The position numbers and the translations under genes are program-made. The notes under the pieces were generated by a model. The model had not been told where the DNA came from, made no database searches, and was given only the letters and a program-made list of their open reading frames with translations. A stretch of 63,987 nucleotides of DNA, filler included, from an uncultured Methanosarcinales archaeon (GTDB taxonomy: Archaea; Nanobdellota; Nanobdellia; Woesearchaeales; UBA12501): the NCBI GenBank assembly GCA_964397315.1. It is 4 parts of 4 records of this genome, joined end to end, with 100 filler letters (N's around TTAATTAATTAA, not from the genome) between each part and the next. Parts side by side here need not be neighbours in the genome. Positions count along the whole stretch, not along the records: positions 40,985 to 60,807 come from CAYNHV010000023.1; 3 more parts are not named here. One strand, given 5' to 3'. This document shows positions 1 through 63,987 of this stretch, piece after piece. The first letter of the stretch is position 1. The number at the start of each line of letters is the position of its first letter.

Positions 1-4
1 CTTG

Positions 5-53
5 AGGGTGTGGTTAGGATTTGCTTTATAAGATAATGGTCAAATTTTTATTA
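5..53. repeat. Right end of a MITE-like element (copy of 3091-3138)
   Basis: AGGGTGTGGTTAGGATT(T)GCTTTATAAGATAATGGTCAAATTTTTATTA matches 3091-3138 apart from one indel. Confidence 0.75.
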
Positions 54-124
54 TATGTTCATCTCCTCAGGGCATTTGCTTAACAAGAAACTTTAAATAG
101 AAAGGGAAACACCCCTTAAGAGGC

Positions 125-352
125 ATGGCAAGGAAAATCAACATCCCCACAGAAAAGATAACGTCCTTCTTAAAGCAGGTTCCTGTTCGCCTGAAACAGC
201 TGCCCCCCAGAATAATGCCCTTTCTTAAATCCGTGCCCCAGAGGATAAAAGGGTTTCCCTCAGTTTTCCAGCAAGCCCCAATTGACGAGAAGATAGCATA
301 TTGCGTGGTGGGCGCGGGAGTGCTTTTTATCTTAATGGGCCTTTTGTTGTAA
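125..352 (+). CDS. Small C-terminally membrane-anchored protein with ~11-aa amphipathic repeats
   Basis: TATA-like TTTAAATA upstream; repeats LKQVPVRLKQLPPRI/LKSVPQRI; hydrophobic C-terminus. Confidence 0.6.
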   Translation: MARKINIPTEKITSFLKQVPVRLKQLPPRIMPFLKSVPQRIKGFPSVFQQAPIDEKIAYCVVGAGVLFILMGLLL

Positions 353-439
353 TCTCACGATATGGCTGTTTGCGCTCCAGAAGCAGGGTTCTTGTTCTAC
401 GCGCTTGATAAGGCATAAGACACATCCGCAGCCCCCTGT

Positions 440-1153
440 TTAGATCGCCCCCCTCTGGCACAGCCTTATTATGTGTTTTGCCATCCGTTTCGTGTCAGGC
501 CCTCCCCCTTTCTTAAGGATTTTCTTCTTTTCTGCTATGCTTTGAAGCGTTTCAATGCTGTCATCTCTCCCTTCAACCCCGAAATATCTCTCTATCCTCC
601 CTTTCATGGTTTCAATAATCTCTGCAGCAACCATTTCAGGATCCTCAATCCTTTCAGGGTCAACAGCGCCGATTGCAGCATGGCCTGCCCTCTCTCTTCC
701 AAGGGGGATCAATCCTGGAGTGTCAATCATCATTATCCTGCTGCTTATCCTTAGCTTTTGCATGCCTCTTGTGTGGCCTGCAGCAGGGCTTGTGGAAGCG
801 CTCTTCTTTCCCTTTAATATGTTTATGAGGGTTGACTTGCCTGTGTTGGGGTATCCCACAACGCCCACAACCGCGCTTTTCTTTCCTGCCATTGATTTTA
901 TTCTTCTCATAAGCCTTAATGTGCCCAGCCTGTTCCTTGCGCTTATCCTTACCGAGTTAGGGATTCTCTTCTGGCCCTTCCTGTCCACCAGGTCACACTT
1001 GTTAACCACATAAAGAAACCTCTTCCCCATGCGCTTTATGATAGACTCAAGCCACCTGCTTCTGCTTCCCTCAACATCCCTTGCGTCTATGACTATAAGA
1101 AGTATATCAGACTCTCTTATTACCCCCTCCACTACTCTTGCCGGATTTTTCAT
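440..1153 (-). CDS. Circularly permuted GTPase, YlqF/RbgA family
   Basis: DAR, NKCD (G4), GYPNTGKS (G1), T (G2), DTPG (G3) in permuted order; start moved to MKNPAR. Confidence 0.9.
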   Translation of the reverse strand: MKNPARVVEGVIRESDILLIVIDARDVEGSRSRWLESIIKRMGKRFLYVVNKCDLVDRKGQKRIPNSVRISARNRLGTLRLMRRIKSMAGKKSAVVGVVGYPNTGKSTLINILKGKKSASTSPAAGHTRGMQKLRISSRIMMIDTPGLIPLGRERAGHAAIGAVDPERIEDPEMVAAEIIETMKGRIERYFGVEGRDDSIETLQSIAEKKKILKKGGGPDTKRMAKHIIRLCQRGAI

Positions 1154-1187
1154 TATCAAGAAAAGGCAGGAAGAATAAAATGGGGAA

Positions 1188-1406
1188 TCAGCTTTTAGCG
1201 GCAAGCTTTATGTCCTTTCCCTTGACTGTTTTCCTGCCTGCATGGCTTGCATATCTTACTGCTGAGGCAGCAAGCTCATCTGCCTTTTCCTCAATTATGT
1301 CCTTCAGAGCTGCCTTTGCCCTGTCAGATACCCTGTCAGCTCCTGCATGCTTGAGCACCTTTTCCATAGCTGCCAGAGGCAGCAGTTTTTTGCTAAGGTT
1401 GGTCAT
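1188..1406 (-). CDS. Archaeal histone (HMf family)
   Basis: LPLAAMEKVLK..GADRVS..A..HAGRKTVK..DI histone-fold signature. Confidence 0.95.
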   Translation of the reverse strand: MTNLSKKLLPLAAMEKVLKHAGADRVSDRAKAALKDIIEEKADELAASAVRYASHAGRKTVKGKDIKLAAKS

Positions 1407-1652
1407 GTTTATCCCTCCACCCCTTCTGTCTGACTAGGCTGAGGCTTATTTATAAATATTTTGCTTGCTGGCATGTTGTTCTGCTCGTGAAACCCCTCAA
1501 CCTCTTCTATAAGCCAAATAAGCCAAAAAAGGCGGTTCTGCCTGTTTTTGGGGAAAAAGCTCTTTTATACTGCTTTTTGTCATAAAAGAGCACTGGTCAC
1601 AGGACACTTAAGAGAGATAAGTATTTAAAAGAAGAAGCCATCTTTTTATCTT

Positions 1653-2057
1653 ATGTCTAAAAAAAGCAAGGGCATAAATGCTGAAAGAGAGCTTCTCCAT
1701 AAGTTCTGGGAGAATGGTTTTGTGGCAATGAGGGCGCCTGCATCTGGAGCCATAAAATACCCCTGCCCTGACCTTCTTGTGGCTAATTCAGTGAGAAAGC
1801 TCGCCATAGAATGCAAGTCAACCTGTTCAGACAAGCAGTACATAGCAGAAGCGCAGGTAAGCTCCCTGAAGATGTTTTCAGAGCTTTTGGGCGCAGAGCC
1901 CTGGGTGGCTGTCAGGTTCAACATGAGGAGCCATGAGAGCCAGGGATGGTACTTCATAAGCCTTGATGACCTTAGGGAGACTCAGGGAAAGAATTATGTT
2001 GTGTCCTTGTCTCTTGCAGAGGCAAGAGGATTCCTTTTTGAGGAGATGCTGCGCTGA
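1653..2057 (+). CDS. hjc: Holliday junction resolvase Hjc
   Basis: KG..AEREL, RAPASG, PDL, IECKS motifs. Confidence 0.93.
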   Translation: MSKKSKGINAERELLHKFWENGFVAMRAPASGAIKYPCPDLLVANSVRKLAIECKSTCSDKQYIAEAQVSSLKMFSELLGAEPWVAVRFNMRSHESQGWYFISLDDLRETQGKNYVVSLSLAEARGFLFEEMLR

Positions 2058-2080
2058 GCATGCCTCGCTGAATGCGGCAT

Positions 2081-2929
2081 CTAATGAACCTTAAGAATCT
2101 TCCTGAGTAGAAGGCTGAATATCAGGGAGAACAGGACGTAAGACCAGAACCACCCTATCTCAAGGCCCATAATCTTTATTACTGTAAGATCCTTCTGGTC
2201 CACTGCAATACCCCTCACCACATTGCTGTTCTCCACTTCCTTGATAGGATCAATGTACCTGTTTTCTGATACGAGAACATCCTTAAAATAGGGCTGCCCC
2301 CCTACTGTGAACTCAAGAGTGTGCCTTCCATCTTCCCCCTCAAGCTTCCAGCCTGCGTAATGTATATCTTCATCCTCATCCAGAAATCCTCCGTACCTGG
2401 ATTTAGTGAGGTAGGGATTCCTGAAGAAAAGCTCCTCCCCAGCTTTAATCAGGCTAACATCAGCAGTCCTGCCTGAGAGCAGCGTCACCCCCTCCGGAAC
2501 TTTTATTTCAGCGCTGCTTATGTTTCTGTTCTTGAGAAAAACATAGACATCAAACTTCTCTCCGGGGCTGACAGGATCATACGCCATGTTGCTGAAGAGC
2601 CACCCTATTATCAGTATTATGGGTATGAACGTGACCAGGGTGGGCTTAAGAGAGTGGAGCATGTATTTCATGTTTTTTTCCATTGCTTTCTTCTGCATGG
2701 CCATCATCTTCTCAGGGTCTTTCCTGAACTTCTTCATCTCCTTCTGCATGCCCTTGATATCCCCCTTTAGTGTTTTCATGAGTTCCTGGTCAGTAACCCA
2801 CTTGTACACAAGGGTTATAACCAGAGCAAGGATGAACGCTATGGAGAGAACAGTCCAGAACGGGCCCAGATTGAGAAAGGGGCTTAGAATGGGATCAAGC
2901 AAGAAGTTTAGCGAATCATAAAAGACCAT
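2081..2929 (-). CDS. DUF106/EMC3/TMCO1 (Oxa1-superfamily) membrane protein
   Basis: TM-coiled coil-TM (KPTLVTFIPII), C-terminal GWFWSY..S; typical position downstream of secY. Confidence 0.85.
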   Translation of the reverse strand: MVFYDSLNFLLDPILSPFLNLGPFWTVLSIAFILALVITLVYKWVTDQELMKTLKGDIKGMQKEMKKFRKDPEKMMAMQKKAMEKNMKYMLHSLKPTLVTFIPIILIIGWLFSNMAYDPVSPGEKFDVYVFLKNRNISSAEIKVPEGVTLLSGRTADVSLIKAGEELFFRNPYLTKSRYGGFLDEDEDIHYAGWKLEGEDGRHTLEFTVGGQPYFKDVLVSENRYIDPIKEVENSNVVRGIAVDQKDLTVIKIMGLEIGWFWSYVLFSLIFSLLLRKILKVH

Positions 2930-2957
2930 TTTTTATTCTCCCTGTTTTGGCGAGCGC

Positions 2958-3138
2958 TTTTTATTGAAAATGGCGCAAAGCCATTTTCAAGACTAAAAAT
3001 TTGACCATCTAAAATGCAAATCCGTTAATACCACACCAACAGAAAATACTTCGTATTTTCTTAGTTCCAAAAACAAGTTTTGGAACCTTTAGGGTGTGGT
3101 TAGGATTGCTTTATAAGATAATGGTCAAATTTTTATTA
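2958..3138. mobile_element. MITE/REP-like element with 14-bp terminal inverted repeats and internal hairpins
   Basis: AAAAATTTGACCAT (2995-3008)/ATGGTCAAATTTTT (3121-3134); hairpin GAAAATGGC-GCAAA-GCCATTTTC repeated at 63932-63962; right part repeated at 5-53. Confidence 0.65.
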
Positions 3139-3170
3139 TTATGGTTTAAAGGCTTTTTCTTTTTCTCCAT

Positions 3171-4556
3171 TTATATCTCCATGAACTTTCTCATCATGGG
3201 ATGCATGTCATACATGTGCTGTTTTGCAATCTCCTCATAAAGTCTATAGACAATCATGACTGTTAGCAGCAGCCCTGTGCCGCTCACAAGGGCCCCTGCC
3301 ATATCAGCTATTGCAGCAAGAAACCCTATTGTTATGGCCCCCATCACATTCAGGGGGGAGATGTACCTGTTAAGCACTTTCTCCAGAACTCTCTCGTCCT
3401 TCCTGAAGCCGGGCATCTGCAGGCCCGAGGATATTATCTTTTTTGCCTGGCTCCTCGCGTCCATGCCCGCTGTCTGAACCCAGAACCAGCTGAATATGAC
3501 ACACCCTATAATCATTATGAGCATGTAAACAAAGCCCTGCGCGTAAGGCTTCCACCCTATCAGTAAAGAGCCCTGCCTTATTATCAGCCCCAGCAGGCCT
3601 TCCTGGCCTCCTGGGACAGTGACCCAGCTTACTACAGACTGCGCATCAACATTAAGCCAGTTGCTCAGCAGCCTTGCCCAGAGCTGTATGTTTGCGAGCA
3701 GGGCTGCCACGAGTATCACCGGGATGTTGGATGTGTATATGAACGCGAGAGGCCATCTTACCCCATGCCCCCTCACCCTGCCGAAAGAGAGCGGAATCTC
3801 AACTTTCATGGCCTGAGAGTATACTGCTATAACAAAAACCACTATTGTGGCTGCAATTCCCGCTACCTGCAGCAAGGCCAGTTGCGAGTTCCCTCCTGAA
3901 AGGCTCTGGAGCAGCACAGGAAGCGCACCTGTTGCATACTCCGGGTTTGTTGGTGACTGCAGGGGGCTCAGCGTTGTTATGAAAAGAGCTTTTGAAATTC
4001 CTGCTGCAATGAAAAGGCTCACTCCAGAGCCGAAGCCCCATTTTGACACTATCTCATCCATGAAGAGTATTGCGATGCCTCCCAGGAACATCTGAAAGAT
4101 TAGTATCAATTCTAGATTAAAATAAACCAGGGTGCCCTTTAGCGATTCTGCAGGAGCCAGCCCGCCCATGAAAACGTATATTATTGACTCAAAGAATATG
4201 AAGAATATGGCGAGAAGCTTCTGGACTCCCTGGAATGTTTTCTTGCCCTCTTCTGAGTTGAGGTCAAACTTGATTATTCCGGAACCGTTGAGCAGCTGAA
4301 GAACGATTGATGCTGTGACTATTGGCCCTATCCCCAGTGATACTATGGATCCGAACTCAGCCCCCAGTATCACTGATAGAAATTCAAACTGCTTGAGGGA
4401 GTTCTGGCCCAGGCCGAATAAGGGTATTAAACCAAGGATGAAGAATGTCACGAGGACTATGACCGTCCACTTCAGCTTTTCCTTGAAGGACAGCCTTTTT
4501 TGAGTTGGCCCTTCAACTTCAGGAAGGTTCATCAGAACCTTTCTTAGCATGGACAT
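3171..4556 (-). CDS. secY: Preprotein translocase subunit SecY
   Basis: LGIGPIVTASIVLQLL, GFGSGVSLFI, YTSNIP, SGTGLLL. Confidence 0.98.
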   Translation of the reverse strand: MSMLRKVLMNLPEVEGPTQKRLSFKEKLKWTVIVLVTFFILGLIPLFGLGQNSLKQFEFLSVILGAEFGSIVSLGIGPIVTASIVLQLLNGSGIIKFDLNSEEGKKTFQGVQKLLAIFFIFFESIIYVFMGGLAPAESLKGTLVYFNLELILIFQMFLGGIAILFMDEIVSKWGFGSGVSLFIAAGISKALFITTLSPLQSPTNPEYATGALPVLLQSLSGGNSQLALLQVAGIAATIVVFVIAVYSQAMKVEIPLSFGRVRGHGVRWPLAFIYTSNIPVILVAALLANIQLWARLLSNWLNVDAQSVVSWVTVPGGQEGLLGLIIRQGSLLIGWKPYAQGFVYMLIMIIGCVIFSWFWVQTAGMDARSQAKKIISSGLQMPGFRKDERVLEKVLNRYISPLNVMGAITIGFLAAIADMAGALVSGTGLLLTVMIVYRLYEEIAKQHMYDMHPMMRKFMEI

Positions 4557-4557
4557 T

Positions 4558-5109
4558 TTATTCCTCTAGTACCCCTGTTTTTTGATTATGCTCTTTATCC
4601 TTATGCTGTTTTTGTCCTGCTGTGTCCTGTTCAGCCTTGCTTGAGCGCTCTTCCTTGGCTTTCTCCGCGAGGGCGACATTTCCCCCTGCCTTTTTTATCT
4701 TTTCAACTGCCCGTTCTGAAGCGCAGTCTGCTTTTATGTTCATTTTTTTCGTGACATTTCCTGATCCAAGGAGCTTTCTGAATCCAAGCCTGCTTATATC
4801 AATCTCGTAAGAGCTGGATTTTTCTGCGGCAGTCCCTCTCTGCGCAAACCCTTCAATCTTGTCATTAAGGTATCCAACATTGACCCCCTTCACATCCTTC
4901 CTGCCGGAGTGCGGTTTGAACCCATGCTTTCCAAAGTAAAGCCTGTTCTTCCATATGCTGGGTTTGTTGGTGTCTGCTCTCTTTCCTGTTCCTGCTTTTC
5001 CCCTGCCTCCCCTGTTGCCGGCACCTCTTCTCTTTTTCATTGATCCTCCGCCGTGCGTCTTGGAGCCCCTGTATCTTGTTAATTTCTTTCTTTTGTGGGT
5101 GGCCATCAT
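4558..5109 (-). CDS. rpl15: 50S ribosomal protein uL15
   Basis: RGSKTHGGG..RGAGNRGGRG, KLLGSG; operon position. Confidence 0.96.
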   Translation of the reverse strand: MMATHKRKKLTRYRGSKTHGGGSMKKRRGAGNRGGRGKAGTGKRADTNKPSIWKNRLYFGKHGFKPHSGRKDVKGVNVGYLNDKIEGFAQRGTAAEKSSSYEIDISRLGFRKLLGSGNVTKKMNIKADCASERAVEKIKKAGGNVALAEKAKEERSSKAEQDTAGQKQHKDKEHNQKTGVLEE

Positions 5110-5522
5110 ATCATCCTCTTTACGAGGTCATTTATCCTATCTCCCCTGTATCCAAGGACACCTCCTCTTGAGAAAGGCGCTTTTATGCCTTTCCTCTCAA
5201 ACCCGCCTCTTGGAGGGTGCAGCCTGAAGAAAGGCTTGGTTTTTTTGCCATCCTTAGGGCTCTTCTCTCCTCTTTTATCTATCAGCAGTTTGAGGGTCTC
5301 TTCATTAAGGTCGCCCCAGGTTATGTAATCCTTCACTTTCTTTATCATTCCCGTGTTCTGAGGGGTTTTTTCCAGCACAACGCAGCAGTTCTTCCTTAAC
5401 AGCCTCATCATCTCAAGAGTTTCCCGTATGTCTTTTCTTATGCCTGTCAGGCCTCTCACAAGTATGACTGCTGCCAGCTCCTTGCTTCCGCTTTTTGACT
5501 CCTTTCCAGCTGTCTCACTCAT
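5106..5522 (-). CDS. rpl30: 50S ribosomal protein uL30
   Basis: GMIKKVKDYITWG, FRLHPPRGGF; start at MSETAG. Confidence 0.95.
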   Translation of the reverse strand: MSETAGKESKSGSKELAAVILVRGLTGIRKDIRETLEMMRLLRKNCCVVLEKTPQNTGMIKKVKDYITWGDLNEETLKLLIDKRGEKSPKDGKKTKPFFRLHPPRGGFERKGIKAPFSRGGVLGYRGDRINDLVKRMI

Positions 5523-6372
5523 TTTTAACTGCCCCCTCTGATATCCCCAGGATTTCATTATGGTCAGGCAGGGTTTTTACTTCCATCAGCTTCTTGAGGG
5601 CGTTGAAGCAGGCCACAATGAGGTTTCCCCTGCTTGATGTCTTTCCCTGTGTTTTTGACCACACATCCTTTATGCCTGCCATCTCCAGAATCTTCTTGCA
5701 CTCGCTTTCTATGCAGAGGCCCTTTCCCTTTGGGGCAGGTATCAGCCTGACTTTCACAGAGCCCACCTTTGCCTCTACAGCAAAGGGTATTGAGTGGGGG
5801 CTGCTGCAGCTGCACTGCCACGAGCCGCAACCTCTTCTTATCTTTATGACGTTCAATTTTGCGTTTCTGAAAGCCTTCTCTCTTGCAGGCACTGTCTCCT
5901 TGGCCTTTCCAAAGCCCACACCCACTATGCCATTCTTGTTCCCCACCACTGCGGCTGTTGAGAACTTGGGCTTGTTGCCTTCCTGAGTCTTCTTCTGTGT
6001 CTGCTTGAATACTCTTCTCTGCCCCCCTCCAAATTTTCCTTTTGACTGGCCGAAAAGGAGGAGTTCTGAGGCAAGTTCTGGAAGGAGAAGGTCAACTATC
6101 TCGGGCTCCATTATTCTTGATCCCTCGTCCAGTACCTCCTCTATGTCCGTTATGTCTCCTGTTGTTACCCTTCTTCCTATCCCTGTCTTTGGGGTCCAGC
6201 CCTCTACGCTTTTCTTTTCAGGGGCTTCTTTCAGGAGTTCTTCAGGATCCTTTGGAGTCTCCTCAGATTCTTTGTCCTTTGCAATCTCTGTGCCTTCAGG
6301 GAGATTTCTCTCCTGCTCCTGAACTTCTTTCTTTGCTGCTGTTTCCTCTTCTGATTTCGCGCCTTCCATCAT
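5515..6372 (-). CDS. rps5: 30S ribosomal protein uS5
   Basis: WTPKT.IG, RGCGSW.C.C..PHS, PAPKGKGL; acidic N-terminal extension. Confidence 0.97.
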   Translation of the reverse strand: MMEGAKSEEETAAKKEVQEQERNLPEGTEIAKDKESEETPKDPEELLKEAPEKKSVEGWTPKTGIGRRVTTGDITDIEEVLDEGSRIMEPEIVDLLLPELASELLLFGQSKGKFGGGQRRVFKQTQKKTQEGNKPKFSTAAVVGNKNGIVGVGFGKAKETVPAREKAFRNAKLNVIKIRRGCGSWQCSCSSPHSIPFAVEAKVGSVKVRLIPAPKGKGLCIESECKKILEMAGIKDVWSKTQGKTSSRGNLIVACFNALKKLMEVKTLPDHNEILGISEGAVKNE

Positions 6373-6947
6373 GATCCTCCTGTGATATTCTTCTTTATAC
6401 TCTCAAAATATGCGTTTATGTCCTCTGGTTTGATGTTCTCTTTCCTGTAATGTGAAAACCTGGCATCATCCCCTTTCTCTCCCGACATCTTAAGGACGTC
6501 GCCTATGGCCTTCCCATTTATCTTTTCCTCAGGGGGGGCCATATCCTCGGGAAAAGGAATTTTTAATCCGCTGTCCGCTGCTCCTTTTACAGCAGCGTAT
6601 AATCTTGAACCTTTTGTTGACGAGTGCAAGCCTATATCAACGACAGCCTCTTTTACTCCCTTCTCTGCCGCCTTTTTTCCTGCAAGGAAGCCTGCAAGAT
6701 ATGCTGACGGGATGTTGCCTCCGGATGTCTTAAGGCCGAATTTTTTTAGGTCGTTTGTCCTGGCGCTGACAATAACCTCATCCCCTCCCCGGTTGTATTT
6801 TACAATCTGGACTGTCATGTTCTTCAGGGACTTTCTTATGACAAACCTTGCCTTTCCTGATTTCAGGAGGGATATTCTTTTCCTGTAGTCTGTCCTGCCC
6901 TCCCTTTTTCTTCTGAATCCCACCGAGTATGTGTTTTTACCTTTCAT
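6369..6947 (-). CDS. rpl18: 50S ribosomal protein uL18
   Basis: RRKREGRTDY.KR..LL, N.PSAYL.G. Confidence 0.97.
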   Translation of the reverse strand: MKGKNTYSVGFRRKREGRTDYRKRISLLKSGKARFVIRKSLKNMTVQIVKYNRGGDEVIVSARTNDLKKFGLKTSGGNIPSAYLAGFLAGKKAAEKGVKEAVVDIGLHSSTKGSRLYAAVKGAADSGLKIPFPEDMAPPEEKINGKAIGDVLKMSGEKGDDARFSHYRKENIKPEDINAYFESIKKNITGGS

Positions 6948-7396
6948 TTTTTCTTTATCAGGCCTCTCTCTTCTGCGTATACCTTAATGTGCCTTACATT
7001 CCTGAAAAAGCCGCCCTTGCATTTCCTGTAAAGGTCTCTGTAAACTCCCCCTTCTATGGCGCTCTTTCCCTTGAGCCTTCTGAGCAGCTTTCTTTGCGCC
7101 CTTATCTTGGACATCCATGTCTCTTTCTTGGGCGTTCTCGCTGTTTTCTTTCCCTTTCTGCTTCCCTTGCCCTTTCTTTTTCCCTTGCTCTTCTGCCTCT
7201 GCAGCTGCCTGCTCCTGCCTTTTGACTTGCTTTTCTTGTGCTCAAGCTGTATGGCCCCCTTGCTTATGAGGGCCCTCACATCTGTCTTTGTTATTGCCTC
7301 CTTTATCTCGTCCAGCCTGGTCTCGTCAAACCAGACTCTCTTTGGAGAGCATTTCATAACTTCCGATGCAAGCCGTTTCTGAACTTTCAGGTCCAT
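6944..7396 (-). CDS. rpl19e: 50S ribosomal protein eL19
   Basis: QKRLA..V.KC...RVW, G.GSRKG, W...IR..R. Confidence 0.97.
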   Translation of the reverse strand: MDLKVQKRLASEVMKCSPKRVWFDETRLDEIKEAITKTDVRALISKGAIQLEHKKSKSKGRSRQLQRQKSKGKRKGKGSRKGKKTARTPKKETWMSKIRAQRKLLRRLKGKSAIEGGVYRDLYRKCKGGFFRNVRHIKVYAEERGLIKKK

Positions 7397-7402
7397 TTTT
7401 TA

Positions 7403-8011
7403 TCACGTTTTCTTTGTGAGTATCTTGTCCTTCTCTTTCTTTTTCTCTTCTTTTTTCTCTTTCTCCATCTCTTTTCTCTCTTCTTCAGAGACGGTCTTTT
7501 CTATGTCTTTTTCCTCTTTCTTTTTCTCCTCCTCTGCTTTCTTCTTTTTCTTCTTCTCTTCCTTTTTCTTTTTTCTGGCCTCTTTTTCCTCTTTCTTTTT
7601 CTTCATATCCTCTTCTGTTTTGTTTATGAAAAGCTGGGGGTCCCTTATATTTATGACATATATCCCCTTCTCCAGGGTTTCCTTTAATATTGCAATCTTT
7701 TTCCTTTTTCCTATGGAGGATGAGATGATTATGGCCTGTGTCTTTGGGTCTATGCTGTCAAGGCGGGGGCTTCTCAGGAGCACAACCTCCTTCCCCTGAT
7801 TTTCCTTTCCTCTGACAGCCCTTGGAGAGCCGTATCCGGGGGTTACAACCTTCCTGCGGCCTTTTCTCCTCAGCCTCAGCTTAGACTGGAGGCCTTTTGG
7901 CCGTATCCATTTCCTTTCCAGGCCCTTCTTCTTGTGGGCGCCGCTTCTGATAAAATCAGGCTTTTTTCTCTTTATCAGCTTTCTCTTTTCAAGCAGTTCT
8001 TTCAGGCCCAT
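7403..8011 (-). CDS. rpl32e: 50S ribosomal protein eL32
   Basis: KPDF.R, W.RPKG.QSK.R, GYGSP; long K/E tail. Confidence 0.95.
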   Translation of the reverse strand: MGLKELLEKRKLIKRKKPDFIRSGAHKKKGLERKWIRPKGLQSKLRLRRKGRRKVVTPGYGSPRAVRGKENQGKEVVLLRSPRLDSIDPKTQAIIISSSIGKRKKIAILKETLEKGIYVINIRDPQLFINKTEEDMKKKKEEKEARKKKKEEKKKKKKAEEEKKKEEKDIEKTVSEEERKEMEKEKKEEKKKEKDKILTKKT

Positions 8012-8012
8012 T

Positions 8013-8561
8013 TTATTTCAGTTCCTTTCCCCCTTTCTCTGTTATGTATATGCCGTCCTGGAATATTCTGGCATCCCTGCCCTTGATCCTGGTGAGGAGC
8101 TCTATGTCTGCTGCAGCCTGTCCTGCTGTTTCCTTGTTCACGCCCTCCACGGTGATGGTGTCTCCATCAACCTTCACTTCAGCGCCATCTCTTATCCTGA
8201 CTGTTCTCGGCGTCTTTTCTCCCAGGAAGTTTGATATGCTCAGCTCATTCCCGCTTACTGACACATTCATCGGGAAGTGCCCTGAGCACACTTTCAGCTT
8301 GTATGAGTGGCCTTCTGAAACTCCCTTTATCATGTTTCTAAGGTGGGCCCTGAATGTTCCCATGACTGTCTTCTCCCTCTTTGTTGCGTTTCTTGAGGTA
8401 AGCAATATTGAGCTGTCTTTCTTCTCTATGCTGATTTGGGGGTGTTTCATCTTTCTCTCTGTCTCCCCCTTCTCTCCTCTGATTCGTATGGTGTGGCCTT
8501 CTATCTCGGCGCTGACCCCTTCAGGGATTTCCACTTCCATCTTCAGCTCTTGCAGTTTCAT
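8013..8561 (-). CDS. rpl6: 50S ribosomal protein uL6
   Basis: HFPM.V, NFLGEK, D.RIFQDGIYI; start at MKLQEL. Confidence 0.96.
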   Translation of the reverse strand: MKLQELKMEVEIPEGVSAEIEGHTIRIRGEKGETERKMKHPQISIEKKDSSILLTSRNATKREKTVMGTFRAHLRNMIKGVSEGHSYKLKVCSGHFPMNVSVSGNELSISNFLGEKTPRTVRIRDGAEVKVDGDTITVEGVNKETAGQAAADIELLTRIKGRDARIFQDGIYITEKGGKELK

Positions 8562-8592
8562 TTTATGTCTGTTTTCTTGTTCAGCTTGTTTT

Positions 8593-8982
8593 TCAGTAAC
8601 AGTAAGCCAAAAGCTTCCCTCCAAGACGCTTCTTTTTAGCGTCTTCAAGAGTCATTATTCCTTTTGGCGTGGAGATCATGATATGTCCGAATCCCTTTGC
8701 CACAAGATACCTCTTCTCGTATCTCTCAAAGTCCTCCACCTTGATTGGGTATCTTGGCTTTATGGCTCCGCAGCGGTTTATGTTTCTCAGCAGGTTTATC
8801 CTTATTGCAGGGCCCCTGCCCCCATCCTTTTCCTCAAAACCCCCGATGTAGCCCTTGTCCTTCATTATTTCCAGTATCCTCTTTACCACTTTGGAGGATT
8901 TCACCTCACATTCCTTCTTGGAGGTCTTTTCAGCGTTGAGTATCTTTGAAAGCGCGCTCGCGAGCAGGTCATTCTGTGACAT
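8593..8982 (-). CDS. rps8: 30S ribosomal protein uS8
   Basis: INRCGAIKPR, STPKGIM, GG.LLAY.Y. Confidence 0.97.
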   Translation of the reverse strand: MSQNDLLASALSKILNAEKTSKKECEVKSSKVVKRILEIMKDKGYIGGFEEKDGGRGPAIRINLLRNINRCGAIKPRYPIKVEDFERYEKRYLVAKGFGHIMISTPKGIMTLEDAKKKRLGGKLLAYCY

Positions 8983-8991
8983 TTTTTCCAC

Positions 8992-9222
8992 CTATCTGTA
9001 TTTTTTGAAGCCCAGGCTTTGTGCTGTATCCCTGAAGCACTGCCTGCAGAGGTTAAGCCCATACTTGTCCACATGCCCCCTGATTCTTCCGCATCTCCTG
9101 CATTTCTTTCTGTTGATGCCGCAGCTCCTCTCTTTCGGGGCATTGTGCTTGAGGTACTTGCTTTTCTTCTCTGGCTTTGTATCCAGCTGCTTCAGCATCT
9201 TTCTATAGTCTCCATAGCTCAT
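8992..9222 (-). CDS. rps14: 30S ribosomal protein uS14 (Zn-binding)
   Basis: CRRCG...[12 protein letters not shown]. Confidence 0.96.
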
Positions 9223-9770
9223 TCTTCTTCACCAACCTTTACATTGAATTCTGATTTCATGAAATTTACAGCCTCATCTTTTTTTATCCTGTGTTTTCCA
9301 GGCAGCTTTCTTCTCTCCACTCTCCTTTTTTTGATTCTGAAGCCGGGCCTTTCAAGGGTTATGCATGCCTGAAGCCCCATTATCCCTATCTCAGGGTCGT
9401 ATTTTGCGTCCTTGATATCTATGTACTCATTGATTCCGAAAGCGACATTTCCGTTTTCATCAAAGCAGCTTTCTTCCAGCACATTGGATCTAGCGTCAAG
9501 CAGGCGGGAGATAAGCTCTTTTGCTTTCTTTCCCCTGAGGGTTACCTTGCATCCCACAGGAAGCCCCGGCCGCACGCCCCACGTAGGTATCCTTTTTTTG
9601 CTGGCTATTTTTACCGGAGCCACTCCGCAAAGGTTCTTTATCAGCTTGACCCCCTTGTCAAGAGTGGCCTGGTCCTTGCCGGCACCTATGTTAAGGGTGA
9701 GCTTGCCTACCATGATGCCCCTCATAGCCTTCTCTTCTTTATTTCCCTTGGCAGTCTTTTTTTCTTCCAT
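9219..9770 (-). CDS. rpl5: 50S ribosomal protein uL5
   Basis: [27 protein letters not shown]. Confidence 0.97.
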
Positions 9771-9787
9771 TTTTTCTTTTATCTTTG

Positions 9788-10486
9788 CTAAATCTGGATT
9801 GAGGCTTTGTCGTTTCCTATCACAAATGAGTATTCTTTTGCGGTTTCAATGCTCTTTCCATCCTCTGATTTAAGCTTTATTGAGCCCTCCTTAATCTCTT
9901 CCACCCTGCCTTTCTTGCCTGTGTGGGCCCCGCCTGTAAGGTAGACATAAGCGCCCTTCTCCAGCTTGAAGTGGTCTTTTATCTCCAGGCCCGGCAGGCT
10001 TAGGAGAAGGGTGTCTCCTGTGCTGTAGGCTCTCTTGTCGTCATCTTTGAGGGTGATGTTCTTTGAGTCAAAAAGGTTAAGCTGGACTATGCCTTTCCTG
10101 ATCATGGTCTTGCCTGTTATCTTGCAGGGCTTTAACCCGCTTTCCTCCTTCTTTATTGGGGTTGATTTTATCTCCCCCTTCTCTCCCAGGATTATCCTGT
10201 GGTGCTCTCCTGTTTCAGGTATTGATACCACATCCATCAGGCCCACGGGCATCTTAAGCTCTTTCCTCTTCTTGCCGTCCACCAGCACCTCCTTTCTCTG
10301 GAGTATGTTCTTTGCTTCCCTTCTGGTGTTGGCGCATTTTATGAACTCTTTCATCACTGTCTCCAGGGAAACGCTTCTCTCATGGTCATGCGCTCCGGGA
10401 AGAGGCCTTGTAATCCAGTATGTCTTTTTCCTGTGAAGTTTCCAGCGCCTGGGCATCGCGAGCCTTTTCAAGTGATTTTTGACCAT
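9788..10486 (-). CDS. rps4e: 30S ribosomal protein eS4
   Basis: HLKRL..P..W, P.PGAH, VDGK..PVGLMDV; start at MVKNHL. Confidence 0.96.
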   Translation of the reverse strand: MVKNHLKRLAMPRRWKLHRKKTYWITRPLPGAHDHERSVSLETVMKEFIKCANTRREAKNILQRKEVLVDGKKRKELKMPVGLMDVVSIPETGEHHRIILGEKGEIKSTPIKKEESGLKPCKITGKTMIRKGIVQLNLFDSKNITLKDDDKRAYSTGDTLLLSLPGLEIKDHFKLEKGAYVYLTGGAHTGKKGRVEEIKEGSIKLKSEDGKSIETAKEYSFVIGNDKASIQI

Positions 10487-10490
10487 TTTG

Positions 10491-10922
10491 TTACCTCGTC
10501 TTGTTCTTTGTTCCTTCTTCAGGCTGTTTTTCGGTTTCCTTTTTCCCCTCTTTCGATCTCTTGAACCTTCTCTTGTCATTGAGGTTCAGCTCTGTTATGA
10601 CAAGGTTGGAGGCCTTGATGGGAGGTATCACTTTTGATCCCTCCCCCTTTATTATCTCTATTCCTGTTATGTATGCTGTGGCATTGCTGTGATCCACCCT
10701 GTCAACGCTGCCTGACTGTCCCCTGAATTTTCCCCTTGTCACCTTTACCTTGTCACCGCTGCGCAGGGTTGCGCTTCTGGTGCTGTGCTTTTTCTTAAGC
10801 TCTTTTGACAGGGGGCATCCCATGAGAGCCTGTCTTGTGTGATGGGCAGCGTTGAATGAGTATTTTCTCTGCTTCCTGGGCTGCTTGCTTGATCTCCACT
10901 TCTTTGACCATTCCTTTTTCAT
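10491..10922 (-). CDS. rpl24: 50S ribosomal protein uL24
   Basis: SKQPRKQRK, GD.V.V.RG.F.G..G KOW motif; start at MKKEWS. Confidence 0.96.
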   Translation of the reverse strand: MKKEWSKKWRSSKQPRKQRKYSFNAAHHTRQALMGCPLSKELKKKHSTRSATLRSGDKVKVTRGKFRGQSGSVDRVDHSNATAYITGIEIIKGEGSKVIPPIKASNLVITELNLNDKRRFKRSKEGKKETEKQPEEGTKNKTR

Positions 10923-10951
10923 TCTTATCTCCTGTTTATTATTCGTTTTTT

Positions 10952-11353
10952 TTAAACTATTATGCTGGCTATCTTGGCCACTCCTGCCCACCTGTCGCAA
11001 GCTTCCTTTGATATTGGCCCTTTGAATATTGTTCCCTTTGGATTTCCTTTCTCGTCCTTGACAACCACAGCTGCATTATCCTCAAATTTTATCCTTGTGC
11101 CGTCCGGCCTCCGGTATTCCTTTTTCTGTCTTACTATTACCGCGAAGACGACCTGCTTTCTCATTGCCTGGGTGCCTTTCTTTACTGATGCCAGGATCAG
11201 ATCCCCCACCCCTGCTGCAGGATACCTTCCCTTTACTGTCTTCTGGCCTTTAACCGAGACTATCTTCAGCAGCTTTGCTCCTGAGTTATCGCATGTTGGA
11301 ATGCACGTTCCCTGAGGAAGCGCCCGCGTTATCCTTGCTTTTGAGGCCAGCAT
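10952..11353 (-). CDS. rpl14: 50S ribosomal protein uL14
   Basis: DNSGAK, VRQKKEYRR.DG..IKFEDNA. Confidence 0.98.
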   Translation of the reverse strand: MLASKARITRALPQGTCIPTCDNSGAKLLKIVSVKGQKTVKGRYPAAGVGDLILASVKKGTQAMRKQVVFAVIVRQKKEYRRPDGTRIKFEDNAAVVVKDEKGNPKGTIFKGPISKEACDRWAGVAKIASIIV

Positions 11354-11368
11354 ATTGTTTACCTTCCC

Positions 11369-11815
11369 TTATTTTTCTTTTGTTTTGCCTGATTGATTTT
11401 TCTTTTCAGTTTCCTTCTTTTTGGTTTCTGATGTCCTCTTTTCCTGTTCTGTCTGTTTTTTCTTTTCGTTCTCTTTTGTTTCCTTTTCTTCTTCTGCCTT
11501 TTTTTCCTCTTCTGGAGAGCTTTTATTAACTATGACAAAATGCTTGGTCTTGCTGAGAGGCCTGCACTCTACCAGCAGCACGATATCCCCCTTCTGGGCG
11601 TTTATGCAGGGTGGGTTGTGCGCCTGCACGCTTGTGATCCTTGTTTCATACCTCTCATACTTTGGGAGCCTGTGCTTCCTCTCCCATCTTATTCTGGCTG
11701 TGTGGCGCGCCAGGGCGGACACTACCCTCCCCTTAAGCCTTTTCTTTCTTATCTTCAGCTGCCCGTGAAAAGGGCACTTCTTGTCTTCACAGCCCTGATT
11801 TGAGTCTTTCACCAT
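11369..11815 (-). CDS. rps17: 30S ribosomal protein uS17
   Basis: CED.KCPFHG, KYERYE, ECRPLSKTK.F; K/E tail. Confidence 0.97.
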   Translation of the reverse strand: MVKDSNQGCEDKKCPFHGQLKIRKKRLKGRVVSALARHTARIRWERKHRLPKYERYETRITSVQAHNPPCINAQKGDIVLLVECRPLSKTKHFVIVNKSSPEEEKKAEEEKETKENEKKKQTEQEKRTSETKKKETEKKNQSGKTKEK

Positions 11816-11817
11816 TT

Positions 11818-12081
11818 TCACCTTGCCTTCTTCTTTATCCTCTCTTCTGGTTTTCCCACAATCATTTCACCTTTGATATCCTTGTTCAGGCCGGGGAATC
11901 TCAGCGTTATGTTCTTTTTTATCAGCCTCTTGTCTCCTCTCTCTGTTTTTATTGTGATGCAGTTCCTTGTTTCATCAATTATTTTTCCTTTTATTCCCTT
12001 GTTTGAGCTGTTTTTTGATTCTGAAATCTCTGTATCTAAACCTATCAGCTCCTTTCTTGCAAGCTCCTTCATCTCTTTCAC
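11818..12081 (-). CDS. rnp1: Ribonuclease P protein component 1 (Rpp29/Pop4)
   Basis: ELIGL, GI.G.IIDET.N, G.PEERIK; operon position. Confidence 0.93.
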   Translation of the reverse strand: MKEMKELARKELIGLDTEISESKNSSNKGIKGKIIDETRNCITIKTERGDKRLIKKNITLRFPGLNKDIKGEMIVGKPEERIKKKAR

Positions 12082-12386
12082 TTCACTTCAATTGTTTCAG
12101 GAGCAAAGCCCATCTGAGTCAGCATGGACTTGACTTTCTGTTTGTGGTCTCCCTGAAGCTCTATCTTTCCCTCTTTGGAGGTTCCTCCGCAGGCGAGCTT
12201 GTGCTTCAGGGTTTTCAGCAGGTCTTTGAGGTTTATCTCCTTCTCGTCAATTCCTTCTATCACTGTGTAGTTCTTCCTGAACTTTCTTTTCTCTGTCTTT
12301 ATCACTATCTTTTGCCTTTCTTTTGCTATGGACTCACAAACGCACAAGTCCTTCGGCAACCCGCAAGTTGGGCATACATCAGCCAT
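12078..12386 (-). CDS. sui1: Translation initiation factor SUI1 (aIF1)
   Basis: CP.CGLP..LC.C, LK..LACGGT, IELQGDH. Confidence 0.96.
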   Translation of the reverse strand: MADVCPTCGLPKDLCVCESIAKERQKIVIKTEKRKFRKNYTVIEGIDEKEINLKDLLKTLKHKLACGGTSKEGKIELQGDHKQKVKSMLTQMGFAPETIEVK

Positions 12387-12636
12387 TTCTTTTTGTTCCC
12401 TCCTTGGTTTTTTCTTCTTCTCCAGCGCTTATTTTCTGGAGCTCTTTCTCTCTTAATAAAGTGAGTATCATTGCTATGCTCTTTTTTGTGTCCTTTATCA
12501 GGCCGGGGCTTTTTGGGGTTGTTCCTGTAGCTACCTGGGCATTGAGCTTTATGAGCTCCTTTCTCAGCTCATCCAGCCTCTTGTTGAGTTCACTCTCGCT
12601 CTGGTTCTTCAGCTCCCTTATCTTTCTTACTGACAT
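12379..12636 (-). CDS. rpl29: 50S ribosomal protein uL29
   Basis: ELR.EL.KL.AQ...G..P..PG.I...KK.IA..LT; start at MSVRKI. Confidence 0.92.
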   Translation of the reverse strand: MSVRKIRELKNQSESELNKRLDELRKELIKLNAQVATGTTPKSPGLIKDTKKSIAMILTLLREKELQKISAGEEEKTKEGTKRNG

Positions 12637-13396
12637 CCTCTTCCTCTTCAGGCTTTTTTGTTTCTTTGGCTTTATTTTCCTTGGCTTCATCCTCTTTTTC
12701 CGTGTCTTTTCCCTCTTCTTTACTTTCCTCCCTGCCCCTTTTATCTTCCCTCTTTTTTTCCTTCTTTTCTTCAGCATCAGCGACACCCTCTTCAGTTACA
12801 AGCTCTTTGAGCTTCATGTCATCAGGAAGCTTTGTGGTGGGGGGCATTATGCTCACTTTAATGCCTATGACTCCTGATTTGAGCCTTGATGTGGCGAGGG
12901 CCCTGTTAACCCCGCTTATGGCCAGATCCCCGCATTTTTTAAGGTAGCCCTGGTAGAATCTCCAGGACTTTGCCCTTGTGCTTGGCACTTTCCCTGATAT
13001 GACTATCTCAATTCCAAGAGCCCCTGCTGATGTCGCATCGGTCATTGCCCTGTGGGCAACTCCCTTAAATCTCTGGGGCCCGTATCTCTCAAGTGATGCC
13101 GCTATCCTCTCTGCAACTATCTGGGCATCCAGGTTTATGTTGTCCACTTCGCTTATCTCAATCTGGGGGTTTTCAAGCTTGAATCCTTCCTTGAGCTCCG
13201 CAGTGAGTCTTTTTATGTTCTCGCCTTTTCTTCCCACCACCAGGCCGGGGCGCGAGGCATATATTATTATCTTCTCTCCCAGAGGGGTCTTTTGTATTCT
13301 TGTGTGGCTGTGGCCGCTGTTCTTAAGGTTGCTCGTTATGAACTCCTCAATCTGCAGCTCTTTCATCCTGTCTTCCACAATCTTTCTTTCAATCAT
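12590..13396 (-). CDS. rps3: 30S ribosomal protein uS3
   Basis: KTPLG, RPG.V.GR.G, GALG.EI..SGK; K/E tail overlaps rpl29. Confidence 0.97.
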   Translation of the reverse strand: MIERKIVEDRMKELQIEEFITSNLKNSGHSHTRIQKTPLGEKIIIYASRPGLVVGRKGENIKRLTAELKEGFKLENPQIEISEVDNINLDAQIVAERIAASLERYGPQRFKGVAHRAMTDATSAGALGIEIVISGKVPSTRAKSWRFYQGYLKKCGDLAISGVNRALATSRLKSGVIGIKVSIMPPTTKLPDDMKLKELVTEEGVADAEEKKEKKREDKRGREESKEEGKDTEKEDEAKENKAKETKKPEEEEDVSKKDKGAEEPERE

Positions 13397-14085
13397 TTCT
13401 TTTCCCCTCCCCCGCTTTCAGCCTCTTTTTCCTTGGCGTCCTTATCATCCGTGGGTTTCTGCCCTGCACTTTGTCCTGCATTTTTTGAGGTTTCCTCTTT
13501 TTCCTTGTTTTTATTTTTGTCGTTTTTTTCCCTTTTGCTCTCTGCAGACACCTTGTTCTCTTTATTTGCTTCTTTCTTTTTAATCTTTTTTTCCTGTTCT
13601 TTCTGCTCCTGTTTCTGGGGGCTTTTTTCCTCCTTCTTTGAATCTTCAGCCTCCCCAACCACAATCTCAACGTGCGTTCTCTTTGCCTGCCTGCCCCTGT
13701 GCCTTCCGAACTTCAGTGGGCGCGAGGCTTTTTGTGATGCGATGTGCAGTATTTCCAGTCTGCTGGTGTTGATGCCTTTCTGCTGGCTGTTTGTCTCTGC
13801 TGACTTTAATATTTCAAGTATTGCTTTTGATGCCTTTGAGGGGTATCTTCCCCCAGTCATCTTTCCTCTCCTGTGCCCCACTCCGTCAGTGAATCTTTTG
13901 AAAGGCACAGCTCTTTTTTTTGCTGCAACCTCCTCAAGGGCGCCTTTTGCCTTTGCAACATTCACCCCCCTTATCATGCTGCTAATTTCTATTGCCTGCT
14001 TTGTTGATATAGGGAGGTCTCTCCCTATAGCGCATGACATGCTTTCCCTGTCATATCCCCTGAATGAATACTTTTTGTCTGACAT
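13393..14085 (-). CDS. rpl22: 50S ribosomal protein uL22
   Basis: IS.K...EI, VPFKR, GRYP.KA, THVE; long K/E tail. Confidence 0.96.
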   Translation of the reverse strand: MSDKKYSFRGYDRESMSCAIGRDLPISTKQAIEISSMIRGVNVAKAKGALEEVAAKKRAVPFKRFTDGVGHRRGKMTGGRYPSKASKAILEILKSAETNSQQKGINTSRLEILHIASQKASRPLKFGRHRGRQAKRTHVEIVVGEAEDSKKEEKSPQKQEQKEQEKKIKKKEANKENKVSAESKREKNDKNKNKEKEETSKNAGQSAGQKPTDDKDAKEKEAESGGGEKK

Positions 14086-14109
14086 CTGTCTGCCTCTTAG
14101 CTTGTCCTA

Positions 14110-14493
14110 TTACCTCACGGATATTGCTGCGCTTGATCTTGTAGCTCCGACTCCCGGCGAGCTGTGGGATATCTTTTTCCTTGTGAGCGCGAATTCACCA
14201 AGCCTGTGGCCTATCATCTCCGGAGCTATTGTAACAGGCACGAATTCCTTTCCATTATGCACTTTTATTGTCTTATTGACAAGCTCGGGAAGTATTACCA
14301 TGTCCCTGCAGTGAGTTTCTATATTGTTCTTATTCTTTCTTATCTTTTCCATAAGCGTTTTCTGCTGCTCTGTGAATCCTCTTTTCAATGACCTCCTGCT
14401 TGAGGATGGCAGAAGGGGCATAATCTCATTTAAGCTTAATGCCCTGACTTCCTCCAGAGTCATTCCCATGAATGAAAATTCTTTTTTTGCCAT
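14110..14493 (-). CDS. rps19: 30S ribosomal protein uS19
   Basis: [28 protein letters not shown]. Confidence 0.98.
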
Positions 14494-14500
14494 TTTCTAA

Positions 14501-15211
14501 TCATTTCCTCCCTGTCCTTTTTGGCTTTAGCATTCCAACCTTTCTTCCAGGAGGGGCGTTCCCTGATGTGGGCCTTGCCTTGGATTTTCTGGATGATCGC
14601 GTGCCTCCGAATGGGTGGTCCACTGCATTCTGGGCTGCTCCTGAAACTTTGGGCCACAGCTTGTTCCTTGCTTTTTTCCTGTAAAAATTTCTTCCTGCTT
14701 TCAGGAGGGGCTTTTCAGGCCTGCCTCCTCCAGCGACAACACCTATGCACGCCCTGCATTTAGGGCTGAACCCCTTTTGTTTCTTTGAGGGCAGCTCCAC
14801 CACTATCCTGTCTTTTGTTTTGCTGAGCACTCTGGCAAAAACCCCTGATGATCTCACAAACTTTCCCCCGTCTCCCGGCGTTGCCTCTATATTGTATATG
14901 AGGGTTCCTAAGGGTATATTGTCAAGAGGGAGCACGTTTCCCTGTCCAGTCTCTGCTTCAGGGCCGGAAACCACAGAATCACCCACTTTCATGCCTTCTG
15001 CAGCAAAAGACAGCACATCCTCGCCGTTATCATATCTTATGTGGGTGAGGGGAGCTGAGTGGCCTGGACAGTGGAGTATGTCCACAACCGTTCCATTGAC
15101 GGTCTCCCCGCTGATCAGGTTGTTTTTTGCCCTTCCAAGATACCTGAATGCAGGTGCCCTGTATGTATGGCTTCCCTTTCCTCTTGCTTGCTGTATGAGG
15201 CGCTTTCCCAT
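14501..15211 (-). CDS. rpl2: 50S ribosomal protein uL2
   Basis: MGKR...Q.RG.G, PGDGGK..RSSG, NAVDHPFGG. Confidence 0.98.
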   Translation of the reverse strand: MGKRLIQQARGKGSHTYRAPAFRYLGRAKNNLISGETVNGTVVDILHCPGHSAPLTHIRYDNGEDVLSFAAEGMKVGDSVVSGPEAETGQGNVLPLDNIPLGTLIYNIEATPGDGGKFVRSSGVFARVLSKTKDRIVVELPSKKQKGFSPKCRACIGVVAGGGRPEKPLLKAGRNFYRKKARNKLWPKVSGAAQNAVDHPFGGTRSSRKSKARPTSGNAPPGRKVGMLKPKRTGRK

Positions 15212-15236
15212 TTTCCTTCTTTATGTCTTTCTCAGC

Positions 15237-15497
15237 TCACATTAATCCGAGCTCTGTGGCGATGTCTATTGCCGGATTCTCGTTTGAAAACTTTACATAA
15301 GCCCTCTTCTGGCCCTTCATGTTTATGAATGTGTTGACCTTGTCCACCTTCACATTGAATGTTTTTTCAACAGCATCCTTGATATCCTTTTTTGTGGCTC
15401 CCATATCCACTACAAATATCAGCTTGTTCTCGCTCTCCATGAGCCTTATGGATTTCTCTGTGGAAAGCGGGAATTTTATTGCCTGGTGGGCTTCCAT
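15237..15497 (-). CDS. rpl23: 50S ribosomal protein uL23
   Basis: P..TEK...L.E.EN.L.F.V, K.AYV. Confidence 0.97.
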   Translation of the reverse strand: MEAHQAIKFPLSTEKSIRLMESENKLIFVVDMGATKKDIKDAVEKTFNVKVDKVNTFINMKGQKRAYVKFSNENPAIDIATELGLM

Positions 15498-15503
15498 TTT
15501 TTA

Positions 15504-16520
15504 TCATTCCTTCTTTGACTGTGTTGGCTGCGCTTTTTTTGACTGCGCGCCTTTATTATCGGACTTGCTTTTTTGGGCTGCTTTCCCCCTGCCTGCCTTC
15601 TTTGCTGTTGGTTTTTTCTTTTCAGCAGGCCCCATCTTTTTCTTGTTTTTCTCGCTTTTGTTTTTGCCCTCTTTTTCCTTTTTTGTTTTCTTCTTTGACT
15701 CCCCTTTGTAGTCTGCTGTGAAAAGTTTTTCTTTTGCAAGCCTTTCCATGGCTGCTTCGGTGAATAGTGCCATCCTTCCAACTTGTGTTCCCGGCGCCAG
15801 CATTTCTGCATTGAGGTTCTGCACTTCTGCAGCATCCAGGCCGGGAATGTTGGCAGCGGTTTTTAGGAGGGGGCATTCCCTGGAAACGACTAATAGCGGT
15901 CCTTTTCTTGTCTTGTACTTCCTGCCTCTTGACTTGCCCCTGCCAGCCCTTATCTTAGACCCTGATGTCCTTTTAAGCTCTTTTTCAAGCCCAAGCTTCT
16001 TCAGGCTTTCCAGGAGCTTTTTTGTCTGGCTTATGCCCTCAATCTTGTCTTCTATAATAAAGGGGTATTCCTTTGGAAGTTGGTGCCCTCTTTTCTCCAC
16101 AAGCTCCCTTGTTATTGTTGAGGTGATTGCTGACCTTGTTGCTTTCCTTCTCTCTTTTGTGTTAATTTTTTTCCTGGAGTCCTTAAACTGCTTTGGGGGG
16201 TGGGCTCTCCTTCCCCCTACTGTTCCGGGTGCAAAGGCTCCGACCCAGTACATCTGCACGCCCCTCCTTGTCATCACCTTTCTTGGAACTCTTGATATGC
16301 CATGCCCGTAGCTTCCCCTGTATTTTCTCCTTCTTCTTGACACCTCAGCAGAGGCCCGCATTCCTGCATCAGGCTTTGCGCCGTAAGGCTGCCTTCTGTT
16401 TGCCTGGATGGCCTCCACAGCCCTTTTTATAAGGTCCGGCCTGACCAGCTCGTTAAACTGGGCAGGAAGCTCCTTCTTTCCTGTTATTGTCTTTGTTATG
16501 CTGAGCACGTCAAGTTTCAT
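15504..16520 (-). CDS. rpl4: 50S ribosomal protein uL4
   Basis: RPDLI.RA, GGRRAHPPK, RAG.GK.RGR, LAPG; Lys-rich tail. Confidence 0.97.
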   Translation of the reverse strand: MKLDVLSITKTITGKKELPAQFNELVRPDLIKRAVEAIQANRRQPYGAKPDAGMRASAEVSRRRRKYRGSYGHGISRVPRKVMTRRGVQMYWVGAFAPGTVGGRRAHPPKQFKDSRKKINTKERRKATRSAITSTITRELVEKRGHQLPKEYPFIIEDKIEGISQTKKLLESLKKLGLEKELKRTSGSKIRAGRGKSRGRKYKTRKGPLLVVSRECPLLKTAANIPGLDAAEVQNLNAEMLAPGTQVGRMALFTEAAMERLAKEKLFTADYKGESKKKTKKEKEGKNKSEKNKKKMGPAEKKKPTAKKAGRGKAAQKSKSDNKGAQSKKAQPTQSKKE

Positions 16521-16527
16521 TTTCAGC

Positions 16528-17511
16528 TTACCCCAGGATCACCCTCTGTATTGAGGGCGCATCTTTAGGGATTTTATTGTTCTGCCTTTCTGGAATTGTG
16601 AGCCTTATCATTCTCTTAGATGGCCCTGCAACAGAGCCTTTGAGCAGCAAGAAGGGGTTCTTTACCCTGCCATATCTGGGGAAACCGCCTTTTGGGTTTA
16701 TCTTTTCAATCTCGCTCTCGTCAATCCCTATCTTCATTATCCATTTGTTGTTCTCTTTTCTCTGATGGTATCCTGTCTGGCCTGCATGAGCTATCCTGTA
16801 CATGAAGTGGGCATGGCCTTTCCATCCTCCCAGGCTTCCCGGACCCCTTTTTGTCTTCTCTGACTTGTGAGGCCTTAAGCCTATGCCGAACCTCTTTACA
16901 GGCCCCTGCAGCCCCTTGCCTTTTGTTACAGCATGGGTGTCAACAAGCGCTCCTTCCTTGAATATGTCACCTATCCTTATCTCCTTTCCCAGGATGCTTT
17001 TTGCATACTCCAGTCTCTCCTTGATGCCGCCTCCAACAGCAACCTCAAAAATCTCGGGCTTCTTTTTTCCTATTCCTGTCAGCCTCGGCTGCGTGCACAC
17101 CAGCAGGGTCATGTCATCATAATTCTCTGGGTTGATTTTTTCAAGCTCCTTTTCCTTTGTCTGCTTTGGGAGCCTTATCTTTCTTGACAGGTCCTTTTCA
17201 GAACCCCCTACTATCTCTCCTGCTGTCTTCTTTCCATAAGTGTCTTTCTTGTACAGCTTTACAGAAACCGCCTTTAGAGGGGGGCACTCAAGTATTGTCA
17301 CAGGGCAGGATATGTCCTGGCCCTTTGTCTTGGATGACTTCCTGTTGTCAGTGTATAATACATGGGCCATGCCTGCCTTGTAGCCTGCAAATCCCATTGG
17401 CAGGGATTCTTTCCTGGCTGGCCAGGATCTGACTCTTGCGTACTGCCTTCTAGCCCTCTTCCTGGGCCAGAACTGCATTGACCCTGCTCTTGGCTTTCTT
17501 GTTGTTGGCAT
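16528..17511 (-). CDS. rpl3: 50S ribosomal protein uL3
   Basis: PR.GS..F.PRKRA, GYKAGM, TKGKG.QGPVKRFG. Confidence 0.98.
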   Translation of the reverse strand: MPTTRKPRAGSMQFWPRKRARRQYARVRSWPARKESLPMGFAGYKAGMAHVLYTDNRKSSKTKGQDISCPVTILECPPLKAVSVKLYKKDTYGKKTAGEIVGGSEKDLSRKIRLPKQTKEKELEKINPENYDDMTLLVCTQPRLTGIGKKKPEIFEVAVGGGIKERLEYAKSILGKEIRIGDIFKEGALVDTHAVTKGKGLQGPVKRFGIGLRPHKSEKTKRGPGSLGGWKGHAHFMYRIAHAGQTGYHQRKENNKWIMKIGIDESEIEKINPKGGFPRYGRVKNPFLLLKGSVAGPSKRMIRLTIPERQNNKIPKDAPSIQRVILG

Positions 17512-17964
17512 TTTCTGATTATTCAGCTACCTTACTCTAAATATCTGATATGGCCGTTGAAGAGACTTGAAAAGCTATTCTAAGCTAATAAGGCCTTATT
17601 ACCCTCCCTTGGATAAAAGAAAGCCTATTTGCAAGCCTTTCATTCAGAATGAATCCATTTACCTTTTGATTTTTCTGAAAGACTCTTCTCAGGCTTATTG
17701 GGTTTTCTCTCGCATTCAAACAGCTTCTCGTCTGTTTAAATACGCCGTAAGGTATGTTTGCGGTTTTTTTGGATTATTTATAAAGGTTTTGGTATTGTGG
17801 GTGCTATGGTGGGTCCTCAAGAAGGATATGCTGGAAAACTAAAGAATATCCCACAGAACAATCCCAACGCACGAGGGGGTAAGCAGAGTTAAGCAGGAGT
17901 CAAAGAATAGTCAAAAGACCAGAACAAAAGTTATTTAAATAGGGCTTGCAGGACGCACGTTGTT

Positions 17965-18624
17965 ATGAAAAAACTGATATTGGCCTTTTTATTGCTTGTA
18001 CTAGTGCTTCCTTTGGTAGCAGCCCAGCCTCCATTCAAGGACAATACTCCTCCAGGAAAGAGCAAGGACTCTGGAACAGCTGACAGGACATCCGGGGATT
18101 CAGAAGACACAGGCACCGAGGTGGTCTACGTCAACCAGACAGCTCCTGCCCGGGATGAGGGGCTTAACTGGGAGATGATAGCTGTTGTCATCGCAGTCAT
18201 AGGAACTATAATCGGCTGGTTTATCTCCAGAAGGATGAGAAGTAAGACAGCAAGATATCTTACAGAGATAGACAACATATACAAGCAGAAAAAGAGCAAC
18301 CCGCCTGCCTGCCAGAAGGGCCTGGAGAACATGAGGCAGAAGATTGATGAGGAATTCAAGAAGGGAAGGATAAATGACCAGGCCCTTTCCATTCTTGAGA
18401 AGAGAATTGACAAGTATTCTGGAGAGCTGAAAAGAGGGATCATTGACAGCAGGTTCACCCTGCCAAAAGACCTTGACAGGAAAGTTAAGCATATGCTTTC
18501 TGACGGAATAATAACCTCTGATGAATACAAGAACCTGAAAAATATTCTAAAGAAATCAGAGATGAGTGAGGATGAAAAGGAGAAACTGAGGAGCCTCATG
18601 GAAAGGTGGAAGCAGAAGGAATGA
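17965..18624 (+). CDS. Hypothetical membrane protein (signal peptide + TM + cytoplasmic helical domain)
   Basis: N-terminal signal peptide, TM MIAVVIAVIGTIIGWFI; TATA TTTAAATA upstream. Confidence 0.75.
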   Translation: MKKLILAFLLLVLVLPLVAAQPPFKDNTPPGKSKDSGTADRTSGDSEDTGTEVVYVNQTAPARDEGLNWEMIAVVIAVIGTIIGWFISRRMRSKTARYLTEIDNIYKQKKSNPPACQKGLENMRQKIDEEFKKGRINDQALSILEKRIDKYSGELKRGIIDSRFTLPKDLDRKVKHMLSDGIITSDEYKNLKNILKKSEMSEDEKEKLRSLMERWKQKE

Positions 18625-18665
18625 AAAAAAGATTGCCTCGCTGACCGCCCCGCCTGCTCAGTATA

Positions 18666-20084
18666 TCATTCAGGCCTTCTCTTGCTTGTCTCTTTTTGCT
18701 TTTTTGTTCCTGCTGTTTTCCTGCCCTGGATTTTTGGATTGTTTCCTTTTCTTGTCTTCGTCTGCCTGTTCATGTGCAGCGCCCTTCTCTTTGCATAGTT
18801 TACAGGATTCTTTATCCTTCCGCAGAGATGATCGGGCCTGCATATCCCCATGTCCTTGTAGTATGCATTATTGCTGCAGTTGGGGGGAAGCATGTTCTTG
18901 TTCTGCTGCTTGTGGTATCTCACCTGTCCTTTTGTCACGTTCTCTCTCAGCTCCTCCTTGTTTTTCCTGTTCCACCCCCCTATTCTTTTTTCTATCATGT
19001 CATAATCCCATCCCGCTGATTTCAGGAAGTTGATGAGAGAGAACAGAAATCTTTTCCTCCCGTCCTTGAGGCCCTGGAGGCCTATCTTTATGCAGGGAGG
19101 GAAAAGCTCCTCTGGTATTGCCTCCTGCAACGTTTCAAAATCATCAAAATTCCCTGTTCTCTTATCCCGGGAATCTTTTGCAAGGGCATTCTCCGCCTCC
19201 TTTTCCTTCTCTCTTGCGTGGTCAAACGCCTGTATTATAAGGCGCTCTGCCTCATTGCTCTCAGCAGAGCTCCTGTCCAGAAAAACAAGATCAGAGGGCC
19301 TGACATTCTCTGGTTTTGCGCTTTCTGTGCTGAAATCAAGTATCCTGTCAGGCTCAACAGGCACAGAGACAAGCCCTGATTTTTCATTGAAACAGTAGGG
19401 CATCCTGTACAGGTGCCTGGATGATATGAGGAGGGTGTCTATCTCCAGAAAGCTGAAAGGGTTAAGCACGCCCCCCCTTACAATTTCCTTGAAGCTCTTC
19501 CCTGTTTTTTTCATTATGTTTTCCATGCTGTCTTTTTTCAGTATCTGCTCCCCGAGGTGCCTGCTAATCATTTCCTTGAGATACAAGGCTATCTTTTTGG
19601 GAGCTTCAGGGAAGAGCAAGCGCGTTTCAGTGCCCTGCATCCTCATGGGGAATGCCTCAAAAGGCACTCCTATGTGGAAGCCGTGGTTGCCTGAGAATTT
19701 CACGCTTATTGATCTCACTCCATGATGCCTAAGCGCCTTAACAAGAAGGTCAGCTGCTATGCTGCTGTACTCAAGTATCTTACAGTCAATATCAAGCACA
19801 AGATCCCATCCTGACCTCAGCTGGTCTGTCTCTTCCTTTCTCATTCCGGTGTTCAGGCTGAGGGGATTGTTCCATAACTCCTCTGAGGCATGGAAGGAGG
19901 TGGCTCCCTGTTTTGCCAGCTCAAGAACATCAGAAGGATACTGGATGGTGTCAGGCCTCTTGCCAAATCCTTTGTCCCCAAACTTTATGGCGATTTCCTT
20001 TCTGTATGAATGCTCAGCTATGAGCTTCTGTATCCCCGGCTTTTTGTAATGCATCAGAAGACTGCTTAACGTGAGATTCCCCAT
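18666..20084 (-). CDS. DNA primase, fused PriS (AEP catalytic) + PriL C-terminal Fe-S domain
   Basis: WDLVLDID, SGNHGFH, RHLYRMPY in the N-terminus; FPPCI..PPNC..C..C..NP in the C-terminus. Confidence 0.9.
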   Translation of the reverse strand: MGNLTLSSLLMHYKKPGIQKLIAEHSYRKEIAIKFGDKGFGKRPDTIQYPSDVLELAKQGATSFHASEELWNNPLSLNTGMRKEETDQLRSGWDLVLDIDCKILEYSSIAADLLVKALRHHGVRSISVKFSGNHGFHIGVPFEAFPMRMQGTETRLLFPEAPKKIALYLKEMISRHLGEQILKKDSMENIMKKTGKSFKEIVRGGVLNPFSFLEIDTLLISSRHLYRMPYCFNEKSGLVSVPVEPDRILDFSTESAKPENVRPSDLVFLDRSSAESNEAERLIIQAFDHAREKEKEAENALAKDSRDKRTGNFDDFETLQEAIPEELFPPCIKIGLQGLKDGRKRFLFSLINFLKSAGWDYDMIEKRIGGWNRKNKEELRENVTKGQVRYHKQQNKNMLPPNCSNNAYYKDMGICRPDHLCGRIKNPVNYAKRRALHMNRQTKTRKGNNPKIQGRKTAGTKKQKETSKRRPE

Positions 20085-20176
20085 TTTCCCCTCTCTGTTC
20101 CCTGCTTTTGCTTAATATAAATGTTTTGGAAAAATTATTTAAATACACAACCAGAGCCGATTGTTAGGTTGTTATC

Positions 20177-20548
20177 ATGGGAGGAGATGCAGGAGACATT
20201 GAATTCTGGCTTTCAAGGATAAAAGCCTCAGGAAAACTGGTAATAGTTGAGGGAAAGAAGGACAGGAAAGCCCTCTCTGATTTGGGAGTGGAAAACATCA
20301 TGACAATAAGCAAACCGCTGTACAAGGTGGCTGAGGATGCTGCAGAGAGCAGCAGGGACGTGATAATACTGACTGATTTTGACAGGAAGGGAAAGGAGCT
20401 TTACGGAAAGCTCAAAAAAGACATCATCAAGCAGGGAGCTCGCGTTGACAGCTTTTTCAGGGAATACCTTATGAAAAACACAAGGCTGAGCCACATAGAG
20501 GGCATTTTCAGGTATATACATAACAACCCACCAAACAATGCATCTTAA
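20177..20548 (+). CDS. Small standalone TOPRIM-domain protein
   Basis: IVEGKKD and ILTDFDRKG motifs. Confidence 0.88.
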   Translation: MGGDAGDIEFWLSRIKASGKLVIVEGKKDRKALSDLGVENIMTISKPLYKVAEDAAESSRDVIILTDFDRKGKELYGKLKKDIIKQGARVDSFFREYLMKNTRLSHIEGIFRYIHNNPPNNAS

Positions 20549-20610
20549 CAAAATATTTTTATATGATTGCCTTTCTATTGGCTAATATTAGGATTATGGA
20601 GGTAGAAAAA

Positions 20611-20751
20611 ATGCAGGAAGAAGAACCAACACAACCAGAAGAGCCTAAGGAAGAGCCCTCAGAGGAGCCTCAGGAAGAACCGTCAGAGAAGCCATCTGAA
20701 GAGCCTTCAGATGAAGGCGGTGACTCAGGAGAATCTCCTGAGAGCGAATAA
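20611..20751 (+). CDS. Very acidic low-complexity small protein (EEP repeats)
   Basis: GGAGGT RBS, ATG, (E/S)EEP repeats, T-rich terminator after the stop. Confidence 0.5.
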   Translation: MQEEEPTQPEEPKEEPSEEPQEEPSEKPSEEPSDEGGDSGESPESE

Positions 20752-20823
20752 ATCTTTTTTTTGTTTTATTTTTAGAAGCTGAGCTTTCCACCAGTCTTTG
20801 ACTGGTGGCGTAAAAAACTTATT

Positions 20824-20923
20824 NNNNNNNNNNNNNNNNNNNNNNNNNNNNNNNNNNNNNNNNNNNNTTAATTAATTAANNNNNNNNNNNNNNNNNNNNN
20901 NNNNNNNNNNNNNNNNNNNNNNN
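20824..20923. other. Assembly junction (N + TTAATTAATTAA six-frame-stop linker)
   Basis: N run with the linker at 20868-20879. Confidence 0.97.
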
Positions 20924-21047
20924 AATTTTCGGTTTTTGAAACTACTTTTTAGAAATCATTTGCTTTCGGAGATACTGTGCCTTGCCGGATTTCCCCCGGA
21001 TTTCCCTGGCAAAGGCTTATAAAATGAATGATTGCTCTTTTTGCTGT

Positions 21048-21260
21048 ATGATAATAATATTCACAAGACATTCAGAAAAGAGGATTGAAAAAAGAGGAAT
21101 TCTCAGGCAGGAGGCTCTGGAAGCTGTAAGATATCCTGACAATACAGAAAAGAGGCACAGCAAGCATTATATAAGGAAGAGGCTAGAAAGAGGCACTATA
21201 GAGTTATGCTGCGAGAAGACAGAAAAATATTTAAAGATTATAACCATATATTGGGTGTAA
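21048..21260 (+). CDS. DUF4258-like (RelE-fold) putative toxin
   Basis: IIFTRHSEKR..KRGI, C-terminal IITIYW; paired with the downstream gene. Confidence 0.75.
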   Translation: MIIIFTRHSEKRIEKRGILRQEALEAVRYPDNTEKRHSKHYIRKRLERGTIELCCEKTEKYLKIITIYWV

Positions 21261-21261
21261 G

Positions 21262-21474
21262 ATGGAAATTAATTATGACAAAGAGGCAGATGCACTCTAC
21301 ATAAGATTCAAGGAAGGAAAATTTTCAAAAAACAGAAAAGTGGATGACCTCACTATTATAGACCTTGATGATAAAGGCAATATCCTGGGCATAGAGCTTC
21401 TTGAGGTGAGCAGAAGAATACCTCCTGAATCGCTGGCTGAAGTGCAGGTAAAAGGAATGCCTGCACCTGCATGA
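21262..21474 (+). CDS. DUF2283 family putative antitoxin
   Basis: YDKEADALYI..IDLD..G.ILGIEL signature. Confidence 0.85.
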   Translation: MEINYDKEADALYIRFKEGKFSKNRKVDDLTIIDLDDKGNILGIELLEVSRRIPPESLAEVQVKGMPAPA

Positions 21475-21537
21475 ACACGGAACTCTTCCGGATTTCTCCC
21501 AGCAAGGCTTATAAAAGAATGATTGCTTGTCTTTTCC

Positions 21538-21882
21538 ATGGAAGAGAGCATCCTGCTGAAGGCAGCTGTAATCTGCGGCATAACAGGTGTTATCGCGCTT
21601 TATGTTATTGCAGGCAGCATTGAGCCAGGAGAGACGCAGATAAGCAGGATAACATCAGGAAGAGCTGACGGCGATGTCTCTGTGTCAGGAAAGGTGGTGA
21701 AGATGATGGAAAAGGACAGTTTCATGATAATAGAGCTTGAGAAGGAAGAGAGGATTGATGTGTTCCTTTTCAAGGACTCTCATGTTCCATTGGCTGAGGG
21801 AGATTATGTTGAGGTAAGGGGAACAGTTGATGAGTATGAGGGAGAGAAGGAGATAATAGCTGAAGAGGTGAGGGTGGTCTGA
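21538..21882 (+). CDS. Membrane-anchored OB-fold protein
   Basis: N-terminal TM; GDYVEVRG.V.EY.G..EI OB-fold strands. Confidence 0.75.
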   Translation: MEESILLKAAVICGITGVIALYVIAGSIEPGETQISRITSGRADGDVSVSGKVVKMMEKDSFMIIELEKEERIDVFLFKDSHVPLAEGDYVEVRGTVDEYEGEKEIIAEEVRVV

Positions 21883-21969
21883 TCGGAGGCATTTTTAAGA
21901 GAAACCTTTAAATATTCGTTTTCTTCTTCTTATGTTAAAGAGGTGTTGTAAATAAGAAATATCAATCTA

Positions 21970-23013
21970 ATGCTGGCGGTTTCTCTTTTTGCAGGAATCC
22001 TTATGCTGTCAGGCTGCCTCACTCCACAGACTCCCTCCTCCGAGGAGATCCTGAACAATCCTGATGAGGCAATAGCAGTTTGCGGGGAGATGGAAGAGCC
22101 TGACAAGGGTGACTGTTATCTTGCTGTCTCTTCCAACCTGACACAAGCAGAGCTCTTTGACAAGGCCATGGAATCATGCGGGATGATGGAAGAGCCGGAG
22201 GAATGTTATACAGACCTTCAATCTGCGCTGTCAGATGCCGGCCTTTTTGATAATATGATGGAGCTTTGCGGAAAAGTGGAAGGGCCTGACGGGTGCTATT
22301 ATGATCTTGCGATGGAATCACAGATGATTGCCGCATGCAGGAACATCTCCAGGAAGAGGGAAATGATGGAATGCCTGTTTGAGCTGGCCAGCCAGAACAA
22401 TAATACTGAGGCCTGCAAAGCTATGCCTGATAAGTCCGACAGGGACAACTGCATTTTTGACCTGGCAGAGCAGACAAAATCAGCTGAAATCTGCAGTGAA
22501 ATAGAGAGTGATCTAAAAAGAGGGGGTTGCCTTAGGAGAATGTCTGAAGTATTAAGCCAAACAGATCCTGAAAAGGCATTAGAGTCCTGCGAAAACATGG
22601 CCAGAAAGGATGACTGCTACTGGGATGTGGTCCATAATGTCAAGGCAGGAAACCCTGATGTCGCGCTTACGGCCTGCTCAAGGCTGTCTGCCAATGCGAA
22701 TGACTGCTATTTTAATGTTGTGAGGTCCCTGCTCAGCACTGATGTTGAGAAAGCATTGTCTGTCTGCAGGAGAATGGAATATGACTACCAGAAGAATGAC
22801 TGTTATTTTATGATAGTTGAAACTCCTGAAGTAACTTTGTCTGACCCTGACCTTGCAATAGAAACCTGCGGAGAGTTAACCACTAATGCTGACAGCTGCT
22901 ATGAAACAGCTGCCAAGATAATCTCAGAGGAGGACAAGGAAAAGGCGGTGGAGGCGTGCAGTCACATCACAAACGAAGGTATCAGGGGCGGTTGCGAGCA
23001 GGATTTCGGATGA
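21970..23013 (+). CDS. Putative lipoprotein with tandem Cys-pair (C-x7-10-CY) helical repeats
   Basis: LSGC lipobox; about 11 repeats of A...C..(x)..D.CY. Confidence 0.8.
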   Translation: MLAVSLFAGILMLSGCLTPQTPSSEEILNNPDEAIAVCGEMEEPDKGDCYLAVSSNLTQAELFDKAMESCGMMEEPEECYTDLQSALSDAGLFDNMMELCGKVEGPDGCYYDLAMESQMIAACRNISRKREMMECLFELASQNNNTEACKAMPDKSDRDNCIFDLAEQTKSAEICSEIESDLKRGGCLRRMSEVLSQTDPEKALESCENMARKDDCYWDVVHNVKAGNPDVALTACSRLSANANDCYFNVVRSLLSTDVEKALSVCRRMEYDYQKNDCYFMIVETPEVTLSDPDLAIETCGELTTNADSCYETAAKIISEEDKEKAVEACSHITNEGIRGGCEQDFG

Positions 23014-23195
23014 CTCTCCTGTTTGTTGTGTGATTGATTTGGGTTATAAAACTTTTCTTTTCTTCTGGGTGATTACAAACCTCTCATACTTTCCCTCCCT
23101 GCGGGCTCCTCCAGGCCCCTTTGTTCTGCTGCAGCCGGAGATTCTCCGTTCTCTGCTGGCAAAGGCTTATAAAAAACAGCGCTGCCTTTCATGTG

Positions 23196-24398
23196 ATGTT
23201 TCCTGAGATAATGATTGCGCTGTCTTTGGGCATGCTTCTGGGAATATTCACAGGCCTGACTCCCGGAGTGCACACTAATCTGCTGGCTGTTCTTCTTGTC
23301 TCTGCATCGCCCCTTCTTCTGGCTTATACTGAGGTTCTCGTCCTGGCTGTCTTCATAATAGCGCTTTCTGTCACAAACACTTTTGTTGACGCTATACCAT
23401 CTATATTTCTGGGCGCTCCTGACTCTGACATGGCCCTTGGCGTGCTGCCGGGCCACAGGTATCTCCTCAGGGGCTTCGGCTACATGGCGGTGAAGCTGAC
23501 CCTTATAGGAAGTTTCGGAGCCCTCATACTCAGCATAATAATATTTCCCTTTTCCATACCTCTTGTGAGGTTTGTCTATCCTGTTGTGGAGGGTTACATA
23601 GGGTATATGCTGATTGCTGTTGTGCTGTTCATGATAATGAGGGACAACAAGAAGTTGTGGGCTGTTTTTGTGTTCCTTGCTGCAGGCAGCCTGGGGATTG
23701 TGGTGCTTAACATGAACGGGCTTGAGCAGCCTCTTTTTCCCATGTTGTCCGGAATATTTGGGGTCAGCACTCTGGTCATAAGCCTTCGCGACACATGTTC
23801 CATTCCTGAGCAGAAGACTGAGCAGAGGATAAAGCTGAAGAAGGGCCATGCTGTAAAGGCGCTTCTTTCTGGACAGTTCTCGGGCTTCATAACAGCCGTG
23901 TTTCCCGGGCTGGGGGCTGCGCAGGCAGCGGTCATCTCAATGCAGATCACAAGAAAATTGGGTGACCATGGCTTCATGATTCTTATAGGCAGCATCAACA
24001 CAGTGAATTTTGTTCTTTCCATATCCGCCTTGTACGCCATTGACAAGGCAAGGAACGGAAGCATTGTGGCAATATCAGAGGTGATGGGGGATGTGGGCAT
24101 TAGAGCTTCTATTGTTTTCCTTGCTGCAGCCCTTGTGTCAGGCGCGGTCTCTGTTTATGCCACACTGAGGATTGCAAAAGTCTTCTCCTCCCTGATGACA
24201 AGGGTCAATTACAGGGCGCTTGTGGCCTTTGTGATAATATTCATAGCTCTGCTTGTCATTGTCCTGACAGGCCCGCTTGGTTTTCTTGTGTTGCTGGTCA
24301 GCACTGCTGTAGGCATAATACCTGCTGAGGTAAAGGTTACCAGAACTCACGGCATGGGCTGCCTGCTCCTGCCTGTCATACTTTATTTTATACTCTGA
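23196..24398 (+). CDS. Tripartite tricarboxylate transporter TctA-like permease (DUF112)
   Basis: TGLTPGVH.N, IPSIFLGAP, LPGH..L..G.G motifs; multiple TMs. Confidence 0.85.
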   Translation: MFPEIMIALSLGMLLGIFTGLTPGVHTNLLAVLLVSASPLLLAYTEVLVLAVFIIALSVTNTFVDAIPSIFLGAPDSDMALGVLPGHRYLLRGFGYMAVKLTLIGSFGALILSIIIFPFSIPLVRFVYPVVEGYIGYMLIAVVLFMIMRDNKKLWAVFVFLAAGSLGIVVLNMNGLEQPLFPMLSGIFGVSTLVISLRDTCSIPEQKTEQRIKLKKGHAVKALLSGQFSGFITAVFPGLGAAQAAVISMQITRKLGDHGFMILIGSINTVNFVLSISALYAIDKARNGSIVAISEVMGDVGIRASIVFLAAALVSGAVSVYATLRIAKVFSSLMTRVNYRALVAFVIIFIALLVIVLTGPLGFLVLLVSTAVGIIPAEVKVTRTHGMGCLLLPVILYFIL

Positions 24399-24425
24399 TA
24401 AATTCCTCTGGAAAAACAACAGAAT

Positions 24426-25301
24426 CTATAAAGACCTGGATTCCTTCAAAGACTGGGATTCCTTCATGATCTTTGCTGCTGTGTTCCGGAGGCTGTTTCC
24501 ATAGCAGCATCCTGCTGCGTAACTTCCGCAATTGCTGAACCTGAGTTTCGCTTTTTCCACATCATAGAGGACATCCAACTCCTTGTTTATGATGTCTTCC
24601 TCTTCCATCTTCATCAGCTTTTCTGTTCTCTGGGTTGCTTCATTGAACACATAGTTCAGTATTTTTGGAACATCGCTGTCATCAGAGATTATCTCTGTCC
24701 GCTTTCCCTTGACTGCGGAATACAGCCCCAGAAACACCAGCTCTGCATCTGTCACTATATTGTCAAGCGCATTCTGCTTGGACTCTGTGAGATCATCCCT
24801 GTTCTTTGCTATTGCCATGGTCACAAGGTTTGAGAGGTATACCTTTATTACTTCATTGTGCTCTTCTGTAACATCATCCTTATCTCCTGGAAGGTATGGT
24901 GCTGTCTCTCTCATGTTCCTGTCAAAATCTGAGAGATCCCTGTATAGCGCGCTTTTGAAAGCTTCCTTCCTTTCTTCTAACGAGCCTCTTGCTTCTCCTG
25001 AAACATTGGACTCCATAAACTTGAGAAACTCTTTAACATTCCTATTATCAGAAACCTCTATTGTTCTTATGTATCCCCTGAACTCGTCCTCCACTGAGGG
25101 AGGGAAGAGGGAATTGCTTTCTTCAATCTTTTTCTTAATTGAAGGGCTGTCCAGCGAAGTTATAAGAACATTGGTGTCAGGAAATGATATGCTCTCTCTA
25201 TTGAGAACCCTGCTTATGTCAACTCCAAGAGGGTCATACCGCCCTTCTGGGATTGGATACTGTCCTGTTTCCTGCTTTCTTAAAGATAGTATCTCCCCCA
25301 T
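24426..25301 (-). CDS. Hypothetical protein, PIN-domain-like
   Basis: PDTNVLI ... DAELV ... IISDDSDV acidic motif spacing. Confidence 0.55.
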   Translation of the reverse strand: MGEILSLRKQETGQYPIPEGRYDPLGVDISRVLNRESISFPDTNVLITSLDSPSIKKKIEESNSLFPPSVEDEFRGYIRTIEVSDNRNVKEFLKFMESNVSGEARGSLEERKEAFKSALYRDLSDFDRNMRETAPYLPGDKDDVTEEHNEVIKVYLSNLVTMAIAKNRDDLTESKQNALDNIVTDAELVFLGLYSAVKGKRTEIISDDSDVPKILNYVFNEATQRTEKLMKMEEEDIINKELDVLYDVEKAKLRFSNCGSYAAGCCYGNSLRNTAAKIMKESQSLKESRSL

Positions 25302-25473
25302 ATTAATCACTAAGTGGTGACAATATATACTAATATTTAAATCTTTCTATTATTAACTACCTTTTAGTGATGAATCTTTTGGTATTCTTAATCTCTATAT
25401 ATGAAAATAATTAACTCTCTGGCAACAGCTTTAATCAAAACCTTTATAAACACCCTCAAAAACCCTGAATTCT

Positions 25474-25731
25474 ATGGAAGCGGTCATAGCCAATTTCAGG
25501 AGGGGAAGGACAACCCAGAAGGACAATCACATGATTCTGGAGTCCAGCGGGGTTGACAGCAGGGAGAAGGCTGAAAAGGTTGTGGGAAAGAACGTTGTCT
25601 GGAAAAGCCCTGCAGGAAAGGAGATTAAGGGCAGAATAGCTGCTGCTCATGGCAACAGGGGAGCTGTGAGGGCTGTGTTTGAAAAGGGAATGCCCGGCCA
25701 GAGCATAGGCACAAAGGCAGTTATTGAATAA
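25474..25731 (+). CDS. rpl35ae: 50S ribosomal protein eL33 (L35Ae)
   Basis: G.I...HGN.G.VRA.F..G.PGQ..G. Confidence 0.95.
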   Translation: MEAVIANFRRGRTTQKDNHMILESSGVDSREKAEKVVGKNVVWKSPAGKEIKGRIAAAHGNRGAVRAVFEKGMPGQSIGTKAVIE

Positions 25732-25939
25732 TTCTGTAGCTTTTTAGTTTTTGCAAGTCCAGGTTCCGCCACCTCTTTGGACAGGGTTACTTATAATCAT
25801 AATTCCAGATGCTTCTGTCCCTGGGAGGCTGATATTTTAGTTTTTACAGCTCCAGGTTCCACCCCCCCTTAGAGTTGTTTTTTGTTTATTATATGATTCC
25901 TGGTGCTCCCCTGAGGGATAATAGATTTATGATAATAAC

Positions 25940-26155
25940 TCCTGGTACTTCCCACCCTTACTGCAGAACCAGACAGCGGGCTTACTGCTTCTGCAACAGC
26001 ACAACTTTCCGCTTCTGCCTCCAATAAGCCCGCCCCTTAATTTGCTTGAAGCGCTCTGTGGAGTTGGTGCGATTAGCATATGTGAGGGGGATGTGGGCTG
26101 GATTTGTCCATCTGTAACTGTGATAAGGGCGGTGGTTAAGTCTGGATTAATCAAA
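25940..26155 (-). repeat. ~210-nt dispersed structured repeat, copy A
   Basis: Homologous to 60121-60328 and 60357-60580; internal stem GCGGGCTTA/TAAGCCCGC. Confidence 0.75.
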
Positions 26156-26331
26156 ACACTTAGAAGATGCTCAATTTCGTGGAATTTCGCTGCGCTTAAT
26201 CCCGCTTACACTTGAACAGAGTAATGCCGTTCTGGTGGTTAAGTCTGGATTAACCAAAATACTTAGAGGAGAGTTAATTCGTAGTACTTAGATGCTACAT
26301 AAAAACCTTGCTTCTTAACCTGAGAATTCCC

Positions 26332-26604
26332 TTAAAATACCTTGGCAGCCTTTTTCTCAAAGTCTGAAACCTGCTTCTTGACCCTCTTCACAGCGTCTGA
26401 GAGCGCGTCTCTAGGATCTTTTCCTGTTGTCTCAACAATGAGCTGCGGAACTCCTACAGAAGGGTGCTTTACACTATATGCTGCTGCCTTTACCTTGTCA
26501 TCACTCCACAATTCTTTCCTCAGAATGTTGCACAGTGTTGAATCCTCTCCCTTGACCTCAACCACGAGCCTGTTCTTTGTGTCTTCAAGAATGTTAAGTT
26601 CCAT
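26332..26604 (-). CDS. rpoL: RNA polymerase subunit L (Rpo11)
   Basis: GE..TL.N.L..EL, V..A.Y...HP. Confidence 0.93.
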   Translation of the reverse strand: MELNILEDTKNRLVVEVKGEDSTLCNILRKELWSDDKVKAAAYSVKHPSVGVPQLIVETTGKDPRDALSDAVKRVKKQVSDFEKKAAKVF

Positions 26605-26656
26605 TTGGCCACCTGTAGCGCAGGGATAAAGCATTCATTTATAAATGTTGTTGTAT

Positions 26657-27298
26657 TCAGGTCATGTCAATCCTCTTCTGAGTATTCTCCATTCTCCAGC
26701 AGCCCGCCTTTATCCTGTGTATTCTTCTCCTGTGGAACAGGTGGGAGGCCTTTATGGGCAGGTCATACTCCCAATAATGTGTGGCCTTGAAACCATTATC
26801 CCCTGCAATCTTCTCTATGAAGTCCTTTGAAGTTGCCTTGTGCAGGGAATAAACAACATCAGCTGTCTGGAATGCCTTTAAGAGGAATTCCCTGTCAGCG
26901 TGCTTTGTCTTTGTGCCGAAGGGAGGGTTTTGTATCACAGTGTCAGCCCTCTCGTTGAAGTCATTCACGTCCTGGTGCAGGAATACAGGCTCTCCCATCT
27001 CAGCGAATCTCGCTAGGTTGCTCTTTGCTGTTTCAAGCACGTTCTCGTCAGAGTCAACAAAAAACACCTTTTTTGCCCCGAGTATAAGCGCGCCTATGCC
27101 CAGCAGGCCTGTTCCGCAGCCTAGGTCAGCCACCTTCCTGCCCTCAATGTCATCAAGGAAGTAGGCATTCCAGAGTATTTCAGCCCCTATCTCAGAATCC
27201 ACAGGATACTGCTCTGTTGACACGTCAGGCTCGTCAAAAACATCAAGCTTTGAGAGCTCAACTGCAAGCCGTGCCTTTGAATTAACAAGCGAGGGCAT
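26657..27298 (-). CDS. METTL5-like N6-adenine RNA methyltransferase
   Basis: EQY, DLGCGTG, QNPPFG, YSLH. Confidence 0.88.
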   Translation of the reverse strand: MPSLVNSKARLAVELSKLDVFDEPDVSTEQYPVDSEIGAEILWNAYFLDDIEGRKVADLGCGTGLLGIGALILGAKKVFFVDSDENVLETAKSNLARFAEMGEPVFLHQDVNDFNERADTVIQNPPFGTKTKHADREFLLKAFQTADVVYSLHKATSKDFIEKIAGDNGFKATHYWEYDLPIKASHLFHRRRIHRIKAGCWRMENTQKRIDMT

Positions 27299-27451
27299 GG
27301 TTGAGGATATGCTCCATAAGTATTTAAAACTTGTTATAGCAGGGAGTGTATGTTATCCTGCTGTCATTACTCCCTCTTATGTAACAAACTCCAAGACGAC
27401 AGCTTATGTGTGGATGGGATGAATATCAAGAATTCTTTTAATAATATTAAA

Positions 27452-29389
27452 TCACTGGTCTGCGGCAGCTACTCGCACAGGAGGCTCAGGCACATTAATC
27501 CCTTCAGGATGGTCATTTGAATAAAAAACCCATCTGTCACCCTCCTTTACATATATGCCCATCTTGTATCTTTGCTCAATGTTATTCTGCTGGGTTTGCA
27601 GGATGTTGTTTCCAAACTCAGAAGGGTTATCTATCTCAGAAGGCCAGTTTGTAAGCACATCCTCCCAAACATCCCCATCCTCTGCAGGTGCTGTGGAATC
27701 ATAACCTACAACAAGCTTTAGGTTCGGGAATCTCTCATTAAGTTCGTACAAGACATTTTCACCTTCACTTTCCTCAGGATTCCTGACAGAGTTGCAACTG
27801 CTGGTCATTACGACTTCAACATTATCTGAGCTCTCAATCTCAGATATGTGCATCTCTCCATTCACACCCCATATGCTGTCATCCCCCTCATAGTGATGGC
27901 CTGTGAGCATAAGCACTTCAGTATCTTCCAGATTTACGTTATCAATAAACTTTGCATTAGTGCCCACAAAGTCAATATTGCCATTGGCTCTTGCTCCTTT
28001 AAGAGAAGCGTCCTGGCCATCTTCATAATTGGCGGCAATATGGGTAACTCTCACACCTCCCGGATTCTGGGAAGGAGATACAGTCATAAGATGCTCACAT
28101 TCTCCGGCAGCGAGCTGTGCACTTGTGCAGCTTTCAATATTATCACCCTCCTTTGACACGAACACAATCTCGCCTTCTGAGTTATAATATCCTGCTATAA
28201 AATCTGCATGTATCTCTGATGGATTGCCTTTGCAATACACTCCATCCGAATCCATTGTTATTAGGCCCCCTCTTGGAGGATTGCCTGAAAGCCCGTCATC
28301 ATACACCACATGACTGTTATCATTTATGGGGTTTATGTTTATCATATCCACCCTGCCTTGCTCACTGGTAATCTTTATGTGGCTGTTCTCCGCTGCATCT
28401 ACCTTGAGTTGCATTATCTCATCATCCCCATATAAGTTCTCATGGAAGTGATAGTTGAATCTTATGCAGCTTGTGCCTTCAATGCAATTTCCCTCCCCAG
28501 CCGCATTTACCAGGTACAGGGGCTTGTCAGCCTCAACAGTGAAAGTTTCACCCTCAATGCCCATATGGGTATAACTGCCTTCGTACACCATTATGTTATT
28601 ATCAAAAATTCCTGCCTGGCCGCTGAATCTGCCTACAATTCCCCTTATGCTCTCTGCTGCGTTGCCTTCAGCGCCTGTCACAACACTGCCAGGAGGTCTG
28701 TTTCCTTCAACAATCACATCGGTTCCTGACACATAGGTCATACCATTCATGGAAGTTAGAGTGATATCATTGTCAGAGTAGAACTCATGATCACCCACTC
28801 TGACAGTGCTGCCTAGGATGATAATGTCTGTCCTCTCATGGCTTGCTGCAGAGGCGTCCACTTCCCCTCCATCTATTGTGATAAATCCTTGCTGGTCTCT
28901 TGTCACAGAAGCTCCCGAAACTCTAGGCCCCCCGCTTAGGGTGACGCTGCCATCAGGCCATACTTTTGCCTCAACATCAACAAAAGCATAGGCATCAATA
29001 GTTGTTGATCTGTCTCCTGCAGTGATTATTTTGCTGCCGTCATAACTTTTGATAGATCCTCCCCCATCTGTGAGGCCATGTTTCCTGAACCAGATCTCCT
29101 TTATTTCAGGGTTGTCATTTATGAGTGATGTATCCTCAGCTGCCATATTATCTAGTCTTTCAAATACATCCTCATCGTCGGCAAGCAGTTCAGGATTCTG
29201 TCTTACGACTTCCTTCATATTATTGTCATTAATTACAGATAAATCAGATATATCCCCTCTTTTGATAGCGCCTGCAATGTCTTCTGCTTCCATGCGATTC
29301 ACATAATCTGGATCCTCATAATCAGGCTCTTCTGCGTAAGCGCAGGCCACACTCATAAGGAGGACTAGTAAAAGCAGGCAAAACCTCAT
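27452..29389 (-). CDS. Secreted acidic protein with possible C-terminal His-Cys (clan CD-like) peptidase domain
   Basis: Signal peptide; beta-rich middle; LMLTGHH and VMTSSCNSV motifs. Confidence 0.65.
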   Translation of the reverse strand: MRFCLLLLVLLMSVACAYAEEPDYEDPDYVNRMEAEDIAGAIKRGDISDLSVINDNNMKEVVRQNPELLADDEDVFERLDNMAAEDTSLINDNPEIKEIWFRKHGLTDGGGSIKSYDGSKIITAGDRSTTIDAYAFVDVEAKVWPDGSVTLSGGPRVSGASVTRDQQGFITIDGGEVDASAASHERTDIIILGSTVRVGDHEFYSDNDITLTSMNGMTYVSGTDVIVEGNRPPGSVVTGAEGNAAESIRGIVGRFSGQAGIFDNNIMVYEGSYTHMGIEGETFTVEADKPLYLVNAAGEGNCIEGTSCIRFNYHFHENLYGDDEIMQLKVDAAENSHIKITSEQGRVDMININPINDNSHVVYDDGLSGNPPRGGLITMDSDGVYCKGNPSEIHADFIAGYYNSEGEIVFVSKEGDNIESCTSAQLAAGECEHLMTVSPSQNPGGVRVTHIAANYEDGQDASLKGARANGNIDFVGTNAKFIDNVNLEDTEVLMLTGHHYEGDDSIWGVNGEMHISEIESSDNVEVVMTSSCNSVRNPEESEGENVLYELNERFPNLKLVVGYDSTAPAEDGDVWEDVLTNWPSEIDNPSEFGNNILQTQQNNIEQRYKMGIYVKEGDRWVFYSNDHPEGINVPEPPVRVAAADQ

Positions 29390-30150
29390 CCTGCATCACC
29401 CCACTCATAGCCAATTACAAAGGAGAATACAAGGGGCTCTGGAAGCGATTGATCTTCAAAAACAAGATTAAAGAGCTGATTTGGCTCGGCAAAATCCACA
29501 ATCTCATATGAGAATCCCTCTTCAGCTGCCAGCTCTAAAAGAAAGCTCAGAGGCATTTTGTTGCTCTCCTCTGCCTGTTTTTCTGCTATTGATCCTGCTG
29601 TCTCAAGCACGCTTCTGAGATCAAATTCTACAATCTCAAGGAAATCCTCTATTCTTGTGCTTGATTCTCCCCTGATAATCTCAACAGGGTATTCCATATC
29701 AAATATTACGCTCTCCTCAGCGATTCTTACTCCTGGTTTTATATCCCTCTCCTTTATGGTGTAACCCTTGCGTTTGAATTCTTCAAAATTTTTTATGCAT
29801 TTTGGGAGCTCTGCCTTAACATACGCTGAGAGCTCCTGCTCTACAGTGTGTATGCTTGGATGATTGGAGTGCCCAAAAATATAATAAAAAGGGATTTTCC
29901 TGTTGAGATAATTTTTGTAAGGCTCAGGAACAGAATAATAGCCTCCCTGGCTGCTGATTACATATATGCTGTCAACAGATGTTTTCTCAAAGCACTCCTC
30001 TACAAATATCCTTACAGGACTGCTCTCCAGAGCGCCGCTGCTGTTAGGCTTGTAAGTTTCTTTTACTGAAAGCATATAAACCAGCAATCCGATCATTGCA
30101 AGCAACAGTACCCCCATTATTATGAAAGCAGTTATTTGTCCTTTTTTCAT
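29386..30150 (-). CDS. Class III signal peptide (pilin-like) protein
   Basis: MKKG|QITAFII prepilin-like cleavage motif followed by a TM; domain related to the N-terminus of 56079-59996. Confidence 0.75.
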   Translation of the reverse strand: MKKGQITAFIIMGVLLLAMIGLLVYMLSVKETYKPNSSGALESSPVRIFVEECFEKTSVDSIYVISSQGGYYSVPEPYKNYLNRKIPFYYIFGHSNHPSIHTVEQELSAYVKAELPKCIKNFEEFKRKGYTIKERDIKPGVRIAEESVIFDMEYPVEIIRGESSTRIEDFLEIVEFDLRSVLETAGSIAEKQAEESNKMPLSFLLELAAEEGFSYEIVDFAEPNQLFNLVFEDQSLPEPLVFSFVIGYEWGDAG

Positions 30151-30194
30151 AATAAAAGAAAAAGAAACATACTATTTAAATATTGCTAAAATCC

Positions 30195-30761
30195 TCAGAA
30201 ATAAGCCCCAAGGACCTTGTTCTCCATCTGCCTTATTACAGATGGGTCAATCCTGACAATGTTCTCCCTTACCTGCCTTGCCTTGAAGTAGGGGTTCAGT
30301 TTGAAATAAAGCTTTCCCTCCTTTATCTCTCTTCTGAGCTTCACTCCCTTGTCAAGCATGGAGCTTATGATGTTCCTGCAGTGCTCACTGCTGAAATGCG
30401 TCCTCCCCATTATCTCTTTAAATGAGAGGAATCCCTCCTCATGCATATAAAGCACCAGAAACACCCTCTGCTCCTCAGGCTCCAGGCTTATGCTGTTCCT
30501 CTCATTTATAAGCTCCTTTACCATTGCAGAGACATGGTCCATGCGCTCATTGAGCTTCTCAATCTTCCTGTTAAGCTCTGCCAGGGACTCATGCTGGCTC
30601 TGGATCTCTTCTGTATTCTCATTGATGCTGTCAAGATGGTCCTCAAACTCTTCCTTGACAGTCTTGAAAGAATTCCTTATCCTGGTATCCATCTCTGAAA
30701 TCTCTTTGAAAATCTCTTTTCTCAGACTCTGCACTCCTACCTCTTTTGCCTTCAATGCCAA
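30195..30761 (-). CDS. Coiled-coil + winged-helix hypothetical protein
   Basis: Coiled-coil N-terminus, L..EEQRVFLVLY HTH-like C-terminus; start uncertain (TTG after GGGGTG). Confidence 0.6.
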   Translation of the reverse strand: MALKAKEVGVQSLRKEIFKEISEMDTRIRNSFKTVKEEFEDHLDSINENTEEIQSQHESLAELNRKIEKLNERMDHVSAMVKELINERNSISLEPEEQRVFLVLYMHEEGFLSFKEIMGRTHFSSEHCRNIISSMLDKGVKLRREIKEGKLYFKLNPYFKARQVRENIVRIDPSVIRQMENKVLGAYF

Positions 30762-30905
30762 ACTTACACCCCCATAAAATCCAGAATAATGTGGGTGGTT
30801 GAGGATGCTATTTAAAGATTTTGGTAGTGAAATGATTAGGTTTCCACTTGTACTTTCTGTTATAATTCCAAAAAACATAAAAAGACACTCTCCCCTCATT
30901 GCCTC

Positions 30906-31850
30906 ATGGCAAAAGAGGGTGGAAAAAGGGGCGGGGGGCATGAGTGCATAATCATAGGAGCTGGAATGGCAGGGCTCACAGCAGCCATGTACGCCTCAAG
31001 AAAAGAGATGGGCTTTCTGATCATATCCGAGGATTTCGGCGGCCAGCTCAATGTCTCAGGAGAGGTGGTCAACTATCCAGGCATAGTCAGGACCACAGGG
31101 GCTGAGTTCTCTGAGAAGATGCTTGAGCAAGTGAAGCTCAACAATATTGACATAAAGCAGGAAAAGGTTACAGGCGTTGAGGAGGCAGGAAAAAGCGGCT
31201 TTCTGGTCAGAACAAACAAGGGAGAGTATAAGGCGAGGAGCCTTGTGGTATGCACAGGAGCCAGGGCAAGAAAGCTTGATGTTCCTGGAGAGAAGGAATT
31301 TGCCAACAAGGGAGTCACCTACTGCTCTGTGTGCGACGGCCCCCTGTTCAAGGGAAAGAAGGTGGCTGTGGTTGGAGGAGGCAATTCCGGATTTGAGGCA
31401 GCAGACTTCATGCTCAACATAGCAGAAAGGATCTACATCCTTGACGCTGCAGAAGAGCCAATAGCCCATGAATACCTGCAGAAGAGGATAAAAGGGCATG
31501 ATAAGGTTGAGTACATAAACAAGGCCAAGGTAAAGGAGATAACAGGGGAGGAGTTTGTAAAAGGCCTGAAATATGAGAGAGATGGCAGGGAGCGCGAGCT
31601 TGATGTTGAGGGTGTTATCATAGAGATAGGGAGAGTTCCCAATACAGCGCTGTTTAAAGGCCTTGTGGAGCTTGACGAGCACGGCCACATCAGTATAGAC
31701 TGCTCTGCCCGTACGTCAAAAGAAGGCATATTTGCTGCCGGAGACTGCGCCTCAGGAGAGGAGTACCAGTACTGCATAGCAGCCGGCCAGGGATGCATGG
31801 CCCTGCTCAAGGCTGCAAGGTACCTGGCAAGGAAGGAGTCTGGAGAGTGA
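30906..31850 (+). CDS. trxB: Thioredoxin reductase (FAD/NADPH disulfide reductase)
   Basis: GAG.AG, GVTYCSVCDG, GGGNS, FAAGD. Confidence 0.93.
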   Translation: MAKEGGKRGGGHECIIIGAGMAGLTAAMYASRKEMGFLIISEDFGGQLNVSGEVVNYPGIVRTTGAEFSEKMLEQVKLNNIDIKQEKVTGVEEAGKSGFLVRTNKGEYKARSLVVCTGARARKLDVPGEKEFANKGVTYCSVCDGPLFKGKKVAVVGGGNSGFEAADFMLNIAERIYILDAAEEPIAHEYLQKRIKGHDKVEYINKAKVKEITGEEFVKGLKYERDGRERELDVEGVIIEIGRVPNTALFKGLVELDEHGHISIDCSARTSKEGIFAAGDCASGEEYQYCIAAGQGCMALLKAARYLARKESGE

Positions 31851-32026
31851 TACTTGTGATACTGATTGCTGTCATTATTGCTGTGCTTGCTGTGCTGCTG
31901 GGCTTGGCAGGGCTGTTGGCTGCAGGGAAGTCCGGGAAGGCCTCAAGGGCGCTGCTAATAACAGCAGGGGTGCTGCTTGTGGTGAGCGCGCTGCATTTCG
32001 TGTTCTTTATGTTCTACTTCAGATAA
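31847..32026 (+). CDS. Small two-TM membrane protein
   Basis: GTG start overlapping the trxB stop; two hydrophobic segments. Confidence 0.55.
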   Translation: MILVILIAVIIAVLAVLLGLAGLLAAGKSGKASRALLITAGVLLVVSALHFVFFMFYFR

Positions 32027-32099
32027 TGTGCAGACGTCCTTCATGGCTGGTTATGCCATGCAAAACCTTTAAAAAGGGAGTGTTTATCTTTTGCGCTAA

Positions 32100-32216
32100 G
32101 CCGGTGTAGCTTAGTGGTTAAAGCGCCACGCTCATAAAGTCCATGAGCGATGAGGCTTCGGCCTGTGATTATGGCGTGCTACGTGGAGATCGGGGGTTCA
32201 AGTCCCCTCACCGGCA
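32100..32216 (+). tRNA. tRNA-Met(CAT), elongator type, with 44-nt intron at 37/38 (32137-32180)
   Basis: GCCGGTG/CACCGGC acceptor stem, CCACG/CGTGG anticodon stem, GTTCAAGTC T-loop. Confidence 0.88.
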
Positions 32217-32357
32217 GTTTTTATTCAATTGAGGGGGGTGGGGTGGTCGCGGGGCTAAACGAGCAAAGTGAGTTTATGCCCCGCTTGGCGTTGCATGCCA
32301 GCTGGGCGTAACCAGCTGCGGCAGGGTTCAAGTCCCCTCACCGGCAGTTTTCTTAAA

Positions 32358-33011
32358 ATGAAAAGAATAACCACAAAAGACGGCTCAGTGACTTTCCACA
32401 ATCCTGCTTATGAAGAGGCTTATCATTCTCTCACAGGAGCAAGGGAAGAGGCTGTAAAGAAGTATGCAGAGCCGTGCAGGATAGCAGAGCTGTCCAGGGA
32501 GAAGGGAGGTATTAATGTGCTTGATGTCTGCTTTGGCTTGGGATACAACTCTGCTGCTGCGGTTGACGCTGCTCTTGCGGCAAACCCCTCCTGCAGGATA
32601 AGGATAACCGGACTGGAGAATGACCAGGGAATACTTGACGAGACAGTGAATATTGACGCGGACTTCAAAAGCTACAGCATAATGAAAGAGGCTGCAGCAA
32701 AACACAGGACAAGGGGCAATGTTGAGATTAACATCCTCTTGGGCGATGCAAGGGAAAAGATAAGGGAGATTGATGAGAAAGAAAGTTTTGATGCTGTCTT
32801 TCTTGACCCCTTCTCTCCGAAAAAATGCCCTGAGCTGTGGAGTGAGAATTTCTTCGCTGACATACGCAGGCTGATGAGAGAAGGCGCGATAATGGCAACA
32901 TATTCCTGCGCAAAAAGCGTGAGGGAGAGCATGAGGAAAGCGGGCTTTGAAGTTAGGGACGGCCCTGTTGTTGGAAGATGGGCGCCAGGTACTATTGCAA
33001 TAAATGGATAA
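32358..33011 (+). CDS. MnmC/MnmD-like SAM-dependent tRNA methyltransferase
   Basis: T.DGS.T, E.YHS..GA.EEA, DVCFGLGYN, LDPFSP..CPELW. Confidence 0.85.
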   Translation: MKRITTKDGSVTFHNPAYEEAYHSLTGAREEAVKKYAEPCRIAELSREKGGINVLDVCFGLGYNSAAAVDAALAANPSCRIRITGLENDQGILDETVNIDADFKSYSIMKEAAAKHRTRGNVEINILLGDAREKIREIDEKESFDAVFLDPFSPKKCPELWSENFFADIRRLMREGAIMATYSCAKSVRESMRKAGFEVRDGPVVGRWAPGTIAING

Positions 33012-33020
33012 AAAGAAGAA

Positions 33021-33228
33021 CGCCAGCGCCCGGAGATTCAGCCAAAGACTTTCTTTCCCTGGCATTTGAACCGGGATATGCCTAAGCAAACCCGCTCTCG
33101 AGGCGGGCGCAATTTCCTGTGCTTAGCTCGGGGCGGGTCACGCGGAAACGGAGTTCCTTCCCATGGTGGGGAGGCCGTTTGCGTTGCGATCGTAGCGAAC
33201 AAAGCAAACCAGGTTATGCGACGCTGGC
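33021..33228 (-). tRNA. tRNA-Ser(CGA) with two non-canonical introns (D-loop 20/21, 33114-33207; T-loop 59/60, 33035-33064)
   Basis: GCCAGCG/CGCTGGC acceptor stem, CCCGC-CTCGAGA-GCGGG anticodon arm, variable arm; both introns form 3-4-3 BHB motifs. Confidence 0.88.
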
Positions 33229-33288
33229 ATTATAAACCTGCACAATAACTGTCTTTTCTGCCTGACTTAAAAATTTTTCCAGAAAAAG

Positions 33289-34467
33289 CTATTCCCTGAT
33301 GACTGACACTATCCTCACGGCCATGCCTGCAACAAACGACACCACTGCTCCTGCTATGAGGTAATTCATGTAATAGTTCCTGCCTGTGAAGTACAGCGCC
33401 AGGCTTGCGGCCAGCAGCGCAAAGGCCAGCACTATTAACACATTTGCTGCAGTTAATATGCTGAACCCCCTCTTCCCTTCAGGCTTTCCCCTGAGCTTTG
33501 CCACTTTTGCGTCCAGGGCCTTGACATCCCTGTTGAGCTTGCTGTTCTCTTTAACCTCATTGCCCAGCTCCTTGAGCCTTTCCTCCATGTCATTCATTCT
33601 TGAGCTTAGCTCTTCTGCCTGCTGCTCAAAATAGGCCTTGCTCAGCTTGTCCTTTCTTATCTGTTTTATCTCCTTGTTGAGTGTTTTCAGGTCCTCGACA
33701 TCATCCTTGATGCTGTCAAACTCCCTGTTCACATCCCTCAGAATCTCGCTCATCTGGCTCCTGCTCACAAGACTCTTCTGCTCCTCCCTTGCCTTGTTCA
33801 GCCCCTCCATGAGCTTGGCCATCCTCTTGCCGGATTCCTTCCTCTCGGATTCAACAATCTTTTTTACATCCTCTTTCAGGCCCGCCTGTTTTGCGTTCAC
33901 CTTGTCGTCCTGCTCTTTTACCTTCCTGTCTGTCTCTTTCCTGAGCTTTTCAGCTATCTCATCAACTATCTCCCCTCCTTTTTTTCCGTACAGCTCTATC
34001 CTGTCCGTCATTCGGTTGATTTCCGCGCTCATCTCTTTTGCGAACTGCTTCAGCCTCGCTTCTGTTACAGCAGACCTGCTGGTCTTTTCCGTGAGGTCTG
34101 CCTGGTTTTTCAGCTCGTCAAGCCTTTCGTTAATGTTCTGCTTCTCTGCTTCAAACTTGTCCCTGTCCACAAGCTTCTCGTTTATCTTTTTCAGCTGCTC
34201 TTCAGCCCTGTCCAGCCTCTTGATGTCCTCCTTGACATCAGCTATCTTTATCTTCAGGGCATTGAGCTTGTCCACTGTGACAAAGTCTTTCCTGGAATCA
34301 TCCATCTTCTTCTTGGCTTCTGCCAGGGAGTTCTGGAAAAGATGCAGCTTCTCATTTACATCATCCATGTCCTTTTTTATGGCGCTGAAAGAATTCTTAA
34401 GTATCTCATTTAGCTCTTCAATATTCCTGGCCCTTGTCTGTTCAGCCTTTCCCTTTTTGGCCATCAT
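33289..34467 (-). CDS. Long coiled-coil protein with two C-terminal TMs
   Basis: Heptad K/E-rich sequence; C-terminal hydrophobic hairpin. Confidence 0.75.
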   Translation of the reverse strand: MMAKKGKAEQTRARNIEELNEILKNSFSAIKKDMDDVNEKLHLFQNSLAEAKKKMDDSRKDFVTVDKLNALKIKIADVKEDIKRLDRAEEQLKKINEKLVDRDKFEAEKQNINERLDELKNQADLTEKTSRSAVTEARLKQFAKEMSAEINRMTDRIELYGKKGGEIVDEIAEKLRKETDRKVKEQDDKVNAKQAGLKEDVKKIVESERKESGKRMAKLMEGLNKAREEQKSLVSRSQMSEILRDVNREFDSIKDDVEDLKTLNKEIKQIRKDKLSKAYFEQQAEELSSRMNDMEERLKELGNEVKENSKLNRDVKALDAKVAKLRGKPEGKRGFSILTAANVLIVLAFALLAASLALYFTGRNYYMNYLIAGAVVSFVAGMAVRIVSVIRE

Positions 34468-34562
34468 CCACCCCTGACAGTTCAGAGGAGCCAAGGATAT
34501 ATAAATATTACGGTTGTTTTAGCACTTTGGAGTAGAAATAGAACACTGGCCAGAGAATCTTC

Positions 34563-34925
34563 TTAAGAGGGCTGTCTCCTGCTGTCAGAGTCCTGTTTTT
34601 TTCTCCCTGCTTTCTTCGGAATCATGAAGCGCATGTAATTCCTGCAGTTCTCGCAGTAGTATATGACCCTGCCCTTCTGGTTTCTTACCCTCGCATTAGC
34701 GCCAGGCCTCAGGTATTTATAGCAGTGCCTGCAGAACTTCCTCTTCAGCTCAGGAGGGATTCTTACCTTGTACTTCATGCTTATCCTCCTTGCGAGCTGC
34801 ACATACCTGTCAGCAAGGTCAGGCCTCTCATCAAATATCCTGTCAGCCTGCGCGAAGAGCTGCTGTATCCTTTCCCTGGCTATTCTTGTCTGGTCTGCGG
34901 GCTTTTTGCGGTGCTTGCGTTTCAT
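34563..34925 (-). CDS. rnp4: Ribonuclease P protein component 4 (Rpp21)
   Basis: IARERI..LF..A, RYV.LA, FC..C..L.PG, C..C. Confidence 0.93.
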   Translation of the reverse strand: MKRKHRKKPADQTRIARERIQQLFAQADRIFDERPDLADRYVQLARRISMKYKVRIPPELKRKFCRHCYKYLRPGANARVRNQKGRVIYYCENCRNYMRFMIPKKAGRKKQDSDSRRQPS

Positions 34926-35018
34926 TAAAGGCTCTAATAAGGGATTCTGTTTAAATTTTTATCGCCTCTAGCCAGGTGCACCGCAAACAATATAAACCCC
35001 CTGACTGACATCAGGGGT

Positions 35019-36296
35019 ATGGGGTGGCTGGATTCCATATTCAGGAAAAAGAAAAAAGAGCCTGAGACAGTTAATGTTGAGCTCAAGAGGCTTTCTGAGT
35101 GGTTTGATGAGAGGGCAGAGCCTCTTCTTGAGAGCATAAAGGATGACATAAAATCAAAGCTTAAGCAGATAAACAAGACTGCGGAAGAGGCAAGGGAGAA
35201 CAGCAGGATCCTGAAGAGCGCGAGGCTGAAGAACGAGAACATTCCTGACAGGGCAATGCAGGTCATGCAGGGCAACAGGGACGCTTACATAAAGGCGGTC
35301 AGTCTCTTTCTTGACCAGCTCAAGACACCTTCATCAGTCACCATAGGCAGCATAAATGATTTCCTGACCAGGTTTGAGGAGAACCTTGACCATTTCACAA
35401 AAACATCCTCAAGGAGCTATTACGTGCTCCAGGAATTCTTCGGCAAGGAATCAGGGGTGATAGCCCAGAACATAAAGAGGATTGACGCCATTGCAAGAAG
35501 CCTTCTGGATAATGATTACAGGAAGATAAACTCAATAAGGGAGAAGATAGGGGAGATAGATGACTTTCTTGAGATGAGAAAGAACGCTGCGGACCAGATA
35601 GAGGATGAGATGGCCAACTACAACTCAATAAAAGCAGCATACCAGGAGACGCAGGACAGGATAGACAAGATTGAGCAGAGCAGGGATTACAGGGAGCTCA
35701 GAGAGCTGGAAAAGGAGAAAAAAGGCGTGGAAGAGCAGATAAAAGCAAACGAGGAAGGGCTCAAAAACCTTCTCTCCCCTCTTGAGAAGTCAATGAAGAA
35801 ATACTCAAAGATGGCTGCCGAGGGAGAGCACCTCCTTAATGATTATCTTGAGTCCCCTGTTGAGGCGCTGTTGAAAGACAGTTCTCTCAGGATACTTGAG
35901 GTTCTCAAGAAAATGAAGGAGGCTGTCAGCTCCGGCCAGCTTGACCTCAAGGAAAAAAAGAAAGAAAAAACCCTTGAGGCGATAGACAGCATAACCTCGG
36001 ACAGGCTGAACGAGTACGCGGCAAAGCACAAAGAGCTTAAAGACTCTCTTGACAAGCTGAAGAAAAGAGAAAGCATAAACACCGCCGCGCAGAAGCTCAG
36101 TGAGCTGCAGTACAAGCTCTCCCATCTGAAGGGGCAGCTTGACAGGTCCGCCAGCCAGATTGAGAAGCTGAAGAAGCAGATGGAGAAGTCAGACCTCAGG
36201 GAAAAGCTCTCTGAGATTGAGAATGAGGTAAAGGATGTTCTTTCAGTAAGGCTGAAGGTAAGGTGGAAGAATGAGGACGCGCAAAAAACTGCTTAA
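35019..36296 (+). CDS. Coiled-coil hypothetical protein
   Basis: 425-aa ORF with host-like codon usage, helical K/E-rich sequence. Confidence 0.75.
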   Translation: MGWLDSIFRKKKKEPETVNVELKRLSEWFDERAEPLLESIKDDIKSKLKQINKTAEEARENSRILKSARLKNENIPDRAMQVMQGNRDAYIKAVSLFLDQLKTPSSVTIGSINDFLTRFEENLDHFTKTSSRSYYVLQEFFGKESGVIAQNIKRIDAIARSLLDNDYRKINSIREKIGEIDDFLEMRKNAADQIEDEMANYNSIKAAYQETQDRIDKIEQSRDYRELRELEKEKKGVEEQIKANEEGLKNLLSPLEKSMKKYSKMAAEGEHLLNDYLESPVEALLKDSSLRILEVLKKMKEAVSSGQLDLKEKKKEKTLEAIDSITSDRLNEYAAKHKELKDSLDKLKKRESINTAAQKLSELQYKLSHLKGQLDRSASQIEKLKKQMEKSDLREKLSEIENEVKDVLSVRLKVRWKNEDAQKTA

Positions 36297-36429
36297 TCCT
36301 CTGCTGGGGATAGCTCTGATAATCGTGGGGGTTCTTCTCTCAATGGATTTCATACTCAGGTTTGCTGTGGCAGCTCTCGGCATTTTTCTCATAATAATCG
36401 GCATGAGCCTTCTCACAAGGAAATGGTAG
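36271..36429 (+). CDS. Small two-TM protein (52 aa, below the ORF-track cutoff)
   Basis: MRTRKKLLNPLLGIALIIVGVLL...IIIGMSLLTRKW. Confidence 0.55.
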   Translation: MRTRKKLLNPLLGIALIIVGVLLSMDFILRFAVAALGIFLIIIGMSLLTRKW

Positions 36430-36463
36430 CAAAGAGGCAGTTCAAGAAAAGAGGCAGTTCAAG

Positions 36464-37639
36464 ATGGCGCACAAGTTTGATGCAAGACACCTCAGCCTTG
36501 TTGATCACGGGCTTGCGGAAACAAAAGCTGTGGTGACAATAAAGTCAAAGGTTGACGGCTCTGGGAAAGGGGCATTGTATTACTCAGGATACTCAATAGA
36601 GGATCTGGCTGACAAGTCAACATTTGAGGAGGTGTGTTTTCTTCTTCTCAATGACAGGCTTCCCTCAAAAAAAGAGCTTGAGAGGCTGAGGAGGGAGCTT
36701 GCGGAAAATAGGGGCCTGAGCAGGGAGACCCTAGGGATAATAAAAAAAGTCAGGGGCGACGAGCCCATGGCAGCATTGCGGACTGCTGTATCAGCACTCT
36801 CTGCATCATCTGCATCAGCAAAAGGCGTTGAAGATGATGATGAGAACAAGGCAAAGGATCTCATAGCAAAGCTTCCCTCCATTGTTGCAGCCATACACAG
36901 GGCAAGAAAAGGGCTGGAAATTGCTGAGCCTGACACATCCCTCAGCACAGCAGCAAGCTTCCTGCACATGCTCACAGGAAAGAGGCCCTTGGATGAGGAC
37001 GCAAGGCTGCTTGACATACTTCTCATGGTGATGGCTGACCATGGCATGAACGCGTCCACCTTTGCAGCAAGAGTGGTGGCCTCAACAGGCTCTGATATTT
37101 ACTCTGCAATAACCGCTGCAATAGGAGCTCTGAAGGGGCATCTTCACGGGGGGGCTAATGAGGAGGCAATGAAGATGATCGGCGCTCTGGCAGGGAAGCT
37201 TGAGGGCTCTGATGACCTGAAAAAGGATGCTGAAGAATGGGTCAGCTCCCGCCTCAGGAAGGGCAGAAAGATTATGGGGGTGGGGCACAGGGTATACACA
37301 GGAGGAGACCCAAGGGCAAGGATACTCAGGAAGAAGATAACCGAGATTCTCGGAGAGGACAACAGGATGCTTGTCATAGCAGATGCAATAGACAGTTTCA
37401 TGCAGAAAGAAAAAGGGCTTAGCGCGAATATGGACCTTTACTCAGGGATACTCTACTCAAGGCTGGGCATACCTGAGGAGCTTTTCACTCTCATGTTTGC
37501 GATGTCCAGGATAGCGGGATGGACCTCCCATGTGCTTGAACAGAGGGTGAACAACAAGCTGATCAGGCCCAGAGGTGTTTATGTTGATGAGGTCAGGCCT
37601 GTAGGCAGGAGGTATGCTCCTGTTGGAGAAAGGCAGTAA
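36464..37639 (+). CDS. gltA: Citrate synthase / 2-methylcitrate synthase
   Basis: DHGMNASTF, LHGGANE, MG.GHRVY..GDPRA, N.D.Y, LIRP. Confidence 0.92.
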   Translation: MAHKFDARHLSLVDHGLAETKAVVTIKSKVDGSGKGALYYSGYSIEDLADKSTFEEVCFLLLNDRLPSKKELERLRRELAENRGLSRETLGIIKKVRGDEPMAALRTAVSALSASSASAKGVEDDDENKAKDLIAKLPSIVAAIHRARKGLEIAEPDTSLSTAASFLHMLTGKRPLDEDARLLDILLMVMADHGMNASTFAARVVASTGSDIYSAITAAIGALKGHLHGGANEEAMKMIGALAGKLEGSDDLKKDAEEWVSSRLRKGRKIMGVGHRVYTGGDPRARILRKKITEILGEDNRMLVIADAIDSFMQKEKGLSANMDLYSGILYSRLGIPEELFTLMFAMSRIAGWTSHVLEQRVNNKLIRPRGVYVDEVRPVGRRYAPVGERQ

Positions 37640-37665
37640 GACCCAGGCAGGTGTGTTTTCTTTGC

Positions 37666-38841
37666 TCAGAACAACTCAGCATTATCCTCAAGCGCCTTTA
37701 TGCCGGGCAGCTCCTTTCCCTCAAGGAATTCTATTGAGGCCCCCCCTCCTGTGCTGACATGAGTCATCTTGTCCTCAAGACCCCACTTCCTTATTGCCTC
37801 TGCTGTGTCTCCTCCGCAGATAACAACTGTCTTGTCAGCCCCTGCAAGGTACTTTGCAATCTCTCTTGTTCCCTTTGAGAACTTCTCTATCTCAAAAACA
37901 CCCATGGGGCCGTTCCATATGACAGTCTTTGCCTCAGAGAGCTTTTTCTTGAAATAGCCTATTGACTCAGGCCCTATGTCGAGGCCCATCATCTCAAAGG
38001 GGATGTCTGCCACTCCCGCCACTTTTGTCTCAGCATCCTCTGACTTCCTTTCCGCCACTACAAAGTCGCTGGGCAGGATTATCTTGTCCTCATAATCAGC
38101 GAGAAGGTATTTTGATGAGTAAACATGCTCCTCGTCAACCTTGCTCTTTCCCACCTCAAATCCCTTTGACTTTAGAAAGGTAAAGACTACAGCCCCTCCG
38201 AATATGGTGAAGTCAAGCCTCTCTATCATGTTCTTCATGAGGTCAAGCTTTCCCTCCACTTTTGCAAAGCCGAACAGGGCTGCGGCAGGCCTCTCAGGAT
38301 GGAGTATGCTTTTCAGGTGCTTTATCTCATACTCAAGGAGCTTTCCCGCGCAGGAGGGCAGGAATCTAGGCACGCCAACTACAGAGGCGTGCGCCCTGTG
38401 GGATGTTCCGAAAGCATCATTCACGAATATCTCGCCGTACTTTGACAGGGCCTTTGCAAACTCCTCATTGTTCTCCTTCTCTGCCTTGTGGAACCTCAGG
38501 TTTTCAAGAAGGATTATCCTTTCATCCTCAGGAGGTGTCTCGTCAATGCAGTCATTAAGCTTTAGCAGCGGCTTTCCCAGAAGCTCTGAAAGCCTGTCAG
38601 CCACCCTGTCCATCTTCAGCCCGTCAACAATCTCTCCCTTCGGCCTTCCCAGATGGCTCATCAGGACTATCTGCTTTGCTCCCTTGTCAAGCAGGTGCTT
38701 TATTGTGGGCAGTGTCTTTCTTATCTTCCAGTCATCCAGGACATTACCCTTGTCACCAAGGGGCACGTTGAAGTCGCACCTTACAAGCACCTTCTTGTCT
38801 TTGAAATCAAAATCCTCAAGTACCTTGTGCATTTCGCTCAC
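37666..38841 (-). CDS. pgk: Phosphoglycerate kinase
   Basis: DFNVP, SHLGRP, LENLRF, NDAFG..HRAHAS, WNGPMG, STGGGA. Confidence 0.97.
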   Translation of the reverse strand: MSEMHKVLEDFDFKDKKVLVRCDFNVPLGDKGNVLDDWKIRKTLPTIKHLLDKGAKQIVLMSHLGRPKGEIVDGLKMDRVADRLSELLGKPLLKLNDCIDETPPEDERIILLENLRFHKAEKENNEEFAKALSKYGEIFVNDAFGTSHRAHASVVGVPRFLPSCAGKLLEYEIKHLKSILHPERPAAALFGFAKVEGKLDLMKNMIERLDFTIFGGAVVFTFLKSKGFEVGKSKVDEEHVYSSKYLLADYEDKIILPSDFVVAERKSEDAETKVAGVADIPFEMMGLDIGPESIGYFKKKLSEAKTVIWNGPMGVFEIEKFSKGTREIAKYLAGADKTVVICGGDTAEAIRKWGLEDKMTHVSTGGGASIEFLEGKELPGIKALEDNAELF

Positions 38842-38912
38842 CTCTTTTTGGGTTTATGTGCTGCAAAACCCCTTTGTTTATTTATTTTTTGGAATATATC
38901 CTTGATGATGGA

Positions 38913-39073
38913 GGGACATTCGCTTTGCTCAGTCCCACGAACTGCCTGTAATCTTAAAATAATGACCCCAAGGGGATTCTGAACGAGCGTCACCACTACC
39001 CTCGGAAGCGAAGCTGGTGGGACATTCGCTTTGCTCAGTCCCACGAACTGCCTGTAATCTTAAAATAATGACC
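38913..39073. repeat. tRNA-associated hairpin mini-element with duplicated tRNA-Arg 3' end (~55-bp tandem duplication)
   Basis: GGGACATTCGCTTTGCTCAGTCCC...AATAATGACC occurs twice; core homologous to 54752-54819. Confidence 0.7.
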
Positions 39074-39242
39074 NNNNNNNNNNNNNNNNNNNNNNNNNNN
39101 NNNNNNNNNNNNNNNNNNNNNNNNNNNNNNNNNNNNNNNNNNNNNNNNNNNNNNNNNNNNNNNNNNNNNNNNNCCAAGGGGATTCGAACCCCTACCGACC
39201 GGGCCGAAACCGGTAGCACTATCCTGGTTATGCTATGGGGCC
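39069..39242 (-). tRNA. tRNA-Arg(TCG); 3' acceptor strand interrupted by a 100-N scaffold gap (39074-39173)
   Basis: GGCCCCA..., ACCGG-TTTCGGC-CCGGT anticodon arm, GGTTCGAATCC; GACC|CCAAGGGG joins seamlessly across the gap. Confidence 0.85.
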
Positions 39243-39427
39243 TTGTGTTTTCGGGTTGTATTTTTTTAGTGGTGCGTACGGTTGAGTGTGGCGAAACCGT
39301 ACCCGCTTTTGCGTGCCAGCTGGGCGTAACCAGCTGTTCTGGTTATGCTATGGGGCCTTTGGTGTTTATAAAACCATCTCTTTTATAAATATAGCCCTAA
39401 GATAAAGCCTCATTCATCTGCAAAGAA

Positions 39428-39589
39428 TCACTCTTCCTTCTTCTTTAATGGGTGCTCTCCCTGGCCGACCCAGATGTAATCATCTTCAGGAGACCTGGGT
39501 TTCCTGTGCCTTGTGATATAATAGTAGGCTCCGAAGCCTATGAGCCCCAGCGCAACCAATACAATTATTACTATCACATAAGGATTCAA
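39428..39589 (-). CDS. Small single-TM protein (53 aa)
   Basis: GGGGTGA RBS, TTG start, hydrophobic N-terminus. Confidence 0.5.
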   Translation of the reverse strand: MNPYVIVIIVLVALGLIGFGAYYYITRHRKPRSPEDDYIWVGQGEHPLKKKEE

Positions 39590-39616
39590 TATGTCACCCC
39601 AGTTTTTCAGGCAGGA

Positions 39617-39898
39617 TTACTTCCTTCCGAGTGTGATCTCAATAGTGCTTACCCTTACCTGCTTTCCTTCCTTGTTCTCGAACTCTTCTGAGTCAATCTT
39701 TATGTCCTTGGGCTCCACTTTTCCTTCCAGGAATCTCTTTGCAGCAACTTCAGCCACGTCAACGCCCCGGCTTATGAATTTTCCCCTTGCCTTTATCACA
39801 ACACTGTCAGCGTTTTTTGTGGTGAACTGCATCACTACGCCTGTCACATAATTCATGAAAGGCTTGTTCCCTATAAACACAGAGTTGTCTTGTGCCAT
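39617..39898 (-). CDS. albA: DNA/RNA-binding protein Alba
   Basis: IG.KP.MNYV, KARG..IS..VDVAE, VS.IEI. Confidence 0.96.
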   Translation of the reverse strand: MAQDNSVFIGNKPFMNYVTGVVMQFTTKNADSVVIKARGKFISRGVDVAEVAAKRFLEGKVEPKDIKIDSEEFENKEGKQVRVSTIEITLGRK

Positions 39899-39924
39899 TC
39901 TTCCACCTCCCTCTGTTCAGCTGT

Positions 39925-40116
39925 CTATGCCGCCTCTTTCCTCTTCAGCCTCGTAACATATCCCGCTATGATGTTCCTTATCTTTTGCGAAGGGAATTCC
40001 ATGAACTTCTCTGCCAGCTTTTTGTTCTCTTCAAAGTCCTCTGTAAACTCGTCTCCGTGAGCGCCTATGAGCTCCTTCACTTTCCTCTTTACCAGCTTTG
40101 TTTTTATCCTTCCCAT
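39925..40116 (-). CDS. rps17e: 30S ribosomal protein eS17
   Basis: MGRIKT, F..DFE.NK, RN.IAGY.T. Confidence 0.96.
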   Translation of the reverse strand: MGRIKTKLVKRKVKELIGAHGDEFTEDFEENKKLAEKFMEFPSQKIRNIIAGYVTRLKRKEAA

Positions 40117-40326
40117 AATCCCCCTTGAAATCTGTGTTGGGCCATCCAATAAGGAATTGATTTATAAATCTTTTGGAAAAAGCAGAGCTTTCAGAGGGGG
40201 CATCAGGCCGGCCTGAGCCAGGAATTACTACAGGGGAGGGGTTGAAAACGAAACCTTTATATATTTGTATATTAACTCTGAATCTCATCCTGATTAATTT
40301 GATAATCAATATGGAGGGGCGCGAAT

Positions 40327-40743
40327 ATGGCAGGATTTTTTTCAAAAATAAGAGAGAGAATGTCAGGTTCTGATGACTTTGAGATACCCAATGAGATTGA
40401 TGAGGGTTATGTGGAGCTGTCCACAGAGGGTGATGAGGGCTCCCAGTCAAAGATAACAGTCAGGCCTTTTGTGCTTGAGGACTTCGGAGACGTGAAGAAC
40501 GTGCTTGACTCCCTCAGGGAAGGGTATACTGTAGCTCTTGTTAACATAAAGCCTCTCAAGGACAAGGATCTTGTTGAGCTGAAGAGGGCTGTCAGCAAGC
40601 TCAAGAAGACTGCTGACGCTATTGAGGGTGACATTGCAGGATTCGGAGAGGACTGGATATGCCTCTGCCCTTCTTTTGCGCAGATACACAGGGAACAGCA
40701 GAAGAAGAAGGAAGTGCAGGACGTTAATCCCGAAGAGTTCTGA
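40327..40743 (+). CDS. sepF: Cell division protein SepF
   Basis: L..G...LVNI..L, ELKRA..KLK....I.GDIAG. Confidence 0.85.
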   Translation: MAGFFSKIRERMSGSDDFEIPNEIDEGYVELSTEGDEGSQSKITVRPFVLEDFGDVKNVLDSLREGYTVALVNIKPLKDKDLVELKRAVSKLKKTADAIEGDIAGFGEDWICLCPSFAQIHREQQKKKEVQDVNPEEF

Positions 40744-40884
40744 TTAGATTATTTATGTTTTTTATGCGCTTTTGATTTTTCTGTCTTAAGTTTATTATCC
40801 TAATAGCTCATGATACTCCCTTTTGGAGAAATGTGTTCCTGCTGGCTTTTCATGGTAATTCCCACCCTTGGGTAGACGATATTT

Positions 40885-40984
40885 NNNNNNNNNNNNNNNN
40901 NNNNNNNNNNNNNNNNNNNNNNNNNNNNTTAATTAATTAANNNNNNNNNNNNNNNNNNNNNNNNNNNNNNNNNNNNNNNNNNNN
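40885..40984. other. Assembly junction (N + TTAATTAATTAA linker)
   Basis: N run with the linker at 40929-40940. Confidence 0.97.
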
Positions 40985-41039
40985 TCACGAGGAGAATTTT
41001 TTCGAGGAAATTGAACTTCCCTTAAGCCCGATGTTAGTT
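40985..41039 (+). repeat. attC-like site 1 (right half only, truncated by the contig end)
   Basis: ...CTTAAGCCCGAT-GTTAGTT, same right end as sites 5 and 6. Confidence 0.7.
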
Positions 41040-41088
41040 GCAATTATTTTCAAGGGCTAAAAATGAGAAGGGGGGACAATTTCAAGAA

Positions 41089-41718
41089 TTACTTTATTGC
41101 TTCAATATCAAATGCTTTCATTTCATCAAAATATATAGTTGGTTTGATCTTAAATTGAGAAAATTTAGATAATATTTGTTTAATTTCTTTTTTAGAAAAA
41201 TAGTGATGAGCCATATGTGGATCATCTTCCATGCCGCCTAAAAAAGTATTTGCTTCAATTTCCTTACCTCTTCCATAACTTGCATCTTTAATTGACATAA
41301 ACTCAGTTACGAGCATGCCTTTAGGTTTAAGAATTCTATATATTTCATCAACTGCTTCTTGATTATCTTTTAATAATCCATGACTTAGAACAAAAATACA
41401 AATTATTGCATCAAAATAATTGTCTGGATAAAAAGTGTGCTTTATATCTGCTACTTTGTAATTAATAGTGCGTAAGCCAATTTTTTCAGCTTTCTTTTTA
41501 GTAATTGATATGCCTGTTTTAGATGCATCTAATGCATAAACTAAAAAGCCTTCTTGAGCAAAGAATAAAGTATTTCTACCAGTCCCAGATCCTAAATCTA
41601 AAATCTTTTTGTATTTATGTTCTCTAAAAATCTGAGCATACTTTTTAATTCGGGGTATTATCTTAGGATACAAATCCCCATGCTTTTTATAAACTATTTC
41701 CCAACCTTCTTCTTTCAT
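41089..41718 (-). CDS. Class I SAM-dependent methyltransferase (cassette 1)
   Basis: ILDLGSGTGR, DAS, FDAI, IYRILKP.G. Confidence 0.9.
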   Translation of the reverse strand: MKEEGWEIVYKKHGDLYPKIIPRIKKYAQIFREHKYKKILDLGSGTGRNTLFFAQEGFLVYALDASKTGISITKKKAEKIGLRTINYKVADIKHTFYPDNYFDAIICIFVLSHGLLKDNQEAVDEIYRILKPKGMLVTEFMSIKDASYGRGKEIEANTFLGGMEDDPHMAHHYFSKKEIKQILSKFSQFKIKPTIYFDEMKAFDIEAIK

Positions 41719-41906
41719 ATAAAATGTTTAATATTTAAAACATTAATAAATGTTACTAAAATTCTTGAAATGAAATTGTCCCCCTGTTATTGTTGGTTCT
41801 TGATAGTCGCTATTCGCTCTTTTGATAGAACACCCTTGAAAATAACTCTTCGGGATTTTTTGCTTCGCAAAAATCGTTGCACTATCCCTCGGTCACTTCG
41901 TGACGC

Positions 41907-42030
41907 AACTAACAGCGATTAAAACTCCGCTCACTTGCAGTTCGCTACGCCCTTCGGTTTTGTGGGTTGCCTCAAAACCTACGGGGAAATAAATCCTTCG
42001 GATTTACTTCTCTTAATCGCGATGTTAGTT
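41907..42030 (+). repeat. attC-like site 2 (124 bp)
   Basis: AACTAAC-AGCGATTAA ... TTAATCGC-GAT-GTTAGTT paired ends with internal CTTCG hairpins. Confidence 0.85.
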
Positions 42031-42162
42031 TCAATTTTTTCGGGGGCTATAAAGATAATGGGGCACACTCTTGATAGTGCTACGCACTCTATTCTTTAAC
42101 TAAATGAATTTGGGAAATCTAGAAGAAATACTAAAAAAATAGTGGGCTAAAATAAGAAGAAA

Positions 42163-42630
42163 TTAGGACAATTTCTCTTTATCCAATAATTGCTTTAACT
42201 TTTGTAATGCTACTTTATTATTCTCCCATTTTAACAAGCTTAATGCTTTATCAAATCGAACCCATTCAAAAGTTTCATGTTCTGGATAAATGTTATTATG
42301 AATAGATATTGATAAGTTTGGATTAACTTCAAAACCAAACACATATTCAGTAATAGTGGGTATTGGTTCTCCTGTAAGATAATGTTTGTTTATCTCAAAG
42401 AGATCCACATTTTCAATGACTCTAGTAATATTTTCTTTTTTAATGCTTGCTTCTTCTAATAGTTCTCTATATGCCGCGTCTAGTTTTGAGTTATCGCTTT
42501 TTTCTAACCCGCCACATGGAGGTTGCCAGAATCCACCTTTTTCTGGAATCCTTTTTAATAAAAGGAACTCAAAAAAACCTTTATTTTTTCTAAACACAAT
42601 ACATTCTATTCGCGTAGTTCTCATTTTCAT
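42163..42630 (-). CDS. NUDIX hydrolase (NudB/dATP pyrophosphohydrolase-like; cassette 2)
   Basis: LLLKR, FWQ..GG.E.....AA.RELLEE Nudix box, EH..FEW. Confidence 0.9.
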   Translation of the reverse strand: MKMRTTRIECIVFRKNKGFFEFLLLKRIPEKGGFWQPPCGGLEKSDNSKLDAAYRELLEEASIKKENITRVIENVDLFEINKHYLTGEPIPTITEYVFGFEVNPNLSISIHNNIYPEHETFEWVRFDKALSLLKWENNKVALQKLKQLLDKEKLS

Positions 42631-43826
42631 TTAACTCCTGACAATTTACAATATGTACTCCCTTCTGGATTTAATTGCCCATATAATTCCATTTCTAATG
42701 TAAATCCTGAACATTTTTTTCCATAATCAATACATTGATCACATCTTTCTTTAAATTGCTTGCTATTTTGTCTAATTGTCTGAAGTCTTTTGTTATATCT
42801 CCAAACATTTAAGAGAGAATACCTTTCAGAAACAATATTTCCTAGAACCAATTCATCTCTTAATTGTGGATTTACATATAATACACAACCTCCAGCATAT
42901 AAATCCCCATTTGACATTATATTAAATCTAGTAAATCCATCTGAACCTCCTTCCATTAAACCAAATTGTTCTGAATTAATGGAGTTTTCTCTCAAACTAC
43001 TGCCTCTGGTCCTAACTTCTAAATTAGGATATTCAGCTTTCAATTCATCCACTTTAATCATAAAAACGCTTAATTCATCATAATCTAAGAGTTTATCTTT
43101 TATTTTTGAAGCTCTACCAATCGGTCTTGGATGAAAGAAACTTATATCATAACAAAATTCATTCGCAAAATCTAAAAGTTTTCTTACGTCTTCTTCATTA
43201 ATTAAAGAAGTAACTACGGAATTTATGGTAACTCTACAACCAGCATAACTTAATTGCTTAATTGATTCTGTTGCTTTGTCAAATGTTCCTTTGCCTCTAA
43301 TATAATTATTTCCCTCCCTAAAACCATCAAGACTAATACTAACTTCATCTGGATTTATTTCAATTAATTTTTCTAAGGTATTTTGGGTATATAAACCATT
43401 TGAGTTTAATGAGATTGTTAATCCGATTTCTTTTGCTCGTTTTAATATTGTATCCCATCCTTCTTTAAGGGTTGGTTCACCTCCGCTAAAACGGACATCA
43501 AATACTGAGTCATTACTTAATCCTTCAATAACTTTTATTGATTGTTCTAAACTTAGTTCATCATTTAATGGAACCCCAGAATTATTTAGACAAGTCTTGC
43601 ACCGAAGATTACAGGCGGCAGTTAAATCAAAATAAACTCTTATCGGAGAATATATTATTGATGTGTCTTTAAAAAATGGCTGATTATCAAATTCGATTAT
43701 GGCGTTATTTTTCTTGAATTTTAAAAAATCTTCATTTAGTAAAAAGAAATGTTCAAAACTATTTGGATCAAATATGGTCTTTCCAAATGTTTCATTTCTG
43801 GATTTAACTTGCTTTTTTTCTTTCAT
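42627..43826 (-). CDS. Radical SAM protein with degenerate SPASM domain (cassette 2)
   Basis: CNLRCKTC, SGGEP, SLDG; C-terminal CDQC-x6-C. Confidence 0.9.
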   Translation of the reverse strand: MKEKKQVKSRNETFGKTIFDPNSFEHFFLLNEDFLKFKKNNAIIEFDNQPFFKDTSIIYSPIRVYFDLTAACNLRCKTCLNNSGVPLNDELSLEQSIKVIEGLSNDSVFDVRFSGGEPTLKEGWDTILKRAKEIGLTISLNSNGLYTQNTLEKLIEINPDEVSISLDGFREGNNYIRGKGTFDKATESIKQLSYAGCRVTINSVVTSLINEEDVRKLLDFANEFCYDISFFHPRPIGRASKIKDKLLDYDELSVFMIKVDELKAEYPNLEVRTRGSSLRENSINSEQFGLMEGGSDGFTRFNIMSNGDLYAGGCVLYVNPQLRDELVLGNIVSERYSLLNVWRYNKRLQTIRQNSKQFKERCDQCIDYGKKCSGFTLEMELYGQLNPEGSTYCKLSGVK

Positions 43827-44261
43827 TGAATGATGTTCTCATTTCTAAATAATTCCATTTCATATTCAAGTTCTTTTTTTTGATTTAGCCCTATGTATTG
43901 CATTTTTAACGATATACAATCCACTACTAGTTATATCTAAGCCTCTTCCATACCCATATCTTAAGGAATTTCTTGCACAATATTTTGGATTAGAGAATCT
44001 TCCAGACAATTCATAAAATCTTGCTATTGCGGATTCCCCTTTAATAAGTCCTAATTCGCATGGTGCTTCAAACATATACTCCATAAGAGCCGAATAATGC
44101 GATTGCCCAACATCAGAAGGATAAAATTTTGCCAATAATTCAGGATAAAACTCTAACACGTTTGTTTCCAATAATTCAAAATGATTAGCAATTTTAGATT
44201 TAATTTGTTCTCTTTTATTCCAACCATCTGGTTTTATTATAAATAAAGTTTTTTCTATCAT
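43823..44261 (-). pseudogene. ndk: Nucleoside diphosphate kinase-like, frameshifted in an A8 run near the 3' end
   Basis: TLFIIKPDG, S.R..YG, NAIH; removing one A gives SKKELEYEMELF...Q* with an ATGA overlap to the next gene. Confidence 0.75.
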
Positions 44262-44262
44262 T

Positions 44263-45456
44263 TTAATAAATACAATATGGATTTTTGTGTTCTGGATTTT
44301 TCTCTCTATAAAATTCCATTTCTATACTTGCTCCGGGACATTTTACATTCTTTTCGGGACATTTTAAACAAGATTCCTGTAATCTTAAACTTATTTCTCT
44401 AAATTCTTTTAATTTAGGAGAATTTCTCCAAATATCTAATAAGCTATAATCTTCTTCTTTGATATTACCTAAATAAAAATCAGGTCTCAAATGCGGAGTA
44501 TAACCTCCAGGCCAGATGGATCCATTAGGTAACAAATTAAACCTTGTAAAACCATCAGGACCTCCCATTTTTAATCCTACGCTCGATGTAACATCAGAAG
44601 ATATTGAATTAACTACCATAACTTTAGATCCATGTAAGATTCTCATCTGCGAATATTTCGGTTTAAGTTTTTCAATTTTTTCATCAAACTCATGTAACTC
44701 TTCGTAGGAAATTACCTGGTCTAAAATTCCAAGTGCTCTACCTGCTGTTCTCATATAAAAGAAATTGATTTCTTCAACAAATCTTCCAGCTAAGTCCAAA
44801 ATTTCTTCAAGATTGTTAGCAGCTCCTTTAGTTAAAACTGTGTTTATTCTTAAATGAGCGCCTTGTTTATGGAGATCTTCGAGTGTCTTAACAGTTCTTT
44901 CGTAGTTTCCTTTACCCCTTATATAATCATGAAAATCCTGACCTCCATCAATGCTAATAGTTATTTGTTCTAAATCCAAACTTGCTAATTGATCAATAGT
45001 TTTTTCAGGATTTCTATAAACTCCATTAGTGTTCAAAGATACAGAAAAACCCAAATCTTTTGCATAACTTAATATTTCAAACCAATCAGGTCTTGCAGTA
45101 ACTTCTCCCCCGCTAAATCTAATATCAAAAACATTGTCATTCCTTAACCCATCTAAAGTTTTTGTTATTTCTTCAGTAGTCATTTCATCAGATTTAGCTT
45201 TTCCAGACTGATTAAAACAGGTTTTGCATCTAAGAAGACAAGCAGAAGTCAACTCAAAATAAATTCTTATAGGAGAATAAATTATATCATCTGGTGCTTC
45301 GGACAAATCCGCAGTCCATTTTTCAAAATCTTCAACCTCTATATCTGAAAATTTCAAATCATCTGCACTTGATAAAAATTTATGGCGCATTCTAACTTTA
45401 TCAAAGAGAGTATATCCAAACTTTTCATCACGTAAAATAAACCTTTTAGCACTCAT
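44263..45456 (-). CDS. Radical SAM protein with degenerate SPASM domain (cassette 2; paralog of 42627-43826)
   Basis: CLLRCKTC, SGGE, SIDG; C-terminal CLKC-x6-C. Confidence 0.9.
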   Translation of the reverse strand: MSAKRFILRDEKFGYTLFDKVRMRHKFLSSADDLKFSDIEVEDFEKWTADLSEAPDDIIYSPIRIYFELTSACLLRCKTCFNQSGKAKSDEMTTEEITKTLDGLRNDNVFDIRFSGGEVTARPDWFEILSYAKDLGFSVSLNTNGVYRNPEKTIDQLASLDLEQITISIDGGQDFHDYIRGKGNYERTVKTLEDLHKQGAHLRINTVLTKGAANNLEEILDLAGRFVEEINFFYMRTAGRALGILDQVISYEELHEFDEKIEKLKPKYSQMRILHGSKVMVVNSISSDVTSSVGLKMGGPDGFTRFNLLPNGSIWPGGYTPHLRPDFYLGNIKEEDYSLLDIWRNSPKLKEFREISLRLQESCLKCPEKNVKCPGASIEMEFYREKNPEHKNPYCIY

Positions 45457-45710
45457 TACTACTAATAAATAACAACAAATATATAAAGATTTTGTTTAAA
45501 AATATAAATAATTTCAGGAATAGAAATTAACTACTCTTCTTCGCCCCAAAACCCCTACGAATAGCAGTAAAGATTTCCCCAATTATAGATGTAAAATAAC
45601 GAGTGTGCCCCTTGATGTATGTTCTAGATGGTCGCTATTCGCTCCAAAGATTGAACGCCCCCGAAAAAACTTTTCGGACGAAATTTTCCCACACTTCGTA
45701 TGGGAAAAGA

Positions 45711-45840
45711 AACTAACAGGAATTTAACGGTTCGCAGGGTCGGCTTCGCCTAAAACGCCAAGCGTTTTCCTCTGCTCTCCCAAATTCAAAATTTGTGGGT
45801 TGCCTCAAATTTTGAACTTCGTTAAATTCCTCAGTTATAT
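45711..45840 (+). repeat. attC-like site 3 (130 bp)
   Basis: AACTAAC-AGGAATTTAACG ... CGTTAAATTCCTCA-GTTATAT. Confidence 0.85.
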
Positions 45841-45902
45841 TCAATTATTTTTCAGCCCCTAAATAGAAATCTTTATGAACTTTAATATATAATCTTATTA
45901 TT

Positions 45903-46163
45903 ATGAGTGATTTTGAAAAAAGGCTTAATGCAATTGAGCAAAGAAACAAGAAAGTTGAATCAGATAAAGCTTGGGAAACAAGCTGGTCAAGAAAAATAAT
46001 AATAGCCGTTTTAACTTACGCCACAATAGTATTATTTTTCTTTGTTGCTCAATTGCCAAAACCATTCATTAATTCTATTGTTCCAACAGCTGGTTTTGTT
46101 CTTTCAACATTATCCTTGCCTTTTTTCAAAAAAATATGGTTGAAGTATGGGGCTAAAAAATAA
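45903..46163 (+). CDS. Small two-TM membrane protein (cassette 3)
   Basis: RN.KVE.DKAWETSW.R followed by 2 TMs; own TATA box. Confidence 0.8.
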   Translation: MSDFEKRLNAIEQRNKKVESDKAWETSWSRKIIIAVLTYATIVLFFFVAQLPKPFINSIVPTAGFVLSTLSLPFFKKIWLKYGAKK

Positions 46164-46214
46164 CTCTGAAATTTCCCTTCGGGACGTTGCACTAAAATTC
46201 AGCCCTAACGGGGA

Positions 46215-46240
46215 ATATAACAGGAATTCCGAGGTTATGC
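46215..46240 (+). repeat. Minimal attC-like site 4 (26 bp)
   Basis: ATATAAC-AGGAATTCCGAG-GTTATGC. Confidence 0.7.
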
Positions 46241-46378
46241 TCAATTTTGATTTTTCTGGATTGTTTTTGAAAGATTCTTGACGGCAGCAACAACAAGGGA
46301 TTCATACACGGTCAGCCTTCGCTTCGCTCAGTCTGCCCTATTCGCAAAGGAAAAAACCCCACTGCGCAGGGTGAAAGA

Positions 46379-46490
46379 GCATAACAGGGCTTAAACGGTT
46401 CGAAACGACCGCCTCCGGCTATTTTGCCAAGCAAAATTCGTTCCTCCCCCAAATTTGCTACGCAAATCTCGCTTACGCCCGATGTTATGC
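46379..46490 (+). repeat. attC-like site 5 (112 bp)
   Basis: GCATAAC-AGGGCTTAA ... TTACGCCCGAT-GTTATGC. Confidence 0.85.
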
Positions 46491-46564
46491 TCAATTCAGA
46501 AAAAATGGTGGATGTAATTTGCGATTAGATAGTTTTTTATAATAGCTTTGTATTAATTCATTAA

Positions 46565-46945
46565 ATGGATACAAACCAACCCCAAAATCTCACCAAAAAA
46601 ACAGCAATGAAAAGATTCCTAATAATTTTAGTTGGCACAATTATCTTTGCTTTAGTATTTGTATATTTACAACATGGCAGAATTCAAAGTACTATTTTAA
46701 TTGCTTTTGCAATCGTCGTTCCTATCATGATAATAAGTGCAATAGTTGGTTTTAAGTATCGCGATTCGATTGCAAATCTTAAAAATAAGTTATGGTACTT
46801 CCTTCTAATTATTGGAATACTGATGGCAATAATCAATTTAGTATTGGTTTTTTTGGAAGGAAGCAATTTTAATTATTATCTTCAGATTGGGATTGGTTTG
46901 ATGTTTGTAATTTACTCTATCTACAAGATAAAAAACACCCCATAA
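46565..46945 (+). CDS. Four-TM membrane protein (cassette 5)
   Basis: 126 aa, four hydrophobic segments, TTTTTATAATA promoter. Confidence 0.8.
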   Translation: MDTNQPQNLTKKTAMKRFLIILVGTIIFALVFVYLQHGRIQSTILIAFAIVVPIMIISAIVGFKYRDSIANLKNKLWYFLLIIGILMAIINLVLVFLEGSNFNYYLQIGIGLMFVIYSIYKIKNTP

Positions 46946-47014
46946 TAACATTTTTTCTGAACTCGAAATTTTTGCCTCCGGCATCGTTGCACTAAAATTC
47001 AGCCCTAACGGAGA

Positions 47015-47039
47015 GCATAACAGGGCCCCGATGTTAGTT
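47015..47039 (+). repeat. Minimal attC-like site 6 (25 bp)
   Basis: GCATAAC-AGGGCCCCGAT-GTTAGTT. Confidence 0.7.
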
Positions 47040-47058
47040 GTAATTTGTAATCTAAAAC

Positions 47059-47550
47059 CTAGCTATAATCATAATGTAATTTTTCAAGAAGAGTATATAA
47101 TTTCCTATCCACAGAAATGCATAATTCTAGTTTATCATCAAAAGACATAGAAGAATATCCTTCGGTTTCTGGAAAAGGATTGATTGTTAAATCATTTCTA
47201 TTTAGAACTATATTCAATCTCATTAATCCAACTCCTGCATGAGTTCCCCAACAATTCAATCCCAATTTATTATGTCTTTTATGCCAATCATATTCTTCTT
47301 CTGAAAAAGAATATCTTAAATTATGCATTTCTTGATGAACATTAGTTCCCATATCAATTGGATAAGTTCCTAACAAATAATATTCTAATCTAGAAACTAT
47401 TTCTGTTGCGTTTCCATTAATTATTCCCGCTACATTAGGAACTTCTCTATATGTTGGTTCAAAAAACTGAAACGAATATTTTTCTTCAAAATGTTTAATC
47501 CATTTTGCATGTGCAGTTTTTTGTTCTGGAACTAATGTCTTCATATTCAT
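47059..47550 (-). CDS. Hypothetical protein (cassette 6)
   Basis: 163-aa AT-rich ORF filling the cassette, own TATA box. Confidence 0.75.
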   Translation of the reverse strand: MNMKTLVPEQKTAHAKWIKHFEEKYSFQFFEPTYREVPNVAGIINGNATEIVSRLEYYLLGTYPIDMGTNVHQEMHNLRYSFSEEEYDWHKRHNKLGLNCWGTHAGVGLMRLNIVLNRNDLTINPFPETEGYSSMSFDDKLELCISVDRKLYTLLEKLHYDYS

Positions 47551-47670
47551 ATATTACGGAAATTATATGCTCATTATAAAGCTTTTGACGGTTTTAGATT
47601 ACAAACTCTTCGGGATTTTTTCACTTCGTGAAAAACCACTTGCAGTTATCCCTCGGTCACTTCGTGACAC

Positions 47671-47695
47671 AACTAACAGGAATCCGATGTTACTC
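47671..47695 (+). repeat. Minimal attC-like site 7 (25 bp), array terminus
   Basis: AACTAAC-AGGAATCCGAT-GTTACTC; GC content returns to host level immediately after. Confidence 0.7.
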
Positions 47696-47696
47696 C

Positions 47697-48152
47697 TCAA
47701 AGGAATCTGCTCATTATGCTGAGGTCCTCACCATCCACGAAGTGGCTCCTGAGAAGTCCTTCCTCTTCAAATCCTGTAGAGGTGTAGAATTTTTTGTACT
47801 CCTGGAATGTCAGCGCGTGCAGCTTTCTTATGCCTCTCTTCCTGGAAATCTCAATGATGCTCTCAAGAATCTCCCTTCCATTACCTTTCCCCCTGTGCCG
47901 GGGCCACACAACCAGGTCTCTTATCTCTGCTGTGCCGCTCACATCAGTGATGAGAGAGACAGTCCCTATCCTTTCCCCTCCTTTCATGTAGATAAAGAAC
48001 TCATCATTATTTATCTCTTTCTTGTGCCCCTGCTTAAGGTAATCCTCAGCCCACTTTTTGTCATACTGCGGAGCTCCCCTCTCCCTCCAGTACTCTGCAA
48101 GAAGCTCTGCAGCTTCGCTCTCATCCTCAGGTTTAAGTCTTTCCAGGGCCAT
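47697..48152 (-). CDS. GNAT family acetyltransferase
   Basis: LVV.P.HRGKG.G, FY...GF..EG. Confidence 0.9.
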   Translation of the reverse strand: MALERLKPEDESEAAELLAEYWRERGAPQYDKKWAEDYLKQGHKKEINNDEFFIYMKGGERIGTVSLITDVSGTAEIRDLVVWPRHRGKGNGREILESIIEISRKRGIRKLHALTFQEYKKFYTSTGFEEEGLLRSHFVDGEDLSIMSRFL

Positions 48153-48238
48153 GCAAAACCCTTAAAAAGACTCATATAAAAATATAGCGGACAAGACCTT
48201 CCGATATATTTATTAAACATTCCCCCTCCTGCTGTAAT

Positions 48239-49396
48239 ATGCGCATGCCCGACTACAGGGGAGGGAGCCTTGTGAACCTGATGAGTTCGATCTCCCGGGC
48301 TCTTGGAGGGAAATCAAGTTACAGCCAGCTGAAGCAGCTGCCTTCAAGCAAGTTAAAGAACTCAAGGAATATCATCCTGATTGTCCTGGACGGCATTGGT
48401 TATGAGTATATTAAAGAGAAAGGCAAGAAAACCGTTTTTCAGGAACATCTTAAAGGAGTTATCACATCTGTATTCCCCTCAACTACAGCCTCTGCAATAA
48501 CGACCATCCTGTCAGGATTAGCACCACAACAACACGCCATAACAGGCTGGTTTGTGCACCTCAAGGAGATAGGGGCTGTGACCGCAATCCTGCCTTTTGT
48601 TACAAGGGCAGGGGGCCAATCTCTCGCCAAAGCAGGTGTAAGGAAGAGAGACATTATGGATTTCAAAAGATTTGAAGACGGTCTTAAGGCTGCCTCCTGT
48701 AATGTGACCACGCAGAACATAAAGAGGGATGAATTAAAAGACGGCACCAGCAAAAGAACAAGCGTTCTGGGTTATACAAATTTAAGGGGGTTCTTCTCGC
48801 AAATAAAAAAAGCAGTCAGGTCCAGCAATAAGAGAAAATTTGTTTACGCCTACTGGCCAGGGTTTGACGCAATAGCCCACCAGGAAGGGGTAAGGAGCAG
48901 AAAGGCAGAGGATCATTTCAGGCAGATCAGTAAAGAGCTGGGCTCATTTGTTGAGGGCATGAGGGGCACGAACACAACCATTATTATAACCTCTGATCAT
49001 GGGATGATTGACACCAGCGGTAAAAGAACAATCCGCTTGGAAGACCACCCCGGGCTAAAAGAATGTTTGACACTTCCCCTCTGCGGAGAGCCCCGCGCAG
49101 CGTATTGCTATGTTCATCCGTCCAAGACCAAGCAGTTTGAGAGGTATGTAAGAAAAAAGCTTGGGAAATGCTGCCGTCTGTACAGGAGCGAGGAACTCGT
49201 CAAAAGGAACTTTTTTGGGTTATACAAGAGGAATCCCAGGCTGAACGACCGCATTGGAGACTACACAATAATCATGAAGCATGATTATATCATAAAGGAC
49301 AGGCTTCCCGGAGAGGAGGAGAGGATTCTAGCGGGCAATCATGGAGGGCTCAGCAAAGAGGAGATGCTTGTTCCTCTTGCAGTAATCAATCTATAA
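48239..49396 (+). CDS. Alkaline phosphatase superfamily / nucleotide pyrophosphatase
   Basis: VLDGIG, FPSTT, D..AH, SDHG, HGG.S..EM.VP. Confidence 0.9.
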   Translation: MRMPDYRGGSLVNLMSSISRALGGKSSYSQLKQLPSSKLKNSRNIILIVLDGIGYEYIKEKGKKTVFQEHLKGVITSVFPSTTASAITTILSGLAPQQHAITGWFVHLKEIGAVTAILPFVTRAGGQSLAKAGVRKRDIMDFKRFEDGLKAASCNVTTQNIKRDELKDGTSKRTSVLGYTNLRGFFSQIKKAVRSSNKRKFVYAYWPGFDAIAHQEGVRSRKAEDHFRQISKELGSFVEGMRGTNTTIIITSDHGMIDTSGKRTIRLEDHPGLKECLTLPLCGEPRAAYCYVHPSKTKQFERYVRKKLGKCCRLYRSEELVKRNFFGLYKRNPRLNDRIGDYTIIMKHDYIIKDRLPGEEERILAGNHGGLSKEEMLVPLAVINL

Positions 49397-49455
49397 CAAG
49401 GGTTAACACGCCTCTTATGCAGCAGTCCTGAGAGACCAGGACCATAACACACAGC

Positions 49456-50721
49456 TCATGTCCCCTCCTGCCAGCTGGCCATGTACTTCTTCTGCTCCTC
49501 TGTCATCTCATCAATCCTCAGCCCCATTGCCTCAAGCTGCAGCCCTGCTATTGTGTCATCAATCTCCTCTGGAAGCTGAATAACCTCCACAGGCAGATTT
49601 CCCTTGTTTTTAACGCAGTACTCAACAGCAAGAGCCTGGCCGCAGAAAGATGTGCTCATTACCTCAGATGGGTGGCCTTCTGCTGCTGCAAGGTTCACGA
49701 GCCTTCCCTCGCCTGCAACAAACAGCTTTTTTCCGTCAACAATGTACTCGTCAAGGAAGGGCCTCACTTTTCTTTTTCCTGAAGCAAGCTCACCAAGCCC
49801 TTTTAGGTCTATCTCTATGTCAAAATGGCCTGAATTCGCGAGTATAGCCCCGTCTTTCATCTGCTTCATGTGCTCTGTCCTTATGGCATGCTTGTTTCCT
49901 GTCAGGGTGCAGAATATGTCTCCTATCCTGCATGCATCCTCCATCTTCATAACCCTGAATCCGTCATATGCTGCCTGCAGGGCGCAGAAATTATCCACTT
50001 CAGTGACTACGACATTCGCGCCCATGCCTTTTGCCCTCATTGCAAAGCCTTTGCCGCAGCTTCCATAGCCTGCAACCACCACTGTTTTTCCGGCAAACAG
50101 CACATTTGAGGCTCTTATTATGCCGTCAACAGTTGACTGGCCTGTGCCGTAGTAATTGTCTAAAAGGTGCTTTGTCTTGTTGTCATTGACCGCTATCATG
50201 GGGTATTTCAGGGCATTGTCCTTCTGCATTGCCTTGAGCCTTATTATTCCTGTTGTTGTTTCCTCACACCCCCCTATTATCTCAGGTATGAGGTCAGTGT
50301 GCTTCTGGTGTATCTCTGACACAAGGTCGCAGCCGTCATCTATTGTTATGTTGGGCCTGAATGATATCACATTACTGAGGTACCTGTAATAGTCCTCGTC
50401 TGTCTCTCCCTTGTATGCCCATACACTGACTCCATCCTCTGCAAGGGCTGCTGCCACATCATCCTGTGTTGAGAGGGGGTTGCAGCCTGTTATTGCCACA
50501 GAGGCGCCCCCTGCAATAAGTGTCCTTACAAGAACTGCTGTCTCTTTTGTAACATGCAGTGCCAATCCCACCTTCACTCCCTCAAGGGGCTTTTCCTGCT
50601 CAAACCTCTTCTTTATCTCCATTAATGCCCCCATGTGGCTCTCTGCTATCTCAATGTTCATCCTGCCCTGTCCTGCAATGCTCATGTCCTTTACCTCATA
50701 ATTGTCTCCAGTATCCATCAT
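49456..50721 (-). CDS. ahcY: Adenosylhomocysteinase
   Basis: CNPLSTQD, EETTTG, DN.YGTGQS, GRLVNL..A.GHP. Confidence 0.97.
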   Translation of the reverse strand: MMDTGDNYEVKDMSIAGQGRMNIEIAESHMGALMEIKKRFEQEKPLEGVKVGLALHVTKETAVLVRTLIAGGASVAITGCNPLSTQDDVAAALAEDGVSVWAYKGETDEDYYRYLSNVISFRPNITIDDGCDLVSEIHQKHTDLIPEIIGGCEETTTGIIRLKAMQKDNALKYPMIAVNDNKTKHLLDNYYGTGQSTVDGIIRASNVLFAGKTVVVAGYGSCGKGFAMRAKGMGANVVVTEVDNFCALQAAYDGFRVMKMEDACRIGDIFCTLTGNKHAIRTEHMKQMKDGAILANSGHFDIEIDLKGLGELASGKRKVRPFLDEYIVDGKKLFVAGEGRLVNLAAAEGHPSEVMSTSFCGQALAVEYCVKNKGNLPVEVIQLPEEIDDTIAGLQLEAMGLRIDEMTEEQKKYMASWQEGT

Positions 50722-50973
50722 AACCACCTTCTGCGCCAGGAATACCGCACTATTATATAATTTTCCAGGCTATTACCGGACATTGTCCATCAAATCTTCC
50801 AATGTTCCGGACAAAAAACAAAATATTTAAATATATGCTGGACATACCCTCTGAAAGGAGACAGAACCATTGAGCCATACTTCTTCATGGCTCTGAGGGG
50901 TGGTAGGTTCATATGACACTCATCGCCATATGATACTTGTTGGCGCAAGTAATCATCCCTTGGAGCCTAAAAA

Positions 50974-51405
50974 ATGAAACTTGACGGAAAAGACCATGCC
51001 ATCATATCCCTACTTAAGGAGAACTCCAGGCTGTCAGTCAGGGAAATCGGCAAGAAAACAGGCCTCAGGCCGTCCACGGTGCATGACAGGATAAGAAAGC
51101 TGGTCAAGAACAACATAATAGAAAAGTTCACCCTCAAGCTGAACAACAGGGCTGTGGGAGAGAATTTCATTGTTTTCATGCTCGTCGCAGGAAAGCCAAC
51201 AGAGTATGTGGGAGAGACAATGCTGGGCCACAGGAACATAAAGGAGGTGTTCGGCATAACAGGGGAGTATGACATGATATTCAAGCTTAAGTTCAGGGAT
51301 GTTGAGGAGTTCAACGATTTTGTGATAAAATTCAGGAAGCAGAACAGGAACGTGACAAAAACAATGACAATGGTCGCCACAGCCACGCTCAAGGAGGAAT
51401 TGTGA
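50974..51405 (+). CDS. Lrp/AsnC family transcriptional regulator
   Basis: LD..D..I...L..N.R HTH; GITGEYD RAM domain. Confidence 0.92.
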   Translation: MKLDGKDHAIISLLKENSRLSVREIGKKTGLRPSTVHDRIRKLVKNNIIEKFTLKLNNRAVGENFIVFMLVAGKPTEYVGETMLGHRNIKEVFGITGEYDMIFKLKFRDVEEFNDFVIKFRKQNRNVTKTMTMVATATLKEEL

Positions 51406-51529
51406 GAGAAAACTACAATGCAAGACTGGAGCTGACATACAAAAGGCCTGGCAAAGATACTCGGCAGGGAAGAGACAACAAAGGGAATCAGGAAAAAATA
51501 TAAAAAGAGAAGAGCATGGCAGGATAAGA

Positions 51530-52099
51530 ATGAACAAGGGCTTAAGAGCAGCAGCAATAGCAGGCATCGTCTATCTTGTGTTATTCCTGCCCCTCCTCTT
51601 TCTTAAATCCATGGGCAAGGTGGGAGGAGGCATACCTAACGGAATGCTTGTGGTTTTTCTTGCTATCGCGCTTGCAGAGCTTGCAGCCGGAGTGGTATTC
51701 ATAAGAGGGTTTGTAATCATGGGAGGAAAGCTCAAAAGGGATTTCCTGAGGATAATGGCGTGGATAGCGCTTGTAATAACAACCCTCCTGTCAGGCTATG
51801 ACATGATAAGCATACTTCACCAGGAAGCAGCAAGCCCCACAGCAGGGATAATCATGCTTTTCATTTTTGGAGTTGTGGGGGTGTTATTCGGGGCCTCCCT
51901 GCTGCCTCTCAAGAAAAGATTCGGAAAGCTCGCCACTTCCGCGGGAGTAATGGAGATCATCTCCGGCGCAGCTGCAGTGACCATACTCCTTTCAATAATA
52001 ACAATCCTGCTTTACATACCTTTGGGCATAGTTAAGGTTATTCTTCTTTTCAGGGCCTCTGAAAAGTTCAAGCAACAAAAATCCGCAGCTCACGGTTAA
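51530..52099 (+). CDS. Multi-pass membrane protein
   Basis: About six TM segments. Confidence 0.75.
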   Translation: MNKGLRAAAIAGIVYLVLFLPLLFLKSMGKVGGGIPNGMLVVFLAIALAELAAGVVFIRGFVIMGGKLKRDFLRIMAWIALVITTLLSGYDMISILHQEAASPTAGIIMLFIFGVVGVLFGASLLPLKKRFGKLATSAGVMEIISGAAAVTILLSIITILLYIPLGIVKVILLFRASEKFKQQKSAAHG

Positions 52100-52190
52100 T
52101 AGGCTAAAGGTTTCAAAAAGCTAAGCTTTTTGGAACACCAAAAATTGAAGATTTTTGATTCCCACGGCTTTAAGCAGCCGCTTTTGGCAG

Positions 52191-52260
52191 GCGGATTTCT
52201 GGAACTTTTAAAAGCCTTCATCTCCGCACCAAAGTGCGGAGCTTCCGGCTTATTAAAAGT
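52191..52260. repeat. 70-bp REP-like palindromic repeat, copy 1
   Basis: 68/70 identical to 56005-56074; CTCCGCAC-NAAA-GTGCGGAG hairpin. Confidence 0.8.
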
Positions 52261-52291
52261 GACTGCCGCCTTCCCCCTATGATAGAGCCTA

Positions 52292-54265
52292 CTAAAAGAG
52301 GTGCCTGAAGAAAAGAAGTATCCTCTGGATAAAAGAGACATCCACAAGGGAAATCTCAATCTTTTCAGAATCAGAATATTTCCTGCCCCTTGCATCCTCA
52401 TAGGAGAGGTTCATGTGTATTGGGTTTTTTCCCTCCTGCAATCCGCTTCCCTTAAGCTCCAGCTCGTATTCCTTCCCCTCCTCAAGCATGCCATAATCGT
52501 ATTCCCTTTCAAGCCCTGCACCATAAACCCCCACTAGGGCATTATGGGCTGGAGCTTCAGAGGCCTTGTCCAGGCTGAACCTGACACTAAACTCATCCCC
52601 ATACCCGACCTCTGCCGGAAACTCAACATCACCTATGCTGAACTCAGGAGATGGAATGCCCTCAAAGGCTATCTCCCTGCTCTTTGAAACCCTCTCATTA
52701 CTGATGTAAAGAGAGAGCTCATTCCTTCCCTTCTCTACATTCTCTATTGTGAATGTGAAATTCTTCTGCTGAGTTATGCCGAGATGAGAGGCAGCGCACC
52801 TGCCGGCAAGGCATATGCTAAGATTCCTGAAGAATATATTGCCCACATTTCTTATGCTGCATTCTATGGAAGGGGACTCGTAAGTGTAATACCTGTCTGA
52901 ATAATTAGTGCAGGACACCTCAAGGTTGCCAGCGTAGGCTTTCTCATGCCTTTTCCTTGATGCAGATGCTGACTTCCGAGCCTCCTCAAGCGAGATCATG
53001 CTCCCCTCCCCCATTGAGCTGAATGAGCCCCCTGAGGTTGCATTGTCAAGCGTGAAAACCTCATAGGGAAATGTGTATATGTAATCCCTGTCAAGGCCCC
53101 CCTGAACCTTTACGATCCAGCTTGCCTCCTTCACCTCACCTGGCCTGAGAAGGACATGCTTCTTTTCCGCGCCAAGAATGTCAAGCCTGCTGGTCCTGGA
53201 TATCCTAATGTCCTTGGAAACATAATAATCCTTAAGGTTGGTTATCCTGGCTTTTATCACATTATAGGAGCTGAAGCCAGTCTCATCCTCCATAACATCT
53301 GATTCTATTGAAACCTCATGGCCTTTCTCATCCCCTATCTCAAGCACACCTATCTGCGTCTCAAGATCATTAAGATCAAGGGATACACCCCCCTCTGCCT
53401 TCCACTGGTAGGTTGAGGTTATCTTCTCAGCGTCACTTGATATTGAAGTCACAATGTGAGTGGGGTCCACCCAGCCATACTCGCCGTATGTCACGTCATA
53501 AGGCACCCAGCCGTAACCAGGAAAATAGACTTCAGCCCAGCCATGAGGCCCCCAGTTGTCCGCTATCTGGGGGGAATTAGTGTATGATATTCCAGCCACG
53601 AACCTCGCAGGTATGCCCAGGGATCTCAACATTGATATGAAAAGAGAGGTTATCTCATCACAAACGCCTTCCCTGTTCTCAAGCACCCAGCTTGACTTCT
53701 GGGAAGCCTCAGCAGTGATGGTGGAGAAATTATAAGATATATTTGTGTTCACCCACACTGCAATGCTGTCCACAACATCCATAAGGTCATCCTTTCCTGA
53801 GGCTATATCAGAGGCTGTGTTTATTATGTTCTCATCTATGTCTATTATCTCAGCGGGCAGAGTGTATTTTCTTGCCTCATCAGGAATGTTTTCCAGGGGG
53901 AATCTTATTTTCCCTGACACCCTCACTGGATCATTCTCCACCTTCACGATGGAATCCATGTCTATGAAAAGCCTTGACTGGCTGGGCTTGTCCCACCTGA
54001 AGACTGCTGTCTCACCAATGCTTTCTGGCTCAGGGGAGAAATCAGTCTTTCTGATGGCCTGCCCTGCTGTTTCCTTGGGAAAAAAGGATATGTTGGCTGT
54101 TATGAAGTCAATCTTTGGAGAGGGGCTTAAGGAGACCACCTCCAGCTCGGTTGACAGCCTAACATCAAGAAGCATATGCCCGCTGTTGTAGAATCTGGAT
54201 TCCTCAATGCCGTGGCAGACAGGCAGTATAAGAAGCATGAGTATGAGGAGGATTGCTTTTTTCAT
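52292..54265 (-). CDS. Secreted transglutaminase-like protein
   Basis: Signal peptide from MKKAIL; GVCDE, HGWAEVY, W.PYD.T Cys-His-Asp triad. Confidence 0.88.
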   Translation of the reverse strand: MKKAILLILMLLILPVCHGIEESRFYNSGHMLLDVRLSTELEVVSLSPSPKIDFITANISFFPKETAGQAIRKTDFSPEPESIGETAVFRWDKPSQSRLFIDMDSIVKVENDPVRVSGKIRFPLENIPDEARKYTLPAEIIDIDENIINTASDIASGKDDLMDVVDSIAVWVNTNISYNFSTITAEASQKSSWVLENREGVCDEITSLFISMLRSLGIPARFVAGISYTNSPQIADNWGPHGWAEVYFPGYGWVPYDVTYGEYGWVDPTHIVTSISSDAEKITSTYQWKAEGGVSLDLNDLETQIGVLEIGDEKGHEVSIESDVMEDETGFSSYNVIKARITNLKDYYVSKDIRISRTSRLDILGAEKKHVLLRPGEVKEASWIVKVQGGLDRDYIYTFPYEVFTLDNATSGGSFSSMGEGSMISLEEARKSASASRKRHEKAYAGNLEVSCTNYSDRYYTYESPSIECSIRNVGNIFFRNLSICLAGRCAASHLGITQQKNFTFTIENVEKGRNELSLYISNERVSKSREIAFEGIPSPEFSIGDVEFPAEVGYGDEFSVRFSLDKASEAPAHNALVGVYGAGLEREYDYGMLEEGKEYELELKGSGLQEGKNPIHMNLSYEDARGRKYSDSEKIEISLVDVSFIQRILLFFRHLF

Positions 54266-54289
54266 CTTACCACTTTTTGAATGGAAAAA

Positions 54290-54414
54290 CGCCGCGGCTG
54301 GGACTTTCAGGCGCAGGCCCCGCCTAACGCTCTTTGAACCCAGATATCCCGAAGGAAACCAGATTTCTGCGCATGATAGCAATCTGGCGCAGTACCAGGT
54401 TGTGCCACCGCGGC
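54290..54414 (-). tRNA. tRNA-Ser(GCT) with two introns (37/38, 54365-54376; T-loop 59/60, 54304-54332)
   Basis: GCCGCGG/CCGCGGC acceptor stem, CCAGA/TCTGG anticodon stem, variable arm TCC-TTCG-GGA, BHB central helices TTGC/GCAG and TTCA/TGAA. Confidence 0.88.
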
Positions 54415-54638
54415 AATAAATTGCTTTGCTCTGAAGCCGCTTAAGCATTACCAGCAGCTATTCGGGCCATTCCGAGCAAAGCGAGGATATGGCCCTTGAT
54501 GGCCGGGTCAAGGAAGAAGACCCTTGAGCTGGTTGTGCCACCGCGGCAATAAGGCTTCTGCTTGCAACCCTATTTTTATAGTTTTCCCTTAAAAAAACCA
54601 AAAAGATTTATAAATGGGTTGCTGTTTGGCCATGGTAT

Positions 54639-54729
54639 AGCGAGGTGGGGCAGTCAGGAGTGCCCGACGGGCTCATAATCCTCTTGTTGGGAGACCCGTA
54701 GGTCGGTGGTTCAAATCCACCCCTCGCTA
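54639..54729 (+). tRNA. Initiator tRNA-Met(CAT) with 16-nt intron (54678-54693)
   Basis: A1:T72 pair, GGG/CCC anticodon stem, BHB CTCA/TGGG. Confidence 0.92.
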
Positions 54730-54751
54730 TGCTAATGCTCTCAGATTTTTT

Positions 54752-54840
54752 CGTGGGACTAAAGCTTTAGCTTTATGTCCCACCGGGTTCGCTTCCGAGG
54801 GTAGTGGTGACGCTCTTCTAAATCCACCCCTCGCTATGCT
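54752..54840 (+). repeat. tRNA-associated hairpin mini-element followed by a 21-bp duplication of the tRNA-iMet 3' end
   Basis: GTGGGAC...GTCCCAC-TTCGCTTCCGAGGGTAGTGGTGACGCTC shared with 38983-39044 (reverse complement); 54820-54840 = 54713-54733. Confidence 0.8.
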
Positions 54841-54873
54841 CACCCTCTAGTGTTTTAAAAGACTCTTCCAGAA

Positions 54874-55179
54874 TCAGCTTTTCTTGAATCTTTTCCTTAT
54901 CTGGTTCTCCAGCTTGTTATAGACCTTGTGAAGTGTTCTTGCAATGTCCCAGTCCTCATACTCAGCCTCAAAAATCCTGGTGGGGGCGGAAACCTTTGCC
55001 TTTATTAGATATCTCTTCTGCCTGCCCTCTGAGTCAAATGTTTTCACGTGAAGCTCTACAGAGGTTATATTCTGGAGCTCCCTCTGAATCTTTCCGTAAT
55101 ACTCAGAGGACAGCTTGTCCACCACCCGCTTTTCTTCAGGGCTTAACTCATTAACTCCCTTGTATTGTATCTGCTCCAT
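54874..55179 (-). CDS. Standalone HPF/RaiA-like ribosome hibernation domain protein
   Basis: Fold pattern LHVK...G...RY.I...V, WD....L..V..KLE.QI. Confidence 0.6.
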   Translation of the reverse strand: MEQIQYKGVNELSPEEKRVVDKLSSEYYGKIQRELQNITSVELHVKTFDSEGRQKRYLIKAKVSAPTRIFEAEYEDWDIARTLHKVYNKLENQIRKRFKKS

Positions 55180-55301
55180 AAGTGTTGTTCTCTCATGTGA
55201 GTTTAAATATTTTTTGATAATACACAGAGGATAACAGGATTTGAACAGGGCAGCACAATGCAGCGCTTTTTTCAATAACTTTAAATAAGAAACCAGCAGA
55301 C

Positions 55302-55970
55302 ATGAGAAGAATGGCTTTGATAGCTGGAATTGAGGAAGCGGGAAGGGGCCCTGTGATAGGCCCGATGGTCATGGCAGGGGTGCTTATAGACAGCGAGCAT
55401 GAGGAAACTCTTTCATTGAATGGTGTTAAGGATTCAAAGAAGCTCAGCCCAGCGCAGCGCGAGAGGGTTTTTGAATACCTGCAGGAAGCGGCGAAGAGCA
55501 TAAAGATAATAATAATAGAGCCTCATGTGATTGATTTCTATGTTGAGTCAGAGAATAAGAACCTGAACTGGCTTGAGGCTGACAAGACAGTGGAGATAAT
55601 AGACAGCCTGAAGCCTGATGCTGCATTCATTGACTGCCCGAGCAACAACATCAACGCGTATTCCAACTACCTTAGGTCAAGAATATCCCACAAGGCAGAG
55701 CTGCACTGCTCTCACAAGGCTGACGAGCGATATCCTGTTGTCGGCGCCGCCTCAATAATAGCCAAGGTCACAAGGGACAGGGAGATAAAAAGAATAAAAA
55801 AGAGTGTGGGAGATGACTTTGGATCAGGATATCCTTCTGACCCTGCGACAAGAAGATTCCTTGAGGAGAACTGGAGCAGGTTTCCCGAAATCTTCAGGCA
55901 CAGCTGGAGCTCGTACAAGGCTTTCTCAGAAAAGAAGTCCCAGAGCAGGCTGGGGGACTTTAAGAAGTAA
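55302..55970 (+). CDS. rnhB: Ribonuclease HII
   Basis: GIEEAGRGPV.GP, DSKKL, KAD, AASI.AKV.RD, GSGYPSD. Confidence 0.93.
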   Translation: MRRMALIAGIEEAGRGPVIGPMVMAGVLIDSEHEETLSLNGVKDSKKLSPAQRERVFEYLQEAAKSIKIIIIEPHVIDFYVESENKNLNWLEADKTVEIIDSLKPDAAFIDCPSNNINAYSNYLRSRISHKAELHCSHKADERYPVVGAASIIAKVTRDREIKRIKKSVGDDFGSGYPSDPATRRFLEENWSRFPEIFRHSWSSYKAFSEKKSQSRLGDFKK

Positions 55971-56004
55971 AAAAAATCCGCAGCTTAAGCAGAGTTTTTG
56001 AAAA

Positions 56005-56074
56005 GCGGATTTTTGGAACTTTTAAAAGCCTTCATCTCCGCACTAAAGTGCGGAGCTTCCGGCTTATTAAAAGT
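56005..56074. repeat. 70-bp REP-like palindromic repeat, copy 2
   Basis: Matches 52191-52260. Confidence 0.8.
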
Positions 56075-56078
56075 AACA

Positions 56079-59000
56079 TCACTTGAGGAACCTGAACTCC
56101 GCTTTCCCGGTTGCTTCACTGCCGTGCTTGTCAGTGCACTTGACATAATAGGTGTATTCCTTTCCCTCATCAAGCTCTGGCAGGTCTGCCTTAAAGCTCC
56201 TGTACCCTGTCTTGCTCATCGTAAGGTATGAGTAGGGGTTGTCATTATAACCGCACTGCACCTCATTCTTCACTATGTCCTCGGTTATCTTCAGGGACAG
56301 GACCGCGTCCTCCGAGCTTATGACTCCTGAAGGGGAGATGTTAATTATCTTCAGCTCTTCTGCCTTGTTCAGAACATATTCAAAGCTTTTCTTGTTTATG
56401 TTTCTTGCGCTGGTGTTTTCCTCTCTGGCTTTTATGATATAATGGTGGGTTCTTCCGGTTATGTTCCTCTCAGAGCTGTTGCTGCATGATATGCTTATGT
56501 TTGTCTCGCGGCCTGCAAGCTCAACATGCTTTCCGCACAGAGTATATTCATCTCCTGAAGCGCACTGCAGGGGGGTGTTGTTCCGGGAGCTGTTGATGTT
56601 CATGCTGCACTCGGCATCCGCTCTTGTGTAAATGCGTATGTCAACCCCGCTCATGTTCAGCTCAACAGTGTCCGCTCCTGAAAGGGCTTCTTCAAAGGTG
56701 ATATTCACGCTCCTGTTACCAGCCTTAGCCCTTTCAGGATTTCCATCCACAAGCTTGTTTTCCTCCCCCCTTATTATTCTGAGAGTGTAATTGCCTATTC
56801 TCCTGTCAAACTGGGTTGGCGGCTTCAGCAGCCCTGTACACTTGTAAATGCCCAGCTCTTTCCTGTCTGAAGGCTTGCAGGCTCCGAGCCTCTGCATCTT
56901 CTCAAAGCTGATGTCATCAAGAGAGTGCCTGAATTCCTTCCTGTCATCAGTGTATATGCTGAGCTCAACTTCAGATGTGTTTATGTCAAGCCTGATGATG
57001 TCAAGCATTCCCTCCTGAATTCCCACAGAGGAGCTGTTGATGATAACATAATCTGACAGGCTGGCGTTGGTCTCGTTTGCTTCGCTGTTAATTTCGCTTT
57101 CTGGTTTTAAGGATGCTGATGAGGTATTTGACTCCATTATCTCAAGAGAGAACTCCTCTGTCTGGGGCGGGTGGTCCGCGCACCTTATGAATATCCTGTT
57201 CTTTGAGTAAGGCACTTCAAACTCTCCCCTGCACTCATAAGTTCCTCCTGCGGCAGGGCTGAGCTGGTAGCTGCCTGCAGGGCATGATAAGGAGTTGTTC
57301 ATGTGCTCATAATCAGTGTCAAGATAGCTGAATCTGCACTCAGCAGGCTCGTCAAGGTACAGCCTTGATTCTATGCGCTCAAGAGAGGGGCTTATCCTGC
57401 TGTTGTTGGCAGGCACTGTCTGTATGAATCTCGGAGGCTCGCTGTCCTCATAACCATAATCCACAGTAAACTTGAGAAATATCTGGTTCTTGTTCCTGTT
57501 TCCTGCCCTGTCAGTGCAGTCAAAGAAAAGATAGTAGCCGCCCTTGTCAAACTGCTTCAGCAGGGCCCTTACCACAAGGTCAACATTATAGGCTGCCCGG
57601 TCAAGCATCTCGGATATGCTGTTCACCTTGGGCATGAGCTGTTCTGTGATGTCAGCTCCGGTGAGCTTGTTATATGCTTCAATGCCTGGGCCTAGGTTTT
57701 TCATGAGAGAGTCCATTGCCTGCCTGGCATTGTAGAACAATTCAAGAACCCCTCCTGATGAGCTCAGGTTTACTGCATCCATTATTTTCTCGGGAACCTC
57801 AAGCTTGGGAGGTATTCTTATTGTCATGTTGTGCTTCTCCCTGAACACAGAGTCACCCAGCATTACAGTCTGGAGGCTGTAATCCTCAATCCTGGGGCTT
57901 AAGCTGACAGTGCATCTTACCTCCTCGCTTGCTTTCACCCCAAAAGTAAATGGCTTGTGGGGCTTTACAGGCTCAATTATCCTGTAGCCATGGTAAGAGC
58001 CAAGAGTTGAGGACTCCAGGCTGTACTCAGGAGGTATTGCATCCTTGTCAATCTCAACAACCGGGCGGGAGAAATCAACTATTGACGCTCTCCTGCAGAC
58101 AGGAACTCCTTCCTTCATCTCAAATATGCATTCCGAGCTTATGCTCCTGCATCTGTACTCAGAGCAGGGCCTTGAGGGATCCTCAGAGCACTTGCTGCAG
58201 TCGCCCTTCTCAGGAGGAACCCAGAGCCTGCAGATTGAGAAATCCCTGATTTTAGGAATCCTGTGGCTTAAGAAAGGGTTTGAGTAGGAGCTTGGATTAA
58301 GCCCTGAGAGCTGGCTGAAGAAGTTTGACAGCGAGCTTATGAAGAGGGGCATTGTTCCTGCGCTGGATTTCGGAGAGCTCAGAACATCACTCATTGCTTT
58401 CTGGAATCCAAGCGTGAGTTTCCAGCCTGTGCCGTTAGGCAGAGGATTCCTGTTGAGGCCCCCAGGAGGATATGCGCTTTCATTCACTTTCTTCAGCATG
58501 TCTGTCTCATAAAATCCACCTTCTGAGAGCTGGTCATTGATGTTCCTGTAATTGCCGCAGTCGCCCTGTGAATAACAGTATTCTGCTGCGCTGTCAAGCC
58601 AGGGCTGGGGGCAGCTAAGCCCGTTGCATTCCTTCTCCTGATTTCCTCTCAGGCATATGTCAGCCCCCTCATTCTCCCAGAACCTCAGGCCAGGAGGAAC
58701 CTCAGGAATGCATTTGCCCTCTGTCTCAAGCGAGGAGTCCCAGTAACAATCCCTGTGTCTCTCGTCCTCGCAGCAGGTTTTTGTGTCGCATTCAAAGCAT
58801 GTATGCCACCTGTTCTCCCTGCAGACTGCTTCTGATGTTCTGTTCTCTGTCCTTTCTGTGCAAAGCTCTTCCCTGTAATCCCTGCACCCCTCTGTGTAGA
58901 TTGTGCCGTTTATGCAGCTGAGCTTGTAATGCCTTGAGCCCACATAATCCATGCCCTCTCCTGTTATGGTATCATAAGAGCACCATGACTCGCCGTGCTC

Positions 59001-59996
59001 CCTTCCTGCCTCAGGACAGTCAAGGCACCCTTCTCCGGAGCAGGGGTCTTTCGGCTCGTAAGAGTAAGAGCAGCTGCACTCAATGTTAGGGTTGTATTCT
59101 CCCTGGAGCTCTATGCACCTGAGAGGGTCTGTGTTCTTGAAGCACATTCCGCTCTCCCTGTCCATGCAGCACCCGTAATAGTGCTTTTTTTCGCCCACAA
59201 AGCTTCCTGCAGTGGGGAATGACTGCCGGGCAAACTGAAACTTGTAGCCGTTCTTCTCAAGAGTATAGACTGTGTCAGGATAAGGCCTGCGCTTTTGTAT
59301 GAGAACATCCGCGCCGTTCTCAGCCATCCACTTGTCCTTGTTGAAGCTGCCATGGGTTATCTCGCTGTTCACTATGCTCTCTGCAAGGTAGTAAAGCCTT
59401 CCCAGGGGATAATCCATGGTTGAGGAGAATTCCTTGACGCTTGTCGTGCTCTCTCCCTGCACGAATCTCACAGGATAATTGAGATTAACTACAACGTCGT
59501 CCTTTGCTATCTCCACATCAACCTCCATGTTTCCTGTCTTTATCTCGTCAGCGAACCTGCTGAAAGGGGACATGTCAATGCACCCTTCCAGCCTTGTTTT
59601 TATCTCCCTGGAAAGCTCGTATTCCATGGCTGATCTTGTCAGCATTGAGTTAACACAGGCATAATCAATCTCAAAGCCTTCTGTGTAGCACAGGTAGCTT
59701 ACCCGCGTCCTGTTGTAGTACATTGAGCTGGACTCCATGGGATAGAGGGTTCCGCCGTGCATTCCAATGTCCAGCACAGGCTCTTCTGATTCCTGCGCAA
59801 TGCAGTTTCTCACGTATGAGCTGAAAGCAGATTCAATATCAGGCCGTCCAAGCTCGCCTTTCTTGAGCTCAAGGGGCTGTTTTGCTGAGATGTATATGAC
59901 ATAGGAGGTAGCTGAGAGAAGAAGCAGGACCACAATCCCTATGATTATAAAAGGAGTTATCTGTGCGCGGGTGCAGAACCTCTTTTTTAAAGCCAT
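56079..59996 (-). CDS. Large Cys-rich surface protein with class III signal peptide
   Basis: RA|QITPFII followed by a TM; Cys-rich modules; Ig-like C-terminal repeats (C.D..GN). Confidence 0.8.
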   Translation of the reverse strand: MALKKRFCTRAQITPFIIIGIVVLLLLSATSYVIYISAKQPLELKKGELGRPDIESAFSSYVRNCIAQESEEPVLDIGMHGGTLYPMESSSMYYNRTRVSYLCYTEGFEIDYACVNSMLTRSAMEYELSREIKTRLEGCIDMSPFSRFADEIKTGNMEVDVEIAKDDVVVNLNYPVRFVQGESTTSVKEFSSTMDYPLGRLYYLAESIVNSEITHGSFNKDKWMAENGADVLIQKRRPYPDTVYTLEKNGYKFQFARQSFPTAGSFVGEKKHYYGCCMDRESGMCFKNTDPLRCIELQGEYNPNIECSCSYSYEPKDPCSGEGCLDCPEAGREHGESWCSYDTITGEGMDYVGSRHYKLSCINGTIYTEGCRDYREELCTERTENRTSEAVCRENRWHTCFECDTKTCCEDERHRDCYWDSSLETEGKCIPEVPPGLRFWENEGADICLRGNQEKECNGLSCPQPWLDSAAEYCYSQGDCGNYRNINDQLSEGGFYETDMLKKVNESAYPPGGLNRNPLPNGTGWKLTLGFQKAMSDVLSSPKSSAGTMPLFISSLSNFFSQLSGLNPSSYSNPFLSHRIPKIRDFSICRLWVPPEKGDCSKCSEDPSRPCSEYRCRSISSECIFEMKEGVPVCRRASIVDFSRPVVEIDKDAIPPEYSLESSTLGSYHGYRIIEPVKPHKPFTFGVKASEEVRCTVSLSPRIEDYSLQTVMLGDSVFREKHNMTIRIPPKLEVPEKIMDAVNLSSSGGVLELFYNARQAMDSLMKNLGPGIEAYNKLTGADITEQLMPKVNSISEMLDRAAYNVDLVVRALLKQFDKGGYYLFFDCTDRAGNRNKNQIFLKFTVDYGYEDSEPPRFIQTVPANNSRISPSLERIESRLYLDEPAECRFSYLDTDYEHMNNSLSCPAGSYQLSPAAGGTYECRGEFEVPYSKNRIFIRCADHPPQTEEFSLEIMESNTSSASLKPESEINSEANETNASLSDYVIINSSSVGIQEGMLDIIRLDINTSEVELSIYTDDRKEFRHSLDDISFEKMQRLGACKPSDRKELGIYKCTGLLKPPTQFDRRIGNYTLRIIRGEENKLVDGNPERAKAGNRSVNITFEEALSGADTVELNMSGVDIRIYTRADAECSMNINSSRNNTPLQCASGDEYTLCGKHVELAGRETNISISCSNSSERNITGRTHHYIIKAREENTSARNINKKSFEYVLNKAEELKIINISPSGVISSEDAVLSLKITEDIVKNEVQCGYNDNPYSYLTMSKTGYRSFKADLPELDEGKEYTYYVKCTDKHGSEATGKAEFRFLK

Positions 59997-60120
59997 GGCA
60001 GTTATTTGTTAAAGAAGGTATATAAAAGTTGTGCTATAAAACAGGACAGAATCATCTCCATGCATTGCCACCGCCATGTTTAGATCAAGGCGCGATAGGG
60101 TTCATGTAAAACTGGTAATC

Positions 60121-60328
60121 TCTCCAGGATTTACCACCTCCCTCTTTAGAGTTACAATCGCTTCGCCCGCCTCCCACCCATATACACAACTTGAGAGCAC
60201 CAACCTAGCCAGAGCGCACCCCAGCATATTACTGGGCTGGCTTATTAGAGGCAGGAGCTGGGAGTTGTGCTTTTCCAGAAGGTGTAAGCCTGCTAAGTGG
60301 TTCTGCAGAAAGGGTGGGAAGTACTATG
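60121..60328 (+). repeat. ~210-nt dispersed structured repeat, copy B
   Basis: CCAGAGCGC...GGCTTATTAGAGGCAGGAGCTGGGAGTTGTGC...GTAAGCC...AAGGGTGGGAAGTAC. Confidence 0.75.
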
Positions 60329-60356
60329 ATTAAAAGCCCCCCCACCCCCTAAATAT

Positions 60357-60580
60357 TTTGATTAATCCAGACCTGACCTCCGCCCCCAGCCGCATTTACA
60401 TATGGATAAAGCCCTCCCGCCACCCCCCCACATATGCTAATTGCACAAACACCAACCAGAGCGCACCTGAGCAAATTACTGGGCAGGGCTTATTAGAGGC
60501 AGGAGCTGGGAGTTGTGCAGACTTAGAAGAAAGTAACCTGCTGTTTGGTTGTGGAATAAGGGAGGGAATCACCATGAGGG
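60357..60580 (+). repeat. ~210-nt dispersed structured repeat, copy C
   Basis: TTTTGATTAATCCAGAC start identical to copy A; same core as copy B. Confidence 0.75.
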
Positions 60581-60807
60581 CCCGGCAAAAACAGACATGA
60601 CCGAGGTTGGTGCGAAATTCCTAATATTTATATATAAACCAGTATTCTGCTTAGAAAAGGGTGGTTGGGACAGAGCCCCTGTGAGGAGGTGACCCAACCA
60701 TGAAATGTAAAAGGAAGAAAAGAGCCGGATATTATAAATATTACGAAAGAGCGTATGTGCATAGCTAATAATTCTTAGATTTTTATCAATTATATCCTTT
60801 AGTACAA

Positions 60808-60907
60808 NNNNNNNNNNNNNNNNNNNNNNNNNNNNNNNNNNNNNNNNNNNNTTAATTAATTAANNNNNNNNNNNNNNNNNNNNNNNNNNNNNNNNNNNNN
60901 NNNNNNN
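60808..60907. other. Assembly junction (N + TTAATTAATTAA linker)
   Basis: N run with the linker at 60852-60863. Confidence 0.97.
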
Positions 60908-60974
60908 CATACGGCTTCAGAGATTTAGAGTATTTTAAGCTGAAAATACTCCAAACATGCGGCTTAATGAATCA

Positions 60975-61148
60975 TCAAAATGGCTGAAGAGCCAGATTAT
61001 TAAATCCAGATTTTTTAGTCTGAGAGTACTTAAGATTTACACCAAACCATTTCTTTGCGTATCTTATTTTTGCATTTATACCATGAGCCAGAACTCCATC
61101 AAAATCAAGGCCAATGTTTATGTTTTTCGCAATATGCTCATTTCTCAC
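60975..61148 (-). pseudogene. Truncated HAD-family phosphatase (motif I only)
   Basis: GTG start overlapping the kinase stop; IGLDFDGVL motif; stops after 57 aa. Confidence 0.55.
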
Positions 61149-61752
61149 TCTTCACAGCCTCACAGCTAATATTTATCATGCTCTCTTTATTGTTGCAATT
61201 ATAAAGCTTGACAGCATTGTTCTTCCTGTCAAATCTTATTATCCTCCTGCTCTTCAGCTCTGTCTCATCAAGGGGTTCAAACTGGGTGTTCATTATGCTG
61301 TACTGCTTCCACTCGCACAAGATATTGTCCCATATATTGTGATCTTTTTTCCTCTCATCAAGCATACTCTTTATCTCTTTCTCGTCATCAAACTCAACCC
61401 ACAGGATGATAAGACCTGACTTCTCTTTTCTGCAAAGCTCATAAACCCATTCCCTTCTCTTCCTGTTGTGGAATGTGGCATCAAGTATTGGAATGTAGCC
61501 TGCGGAGATGGATCTTGCTGCCAGCTTGCACATTGCCCTGTAAGAGTCGTCTTTCTCTCTTCTTGTTTTTTCTATTCTCTCATCTATAAGCTCTTCAGGG
61601 TTTTTCAGGACTTTGTCTCCTTTCCCGTATCTTGTGGCAACAGACTTGATTATCTCTGCTTTAATCCCTTTTTTCTCAAGAGCTTCCTTAATTTTAGCTG
61701 CTGCTGTTGACTTTCCTGCCAAGGGCAGGCCGTGTATCATGAGGATATCCAT
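61138..61752 (-). CDS. P-loop kinase (AAA_33 family)
   Basis: HGLPLAGKST, ILDATF. Confidence 0.85.
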   Translation of the reverse strand: MDILMIHGLPLAGKSTAAAKIKEALEKKGIKAEIIKSVATRYGKGDKVLKNPEELIDERIEKTRREKDDSYRAMCKLAARSISAGYIPILDATFHNRKRREWVYELCRKEKSGLIILWVEFDDEKEIKSMLDERKKDHNIWDNILCEWKQYSIMNTQFEPLDETELKSRRIIRFDRKNNAVKLYNCNNKESMINISCEAVKSEK

Positions 61753-61825
61753 CCTGGTTAGGGCTTATAGGGAATATATAAATTTTTATATGTGTGTATG
61801 CCGGTTATTTCAGAAATTTAACATC

Positions 61826-62836
61826 TTACTGCTTCAAAATCCCCTTAAGAAATCCTGCAGCATAGAGAAAGTGCTGCATTGGCAGCAGGAAGAGGCTTGT
61901 CATTGAGTAGGCCAGCCTTGTCCTCTGCATTACGCTTATAGCTGTCATTATGTCTGCTGCAGCATACATTCCAAGAATGAATGCAAGGCTCATTAGCGCG
62001 CCAATGCTGTAGAAAGAGGCTATGATCAGCCCCACAAGGACAACAAGCGCAGCTGAGGGCATGAAACCATACCATCTTGTGCTGATGAACTCCTTTTCAG
62101 GGTGCTTCCTGAATATTTTTGCTGTTGCCTCTCCATACTTGAACATCCTTCTTATGAATCCTTTCAGGCTGTTTGTCCTGTGGTGCCAGACTATTGCATC
62201 AGGTGTTGCCAGAAACCTCACCCCTTTTTTTGCAAGCCTGTAGTTGAGCTCTCCGTCCTGGCCAACCATGAGGCTCTCATCCTGTTTCTCTTTCTTCCAG
62301 AGCTCTCTCCTGTACATTGCATTGCATGTCGGAAGCGATGGCACTATCTGCTCCTCCCTAACTATCGCAACCTGTGCAGAGCCCCCTCCTCCAATGAGTG
62401 TCTGCTCCATTGCCCCTATTGTCTTTGCCAGCTTGTTGTCTGACTTTGGCACGAGATTGAGGCCGCCTATAACCCCTATATCCTTCTCATCCTTCTGAAC
62501 CTGCTCCATTCTCTCCACAAGAGTTCTAATCCATTTCTTTTCAGCGACGCAGTCAGCGTCTGTGAAGGCAAGATATTTTGCTTTGCTGCTGGCCTTTGAA
62601 ACGCCGAGATTCCGGTTTGCTGCAGCGCCTGCCTTGCTTGACCGCAGCACTTTTACCATTCCCTTGTATGTTTTTAATGCCTTCCTGACCCCCTCAGTCA
62701 CGTTCTTGTCTGTCACGATTATTATCTCGCGCCTGTTTTTTGGGTAGTCAAGCTCAAGAAGAGAGGCTATGCATGCTGTTATGTACCTGTACTCGTTTTT
62801 CACAGGCACTATTATGGATACAAAAGGCACCATCAT
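61826..62836 (-). CDS. Glycosyltransferase family 2
   Basis: VSIIVP..NE, FTDAD, C-terminal TMs. Confidence 0.92.
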   Translation of the reverse strand: MMVPFVSIIVPVKNEYRYITACIASLLELDYPKNRREIIIVTDKNVTEGVRKALKTYKGMVKVLRSSKAGAAANRNLGVSKASSKAKYLAFTDADCVAEKKWIRTLVERMEQVQKDEKDIGVIGGLNLVPKSDNKLAKTIGAMEQTLIGGGGSAQVAIVREEQIVPSLPTCNAMYRRELWKKEKQDESLMVGQDGELNYRLAKKGVRFLATPDAIVWHHRTNSLKGFIRRMFKYGEATAKIFRKHPEKEFISTRWYGFMPSAALVVLVGLIIASFYSIGALMSLAFILGMYAAADIMTAISVMQRTRLAYSMTSLFLLPMQHFLYAAGFLKGILKQ

Positions 62837-62893
62837 TGGTTTTTAACCCTCATGTTTATATAAAATTTGCGATAACCCTAATGTCGGCGGTGC

Positions 62894-63925
62894 TTACTGG
62901 CAGGATTTGTCAAGCTTCCTGTATGTGTTGATTATCTTTTCCCTTATTCCCAGCGGCAGCAGGAATATGCTTTTTTCTGCAATAGTGAAGGCAAGGCCCA
63001 GAAGGCATCCTGGCAGGCTCTTTATTCTGATGAGAACACTGCATGGTCTGAACTTTTTTTTGTATCCCATTTCCTCCCCTGTTTTTCCGCATATGCACTC
63101 TGCTGTTCTCACTTCTCCACTGCTCATCCCCTTTTTCCAGATTCCTGCTCTTCCGGGGTCTACTGGCGAGGAAAGCTTTTTTGTCCACTCAAAGACGTGC
63201 TTTGGATTCTTGTGGAATTCAAGCATTGTCCTGTCATATCCTATTCCCAGGAATGAGCACACCCTCTTCAGCTCTTTCTCAGGCTTTTCCAGAAGGTCTT
63301 CAAATCTCAGTAACATTGTCCTTCCAGGATGCTTCTCTGCAATCCCCAGTATGCGCTTGTTATAGTCCTTCCACCTCCTTGCAAGGCCCGCTGTGCTGTT
63401 AAGGTCAAAGCTCACCTTCTTGAAAGAGAGTATGTTGTCCCTGTAATCCCTTGTCATGCATACAAACCTTGCTTTTGGGAATATGCTCATGAGCTCTTCA
63501 ATGAAAAGGGTGTAGGTAGGGTTCTTGTCTCCCAGAAGAAGGGCGTCTTTTTTCCTCTCTGCTTCTGCCTGGTTTGAGTATACAATCATGCATCTCTCAG
63601 CAAAGCCCTTTCTGCTGTCCGTCTCCAGCAGCTCCTTTTTCAGCTTCTTCCTGTCAAGGCTCCACCACTGGGAGAGCCTTCTTTCCTTCCAGAGGTCATT
63701 GTAGAATTCAAGCGAATCCTTTTTGTTCCATGCTTTCTTTCTCCTGTACTTCCTGTGAAGGTTCATGACAAACATTCCTTCAGGAGCCACGCACACCCCT
63801 GGGTGGGTGTTGAGCATGGACTGCAGAAGCCAGGTGCCTGACCTTCCCCTACCCACTATGAAGAACAATCCCTTCCCTTTCCTGCTGCTCTTGTTCCCCG
63901 CCTTTTTAGCTTTTTTGCGCTTCAT
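62894..63925 (-). CDS. Sulfotransferase family protein
   Basis: VG.GRSGT (5'-PSB), DKNP, RD.RD...S (3'-PB), FEDL. Confidence 0.9.
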   Translation of the reverse strand: MKRKKAKKAGNKSSRKGKGLFFIVGRGRSGTWLLQSMLNTHPGVCVAPEGMFVMNLHRKYRRKKAWNKKDSLEFYNDLWKERRLSQWWSLDRKKLKKELLETDSRKGFAERCMIVYSNQAEAERKKDALLLGDKNPTYTLFIEELMSIFPKARFVCMTRDYRDNILSFKKVSFDLNSTAGLARRWKDYNKRILGIAEKHPGRTMLLRFEDLLEKPEKELKRVCSFLGIGYDRTMLEFHKNPKHVFEWTKKLSSPVDPGRAGIWKKGMSSGEVRTAECICGKTGEEMGYKKKFRPCSVLIRIKSLPGCLLGLAFTIAEKSIFLLPLGIREKIINTYRKLDKSCQ

Positions 63926-63931
63926 TCTCGG

Positions 63932-63962
63932 TTTTTATTGAAAATGGCGCAAAGCCATTTTC
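63932..63962. repeat. 31-bp hairpin repeat identical to 2958-2988
   Basis: TTTTTATTGAAAATGGCGCAAAGCCATTTTC. Confidence 0.8.
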
Positions 63963-63987
63963 CAGTGGGTTTAAAGAAAATCCCGAC

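Follow-up and report, generated by a model that had tools for sequence, protein, structure and literature searches.

The attP site of phage CTX is a folded single-strand site that is used by XerCD, a host-encoded tyrosine recombinase, in a one-strand exchange. Other elements exploit Xer as well, the pdif modules of Acinetobacter plasmids being a parallel case, and the inner arms of dif read ..ATAA / TTAT.. in sequence. Strand-specific long imperfect hairpins with conserved unpaired motifs, confined to single-stranded DNA, are known from the single-strand origins of rolling-circle plasmids and from REP/REPIN. The array described here resembles CTX attP in that the site exists only on the pairing of two inverted segments of one strand; differently from the array, CTX is a single phage integrating at dif, and its halves lie ~90 nt apart rather than at opposite ends of a gene. 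The array likewise shares strand-specific imperfect DNA hairpins and conserved unpaired motifs with single-strand origins and REP/REPIN, which, however, are not split round a gene, show no cassette tiling and have no common TAAC/GTTA core. As in Acinetobacter pdif and in archaeal Xer/dif (PMC8371274), inverted half-sites bound modules that contain no recombinase gene, and the inner arm bases of the array resemble those of dif.

The likeness to integrons and attC clusters (PMC9668308) extends to tandem, mostly single-gene cassettes of accessory function, to AAC...GTT at every boundary, to a cassette start complementary to the core near the cassette end, and to imperfect hairpin junctions with bulged base(s). 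Within a lineage, moreover, the sites resemble each other more than the cargo does. Integrons in archaeal MAGs, as the sequence-only reading stated, have indeed been reported, mostly as attC clusters without a linked IntI, Nanoarchaeota included (Ghaly 2022, PMC9668308); none is seen here either. The array is integron-like in logic, with a site architecture of its own and no integrase nearby, and in the literature searched we found no published description of this architecture.

The window, i.e., the whole stretch of 63,987 nt that was analysed, consists of four contigs joined by linkers N44-TTAATTAATTAA-N44, and this linker structure bears out a contig end at 40985. Six units tile 41033-47677 head to tail and with one polarity at the contig start. 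There are six complete junctions, with spacers of 110, 116, 12, 98, 11 and 11 nt; the seventh, on the left, is reduced to its GTT side because the contig begins within it. The parts are as follows (covariance model described below):

40985..41032, plus strand: J0, a long junction spacer of which the contig start leaves only the 3′ piece, ending ...CTTAAGCCCGAT directly 5′ of the first core.
41033..41913, plus strand: cassette U1, 881 nt, ends GTTAGTTGC / GCAACTAAC; cargo, SAM-dependent methyltransferase (41089-41718, minus strand, 28.6% GC); boxA 41044-41059 pairs with 41830-41845, boxB 41071-41084 with 41771-41784; 3′ structured module 41846-41904.
41914..42023, plus strand: J1, long spacer of 110 nt, folding with its two 9-mers.
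42024..45717, plus strand: cassette U2, 3694 nt, ends GTTAGTTTC / GAAACTAAC; cargo, four minus-strand genes (NUDIX 42163-42630, radical SAM/SPASM 42627-43826, NDK-like 43866-44261, radical SAM/SPASM 44263-45456); boxA 42035-42050 pairs with 45654-45669, boxB 42060-42070 with 45601-45611; 3′ module of type A 45670-45708.
45718..45833, plus strand: J2, long spacer of 116 nt, forming a 134-nt hairpin.
45834..46221, plus strand: cassette U3, 388 nt, ends GTTATATTC / GAATATAAC; cargo, 86-aa ORF (45903-46163, plus strand) with no match in a Pfam search; boxA 45845-45860 pairs with 46148-46163; 3′ module of type B, including CGTTGCACTAAAA, 46164-46212.
46222..46233, plus strand: J3, short spacer AGGAATTCCGAG; covariance-model match 46154-46246, 88 bits.
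46234..46385, plus strand: unit U4, 152 nt, ends GTTATGCTC / GAGCATAAC; gene-less frame with no ORF within its 152 nt.
46386..46483, plus strand: J4, long spacer of 98 nt, forming a hairpin of 116 nt whose basal stem is perfect over 10 bp.
46484..47021, plus strand: cassette U5, 538 nt, ends GTTATGCTC / GAGCATAAC; cargo, 126-aa ORF (46565-46945, plus strand) whose sole Pfam signal is Bax1-I, weak at 19.4 bits vs a cutoff of 34.1; boxA 46495-46510 pairs with 46946-46961; 3′ module of type B 46962-47012.
47022..47032, plus strand: J5, short spacer AGGGCCCCGAT; covariance-model match 46952-47045, 74 bits.
47033..47677, plus strand: cassette U6, 645 nt, ends GTTAGTTGT / ACAACTAAC; cargo, 163-aa ORF (47059-47550, minus strand) with no match in a Pfam search; boxA 47044-47059 pairs with 47590-47605 (16/16), boxB 47095-47105 with 47558-47568; 3′ module 47606-47668.
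47678..47697, plus strand: J6, terminal short junction, spacer AGGAATCCGAT (47678-47688) and outermost half-site GTTACTCCT (47689-47697).
47697..48152, minus strand: flanking GNAT acetyltransferase gene outside the array, 48.5% GC, host-like; right island edge.

The sequence-only reading had proposed exact 9-bp self-complementary ends for six units, and every one of its coordinate pairs (the unit boundaries above) was verified: in all 6/6 units the outermost 9 nt form an exact inverted repeat, opening with GTTA and closing with TAAC. Such ends would follow from circular cassettes that each reconstitute their own site, and a tandem array of discrete cassettes with a conserved AAC...GTT core is supported. 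With GTTA/TAAC fixed, the five free bases would pair by chance in about 1 in 1000 cases per unit (by arithmetic). The island contains eight exact 9-mer GTTA...TAAC inverted pairs (the six units, one cross pair and one stray), whereas 1000 first-order Markov resamplings averaged 0.66 and reached 6 at most, and the rest of the window (55,160 nt) holds three. Of the TAACAG...GTTA junction motif the island has six copies, always on the plus strand; the only two occurrences outside it lie in coding DNA of another contig and are read as chance.

Three of the junctions are attC-like hairpins of 116-134 nt, whereas the other three measure 19-20 nt from core to core. Folded together with its two 9-mers, J1 makes an imperfect hairpin of 128 nt that is branched at the tip and bulged by 2 nt, and its loop motif TGTGGGTTGCCTCA is also found in J2 and in one related locus (L019). 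The J2 hairpin has an inner stem of 11 bp (AGGAATTTAAC/GTTAAATTCCT) and three tip hairpins. J3 has the stem base of a long junction but not the interior, and the ending ...CCCGAT|GTTA is common to J0, J4 and J5. At the right edge, the J6 half-site is without the AATT that is otherwise present and shares one base with the stop codon of the GNAT gene, J6 giving a weak covariance-model match (47596-47701, E = 0.019).

The 9 bp are a minimum, as the pairing of unit ends runs on into further helices. The cassette frame starts with GTTA-N5-AATT and ends with N5′-TAAC, and its parts are divided between the two cassette ends: H1 consists of the 9-mers, H2 of boxA (11-16 bp) and, often, H3 of boxB, while on the 3′ side, and there alone, H1 and H2 are separated by a hairpin module of 39-63 nt that recurs across genomes. 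The frame therefore assembles only when both cassette ends meet, in an excised circle or a folded single strand. Between cassettes lies a palindromic spacer, A-GGnn..nnCC-GAT, with a conserved 2-nt bulge, in a short class of 10-14 nt and a long class of ~80-120 nt with a branched tip. In the window units the second helix has 13-16 bp, a third is often present, and each is unit-specific: with the 9-mers left out, a 5′ segment pairs far better with the 3′ segment of its own unit than with that of another, with own-pair duplex energies of -32.1, -27.1, -26.9, -17.9 and -13.6 kcal/mol, and in this comparison of the six window units U4 had no own-pair duplex beyond its 9-mers. For 24 of 32 curated units no other pairing outdid the unit's own; own pairs averaged -23.8 vs -10.6 (sd 2.6) for mismatched pairs, and 25 of the units have an 11-16 bp boxA helix directly after '9-mer + AA'. 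These boxA helices contain 8 mismatches and no plus-strand G-T pairs in 365 positions; such near-perfect Watson-Crick arms could stem from a copying or repair process instead of selection on the fold. The 3′ modules sort into families common to several MAGs. In the type B module (11 sequences) 91.5% of cells are paired and seven pairs are altered on both sides; 0/500 shuffles attained the covariation score, and slid controls were 33-58% paired. The module's conserved unpaired motifs are CGTTGCACTAAAA and AACTYT. In gene-less units of 122-164 nt the fold has several arms, namely H1, a boxA arm and two small hairpins.

A scan with the pattern TAACAGG N1-6 CCGANGTTANNNNYAATT yielded 46 loci, against roughly 13 expected by chance (an estimate from information content), of which 16 are labelled Woesearchaeota, 13 Nanoarchaeota, Nanoarchaeia or Nanobdellati, and 4 'archaeon'. 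They contain the same unit type in arrays on one strand, and at the free base of CCGAN, T is seen in 43 of 48 non-redundant instances. The type B alignment served to build a covariance model, which gave 76 matches at E <= 0.01 in the window and 45 loci, always on the strand of the locus's seed match, with up to 5 per locus (7 at E <= 1 in L025). The site family is widespread in Woesearchaeota and Nanoarchaeota. Cassettes also behave as modules across genomes: in two loci from different MAGs (L006 and L038) one cassette is 89% identical over ~500 nt, the homology ends at the cores and the neighbours are unrelated. It is this single clean pair that suggests cassette mobility; excised circles, empty sites or alternative cassette orders were not seen. 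The L006 copy of the shared cassette has a foreign 5′ pentamer (GTTAGTTTC vs 3′ GAATATAAC), and L022 and L040 differ in the pentamer while both flanks are 96.6% identical, so that crossover may not always sit at G|TTA.

On the plus strand of the island CTTCG occurs 19 times vs once for CGAAG (17 vs 13 in the rest of the window), and 45 module regions contain 15 plus-strand C(TNC)G triloop hairpins and no C(GNA)G, with a shuffle mean of 0.19. Read on the minus strand, these triloops become C(GNA)G, which are exceptionally stable DNA mini-hairpins, and the asymmetry points to folded DNA. The long junctions, as imperfect bulged hairpins, are slightly more stable on the minus strand. The 2-nt bulge falls on the 5′ arm of the minus strand, whereas extrahelical bases of attC sit on the 3′ arm of the recombined strand; under integron rules the bulge and the triloops thus disagree as strand indicators.

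A search for a recombinase gave no Phage_integrase match in 50 ORFs of the window and no tyrosine recombinase in 150 ORFs (>=130 aa) of the 46 related loci with 2-kb flanks; in these ORFs no recombinase of any type proved to be linked to the sites. The only mobility genes in these loci were an IS200-type Y1 transposase, an IS66 transposase, an rve integrase and a reverse transcriptase, one each, and no protein family recurrently adjoins the sites except TBP, on three contigs. On balance we lean towards a chromosomal mobile-cassette array in a Woesearchaeota genome that works by recombination of folded single-stranded DNA and whose recombinase would be encoded in another part of the genome. Site-specific recombination at the TAAC/GTTA core would excise and insert cassettes, the substrate being folded single-stranded DNA, most likely the minus strand of the window. 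The logic would be that of integron attC recombination, with exchange of one strand and each cassette rebuilding its own site, on a site geometry unlike that of integrons. Each cargo gene would be driven by its own promoter, leaving its orientation free.

The array could also be a canonical integron, i.e., an IntI-less attC cluster with lineage-specific attC junctions, whose IntI and attI would lie past the contig start or elsewhere and whose extra helices would be a local elaboration. The AAC/GTT triplets are conserved and the complementarity is within the cassette; three junctions (116-134 nt) fall inside the attC range of 57-141 bp, and the long ones are bulged with tips branched like those of Vibrio repeats (PMC5371416), and IntegronFinder-based clusters of 2-4 attC without IntI occur in Woesearchaeales and Pacearchaeales MAGs (PMC9668308 supplement). 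We nevertheless consider it unlikely, given no tyrosine recombinase in the 200 ORFs examined and, in half of the window junctions (3/6) and all 46 seed junctions elsewhere, spacers of 8-14 nt, far below attC. There is no unpaired central spacer, R and inner stems being parted by the 2-nt bulge only; the end complementarity comprises two or three helices (~35-45 bp) vs one 7-bp box; the 39-63 nt hairpin module is placed outside the core pair; the cassette 5′ end carries a conserved frame of about 60 nt vs ~6 nt in integron cassettes; and cargo orientation is close to random (24 minus vs 18 plus). Of the integron-like array of the sequence-only reading, cassettes and complementary ends hold, but the 19-20 nt junctions, multi-helix ends, outer module and free orientation depart from it. 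Less probable still is a Xer/dif-like module, in which the short junction would be a double-stranded core site (N5′TAAC arm, spacer, GTTAN5 arm) for a host XerA-type recombinase. The absence of a dedicated recombinase near any array and the dyad symmetry of the junctions, with variable arms and conserved inner TAAC/GTTA, would suit it, but dif is 11-6-11 (PMC8371274), while arms here are 10-14 or ~80-120 nt (about 100 nt) apart. Moreover, the one-sided GA bulge and the covarying GGnn/nnCC stem indicate a fold and not a duplex, and strand-biased triloops and long unit-specific helices would have no role in a duplex core site.

If the frames were RNA structures, pairing in the transcript as processing stems, circularisation aid, stabiliser or transcription insulator, the array would be a set of punctuated genes. 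Structured RNA typically shows compensatory changes in its helices and keeps certain unpaired motifs conserved, as seen here, and in one locus (L045) a tRNA-splicing endonuclease gene adjoins a site. Yet the frame has one polarity and the cargo reads either way, so the fold is not tied to the mRNA strand; G-U-type pairs are absent from the helix positions, the loops match C(TNC)G triloops and not C(UNCG)G tetraloops, and no Rfam family matched. A bulge-helix-bulge motif has, by definition, a 4-bp helix, whereas the inter-bulge helix here is 9-10 bp. The compositional break and cassette reuse are, in addition, facts at the DNA level, and we regard this explanation as very improbable. Least probable of all are non-autonomous terminal-inverted-repeat transposons with passenger genes, inserted side by side, or IS200/IS605-type single-strand elements. 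Each unit does have terminal inverted repeats and the common GTTA terminus, gene-less mini-units occur, and in L039 the IS200-type Y1 transposase lies ~650 nt from a site. Against this, the repeats are unit-specific and covarying rather than family-conserved, there is no target-site duplication (the flanks ..CCGAT and AGG.. extend the palindrome), tiling is strictly head-to-tail with a single polarity and a conserved spacer, and such enzymes, of four different kinds, occur in only 4/46 loci. IS200/IS605 elements are not known to have terminal inverted repeats.

The favoured array of mobile cassettes is also foreign to its surroundings in base composition: cassette genes have 28.6-31.7% GC vs 47.1-49.0% in three flanking genes. 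The AT-rich island noticed from the sequence was recovered as a GC of 0.29-0.37 in 41-48 kb windows vs about 0.46-0.49 in windows beyond. The boundary between the 30% GC island and the 48% GC flank, which coincides with a conserved core, could conceivably mark an assembly chimera. The DPANN host proposed earlier agrees with the AdoHcyase gene on the same contig, whose best named relatives are Candidatus Woesearchaeota (88% identity). The U6 ORF has 13 database homologues (54-100% identity), every one on a contig of <=8.1 kb.

The third contig of the window opens with an array of six units (U1 to U6, 41033-47677), separated and flanked by junction spacers (J0 to J6), which a sequence-only reading had taken for an integron-like cassette array of a DPANN-type archaeon, with integrase and attI supposed to lie beyond the contig end at 40985. 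All six pairs of unit coordinates in that reading proved exact: every unit opens with GTTA-N5 and closes with N5'-TAAC, its exact reverse complement, and AAC...GTT boundary triplets with within-cassette R''/R' complementarity are present in 6/6 window units, as they are in many units of related loci in other genomes. Exact inverted pairs of such 9-mers (helix H1, with TAAC/GTTA as its core) number eight in the island, versus a mean of 0.66 in 1000 Markov resamplings, and three in the other 55 kb. The units tile head to tail with spacers of 110, 116, 12, 98, 11 and 11 nt, the seventh (left) junction being cut by the contig start. On the right the array ends with a short junction abutting a GNAT gene, the stop codon of which shares one base with the last core, and on the left it continues beyond 40985.

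Cargo of the six units and spacers of the three short junctions
U1: SAM methyltransferase
U2: 42163-45456, minus strand, four-gene operon (NUDIX, radical SAM/SPASM, NDK-like, radical SAM/SPASM)
U3: 86-aa ORF
U4: without ORF
U5: 126-aa ORF, weak Pfam match only, below cutoff
U6: 47059-47550, 163-aa protein outside any Pfam family
J3 spacer: A-GGAATTCC-GAG
J5 spacer: A-GGGCCC-CGAT
J6 spacer: A-GGAATCC-GAT

The island differs sharply in composition from its surroundings, with a GC content of 0.29-0.37 in the 41-48 kb windows versus roughly 0.42-0.52 across most other parts of the window, and with cassette genes at 28.6-31.7% GC versus 47.1-49.0% for the next three genes (GNAT, phosphodiesterase and AdoHcyase). 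A typical unit carries one ORF of 70-360 aa; the compact U2 operon travels as one cassette, and its gene set hints at a role in modifying nucleotides or peptides. For the U6 protein there are 13 database homologues, every one on a contig of at most 8.1 kb, as expected for genes in repeat-bounded, badly assembling arrays. Note also that this protein (P0121) has a 100%-identical database copy of 161 aa, the longest contig of which measures 1217 nt versus 19,823 nt for the contig of the window; a separate assembly of the U6 cassette, perhaps a circle or a copy in different surroundings, may lie behind this record.

The source organism is archaeal and DPANN-like, judging from its intron-bearing tRNAs, its archaeal ribosomal proteins, a fused PriS-PriL primase and the relatives of its adenosylhomocysteinase, which is encoded on the island's own contig and has its best named relatives, at 88% identity, in Candidatus Woesearchaeota. 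The tRNA matches (32100-32216, 54639-54729 and 39169-39242) were the only ones returned by Rfam 15 for the whole window at gathering score; two of them, of 117 and 91 nt, are intron-bearing, and ARAGORN recovered just one of the three. The primase is a 472-aa ORF (18666-20084, minus strand) with small and large subunit domains, a fusion typical for DPANN archaea, and a 1305-aa ORF (56079-59996, minus strand) is without a Pfam match at E ≤ 1e-4. The contigs (1-20823, 20924-40884, 40985-60807 and 60908-63987) are joined by artificial linkers, N44-TTAATTAATTAA-N44, at 20824-20923, 40885-40984 and 60808-60907, and a 100-N scaffold gap, which the last tRNA match adjoins, lies at 39074-39173; no feature is to be read across the gap or the linkers.

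Two kinds of junction occur in the array. The long ones (J1, J2 and J4), taken with their 9-mers, form predicted hairpins of 116-134 nt that rise from a basal stem through a 2-nt bulge and a 4-12 bp inner stem to a tip of three hairpins, and are slightly more stable on the minus than on the plus strand (-28.0/-25.3, -31.1/-29.6 and -27.0/-23.5). The short ones (J3, J5 and J6), of 19-20 nt core to core, correspond to the stem base of a long junction without its interior, and spacers at the seed sites found in other genomes measure 8-14 nt. The consensus TAAC-A-GG...CC-GA-T-GTTA describes a stem with two extra bases on the 3' arm, and the spacer stems covary (GGAA/TTCC, GGGC/GCCC, GGCA/TGCC, GGCG/CGCC and GGGA/TCCC). 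This junction motif occurs six times in the island, always on the plus strand, and twice in the rest of the window; TAACAG...GTTA at 31540 and 31959 lies in coding DNA of another contig and is read as chance. A strict junction regex added little (70 sites on the array strand and none on the opposite one), since variants such as CCCGGC-GTTA and CCTCA-GTTA escape it, and a covariance model did better.

The complementarity of the unit ends runs well past the 9-mers. In the window, the 5' 9-mer is followed by AA and then by a stretch of 13-16 nt (boxA, helix H2) whose complement sits 39-63 nt upstream of the 3' 9-mer; a third pair (boxB, helix H3) is found further inward in U1, U2 and U6. Without the 9-mers, pairing between the two ends of the same unit reaches -32.1, -27.1, -13.6, -8.6, -17.9 and -26.9 kcal/mol for the six units, versus mostly -6 to -16 for ends of different window units. 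Among 32 curated units (five from the window and 27 from the loci, overlapping or nested calls having been removed by hand), the pairing of a unit's own ends is the best of all 62 comparisons in 24, with an own-pair mean of -23.8 versus -10.6 (sd 2.6) for mismatched pairs. In 25/32 units the 9-mer and AA are directly followed by a boxA helix of 11-16 bp; over 365 positions these helices show 8 mismatches, and plus-strand G-T pairs are absent. A repeat search on the island was swamped by AT-rich noise and recovered only boxA of U6 and boxB of U2.

The 39-63 nt between the boxA complement and the 3' 9-mer form a module of small hairpins and a conserved unpaired CGTTGCACTA, in which almost every loop reads C(TTC)G on the plus strand. 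This strand preference is visible in the counts of CTTCG and CGAAG, which are 19 versus 1 in the island and 17 versus 13 in the rest of the window, and in 45 module regions the C(TNC)G triloop hairpins number 15 and their reverse counterparts 0 (0.19 in shuffles). At least three families of 3' modules are common to different MAGs. In the family that includes U3 and U5 (type B, 11 sequences), pairing in three helices reaches 91.5%, with seven pairs altered on both sides and a covariation score matched by 0/500 shuffles, versus 33-58% pairing in slid controls, the columns of the junction helix being partly fixed by the search pattern. Units without a gene, 122-164 nt long, are predicted to adopt a multi-arm fold of H1, the boxA arm and two small hairpins. 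On the plus strand the triloops read C(TNC)G and hence C(GNA)G on the minus strand, and C(GNA)G sequences form unusually stable DNA mini-hairpins; the strand bias of the triloops, together with the lack of wobble pairs, points to folded single-stranded DNA rather than RNA. A structured RNA of a known family is also disfavored by Rfam 15, in which no curated covariance model matched: a permissive search of 40985-48500 gave only sub-threshold chance matches (CRISPR-DR40, E = 0.17; mir-365, E = 0.48).

A single scan of a species-representative genome collection with a pattern for the short junction, TAACAGG N1-6 CCGANGTTANNNNYAATT, returned 46 loci (L-numbered here) on 39 contigs of about 34 assemblies, compared with a chance expectation of roughly 13 matches estimated from information content. 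Sixteen loci are labeled Woesearchaeota, 13 Nanoarchaeota, Nanoarchaeia or Nanobdellati, four 'archaeon', seven Methanosarcinales or Methanosarcinaceae, one Bathyarchaeia, one Methanobacteriota and four bacterial; two of the last (L021, Clostridium; L042, Bacteroidota) lie inside ordinary genes and look like chance. Four of the Methanosarcinales/Methanosarcinaceae loci (L012, L024, L031 and L043) come from one MAG, the others being L005, L009 and L030. The best nucleotide matches of the four (69-78%) are Woesearchaeota or Nanoarchaeota loci, so that mis-binning is possible; these are either DPANN contigs binned with their host genome or evidence that the site family has spread to another phylum. 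Of 48 non-redundant instances, 43 have T as the free base of CCGAN. Some long contigs carry whole arrays, such as the 559-kb Woesearchaeota contig (sites at 536-553 kb) and the 100-kb contig (sites at 68-80 kb), and L001, from a 559-kb contig, comprises four consecutive units joined only by spacers of 10-11 nt. A covariance model built from type B, and thus no test of attC membership, gave 76 hits at E ≤ 0.01 in the window and 45 of the 46 loci (L002 was omitted for its overlap with L001), all on the seed strand of their own locus and with up to five per locus at this threshold and seven at E ≤ 1; in the window only J3 and J5 were hit, with J6 at E = 0.019. A blastn search of 45560-45900 against PLSDB plasmids and INPHARED phages gave no match.

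Sequence comparison between loci also bears on the modularity of the units. One cassette is common to L006 and L038, which belong to different MAGs, with 89% identity over about 500 nt; the homology stops at the cores, and the sequence on both sides is unrelated. The crossover point is complicated by the 5' pentamer of this cassette, which is foreign in L006, and by L022 and L040, where the pentamer differs and both flanks are 96.6% identical. The similarities between L012 and L027 (77%, 1066 nt) and between L038 and L043 (73%, 569 nt) are uninformative as to mobility, as they reflect shared genes in homology blocks that do not end at cores. Duplications of about 500 and 233 nt, at 97-98% identity, were seen between L007 and L037 (3.8 kb apart on one 100-kb contig) and between L022 and L040 (one MAG); they start exactly at the start of the 3' module and cross the junction into the next unit, and a second breakpoint may lie at the AACT boundary of the module.

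Taken together, the self-complementary ends, uniform polarity, conserved bulged core, reuse of cassettes and foreign composition fit site-specific recombination of circular cassettes, which is the logic of integrons. Yet the site geometry departs in several respects from that of attC. According to PMC5371416, attC sites are imperfect hairpins of 57-141 bp that have extrahelical bases, a central spacer left unpaired and a terminal structure that varies; J1, J2 and J4 have the bulge and the branched tip at 116-134 nt but lack the unpaired central spacer, most junctions are tiny, and the conserved structure is mostly split between the two cassette ends. Neither were the cargo genes found to be arranged as in integrons, where cassette ORFs are mostly co-oriented behind a common promoter: three cargo-bearing cassettes of the window are on the minus strand and two on the plus strand, and relative to the frame (H1, boxA, boxB and module) the counts are 24 minus and 18 plus among 42 units with ORFs ≥ 60 aa, in a list that still holds a few overlapping or false units. 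A recombinase with PF00589 and the IntI-specific domain was not found beside the array in the ORFs searched, the 50 window ORFs (15 + 35) giving no Phage_integrase hit, and no tyrosine recombinase was linked to such sites among 150 ORFs (≥ 130 aa) from the 46 loci. The sequence-only reading therefore stands as regards an integron-like working of the array; because attC geometry is matched only in part, the array is filed as integron-like in this sense only, and membership in integrons is not established.

Other known systems account less well for these features. The dif site consists of two 11-nt inverted arms around a 6-nt spacer (PMC8371274), a geometry that differs from core spacers of 11-12 or 98-116 nt in the window and 8-14 nt at the seed sites. 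A transposon with terminal inverted repeats, or a MITE, is contradicted by repeats that are unit-specific and covarying, by the lack of direct repeats (target-site duplications) at the unit flanks in the window, and by the lack of a recurrent transposase. IS200/IS605 single-strand elements use a Y1 HUH transposase and have subterminal hairpins without terminal inverted repeats; the units do have terminal inverted repeats, and the 46 loci contain one Y1_Tnp (IS200-type, L039), the only other mobility genes among the 150 neighbor ORFs being one IS66 transposase, one rve integrase and one reverse transcriptase. Genes of IS110 bridge-RNA or TnpB systems are absent from the same ORFs. Shufflon-like inversion is at odds with the single polarity kept by all frames, serine-recombinase sites with the differing palindrome centers, and bulge-helix-bulge RNA processing with a helix of 9-10 bp instead of 4. 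Clustering of the neighbor ORFs brought out no recurrent protein of unknown function as a candidate enzyme; TATA-binding protein (TBP) recurs on three contigs, with genes directly beside junctions in L015, L024 and L041 (two copies), and these paralogues may be cargo or the arrays may sit at a conserved TBP locus.

It is conceivable, although we would put it somewhat short of an even chance, that Woesearchaeota and their relatives possess a gene-cassette system of their own, with cargo in the loop of a split single-stranded DNA fold, and not a branch of bacterial-type integrons. The cargo gene would occupy the apical loop of a conserved cloverleaf-like fold made of H1, the boxA arm and two triloop hairpins, with one half of the fold at either end of the cassette. 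Once the lagging-strand template or an excised circle folds, the cassette ends would meet and could then offer the bulged TAAC/GTTA core to a host-encoded enzyme, perhaps a XerA paralogue, or an as yet unrecognized single-strand recombinase or HUH nuclease; genes would thereby pass between DPANN genomes that differ greatly in base composition.

The DPANN archaea are host-dependent organisms with tiny genomes, and their gain and loss of accessory genes are poorly understood. The window holds at least six imported cassettes of ~30% GC in a ~48% GC genome, and the site family occurs in about 34 assemblies; if the cassettes are mobile, they would represent a major route of gene flow in the group and a second, independent-looking answer, beside the integrons of bacteria, to the 'gene cassette' problem. 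Integrons have been reported in 75 archaeal MAGs, mostly as attC clusters without integrase, and the rows examined include Woesearchaeales and Pacearchaeales MAGs that have 2-4 attCs and no IntI (Ghaly et al., 2022, PMC9668308); among the papers listed by our search of the literature on archaeal or DPANN integrons, attC sites and cassette arrays, only this study was relevant, and none dealt with the present site family. Most junctions of this family would escape integron software, which is tuned to attC sites of 57-141 bp, so that archaeal cassette arrays may far outnumber these 75 MAGs (PMC9668308), and if the system proposed here is real, such software would see no more than its tip in these MAGs, in the form of long 'attC-like' junctions. 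The frames provide a concrete, testable DNA substrate for an enzyme search.

We also note a second conserved motif between the boxB and boxA complements, in which TTGAT(A)CG comes after a C(TTC)G hairpin, for example at 41800-41835 and 45612-45655 in the window and in L025, L035, L019 and L029. CTTGATA is the nick motif of pC194-type rolling-circle replicons, and the likeness may be a coincidence.

Follow-up and report, generated by a model that had tools for sequence, protein, structure and literature searches.

The genes of a tandem array in this window (the whole stretch of DNA analysed, 63,987 nucleotides, made up of four contigs joined via N spacers) are bracketed by inverted repeats, which raises the question of what purpose such repeats serve and which system moves the cassettes. 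The array begins at the start of contig C23 (40985) and its parts are listed in Table 1. The cassettes are probably mobile units of an integron-like platform, which would move them as ssDNA dumbbells by means of a short, XerA-like tyrosine recombinase without the IntI I2 insertion.

Arms closing the cassettes

The five outer arm pairs reported in the preliminary description were located with pairing of 13/13, 13/13, 14/15, 13/13 and 16/16, and the nested pairs of cassettes 1 and 2 were verified (14/14 and 10/10). The original list of five cassettes stands but overlooked a sixth, ORF-less unit without clear arms.

Table 1 Parts of the cassette array, in positions of the window.
Feature	Position	Strand	Details
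Upstream linker end: left box (ACT-N5-TAA type) and 8-nt spacer	41015..41033	+	Ends at inferred crossover G|TTA; remainder cut by contig start 40985
Cassette 1 left end	41034..41056	+	11-nt right box (TTA-N5-AAT), then outer arm 41044-41056
Cassette 1 nested stem	41071..41084	+	Pairs with 41771-41784; stem extension ends at cargo stop codon
Cargo 1: class I SAM methyltransferase, 209 aa	41089..41718	-	
Cassette 1 right end	41833..41913	+	Arm' 41833-41845, ACT, class A module 41846-41904, N5'-TAAC 41905-41913
Long attC-like linker	41913..42024	+	6-nt spacer, L'' with hairpin insert, terminal hairpins, left box 42006-42016, 8-nt spacer
Cassette 2 (3.7 kb)	42025..45717	+	Box and arm 42025-42047, nested stems, arm' 45657-45669, class C module, core 45709-45717
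Cargo 2: radical SAM/SPASM, nucleoside diphosphate kinase, radical SAM/SPASM, NUDIX hydrolase	42163..45456	-	
Long attC-like linker 3' of cassette 2	45717..45834	+	
Cassette 3	45835..46221	+	Arm 45845-45859, class A module 46164-46212, core
Cassette 3 ORF, 86 aa	45903-46163	+	Stop codon inside arm'
Collapsed linker, 14 nt	46221..46234	+	6-nt spacer fused to 8-nt spacer; left-box hairpin gone
ORF-less unit (46234-46385) and its long linker	46235..46484	+	Core match 5/5, arm only 7/12
Cassette 4	46485..47021	+	Arm 46495-46507, arm' 46949-46961, class A module, core
Cassette 4 membrane ORF, 126 aa	46565-46945	+	Stop 3 nt ahead of arm'
Collapsed linker, 13 nt	47021..47033	+	
Cassette 5	47034..47677	+	Arm 47044-47059, arm' 47590-47605, class A module, core
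Cassette 5 ORF, 163 aa	47059-47550	-	Stop codon abuts arm
Collapsed linker, 13 nt, and degenerate terminal box	47677..47700	+	Array meets stop codon of GNAT gene
GNAT gene at array end	47697-48152	-	

Both arms were present on single contigs of run X1 for the cassettes at 41033, 45834, 46484 and 47033, while the 3.7-kb cassette was spanned by two contigs of that run and the array end (47677..47700) was bridged by one. No exact excision joint or circle was observed among the 12 joints listed from the contigs of run X1. In the host genome, which is 93% complete, a perfect inverted repeat of at least 13 nt brackets only 4 of 1191 ORFs of at least 100 aa, and a whole-genome scan with the cassette grammar described below returned 8 matches (5 in this array, 2 on contig C5 and 1 weak match on C56) versus 2 in reversed sequence. 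The arms are confined to cassette arrays and are not ordinary repeats found equally outside them, as both scans demonstrated. T-rich tracts do lie 3' of stop codons in the frames, which may double as terminators; as a sole explanation, however, terminators, chance repeats or an assembly artefact are scarcely credible, being contradicted by the shuffle, host-gene and contig controls.

Arms pairing at 10/12 or better were detected in 78 of 139 junction-defined intervals of related genomes (shuffled mean 1.1, maximum 6) and in 49 of 57 core-matched intervals by junction-only detection, and closed none of 22 IntI cassette intervals used as a control. Junction-only detection replaced an earlier test on consecutive module matches, which had given 8/44 because other module classes intervene between matches and the score required an exact run. 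Across 135 cassettes with 109 distinct arm 10-mers, every arm position covaries and all four Watson-Crick pair types are seen; the cassette genomes are kin rather than independent samples. Arm mismatches were A.C (12) and G.T (8), with no clear strand bias. Pairing is kept while sequence varies, as first described, but the arms are not private to a cassette: 73 of the 135 cassettes fall into 18 arm families common to several genomes, with unrelated cargo. Identical cargo flipped inside one frame was not found among the 135 cassettes, so there is no evidence of the arms acting as inversion switches.

Modules, linkers and predicted folding

The cassettes follow the grammar G|TTA-N5-AAT-arm ... 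cargo ... arm'-ACT-[module]-N5'-TAA-C. On the bottom strand the cassette ends pair across the cargo as an 11-bp box containing one G.T pair, and this right box is prolonged outward by an arm of 14-16 bp and often by more nested stems. Only 95 of 153 cassettes have an N5 match of 5/5. Directly after arm', CT was found in 95 of 101 exact 13-nt arm matches in a search that did not demand it.

Four modules were present at the positions claimed for them, and their two variants do covary, with compensatory changes at 10/11 and 7/12 predicted stem pairs. The module is real, occurring in 41 of 135 cassettes, but is one of at least four classes, and cassette 2 bears another. It had been placed outside the attC; instead, it interrupts the right recombinase box, from which it loops out between positions 8 and 9 in the predicted bottom-strand fold, where the TTGCA element forms a mini-hairpin with a GCA loop. 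One phage cassette has a contiguous box and no module. In one module a group II intron was identified on the bottom strand, beside a hairpin and antisense to the array; none of three further group II or RT loci inspected lies in a module.

The long linkers are attC-like, but 3 of the 6 downstream linkers are only 13-14 nt and therefore cannot be attC hairpins; across arrays, 45 of 111 linkers are shorter than 50 nt. A long linker folds into a matching left box, likewise broken by a hairpin, and the spacers pair in 50-65 of 65 cases with a 2-nt bulge. Junction type follows the recombinase group: 28 long and 2 compact of 41 in group 1, versus 4 long and 35 compact (5-7 nt, without a left-box hairpin) of 41 in group 2, for which 20 of 24 loci were retrieved as a test after the junction pattern had been noticed. 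Arrays beside group 2 recombinases keep arms and modules and have lost the attC-like hairpin, which makes the arm-closed stem the invariant part.

When circular cassettes were folded, the arm and core stem formed at P 0.87-0.99 in 4 of 5 tested. In linear long-linker arrays the arms formed at P 0.96-0.98, the core stem between a cassette's own ends at P 0.16-0.30 and attC-type pairing at P 0.25-0.76, so that the own-end core stem does not dominate the prediction. Since one box is closed across the cargo and the linker supplies the matching left box, the excised circle is predicted to be a dumbbell with a dif-like 11-6-11 site. That each cassette folds with its gene looped out agrees with both the predicted folds of circularised cassettes and the arm covariation. 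The fold had been described as ssDNA or RNA. Folding held up, and the sequence data favour bottom-strand ssDNA over RNA: the loop bias (GNA triloops in 99 of 175 on the bottom strand versus 7 on the top, with UNCG on the top in 1-2 cases), the conserved G.T pair and the intron strand all point to such a substrate. Folding energies favour the bottom strand in 111/135 and 121/135 cassettes by DNA and RNA rules, respectively, and because both rules agree they do not separate DNA from RNA.

Cargo appears to carry its own promoter and faces either way. A TATA-like box lies inside the arms in 62 of 106 cassettes (shuffled 25), and single-ORF cassettes are oriented 43 plus and 43 minus; the IntI control gave 15 plus, 5 minus and 2 none, 3 of the minus cases being reverse-strand re-reads. 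No replication gene was found in this window's cassettes. These features bear on an alternative in which cassettes would be made or moved via an RNA folded by the arms and then processed, circularised or reverse-transcribed. A reverse transcriptase is encoded in 19 of 45 array genomes, an intron occupies one module, and 58 of 109 cassettes have their stop codon flush against the innermost stem. An mRNA started from a TATA-like box within the arms cannot, however, contain both arms; cargo orientation and the bottom-strand GNA loops also oppose this reading, and no reverse transcriptase was found in the host genome or in 26 of the 45 others. Rfam gave four weak matches in the array (E 0.16-2.9, all under the gathering score) and no family over threshold here or in five other arrays. 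An RNA intermediate is accordingly rated very improbable.

The recombinase, its attI-like site and a proposed mechanism

The co-occurring enzyme that the preliminary description anticipated was identified as a XerA-like recombinase on contig C53; recombinase and array lie on separate contigs, so we infer their linkage. The gene is divergent from an adjoining attI-like site, which is the same 11-6-11 site without insertions, an arrangement observed in 37 of 62 archaeal relatives, 0/20 IntI and 0/15 bacterial recombinases. Synteny between C53 and C23 gave no further link, the GNAT gene being absent from the matches of four of five relatives and weakly matched in the fifth. Among protein families the enzyme matches archaeal XerA best (203.5 bits, cut-off 220); the IntI profile TIGR02249 scored 175.8 bits, under its cut-off of 265, and no IntI exceeded cut-off in any of 45 array-bearing genomes. 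The R-K-H-R-H-Y residues of Xer-type recombinases are present, and the closest solved structures (4A8E, 5HXY) are Xer-type. The protein has ~45 aa fewer than IntI4, lacks the I2 insertion and has a KxR-to-HxLRH spacing of ~59 aa versus 103 in IntI. A C-terminal SPLD-like motif was found in 29 of 46 group 1 enzymes and 19 of 20 IntI. Deep nodes of the recombinase tree have support of 14-77, and no claim of ancestry to IntI is therefore made. A single-sequence structure model was poor (pLDDT 49) and was set aside. Plasmid and phage collections yielded distant recombinases only (<60% identity).

In the proposed mechanism, the enzyme would need a full Xer-type box, and the arms would therefore exist to hold that box shut across the gene. 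Because of the module and the 2-nt spacer bulge, no array junction would work as a double-stranded site and only folded ssDNA would recombine, with the insertions acting in place of attC extrahelical bases. A single strand exchange just 5' of TTA would integrate or excise a cassette, and replication would resolve the product, as in CTX phage and integrons. New cassettes would probably arise by cargo replacement in reusable frames, trimmed to promoter-ORF-stop.

The same platform could instead recombine through the attC-like linker alone, leaving arms and module as by-products of cassette birth (genes inserting into empty hairpin frames) or as aids to ssDNA stability or replication. Linear folds favour attC-type core pairing, unrelated cargo occupies the same frame in both orientations in 9 of 18 families, ORF-less frames exist (6/135) and N5 mismatches are tolerated. 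Entire arrays devoid of the attC-like hairpin nevertheless keep perfect arms, the first base of each arm coincides with the final base of the box, at a conserved AAT/ACT junction, and longer cassettes bear more nested stems (rho 0.32, 128 cassettes), which makes the linker-only account unlikely.

Slightly less likely still is that Xer recombination acts on double-stranded DNA, as it does at Acinetobacter pdif modules or for IMEX at a housekeeping dif, the attI-like site being the chromosomal dif and the enzyme an ordinary XerA. The 11-6-11 geometry, the family match and the resemblance of compact junctions to dif sites fit this account, as does the presence of only one such recombinase gene in genome G000 (E<=1e-30) and likewise in single-contig G220. 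Against it, the left box at every junction is split by a module or the spacer is 8 nt, spacers vary among junctions that are all co-oriented, eight other XerA-like loci from DPANN records lack any such site or array in the sequence examined, and the arms are left unexplained. It could hold in part if the enzyme also resolves dimers.

The ssDNA dumbbell reading, with a recombination system distinct from one built on standard attC anatomy as originally suggested, is the one these data best support. A broader version is offered tentatively, as a possibility somewhat short of even. It would be a second, independent cassette platform, common among DPANN archaea, with every cassette a DNA dumbbell that folds by itself; two lineages of recombinase would draw on one pool but cut the folded site in different ways, one of them dropping the attC-like half, and empty frames that can be reused would give rise to new cassettes.

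Distribution and relation to known systems

Of 401 genomes in the order, 241 matched the module-plus-core pattern, and the reversed control gave far fewer matches, which suggests a major route of accessory genes in DPANN archaea. Pattern scans of large collections yielded mostly chance matches, with 9 cassettes in 7 of 116 metagenome loci, 3 in 80 genome_contigs loci, 0 in 118 viral pattern loci and 0 in 80 viral recombinase loci. The exact grammar was thus not found in bacteria or phages of those collections. Looser cases were seen in one Thermoplasmatales-titled record and one phage. No published description of such a system was found in the literature searched. Integron surveys need IntI or canonical attC and would therefore miss most such arrays; attC clusters in the absence of IntI have been reported from at least 16 Nanoarchaeota genomes (PMC9668308), and some of these clusters may be this system.

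De novo cassette formation is described as largely unknown (PMC5371416) and without a reliable model (PMC4792948); frames that are shared or empty, and cargo ending flush at its stop codon, are concrete substrates for testing it. It has been speculated that a Xer enzyme acting upon folded, IMEX-like DNA gave rise to integrons (PMC4792948). The present system has that layout, without I2. If the broader reading is true, the stage of Xer plus folded DNA that has been proposed before IntI would have a living model here, in which cassette genesis is testable. A small recombinase inserting ssDNA cargo of up to ~8 kb could also serve as a tool.

Archaeal XerA/dif shares the 11-6-11 geometry, but dif is described as a single chromosomal site (PMC5357621, PMC8371274), whereas arrays of interrupted sites with mobile cargo are found here. 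Acinetobacter dif modules likewise shuffle accessory genes between Xer-type sites; in the part of the source available, pdif sites are intact 28-bp sequences in C/D and D/C orientations without gene-bracketing arms or hairpin insertions (PMC13141974), unlike the co-oriented, interrupted junctions of this array. In CTX-phage-type IMEX, two distant inverted halves also fold in ssDNA to a dif-like site for an enzyme without I2 (PMC5357621, PMC4792948). Those halves lie 90 nt apart and the phage borrows host XerCD, whereas here they enclose 0.1-8 kb of cargo, the cassettes are non-autonomous, and a linked recombinase gene stands at the head of the arrays. Like group IIC-attC introns (PMC7923331), the single intron seen here sits on the bottom strand next to a hairpin and runs antisense to the array, but its target is the module rather than R'' of an attC. 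Retrons and other RT-linked RNAs have a cognate RT beside the structured element, and no such RT was found in this genome.

A close parallel is with integrons (IntI, attI and attC, including archaeal integrons and CALINs; PMC9668308), which share the recombinase gene divergent from an attachment site, the tandem array, GTT/AAC cores, a bottom-strand fold (predicted here) with unpaired features and the SPLD-like C-terminal motif. Integrons have the I2 insertion, an attC hairpin of 57-141 bp (R''/L''/L'/R') with single extrahelical bases, and mostly promoterless, co-oriented cargo. The system described here lacks I2 and has full 11-bp sequence boxes, a 2-nt spacer bulge, large hairpin inserts and cargo with its own putative promoter in either orientation; its site, unlike that of integrons, is closed across the gene by arms, and one lineage has no attC-like hairpin. 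Judged from sequence, the arms and the folded Xer-type docking site point to integron-like gene capture, differently built, in tiny archaea.

Inverted-repeat arms in the host genome and its relatives

The array spans 6.7 kb from the start of contig C23 of the host genome (1.47 Mb, 93% complete), from which the four contigs of the window, linked end to end by N spacers, are drawn, and has a GC content of 29–37% compared to ~46% for the host. The preliminary description reported that each cargo is bracketed by an inverted-repeat pair (arm and arm′) and that, in four cassettes, a hairpin module lies between arm′ and the AAC core. A sequence check of the window recovered every one of these arm pairs and modules at its exact position. 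Such inverted repeats bracket only 4 of 1191 host genes. Contigs from sequencing run X1 contained both arms of four cassettes and bridged the last module to a host gene; no circle or excision was seen among the 12 joints listed from them. The same architecture is present on host contigs C5 and C53. Other features and repeats are collected in the table.

Generality was assessed in 1.03 Mb, comprising 120 loci of related genomes (40 gathered via recombinase similarity and 80 via an arm-free module pattern) and three stretches of the host's own genome. Arms matching at 10 or more of 12 positions were found in 78 of 139 intervals whose junctions had been called without use of complementarity (shuffled mean 1.1, maximum 6), and many of the misses run across an undetected junction. 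Where the core N5 matched its complement, arms were present in 49 of 57 intervals; this core match is often imperfect among cassettes. An arm-based catalogue yielded 153 cassettes compared to 6 in reversed DNA, and removal of 18 weaker ones left 135 for analysis. Each of arm positions 2–13 was paired in 118–135 of these 135, and every one of the four pair types was represented from position 3 onward. This set was chosen for pairing; the unbiased test is the junction-defined scan of 139 intervals. As a control, 20 loci beside true integron integrase (IntI) genes of one bacterial order gave a small set of 22 attC-bounded intervals in 4 loci, 3 being reverse-strand re-reads. With position-free scoring, no interval among these 22 reached an arm match of 11/12, versus 46/57 and 74/139 here. 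Some genome tallies include unpublished genomes, on which no sequence-level claim rests.

Features and repeats in the window, the host genome and gathered loci
Feature	Location	Coordinates	Description
Four-gene cargo	window	42163–45456	two radical SAM/SPASM enzymes, nucleoside diphosphate kinase, NUDIX hydrolase; resembles a pathway for nucleotide modification
Second array	host C5	67177–69465	just upstream of methionyl-tRNA-synthetase-like gene start (gene named by eye)
Lone decayed cassette-like unit	host C56, reverse strand	~434–1160	arm 10/12, core 2/5, outside all arrays; may be an insertion at a secondary site
Tandem module repeats	G239:C24	7975–8507	three, 250 nt apart
Group II intron	L149 (G539:C20), bottom strand	5270–7226	439-aa RT; inside cassette module, beside GCA mini-hairpin
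Reverse transcriptase cargo	L296 (G533:C4)	~95000–97430	437-aa reverse transcriptase and 293-aa ORF; possibly a defence system
Phage Xer-like gene, then cassette	L324 (viral contig)	~5400–6100	cassette module-less, contiguous box, 3-bp arm
Direct repeat, 82 nt	window	52182–52263; 55996–56077	93% identical, with a hairpin inside; two large host genes lie upstream
Inverted copy, 41 nt	window	38985–39025; 54775–54815	95%, on two different contigs
Repeat, 64 nt	window	38904; 39010	adjoins assembly gap
Two repeats	window	60209–60577	~248 nt apart, near C23 end

Cassette ends, predicted folding and cargo

The left end of a cassette reads G-TTA-N5-AAT, with the arm starting at the final T, and the right end reads arm′-ACT-module-N5′-TAA-C. 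Of 101 matches collected without CT as a criterion, 95 have CT immediately after arm′, and AAT therefore stands opposite ACT, giving a mismatch on the top strand and a G·T pair on the bottom strand. One phage cassette carries ACT-N5′-TAA without a module. Modules are 14–114 nt long and fall into four classes, of which class A forms a three-way junction with compensatory changes. GNA triloops numbered 99 of 175 on the bottom strand and 7 on the top; loops of this type are especially stable in DNA. Further stems are nested within the arms in 107 of 128 cassettes, their average number rising from 1.1 in the shortest cassette class to 2.0 in the longest (shuffled 0.2–0.3); in 67 of 81, the right strand holds the longer unpaired stretch.

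When the window cassettes were circularised, both stems were predicted to fold at P 0.87–0.99 on either strand (4 of 5 tested). When the array was folded as a linear molecule, the core stem formed by a cassette's own ends was minor (P 0.16–0.30) compared to attC-type pairing (0.25–0.76), so the circle may be where the arms chiefly matter.

Single-ORF cassettes are equally divided between the two orientations (43 each), and a TATA-like box peak lies 25–34 nt ahead of the first ATG in 62 of 106 cases (shuffled mean 25, maximum 40). Of 109 cassettes, 58 have the stop codon no more than 6 nt from the innermost stem, and 3 have the start codon that close (permutation mean 18.8, maximum 31); as that stem was picked using ORF limits, the stop/start asymmetry is the safer result. 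Simple trimming could produce this asymmetry. Different genomes have arm families in common, around unrelated cargo, and both cargo orientations occur in 9 of 18 families. In public contigs, the window's linker ends continue into other arms. Frames of 117–160 nt lacking an ORF occur at loci L013 (twice), L287, L292 and L183.

Recombinases and the two junction types

Contig C53 encodes a 286-aa tyrosine recombinase, with the first cassette of an array directly upstream and divergent; the window array sits on a different contig. The enzyme reached the cut-off of neither the integron integrase model nor the archaeal XerA model, with a score nearer XerA, and aligned to two archaeal Xer structures without a long gap. 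Some 45 residues of IntI4 are missing from it, and the KxR-to-HxLRH spacing in these enzymes is ~59 aa versus 103 in IntI. No IntI exceeded the cut-off in any of 45 array-bearing genomes. Upstream of the gene, 37 of 62 archaeal relatives have a TAA-6 nt-TTA-N5-AAT site (18 of the others lack it by the strict pattern and 7 have too little DNA), as do 0/20 IntI and 0/15 bacterial genes. We infer the DPANN label for the host from the titles of records carrying relatives of this recombinase: Nanoarchaeota, Nanoarchaeia, Woesearchaeota and, in some cases, Methanosarcinales. A record titled Thermoplasmatales (L050) combines an arm-closed cassette and an attI-like site with a recombinase of group 1, reflecting either transfer or misbinning. 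At L524 (G094:C11), an Rfam RT-16 RNA precedes an RT gene flanked by small tyrosine recombinase genes.

Long linkers end in an ACT-N5-TAA-type box (A, C and T each in 54–56 of 65), with spacers paired in 50–65 of 65 and a 2-nt bulge; by eye, a hairpin splits the first half ahead of a conserved CCAAAT. Exact 6-nt junctions numbered 42 in 13 loci, several being whole arrays of them, and two compact-junction arrays adjoin sister recombinases. Among 20 further loci then gathered beside relatives of the compact-array recombinase, 15 had compact junctions and 5 had none within the DNA examined, as read by eye. Group 1, which includes the C53 enzyme, has bootstrap support of 94–99; at deeper nodes support was 14–77. 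In tallies drawn from kin rather than independent samples, junctions of group 1 (n = 41) were long in 28 cases and compact in 2, with 1 short, 1 other and 9 unread; those of group 2 (n = 41) were compact in 35 and long in 4, with 2 unread. Both junction types share frames, and linkers are long in one group 2 array (L132). The C5 array has compact junctions of 5–6 nt, yet a group 2 recombinase was not found in the host genome. The sole fold found to rebuild a box in compact arrays is the stem closed by the arms. The commonest short linker form is 14 nt (17 of 111); the window's three linkers of 13–14 nt fit loss of the left-box hairpin, and such junctions may be frozen. The proposed mechanism as a whole is considered probable.

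Relation to integrons and dif

The literature searched, with most subscription journals outside its reach, described neither cassettes closed by arms nor recombinases that lack the I2 insertion and head cassette arrays. Related work was drawn on in part from bioRxiv 2022.02.06.479319, PMC9668308 and its Data S1, PMC5357621, PMC7923331, PMC5371416, PMC4792948, PMC13141974, PMC8138268 and PMC8371274. The attC sequences of PMC9668308 may bear on novelty. A passage of PMC8138268 calls the IntI-type insertion "not fully conserved" within an integron-like subgroup. In the attI-like site beside the recombinase gene, both boxes are unbroken around 6 nt, the geometry given for dif in passages of PMC5357621 and PMC8371274. 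The system is real and general, and it lies outside the integron definition yet is integron-like in layout.

Follow-up and report, generated by a model that had tools for sequence, protein, structure and literature searches.

Three very short junctions in a low-GC gene cassette array are genuine cassette ends of a chromosomal integron-like array in an archaeal genome. They are probably attC sites that were once long and have suffered an internal deletion, so that the distal cassettes are locked in place.

Results

Location and host of the array

The window, meaning the whole 63,987-base stretch of DNA that was analyzed, joins contigs C21, C22, C23, and C59 of one genome (1.47 Mb, 61 contigs, 93% complete). 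The contigs are separated by N runs with TTAATTAATTAA (20824–20923, 40885–40984, and 60808–60907); these linkers are artificial and adjacency across them is meaningless. The cassette array and its three short sites lie within C23 (window 40985–60807). The array (40985–47691) has a GC content of 31%, against 46% for the archaeal contig. The first 6.7 kb of C23 range from 29 to 37% and the remaining window from 42 to 52%, with the switch exactly at short site 3. The left side of the array is incomplete, beginning at the contig end at 40985. The host is archaeal, on the evidence of a SepF gene at window 40327–40743, and the nearest named relative of the recombinase described below, at 71% identity, belongs to a record of Candidatus Woesearchaeota. 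Judged by its genes rather than by a marker phylogeny, the host is probably a DPANN-type (Woesearchaeota-like) archaeon. Elsewhere in the window, a direct repeat of ~58 nt lies on both sides of a 100-N gap (38908–39380), and near it are one tRNA-like 3' half and a tRNA-like 5' end that is present twice (GGCCCCATAGCATAACCAG, – strand). No tRNA was called by ARAGORN in 38700–39500, and these tRNA-like pieces may represent a split or disrupted tRNA or an integration scar.

The short sites are true cassette junctions

A preliminary description of this DNA reported three AAC…GTT junctions with 11–12 nt between the cores; direct reading and a script both located them at the positions reported. Short site 1 (46213–46246, + strand) has its AAC at 46219–46221 and its GTT at 46234–46236, with AGGAATTCCGAG (12 nt) between. 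It consists of the R'' arm GAATATAA, CAGGAA joined to TTCCGAGG (14 nt from TAA to TTA), and the R' arm TTATGCTCAATT. In short site 2 (47013–47045, + strand), AAC at 47019–47021 and GTT at 47033–47035 enclose AGGGCCCCGAT (11 nt), and the R'' arm GAGCATAA is followed by CAGGGC+CCCGATG (13 nt) and the R' arm TTAGTTGTAATT. Short site 3 (47669–47700, + strand) forms the array end; AAC at 47675–47677 and GTT at 47689–47691 enclose AGGAATCCGAT (11 nt), and the R'' arm ACAACTAA and CAGGAA+TCCGATG (13 nt) are followed by TTACTCCTC. The latter is host DNA, from which the GC content climbs, and a GNAT gene (47697–48152, – strand) ends 5 nt past the site. From AAC through GTT inclusive, the three sites measure 17–18 bp. 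The pattern TAACAG-N7–10-GTTA matched three times in the 63,987-base window, always on the + strand and only at the short sites, against a chance expectation of 0.35 (SD 0.59); three matches were reached in none of 100 shuffles.

With the crossover taken as G|TTA, the array resolves into six complete cassettes extending from 41034 to 47689. All cassettes (6/6) follow one rule: reverse-complementing the 9 nt up to and including AAC at the right end gives exactly the G and first 8 nt at the left end. This rule holds alike for the three cassettes that end in short sites. Opening a circle at G|TT should leave just such 9/9 complementarity, and because the short sites obey the rule, they were assigned as true cassette junctions. 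The array begins with the 3' end of a truncated long attC-like site (40985–41033, + strand; family D1/D4), which is cut by the contig start and reads ..CTTAAGCCCGATG before the crossover. Cassette 1 (41034–42024, 991 bp; all cassettes are on the + strand) contains a methyltransferase ORF (41089–41718, – strand; Pfam PF08241) and ends in a long site (R'' 9-mer 41905–41913, 110 nt from AAC to GTT, GTT 42024–42026). Cassette 2 (42025–45834, 3810 bp) contains four – strand ORFs (NUDIX, radical SAM/SPASM, NDK-like, and radical SAM/SPASM) and also ends in a long site (R'' 9-mer 45709–45717, 116 nt from AAC to GTT); this 3.8-kb cassette thus holds a four-gene operon, and its two radical SAM proteins are paralogues with 40% identity. 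Cassette 3 (45835–46234, 400 bp) carries an 86-aa membrane-like ORF (45903–46163), a 3' module (~46162–46212), and short site 1. Cassette 4 (46235–46484, 250 bp) ends in a long site (R'' 9-mer 46377–46385, 98 nt from AAC to GTT) and no plausible ORF was found within 46235–46484; its outer arms (TTATGCTC / GAGCATAA) are identical to those of cassette 5. The latter (46485–47033, 549 bp; family D3) carries a 126-aa membrane-like ORF (46565–46945), a 3' module (~46957–47012), and short site 2. Cassette 6 (47034–47689, 656 bp; families D7 and D16) contains a 163-aa ORF (47059–47550, – strand), a type 2 module (47604–47668), and short site 3. Three of the four junctions farthest from the presumed attI are short, and the three nearer ones are long.

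A conserved module of 50–65 nt lies directly before the outer arm, and its orientation follows the site and not the ORF. Type 1 precedes short sites 1 and 2 (46162–46212 and 46957–47012), and type 2 precedes the cassette 1 long site and short site 3 (41844–41904 and 47604–47668). Over 33 nt, the module and R'' of short site 3 share 97% identity with 41883–41915, ahead of the cassette 1 long site (family D7). Rfam, searched with E values up to 1 over 40985–47800, gave nothing for the sites or the module; its matches to CRISPR-DR40 (E 0.15) and mir-365 (E 0.43) were attributed to chance. For the module, RNAalifold predicted no more than a 4-bp helix. A hand-drawn structure, comprising a 9-bp stem around a small hairpin and a second hairpin, is 91% paired with half of the columns fixed by the search pattern, and covariation is real in one pair (CG 46, UA 31).

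The short sites retain outer arms and lack the inner arms and hairpin

The long sites share a layout in which an outer arm ending in TAA is followed by 6 nt (CAGCGA, CAGGAA, or CAGGGC), an inner arm starting with TTAA or TTTAA, and a branched middle; the right half has an inner arm ending in TAA or AAG, 7–8 nt ending in G, and the outer arm TTA.....AATT. Among the 7–8-nt pieces of the sites, three end in GATG and one in CAG. In a folded bottom strand, the outer and inner arms would form two recombinase-binding duplexes. The short sites keep both outer arms and the adjoining 6 and 7–8 nt, and the inner arm pair and hairpin are absent; the 6-nt piece stands directly against the 7–8-nt piece, giving 13–14 nt from TAA to TTA. 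Folding of the bottom strands of the long sites in cassettes 1, 2, and 4 gave −28, −31.8, and −27.9 kcal/mol (z −5.75, −7.14, and −5.11), values equaled in 0/200 shuffles. The corresponding values for short sites 1, 2, and 3 were −1.7, −2.0, and −2.5 kcal/mol (z −0.17, 0.12, and 0.18), with 70–104 of 200 shuffles as good, and the short sites gave no fold even with 100 nt of flank. Compared with attC sites, all three have the AAC/GTT outer cores (R''/R') and the G|TT crossover, with the letters before AAC matching RYYYAAC only loosely. They lack a stable bottom-strand hairpin with unpaired bases and the inverted L''/L' pair (L box), which is present in the long sites of the same array, and they fall outside the attC length of ~57–141 bp given in PMC12901181.

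Short site 2 has 15 nt on the left (AGAGCATAACAGGGC) and 10 nt on the right (CCCGATGTTA) in common with the long site one cassette upstream (46377–46486). The closest parent form is this neighbor: the site at 47013–47035 equals it without the middle. The preliminary description had seen the short sites as long-site ends with the central stem gone and had quoted a site 5 starting with AACAGGGC and ending with GCCCGATGTT; both ends were matched (at 46383.. and ..46486), and the flanks held in common bear that view out. The comparison of 47013–47035 with 46377–46486 gives no direction by itself. A short form could be the older one, with long sites created when a palindromic hairpin element entered between its 6-nt and 8-nt pieces, and the inner part does have arm-like ends of its own (TTAA .. 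TTAA). This history is very doubtful, given that long sites are the large majority (49/74 and 52/75 loci among the matches listed; see below), that the inner stem runs on without a break from the retained 4 bp and changes along with them, that no target duplication was seen, and that folded sites with two arm pairs are a requirement of the known integron mechanism. We infer deletion rather than insertion.

Short forms are found in separate assemblies

Hairpins can cause skipping by a polymerase or an assembler, and the preliminary description had allowed that the short sites arose in this way during library preparation or assembly. The contigs available to examine this are all short-read-derived, and the check used Logan contigs, so minority long forms lie beyond its reach. 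In X1, the probable source sample, contigs corresponding to 46167–46446, 46417–47633, and 47606–48000 cross all three sites with 0 differences. In X3, from the same study as X1, contigs corresponding to 46167–46638 and 46842–47263 cross short sites 1 and 2 with 0 differences. In X2, a contig corresponding to 46552–47108 crosses short site 2 with 0 differences, and a 921-nt contig over 46162–46237 has 4 differences and 1 gap and therefore carries no long insert. The host junction of short site 3 is crossed in X1 alone, as X2 and X3 have no coverage of 47684–47850; coverage of this site comes from the probable source sample only. No inserted (longer) form of the three short sites was found among the Logan contigs of X1, X2, and X3. 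The preliminary description had proposed mapping raw or long reads across the junctions; at the level of contigs, the junctions show the short form and no longer sequence. The artefact reading was rejected because the contigs of several samples agree (0 differences at sites 1 and 2 apart from the 921-nt contig, and no insertion at the three places) and because the same array contains three hairpins of equal strength that were recovered whole. Other studies, with other assemblers, have the same short class in MAGs and metagenome contigs, and skipping is a scarcely credible source of the short sites.

Short sites recur in other genomes and metagenomes

In short sites 1 and 2, the outer arm is preceded by 50–60 nt of repeat sequence that has very high depth in all four metagenomes compared. 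A 20-mer from the type 1 module (one degenerate position) matches at least 110 stretches in GTDB species genomes of both domains; among the matches listed, the hosts are Woese-, Pace-, Nano-, and Aenigmarchaeota, Bathyarchaeia, many CPR phyla, and some otherwise-labelled bins. The distance from TAA to the next TTA-N5-AAT arm behind the module could be scored at 74 of the 110 loci listed. It was 5–8 nt at 12 of these, 13–15 nt at 5, 51–111 nt at 49, and >130 nt at 8, the last being regex misses, and no locus fell at 16–50 nt. By eye, the 36 unscored loci comprise long sites with odd R' arms, contig ends, two loci without R'', and several sites reduced to the left half. Such a left half alone is kept at several of the 110 module loci listed (e.g., L018, L035, L063, L072, and L098; by eye). 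A strict cassette rule, requiring both cassette ends in the locus and an exact 8-mer complement, returned 75 junctions on the module strand: 52 long, 6 of the 10–15-nt class (five of them 14–15 nt), 4 of the 6–7-nt class, and 13 unclear. The opposite (control) strand returned 4 "long", 7 unclear, and 0 short. Chaining of cassettes with one mismatch gave false matches in AT-rich DNA and was not used. In an array-end test, the cognate R'' of the next cassette was found for 4/31 long, 1/8 class B, and 1/5 class C junctions, with little flank available.

The cassettes with 13–15-nt sites carry genes unrelated to each other. Exact copies of the 25-mer at short site 1, with G or T as the fifth base from the end, were found in 7 JGI metagenome contigs and 2 MAGs in addition to the window, in a search by exact match that finds identical copies only. 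The flanks of these ten contexts, upstream and downstream, have nothing in common beyond one 34-nt match. The preliminary description had suggested a search for the same cassette with long and short sites, and a locus of this kind was found: L091 encodes an 86%-identical (aa) homologue of the 86-aa ORF of cassette 3, followed by the same module and then a long site. Its 6-nt piece is different, and it is thus not the direct parent of short site 1. In X4, from another study, a 3148-nt contig runs from the same module and AACAGGAATT into TAACGGTTCC.., i.e., a long site. The 13–15-nt pattern gave 5 matches in four long-read-type genomes, three being the first 20 nt of the commonest long site and the others at control level; no 13–15-nt short site was found in these four genomes. 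The complete chromosome of a Woesearchaeota member (L124; G001:C1:1040500-1060000) has a 17-kb island of ~30% GC that adjoins a homologue of the recombinase described below. All identifiable junctions of its array (at least 9) have 6 nt between the TAA and TTA arms in a dif-like layout, and there was no long site among the R'-arm matches in the island.

An Xer-like recombinase probably adjoins the array

A 4.7-kb contig outside the window (C53; L002 / L126) contains host genes, a gene for a 286-aa tyrosine recombinase, ..GCGCTTAA TAGGTG TTAGTTACAATT, and low-GC cassette DNA, and it ends in the same module repeat as the window array. The two lie on separate contigs, and the repeat shared at the end of C53 suggests that it is the integrase end of the window array. 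C53 has the integron arrangement of attI beside the integrase gene followed by cassettes. The recombinase aligns end to end with Pyrococcus abyssi XerA (4a8e; 146 bits) and in two pieces with VchIntIA (2a3v). The IntI-specific additional domain, a feature of integrons, is missing, as 20 aa stand where IntI4 has 65. Scores for the NCBIfam models TIGR02249 (175.8; cut-off 265) and NF040815 (203.5; cut-off 220) were below both cut-offs. The preliminary description was framed around a canonical integron, and that frame does not fit an array whose neighboring integrase is Xer-like and has no IntI-specific domain. Matches to the recombinase with E ≤ 1e-30 were found in 21 of 31 related genomes, with identities of 70% in one genome of the same genus, ~40% in two others, and 52–62% in six genomes drawn from the same family and from others; so scattered a distribution suggests an accessory gene. 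Homologues with 36–47% identity and without a large insertion lie within 2.5 kb of the module at 14 of the 110 loci listed, with 2 more partial, in DPANN and CPR genomes. Integron-calling tools that require the IntI additional domain would class such arrays as integrase-less (CALIN), and many DPANN/CPR arrays that standard tools would place there may adjoin an uncounted Xer-like integrase.

The four arms of the long site all end in TAA or start with TTA, as do Xer arms. An attI-like site (an arm ending in TTAA, 6 bp, and a TTA arm) is present upstream of the homologue at about 10 of 17 loci of relatives, and these sites have an inverted copy of the left arm upstream. Tyrosine recombinases use 6–8 bp between arms. 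Inverted arms at this spacing, the core feature of Xer/dif sites, are found in attI and in the 5–8-nt junctions elsewhere, and the short sites of the window have 13–14 bp.

These properties bear on whether the 13–15-nt sites are a working type, used by the Xer-like recombinase as double-stranded, attI-like partners. A weak pseudo-arm 8 bp from the strong outer arm at the crossover would act as its partner, allowing excision against a folded long site or insertion at a low rate. Consistent with this, the size class is narrow, six further 10–15-nt junctions elsewhere obey the cassette rule against 0 on the control strand, and the same 25-mer has unrelated flanks in 7 metagenome contigs, 2 MAGs, and the window. 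The recombinase is without the IntI domain by which the extrahelical bases of a folded attC are recognized, its attI is a plain double-stranded core whose TTAA-ending and TTA arms stand 6 bp apart, and every identifiable junction (at least 9) in the complete Woesearchaeota genome has 6 nt between arms. In addition, 11-bp attI remnants are functional with IntI1 (PMC12901181). Against it, the 13–14 bp between good arms are about twice the spacing that tyrosine recombinases use, the pseudo-arms differ among the three window sites, and deletion with a constant product together with survival of immobile cassettes also accounts for the recurrence, which was traced by an exact-match search limited to identical copies. 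We regard a working role as unlikely.

Discussion

Deletion scars are favored over minimal functional sites because the second arm pair and all folding are lost. The short sites have 13–14 bp between the remaining arms and no partner arm at 6–8 bp, and, judged from this anatomy, they appear defective by either the folded-strand or the ordinary double-strand route. Deletion is the best reading because of these defects by both routes, the existence of other decay forms, and the distal place of the sites in the array. In the proposed sequence of events, the stretch from the first to the second inner arm would be lost and the 6-nt and 7–8-nt pieces joined. The hairpin itself is the likely trigger, by replication bypass or by processing of the extruded hairpin. 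Deprived of inner arms and fold, the short sites would be poor or dead substrates for hairpin-dependent recombination. Cassette 3 could then leave only together with cassette 4, and cassettes 5 and 6 would be fixed at the old, integrase-distal end of the array.

Several features do not sit easily with simple decay. The sizes are discrete, with 16–50 nt empty among the 74 scorable loci, and random erosion would be expected to leave intermediates. The break points fall at the inner-arm borders and not at the longest microhomology: short site 2 (CAGGGC+CCCGATG) and its neighbor have no microhomology, and in a reconstruction of L074 a 2-nt repeat would have served although a TTAA repeat was available. 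The identical 25-mer at ten unrelated cassette ends points either to recurrence of the same deletion or to spread of the short site as such. Such regularity could come from a process governed by the recombinase while it is bound, or from selection that keeps a still-useful site, and no single tyrosine-recombinase reaction that yields the short-site product could be derived. On a broader and rather improbable interpretation, DPANN and CPR would share an unrecognised integron-like system with a short Xer-like recombinase that has no IntI domain, in which folded long, 13–15-nt, and 6-nt dif-like sites are all used; the short sites of the window would then be working double-stranded sites produced by recombinase-defined removal of the inner arms and hairpin.

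The distinction has consequences for integron biology. Should the short sites be dead, they would illustrate how an integron array becomes rigid, since hairpin-less cassettes cannot leave and pile up distally; this bears on the growth of sedentary arrays and on the formation of multi-gene cassettes. If they work, the hairpin and L box are unnecessary for this recombinase family, and the accepted requirement for attC recombination would have to change.

Likenesses to Xer/dif, IMEX, and pdif modules include a recombinase most like archaeal XerA and arms that end in TAA or start with TTA. As in dif, 6 bp separate the two arms of attI and of the 6-nt junctions. The short sites of the window differ in having 13–14 bp between arms, and the cassettes here follow one another head to tail next to the recombinase gene, which is an integron arrangement.

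With canonical attC sites and archaeal integrons, as presented in PMC9668308, the array has in common AAC..GTT inverted cores, crossover at G|TT, a folding bottom strand, and cassette arrays in DPANN; the same source reports attC types common to Archaea and Bacteria. The short sites depart from canonical attC in being without L boxes or fold and far below 57–141 bp. The six archaeal IntIs covered there carry the additional domain (Ghaly et al. 2022, PMC9668308), whereas the integrase beside this array is without the IntI-specific domain. The papers searched gave no description of such CPR/DPANN arrays, of the Xer-like integrase, or of a discrete hairpin-less site class; the supplementary attC and integron tables of PMC9668308 may list these arrays.

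Remnant sites have precedents in mobile integrons. The delta-attI-type cassettes described in PMC12901181 likewise have very short double-stranded remnants at the cassette end, which still recombine with IntI1, and by analogy they offer a precedent for activity without an attC hairpin. Those remnants derive from attI and not from attC; within the present family, the 6-nt junctions of other genomes are a closer analogue than the 13–14-nt class of the window. Truncated attC sites in which only R'' is recognisable are a described class of unusual cassettes (PMC12901181, citing Partridge 2009), and the same source reports both truncation of attC and fusion of cassettes in mobile integrons. In the class 1 integron form (Partridge 2009 type i, via PMC12901181), as is proposed here, most of attC is deleted, R'' and the crossover region are left, and the neighbors become one unit. 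The sites described here differ in that the loss is a defined unit, from inner arm to inner arm, leaving 13–15 nt; in that a single array has it three times, with further cases in other archaeal MAGs and in metagenome contigs; and in that it belongs to an archaeal platform with an integrase other than a canonical IntI.
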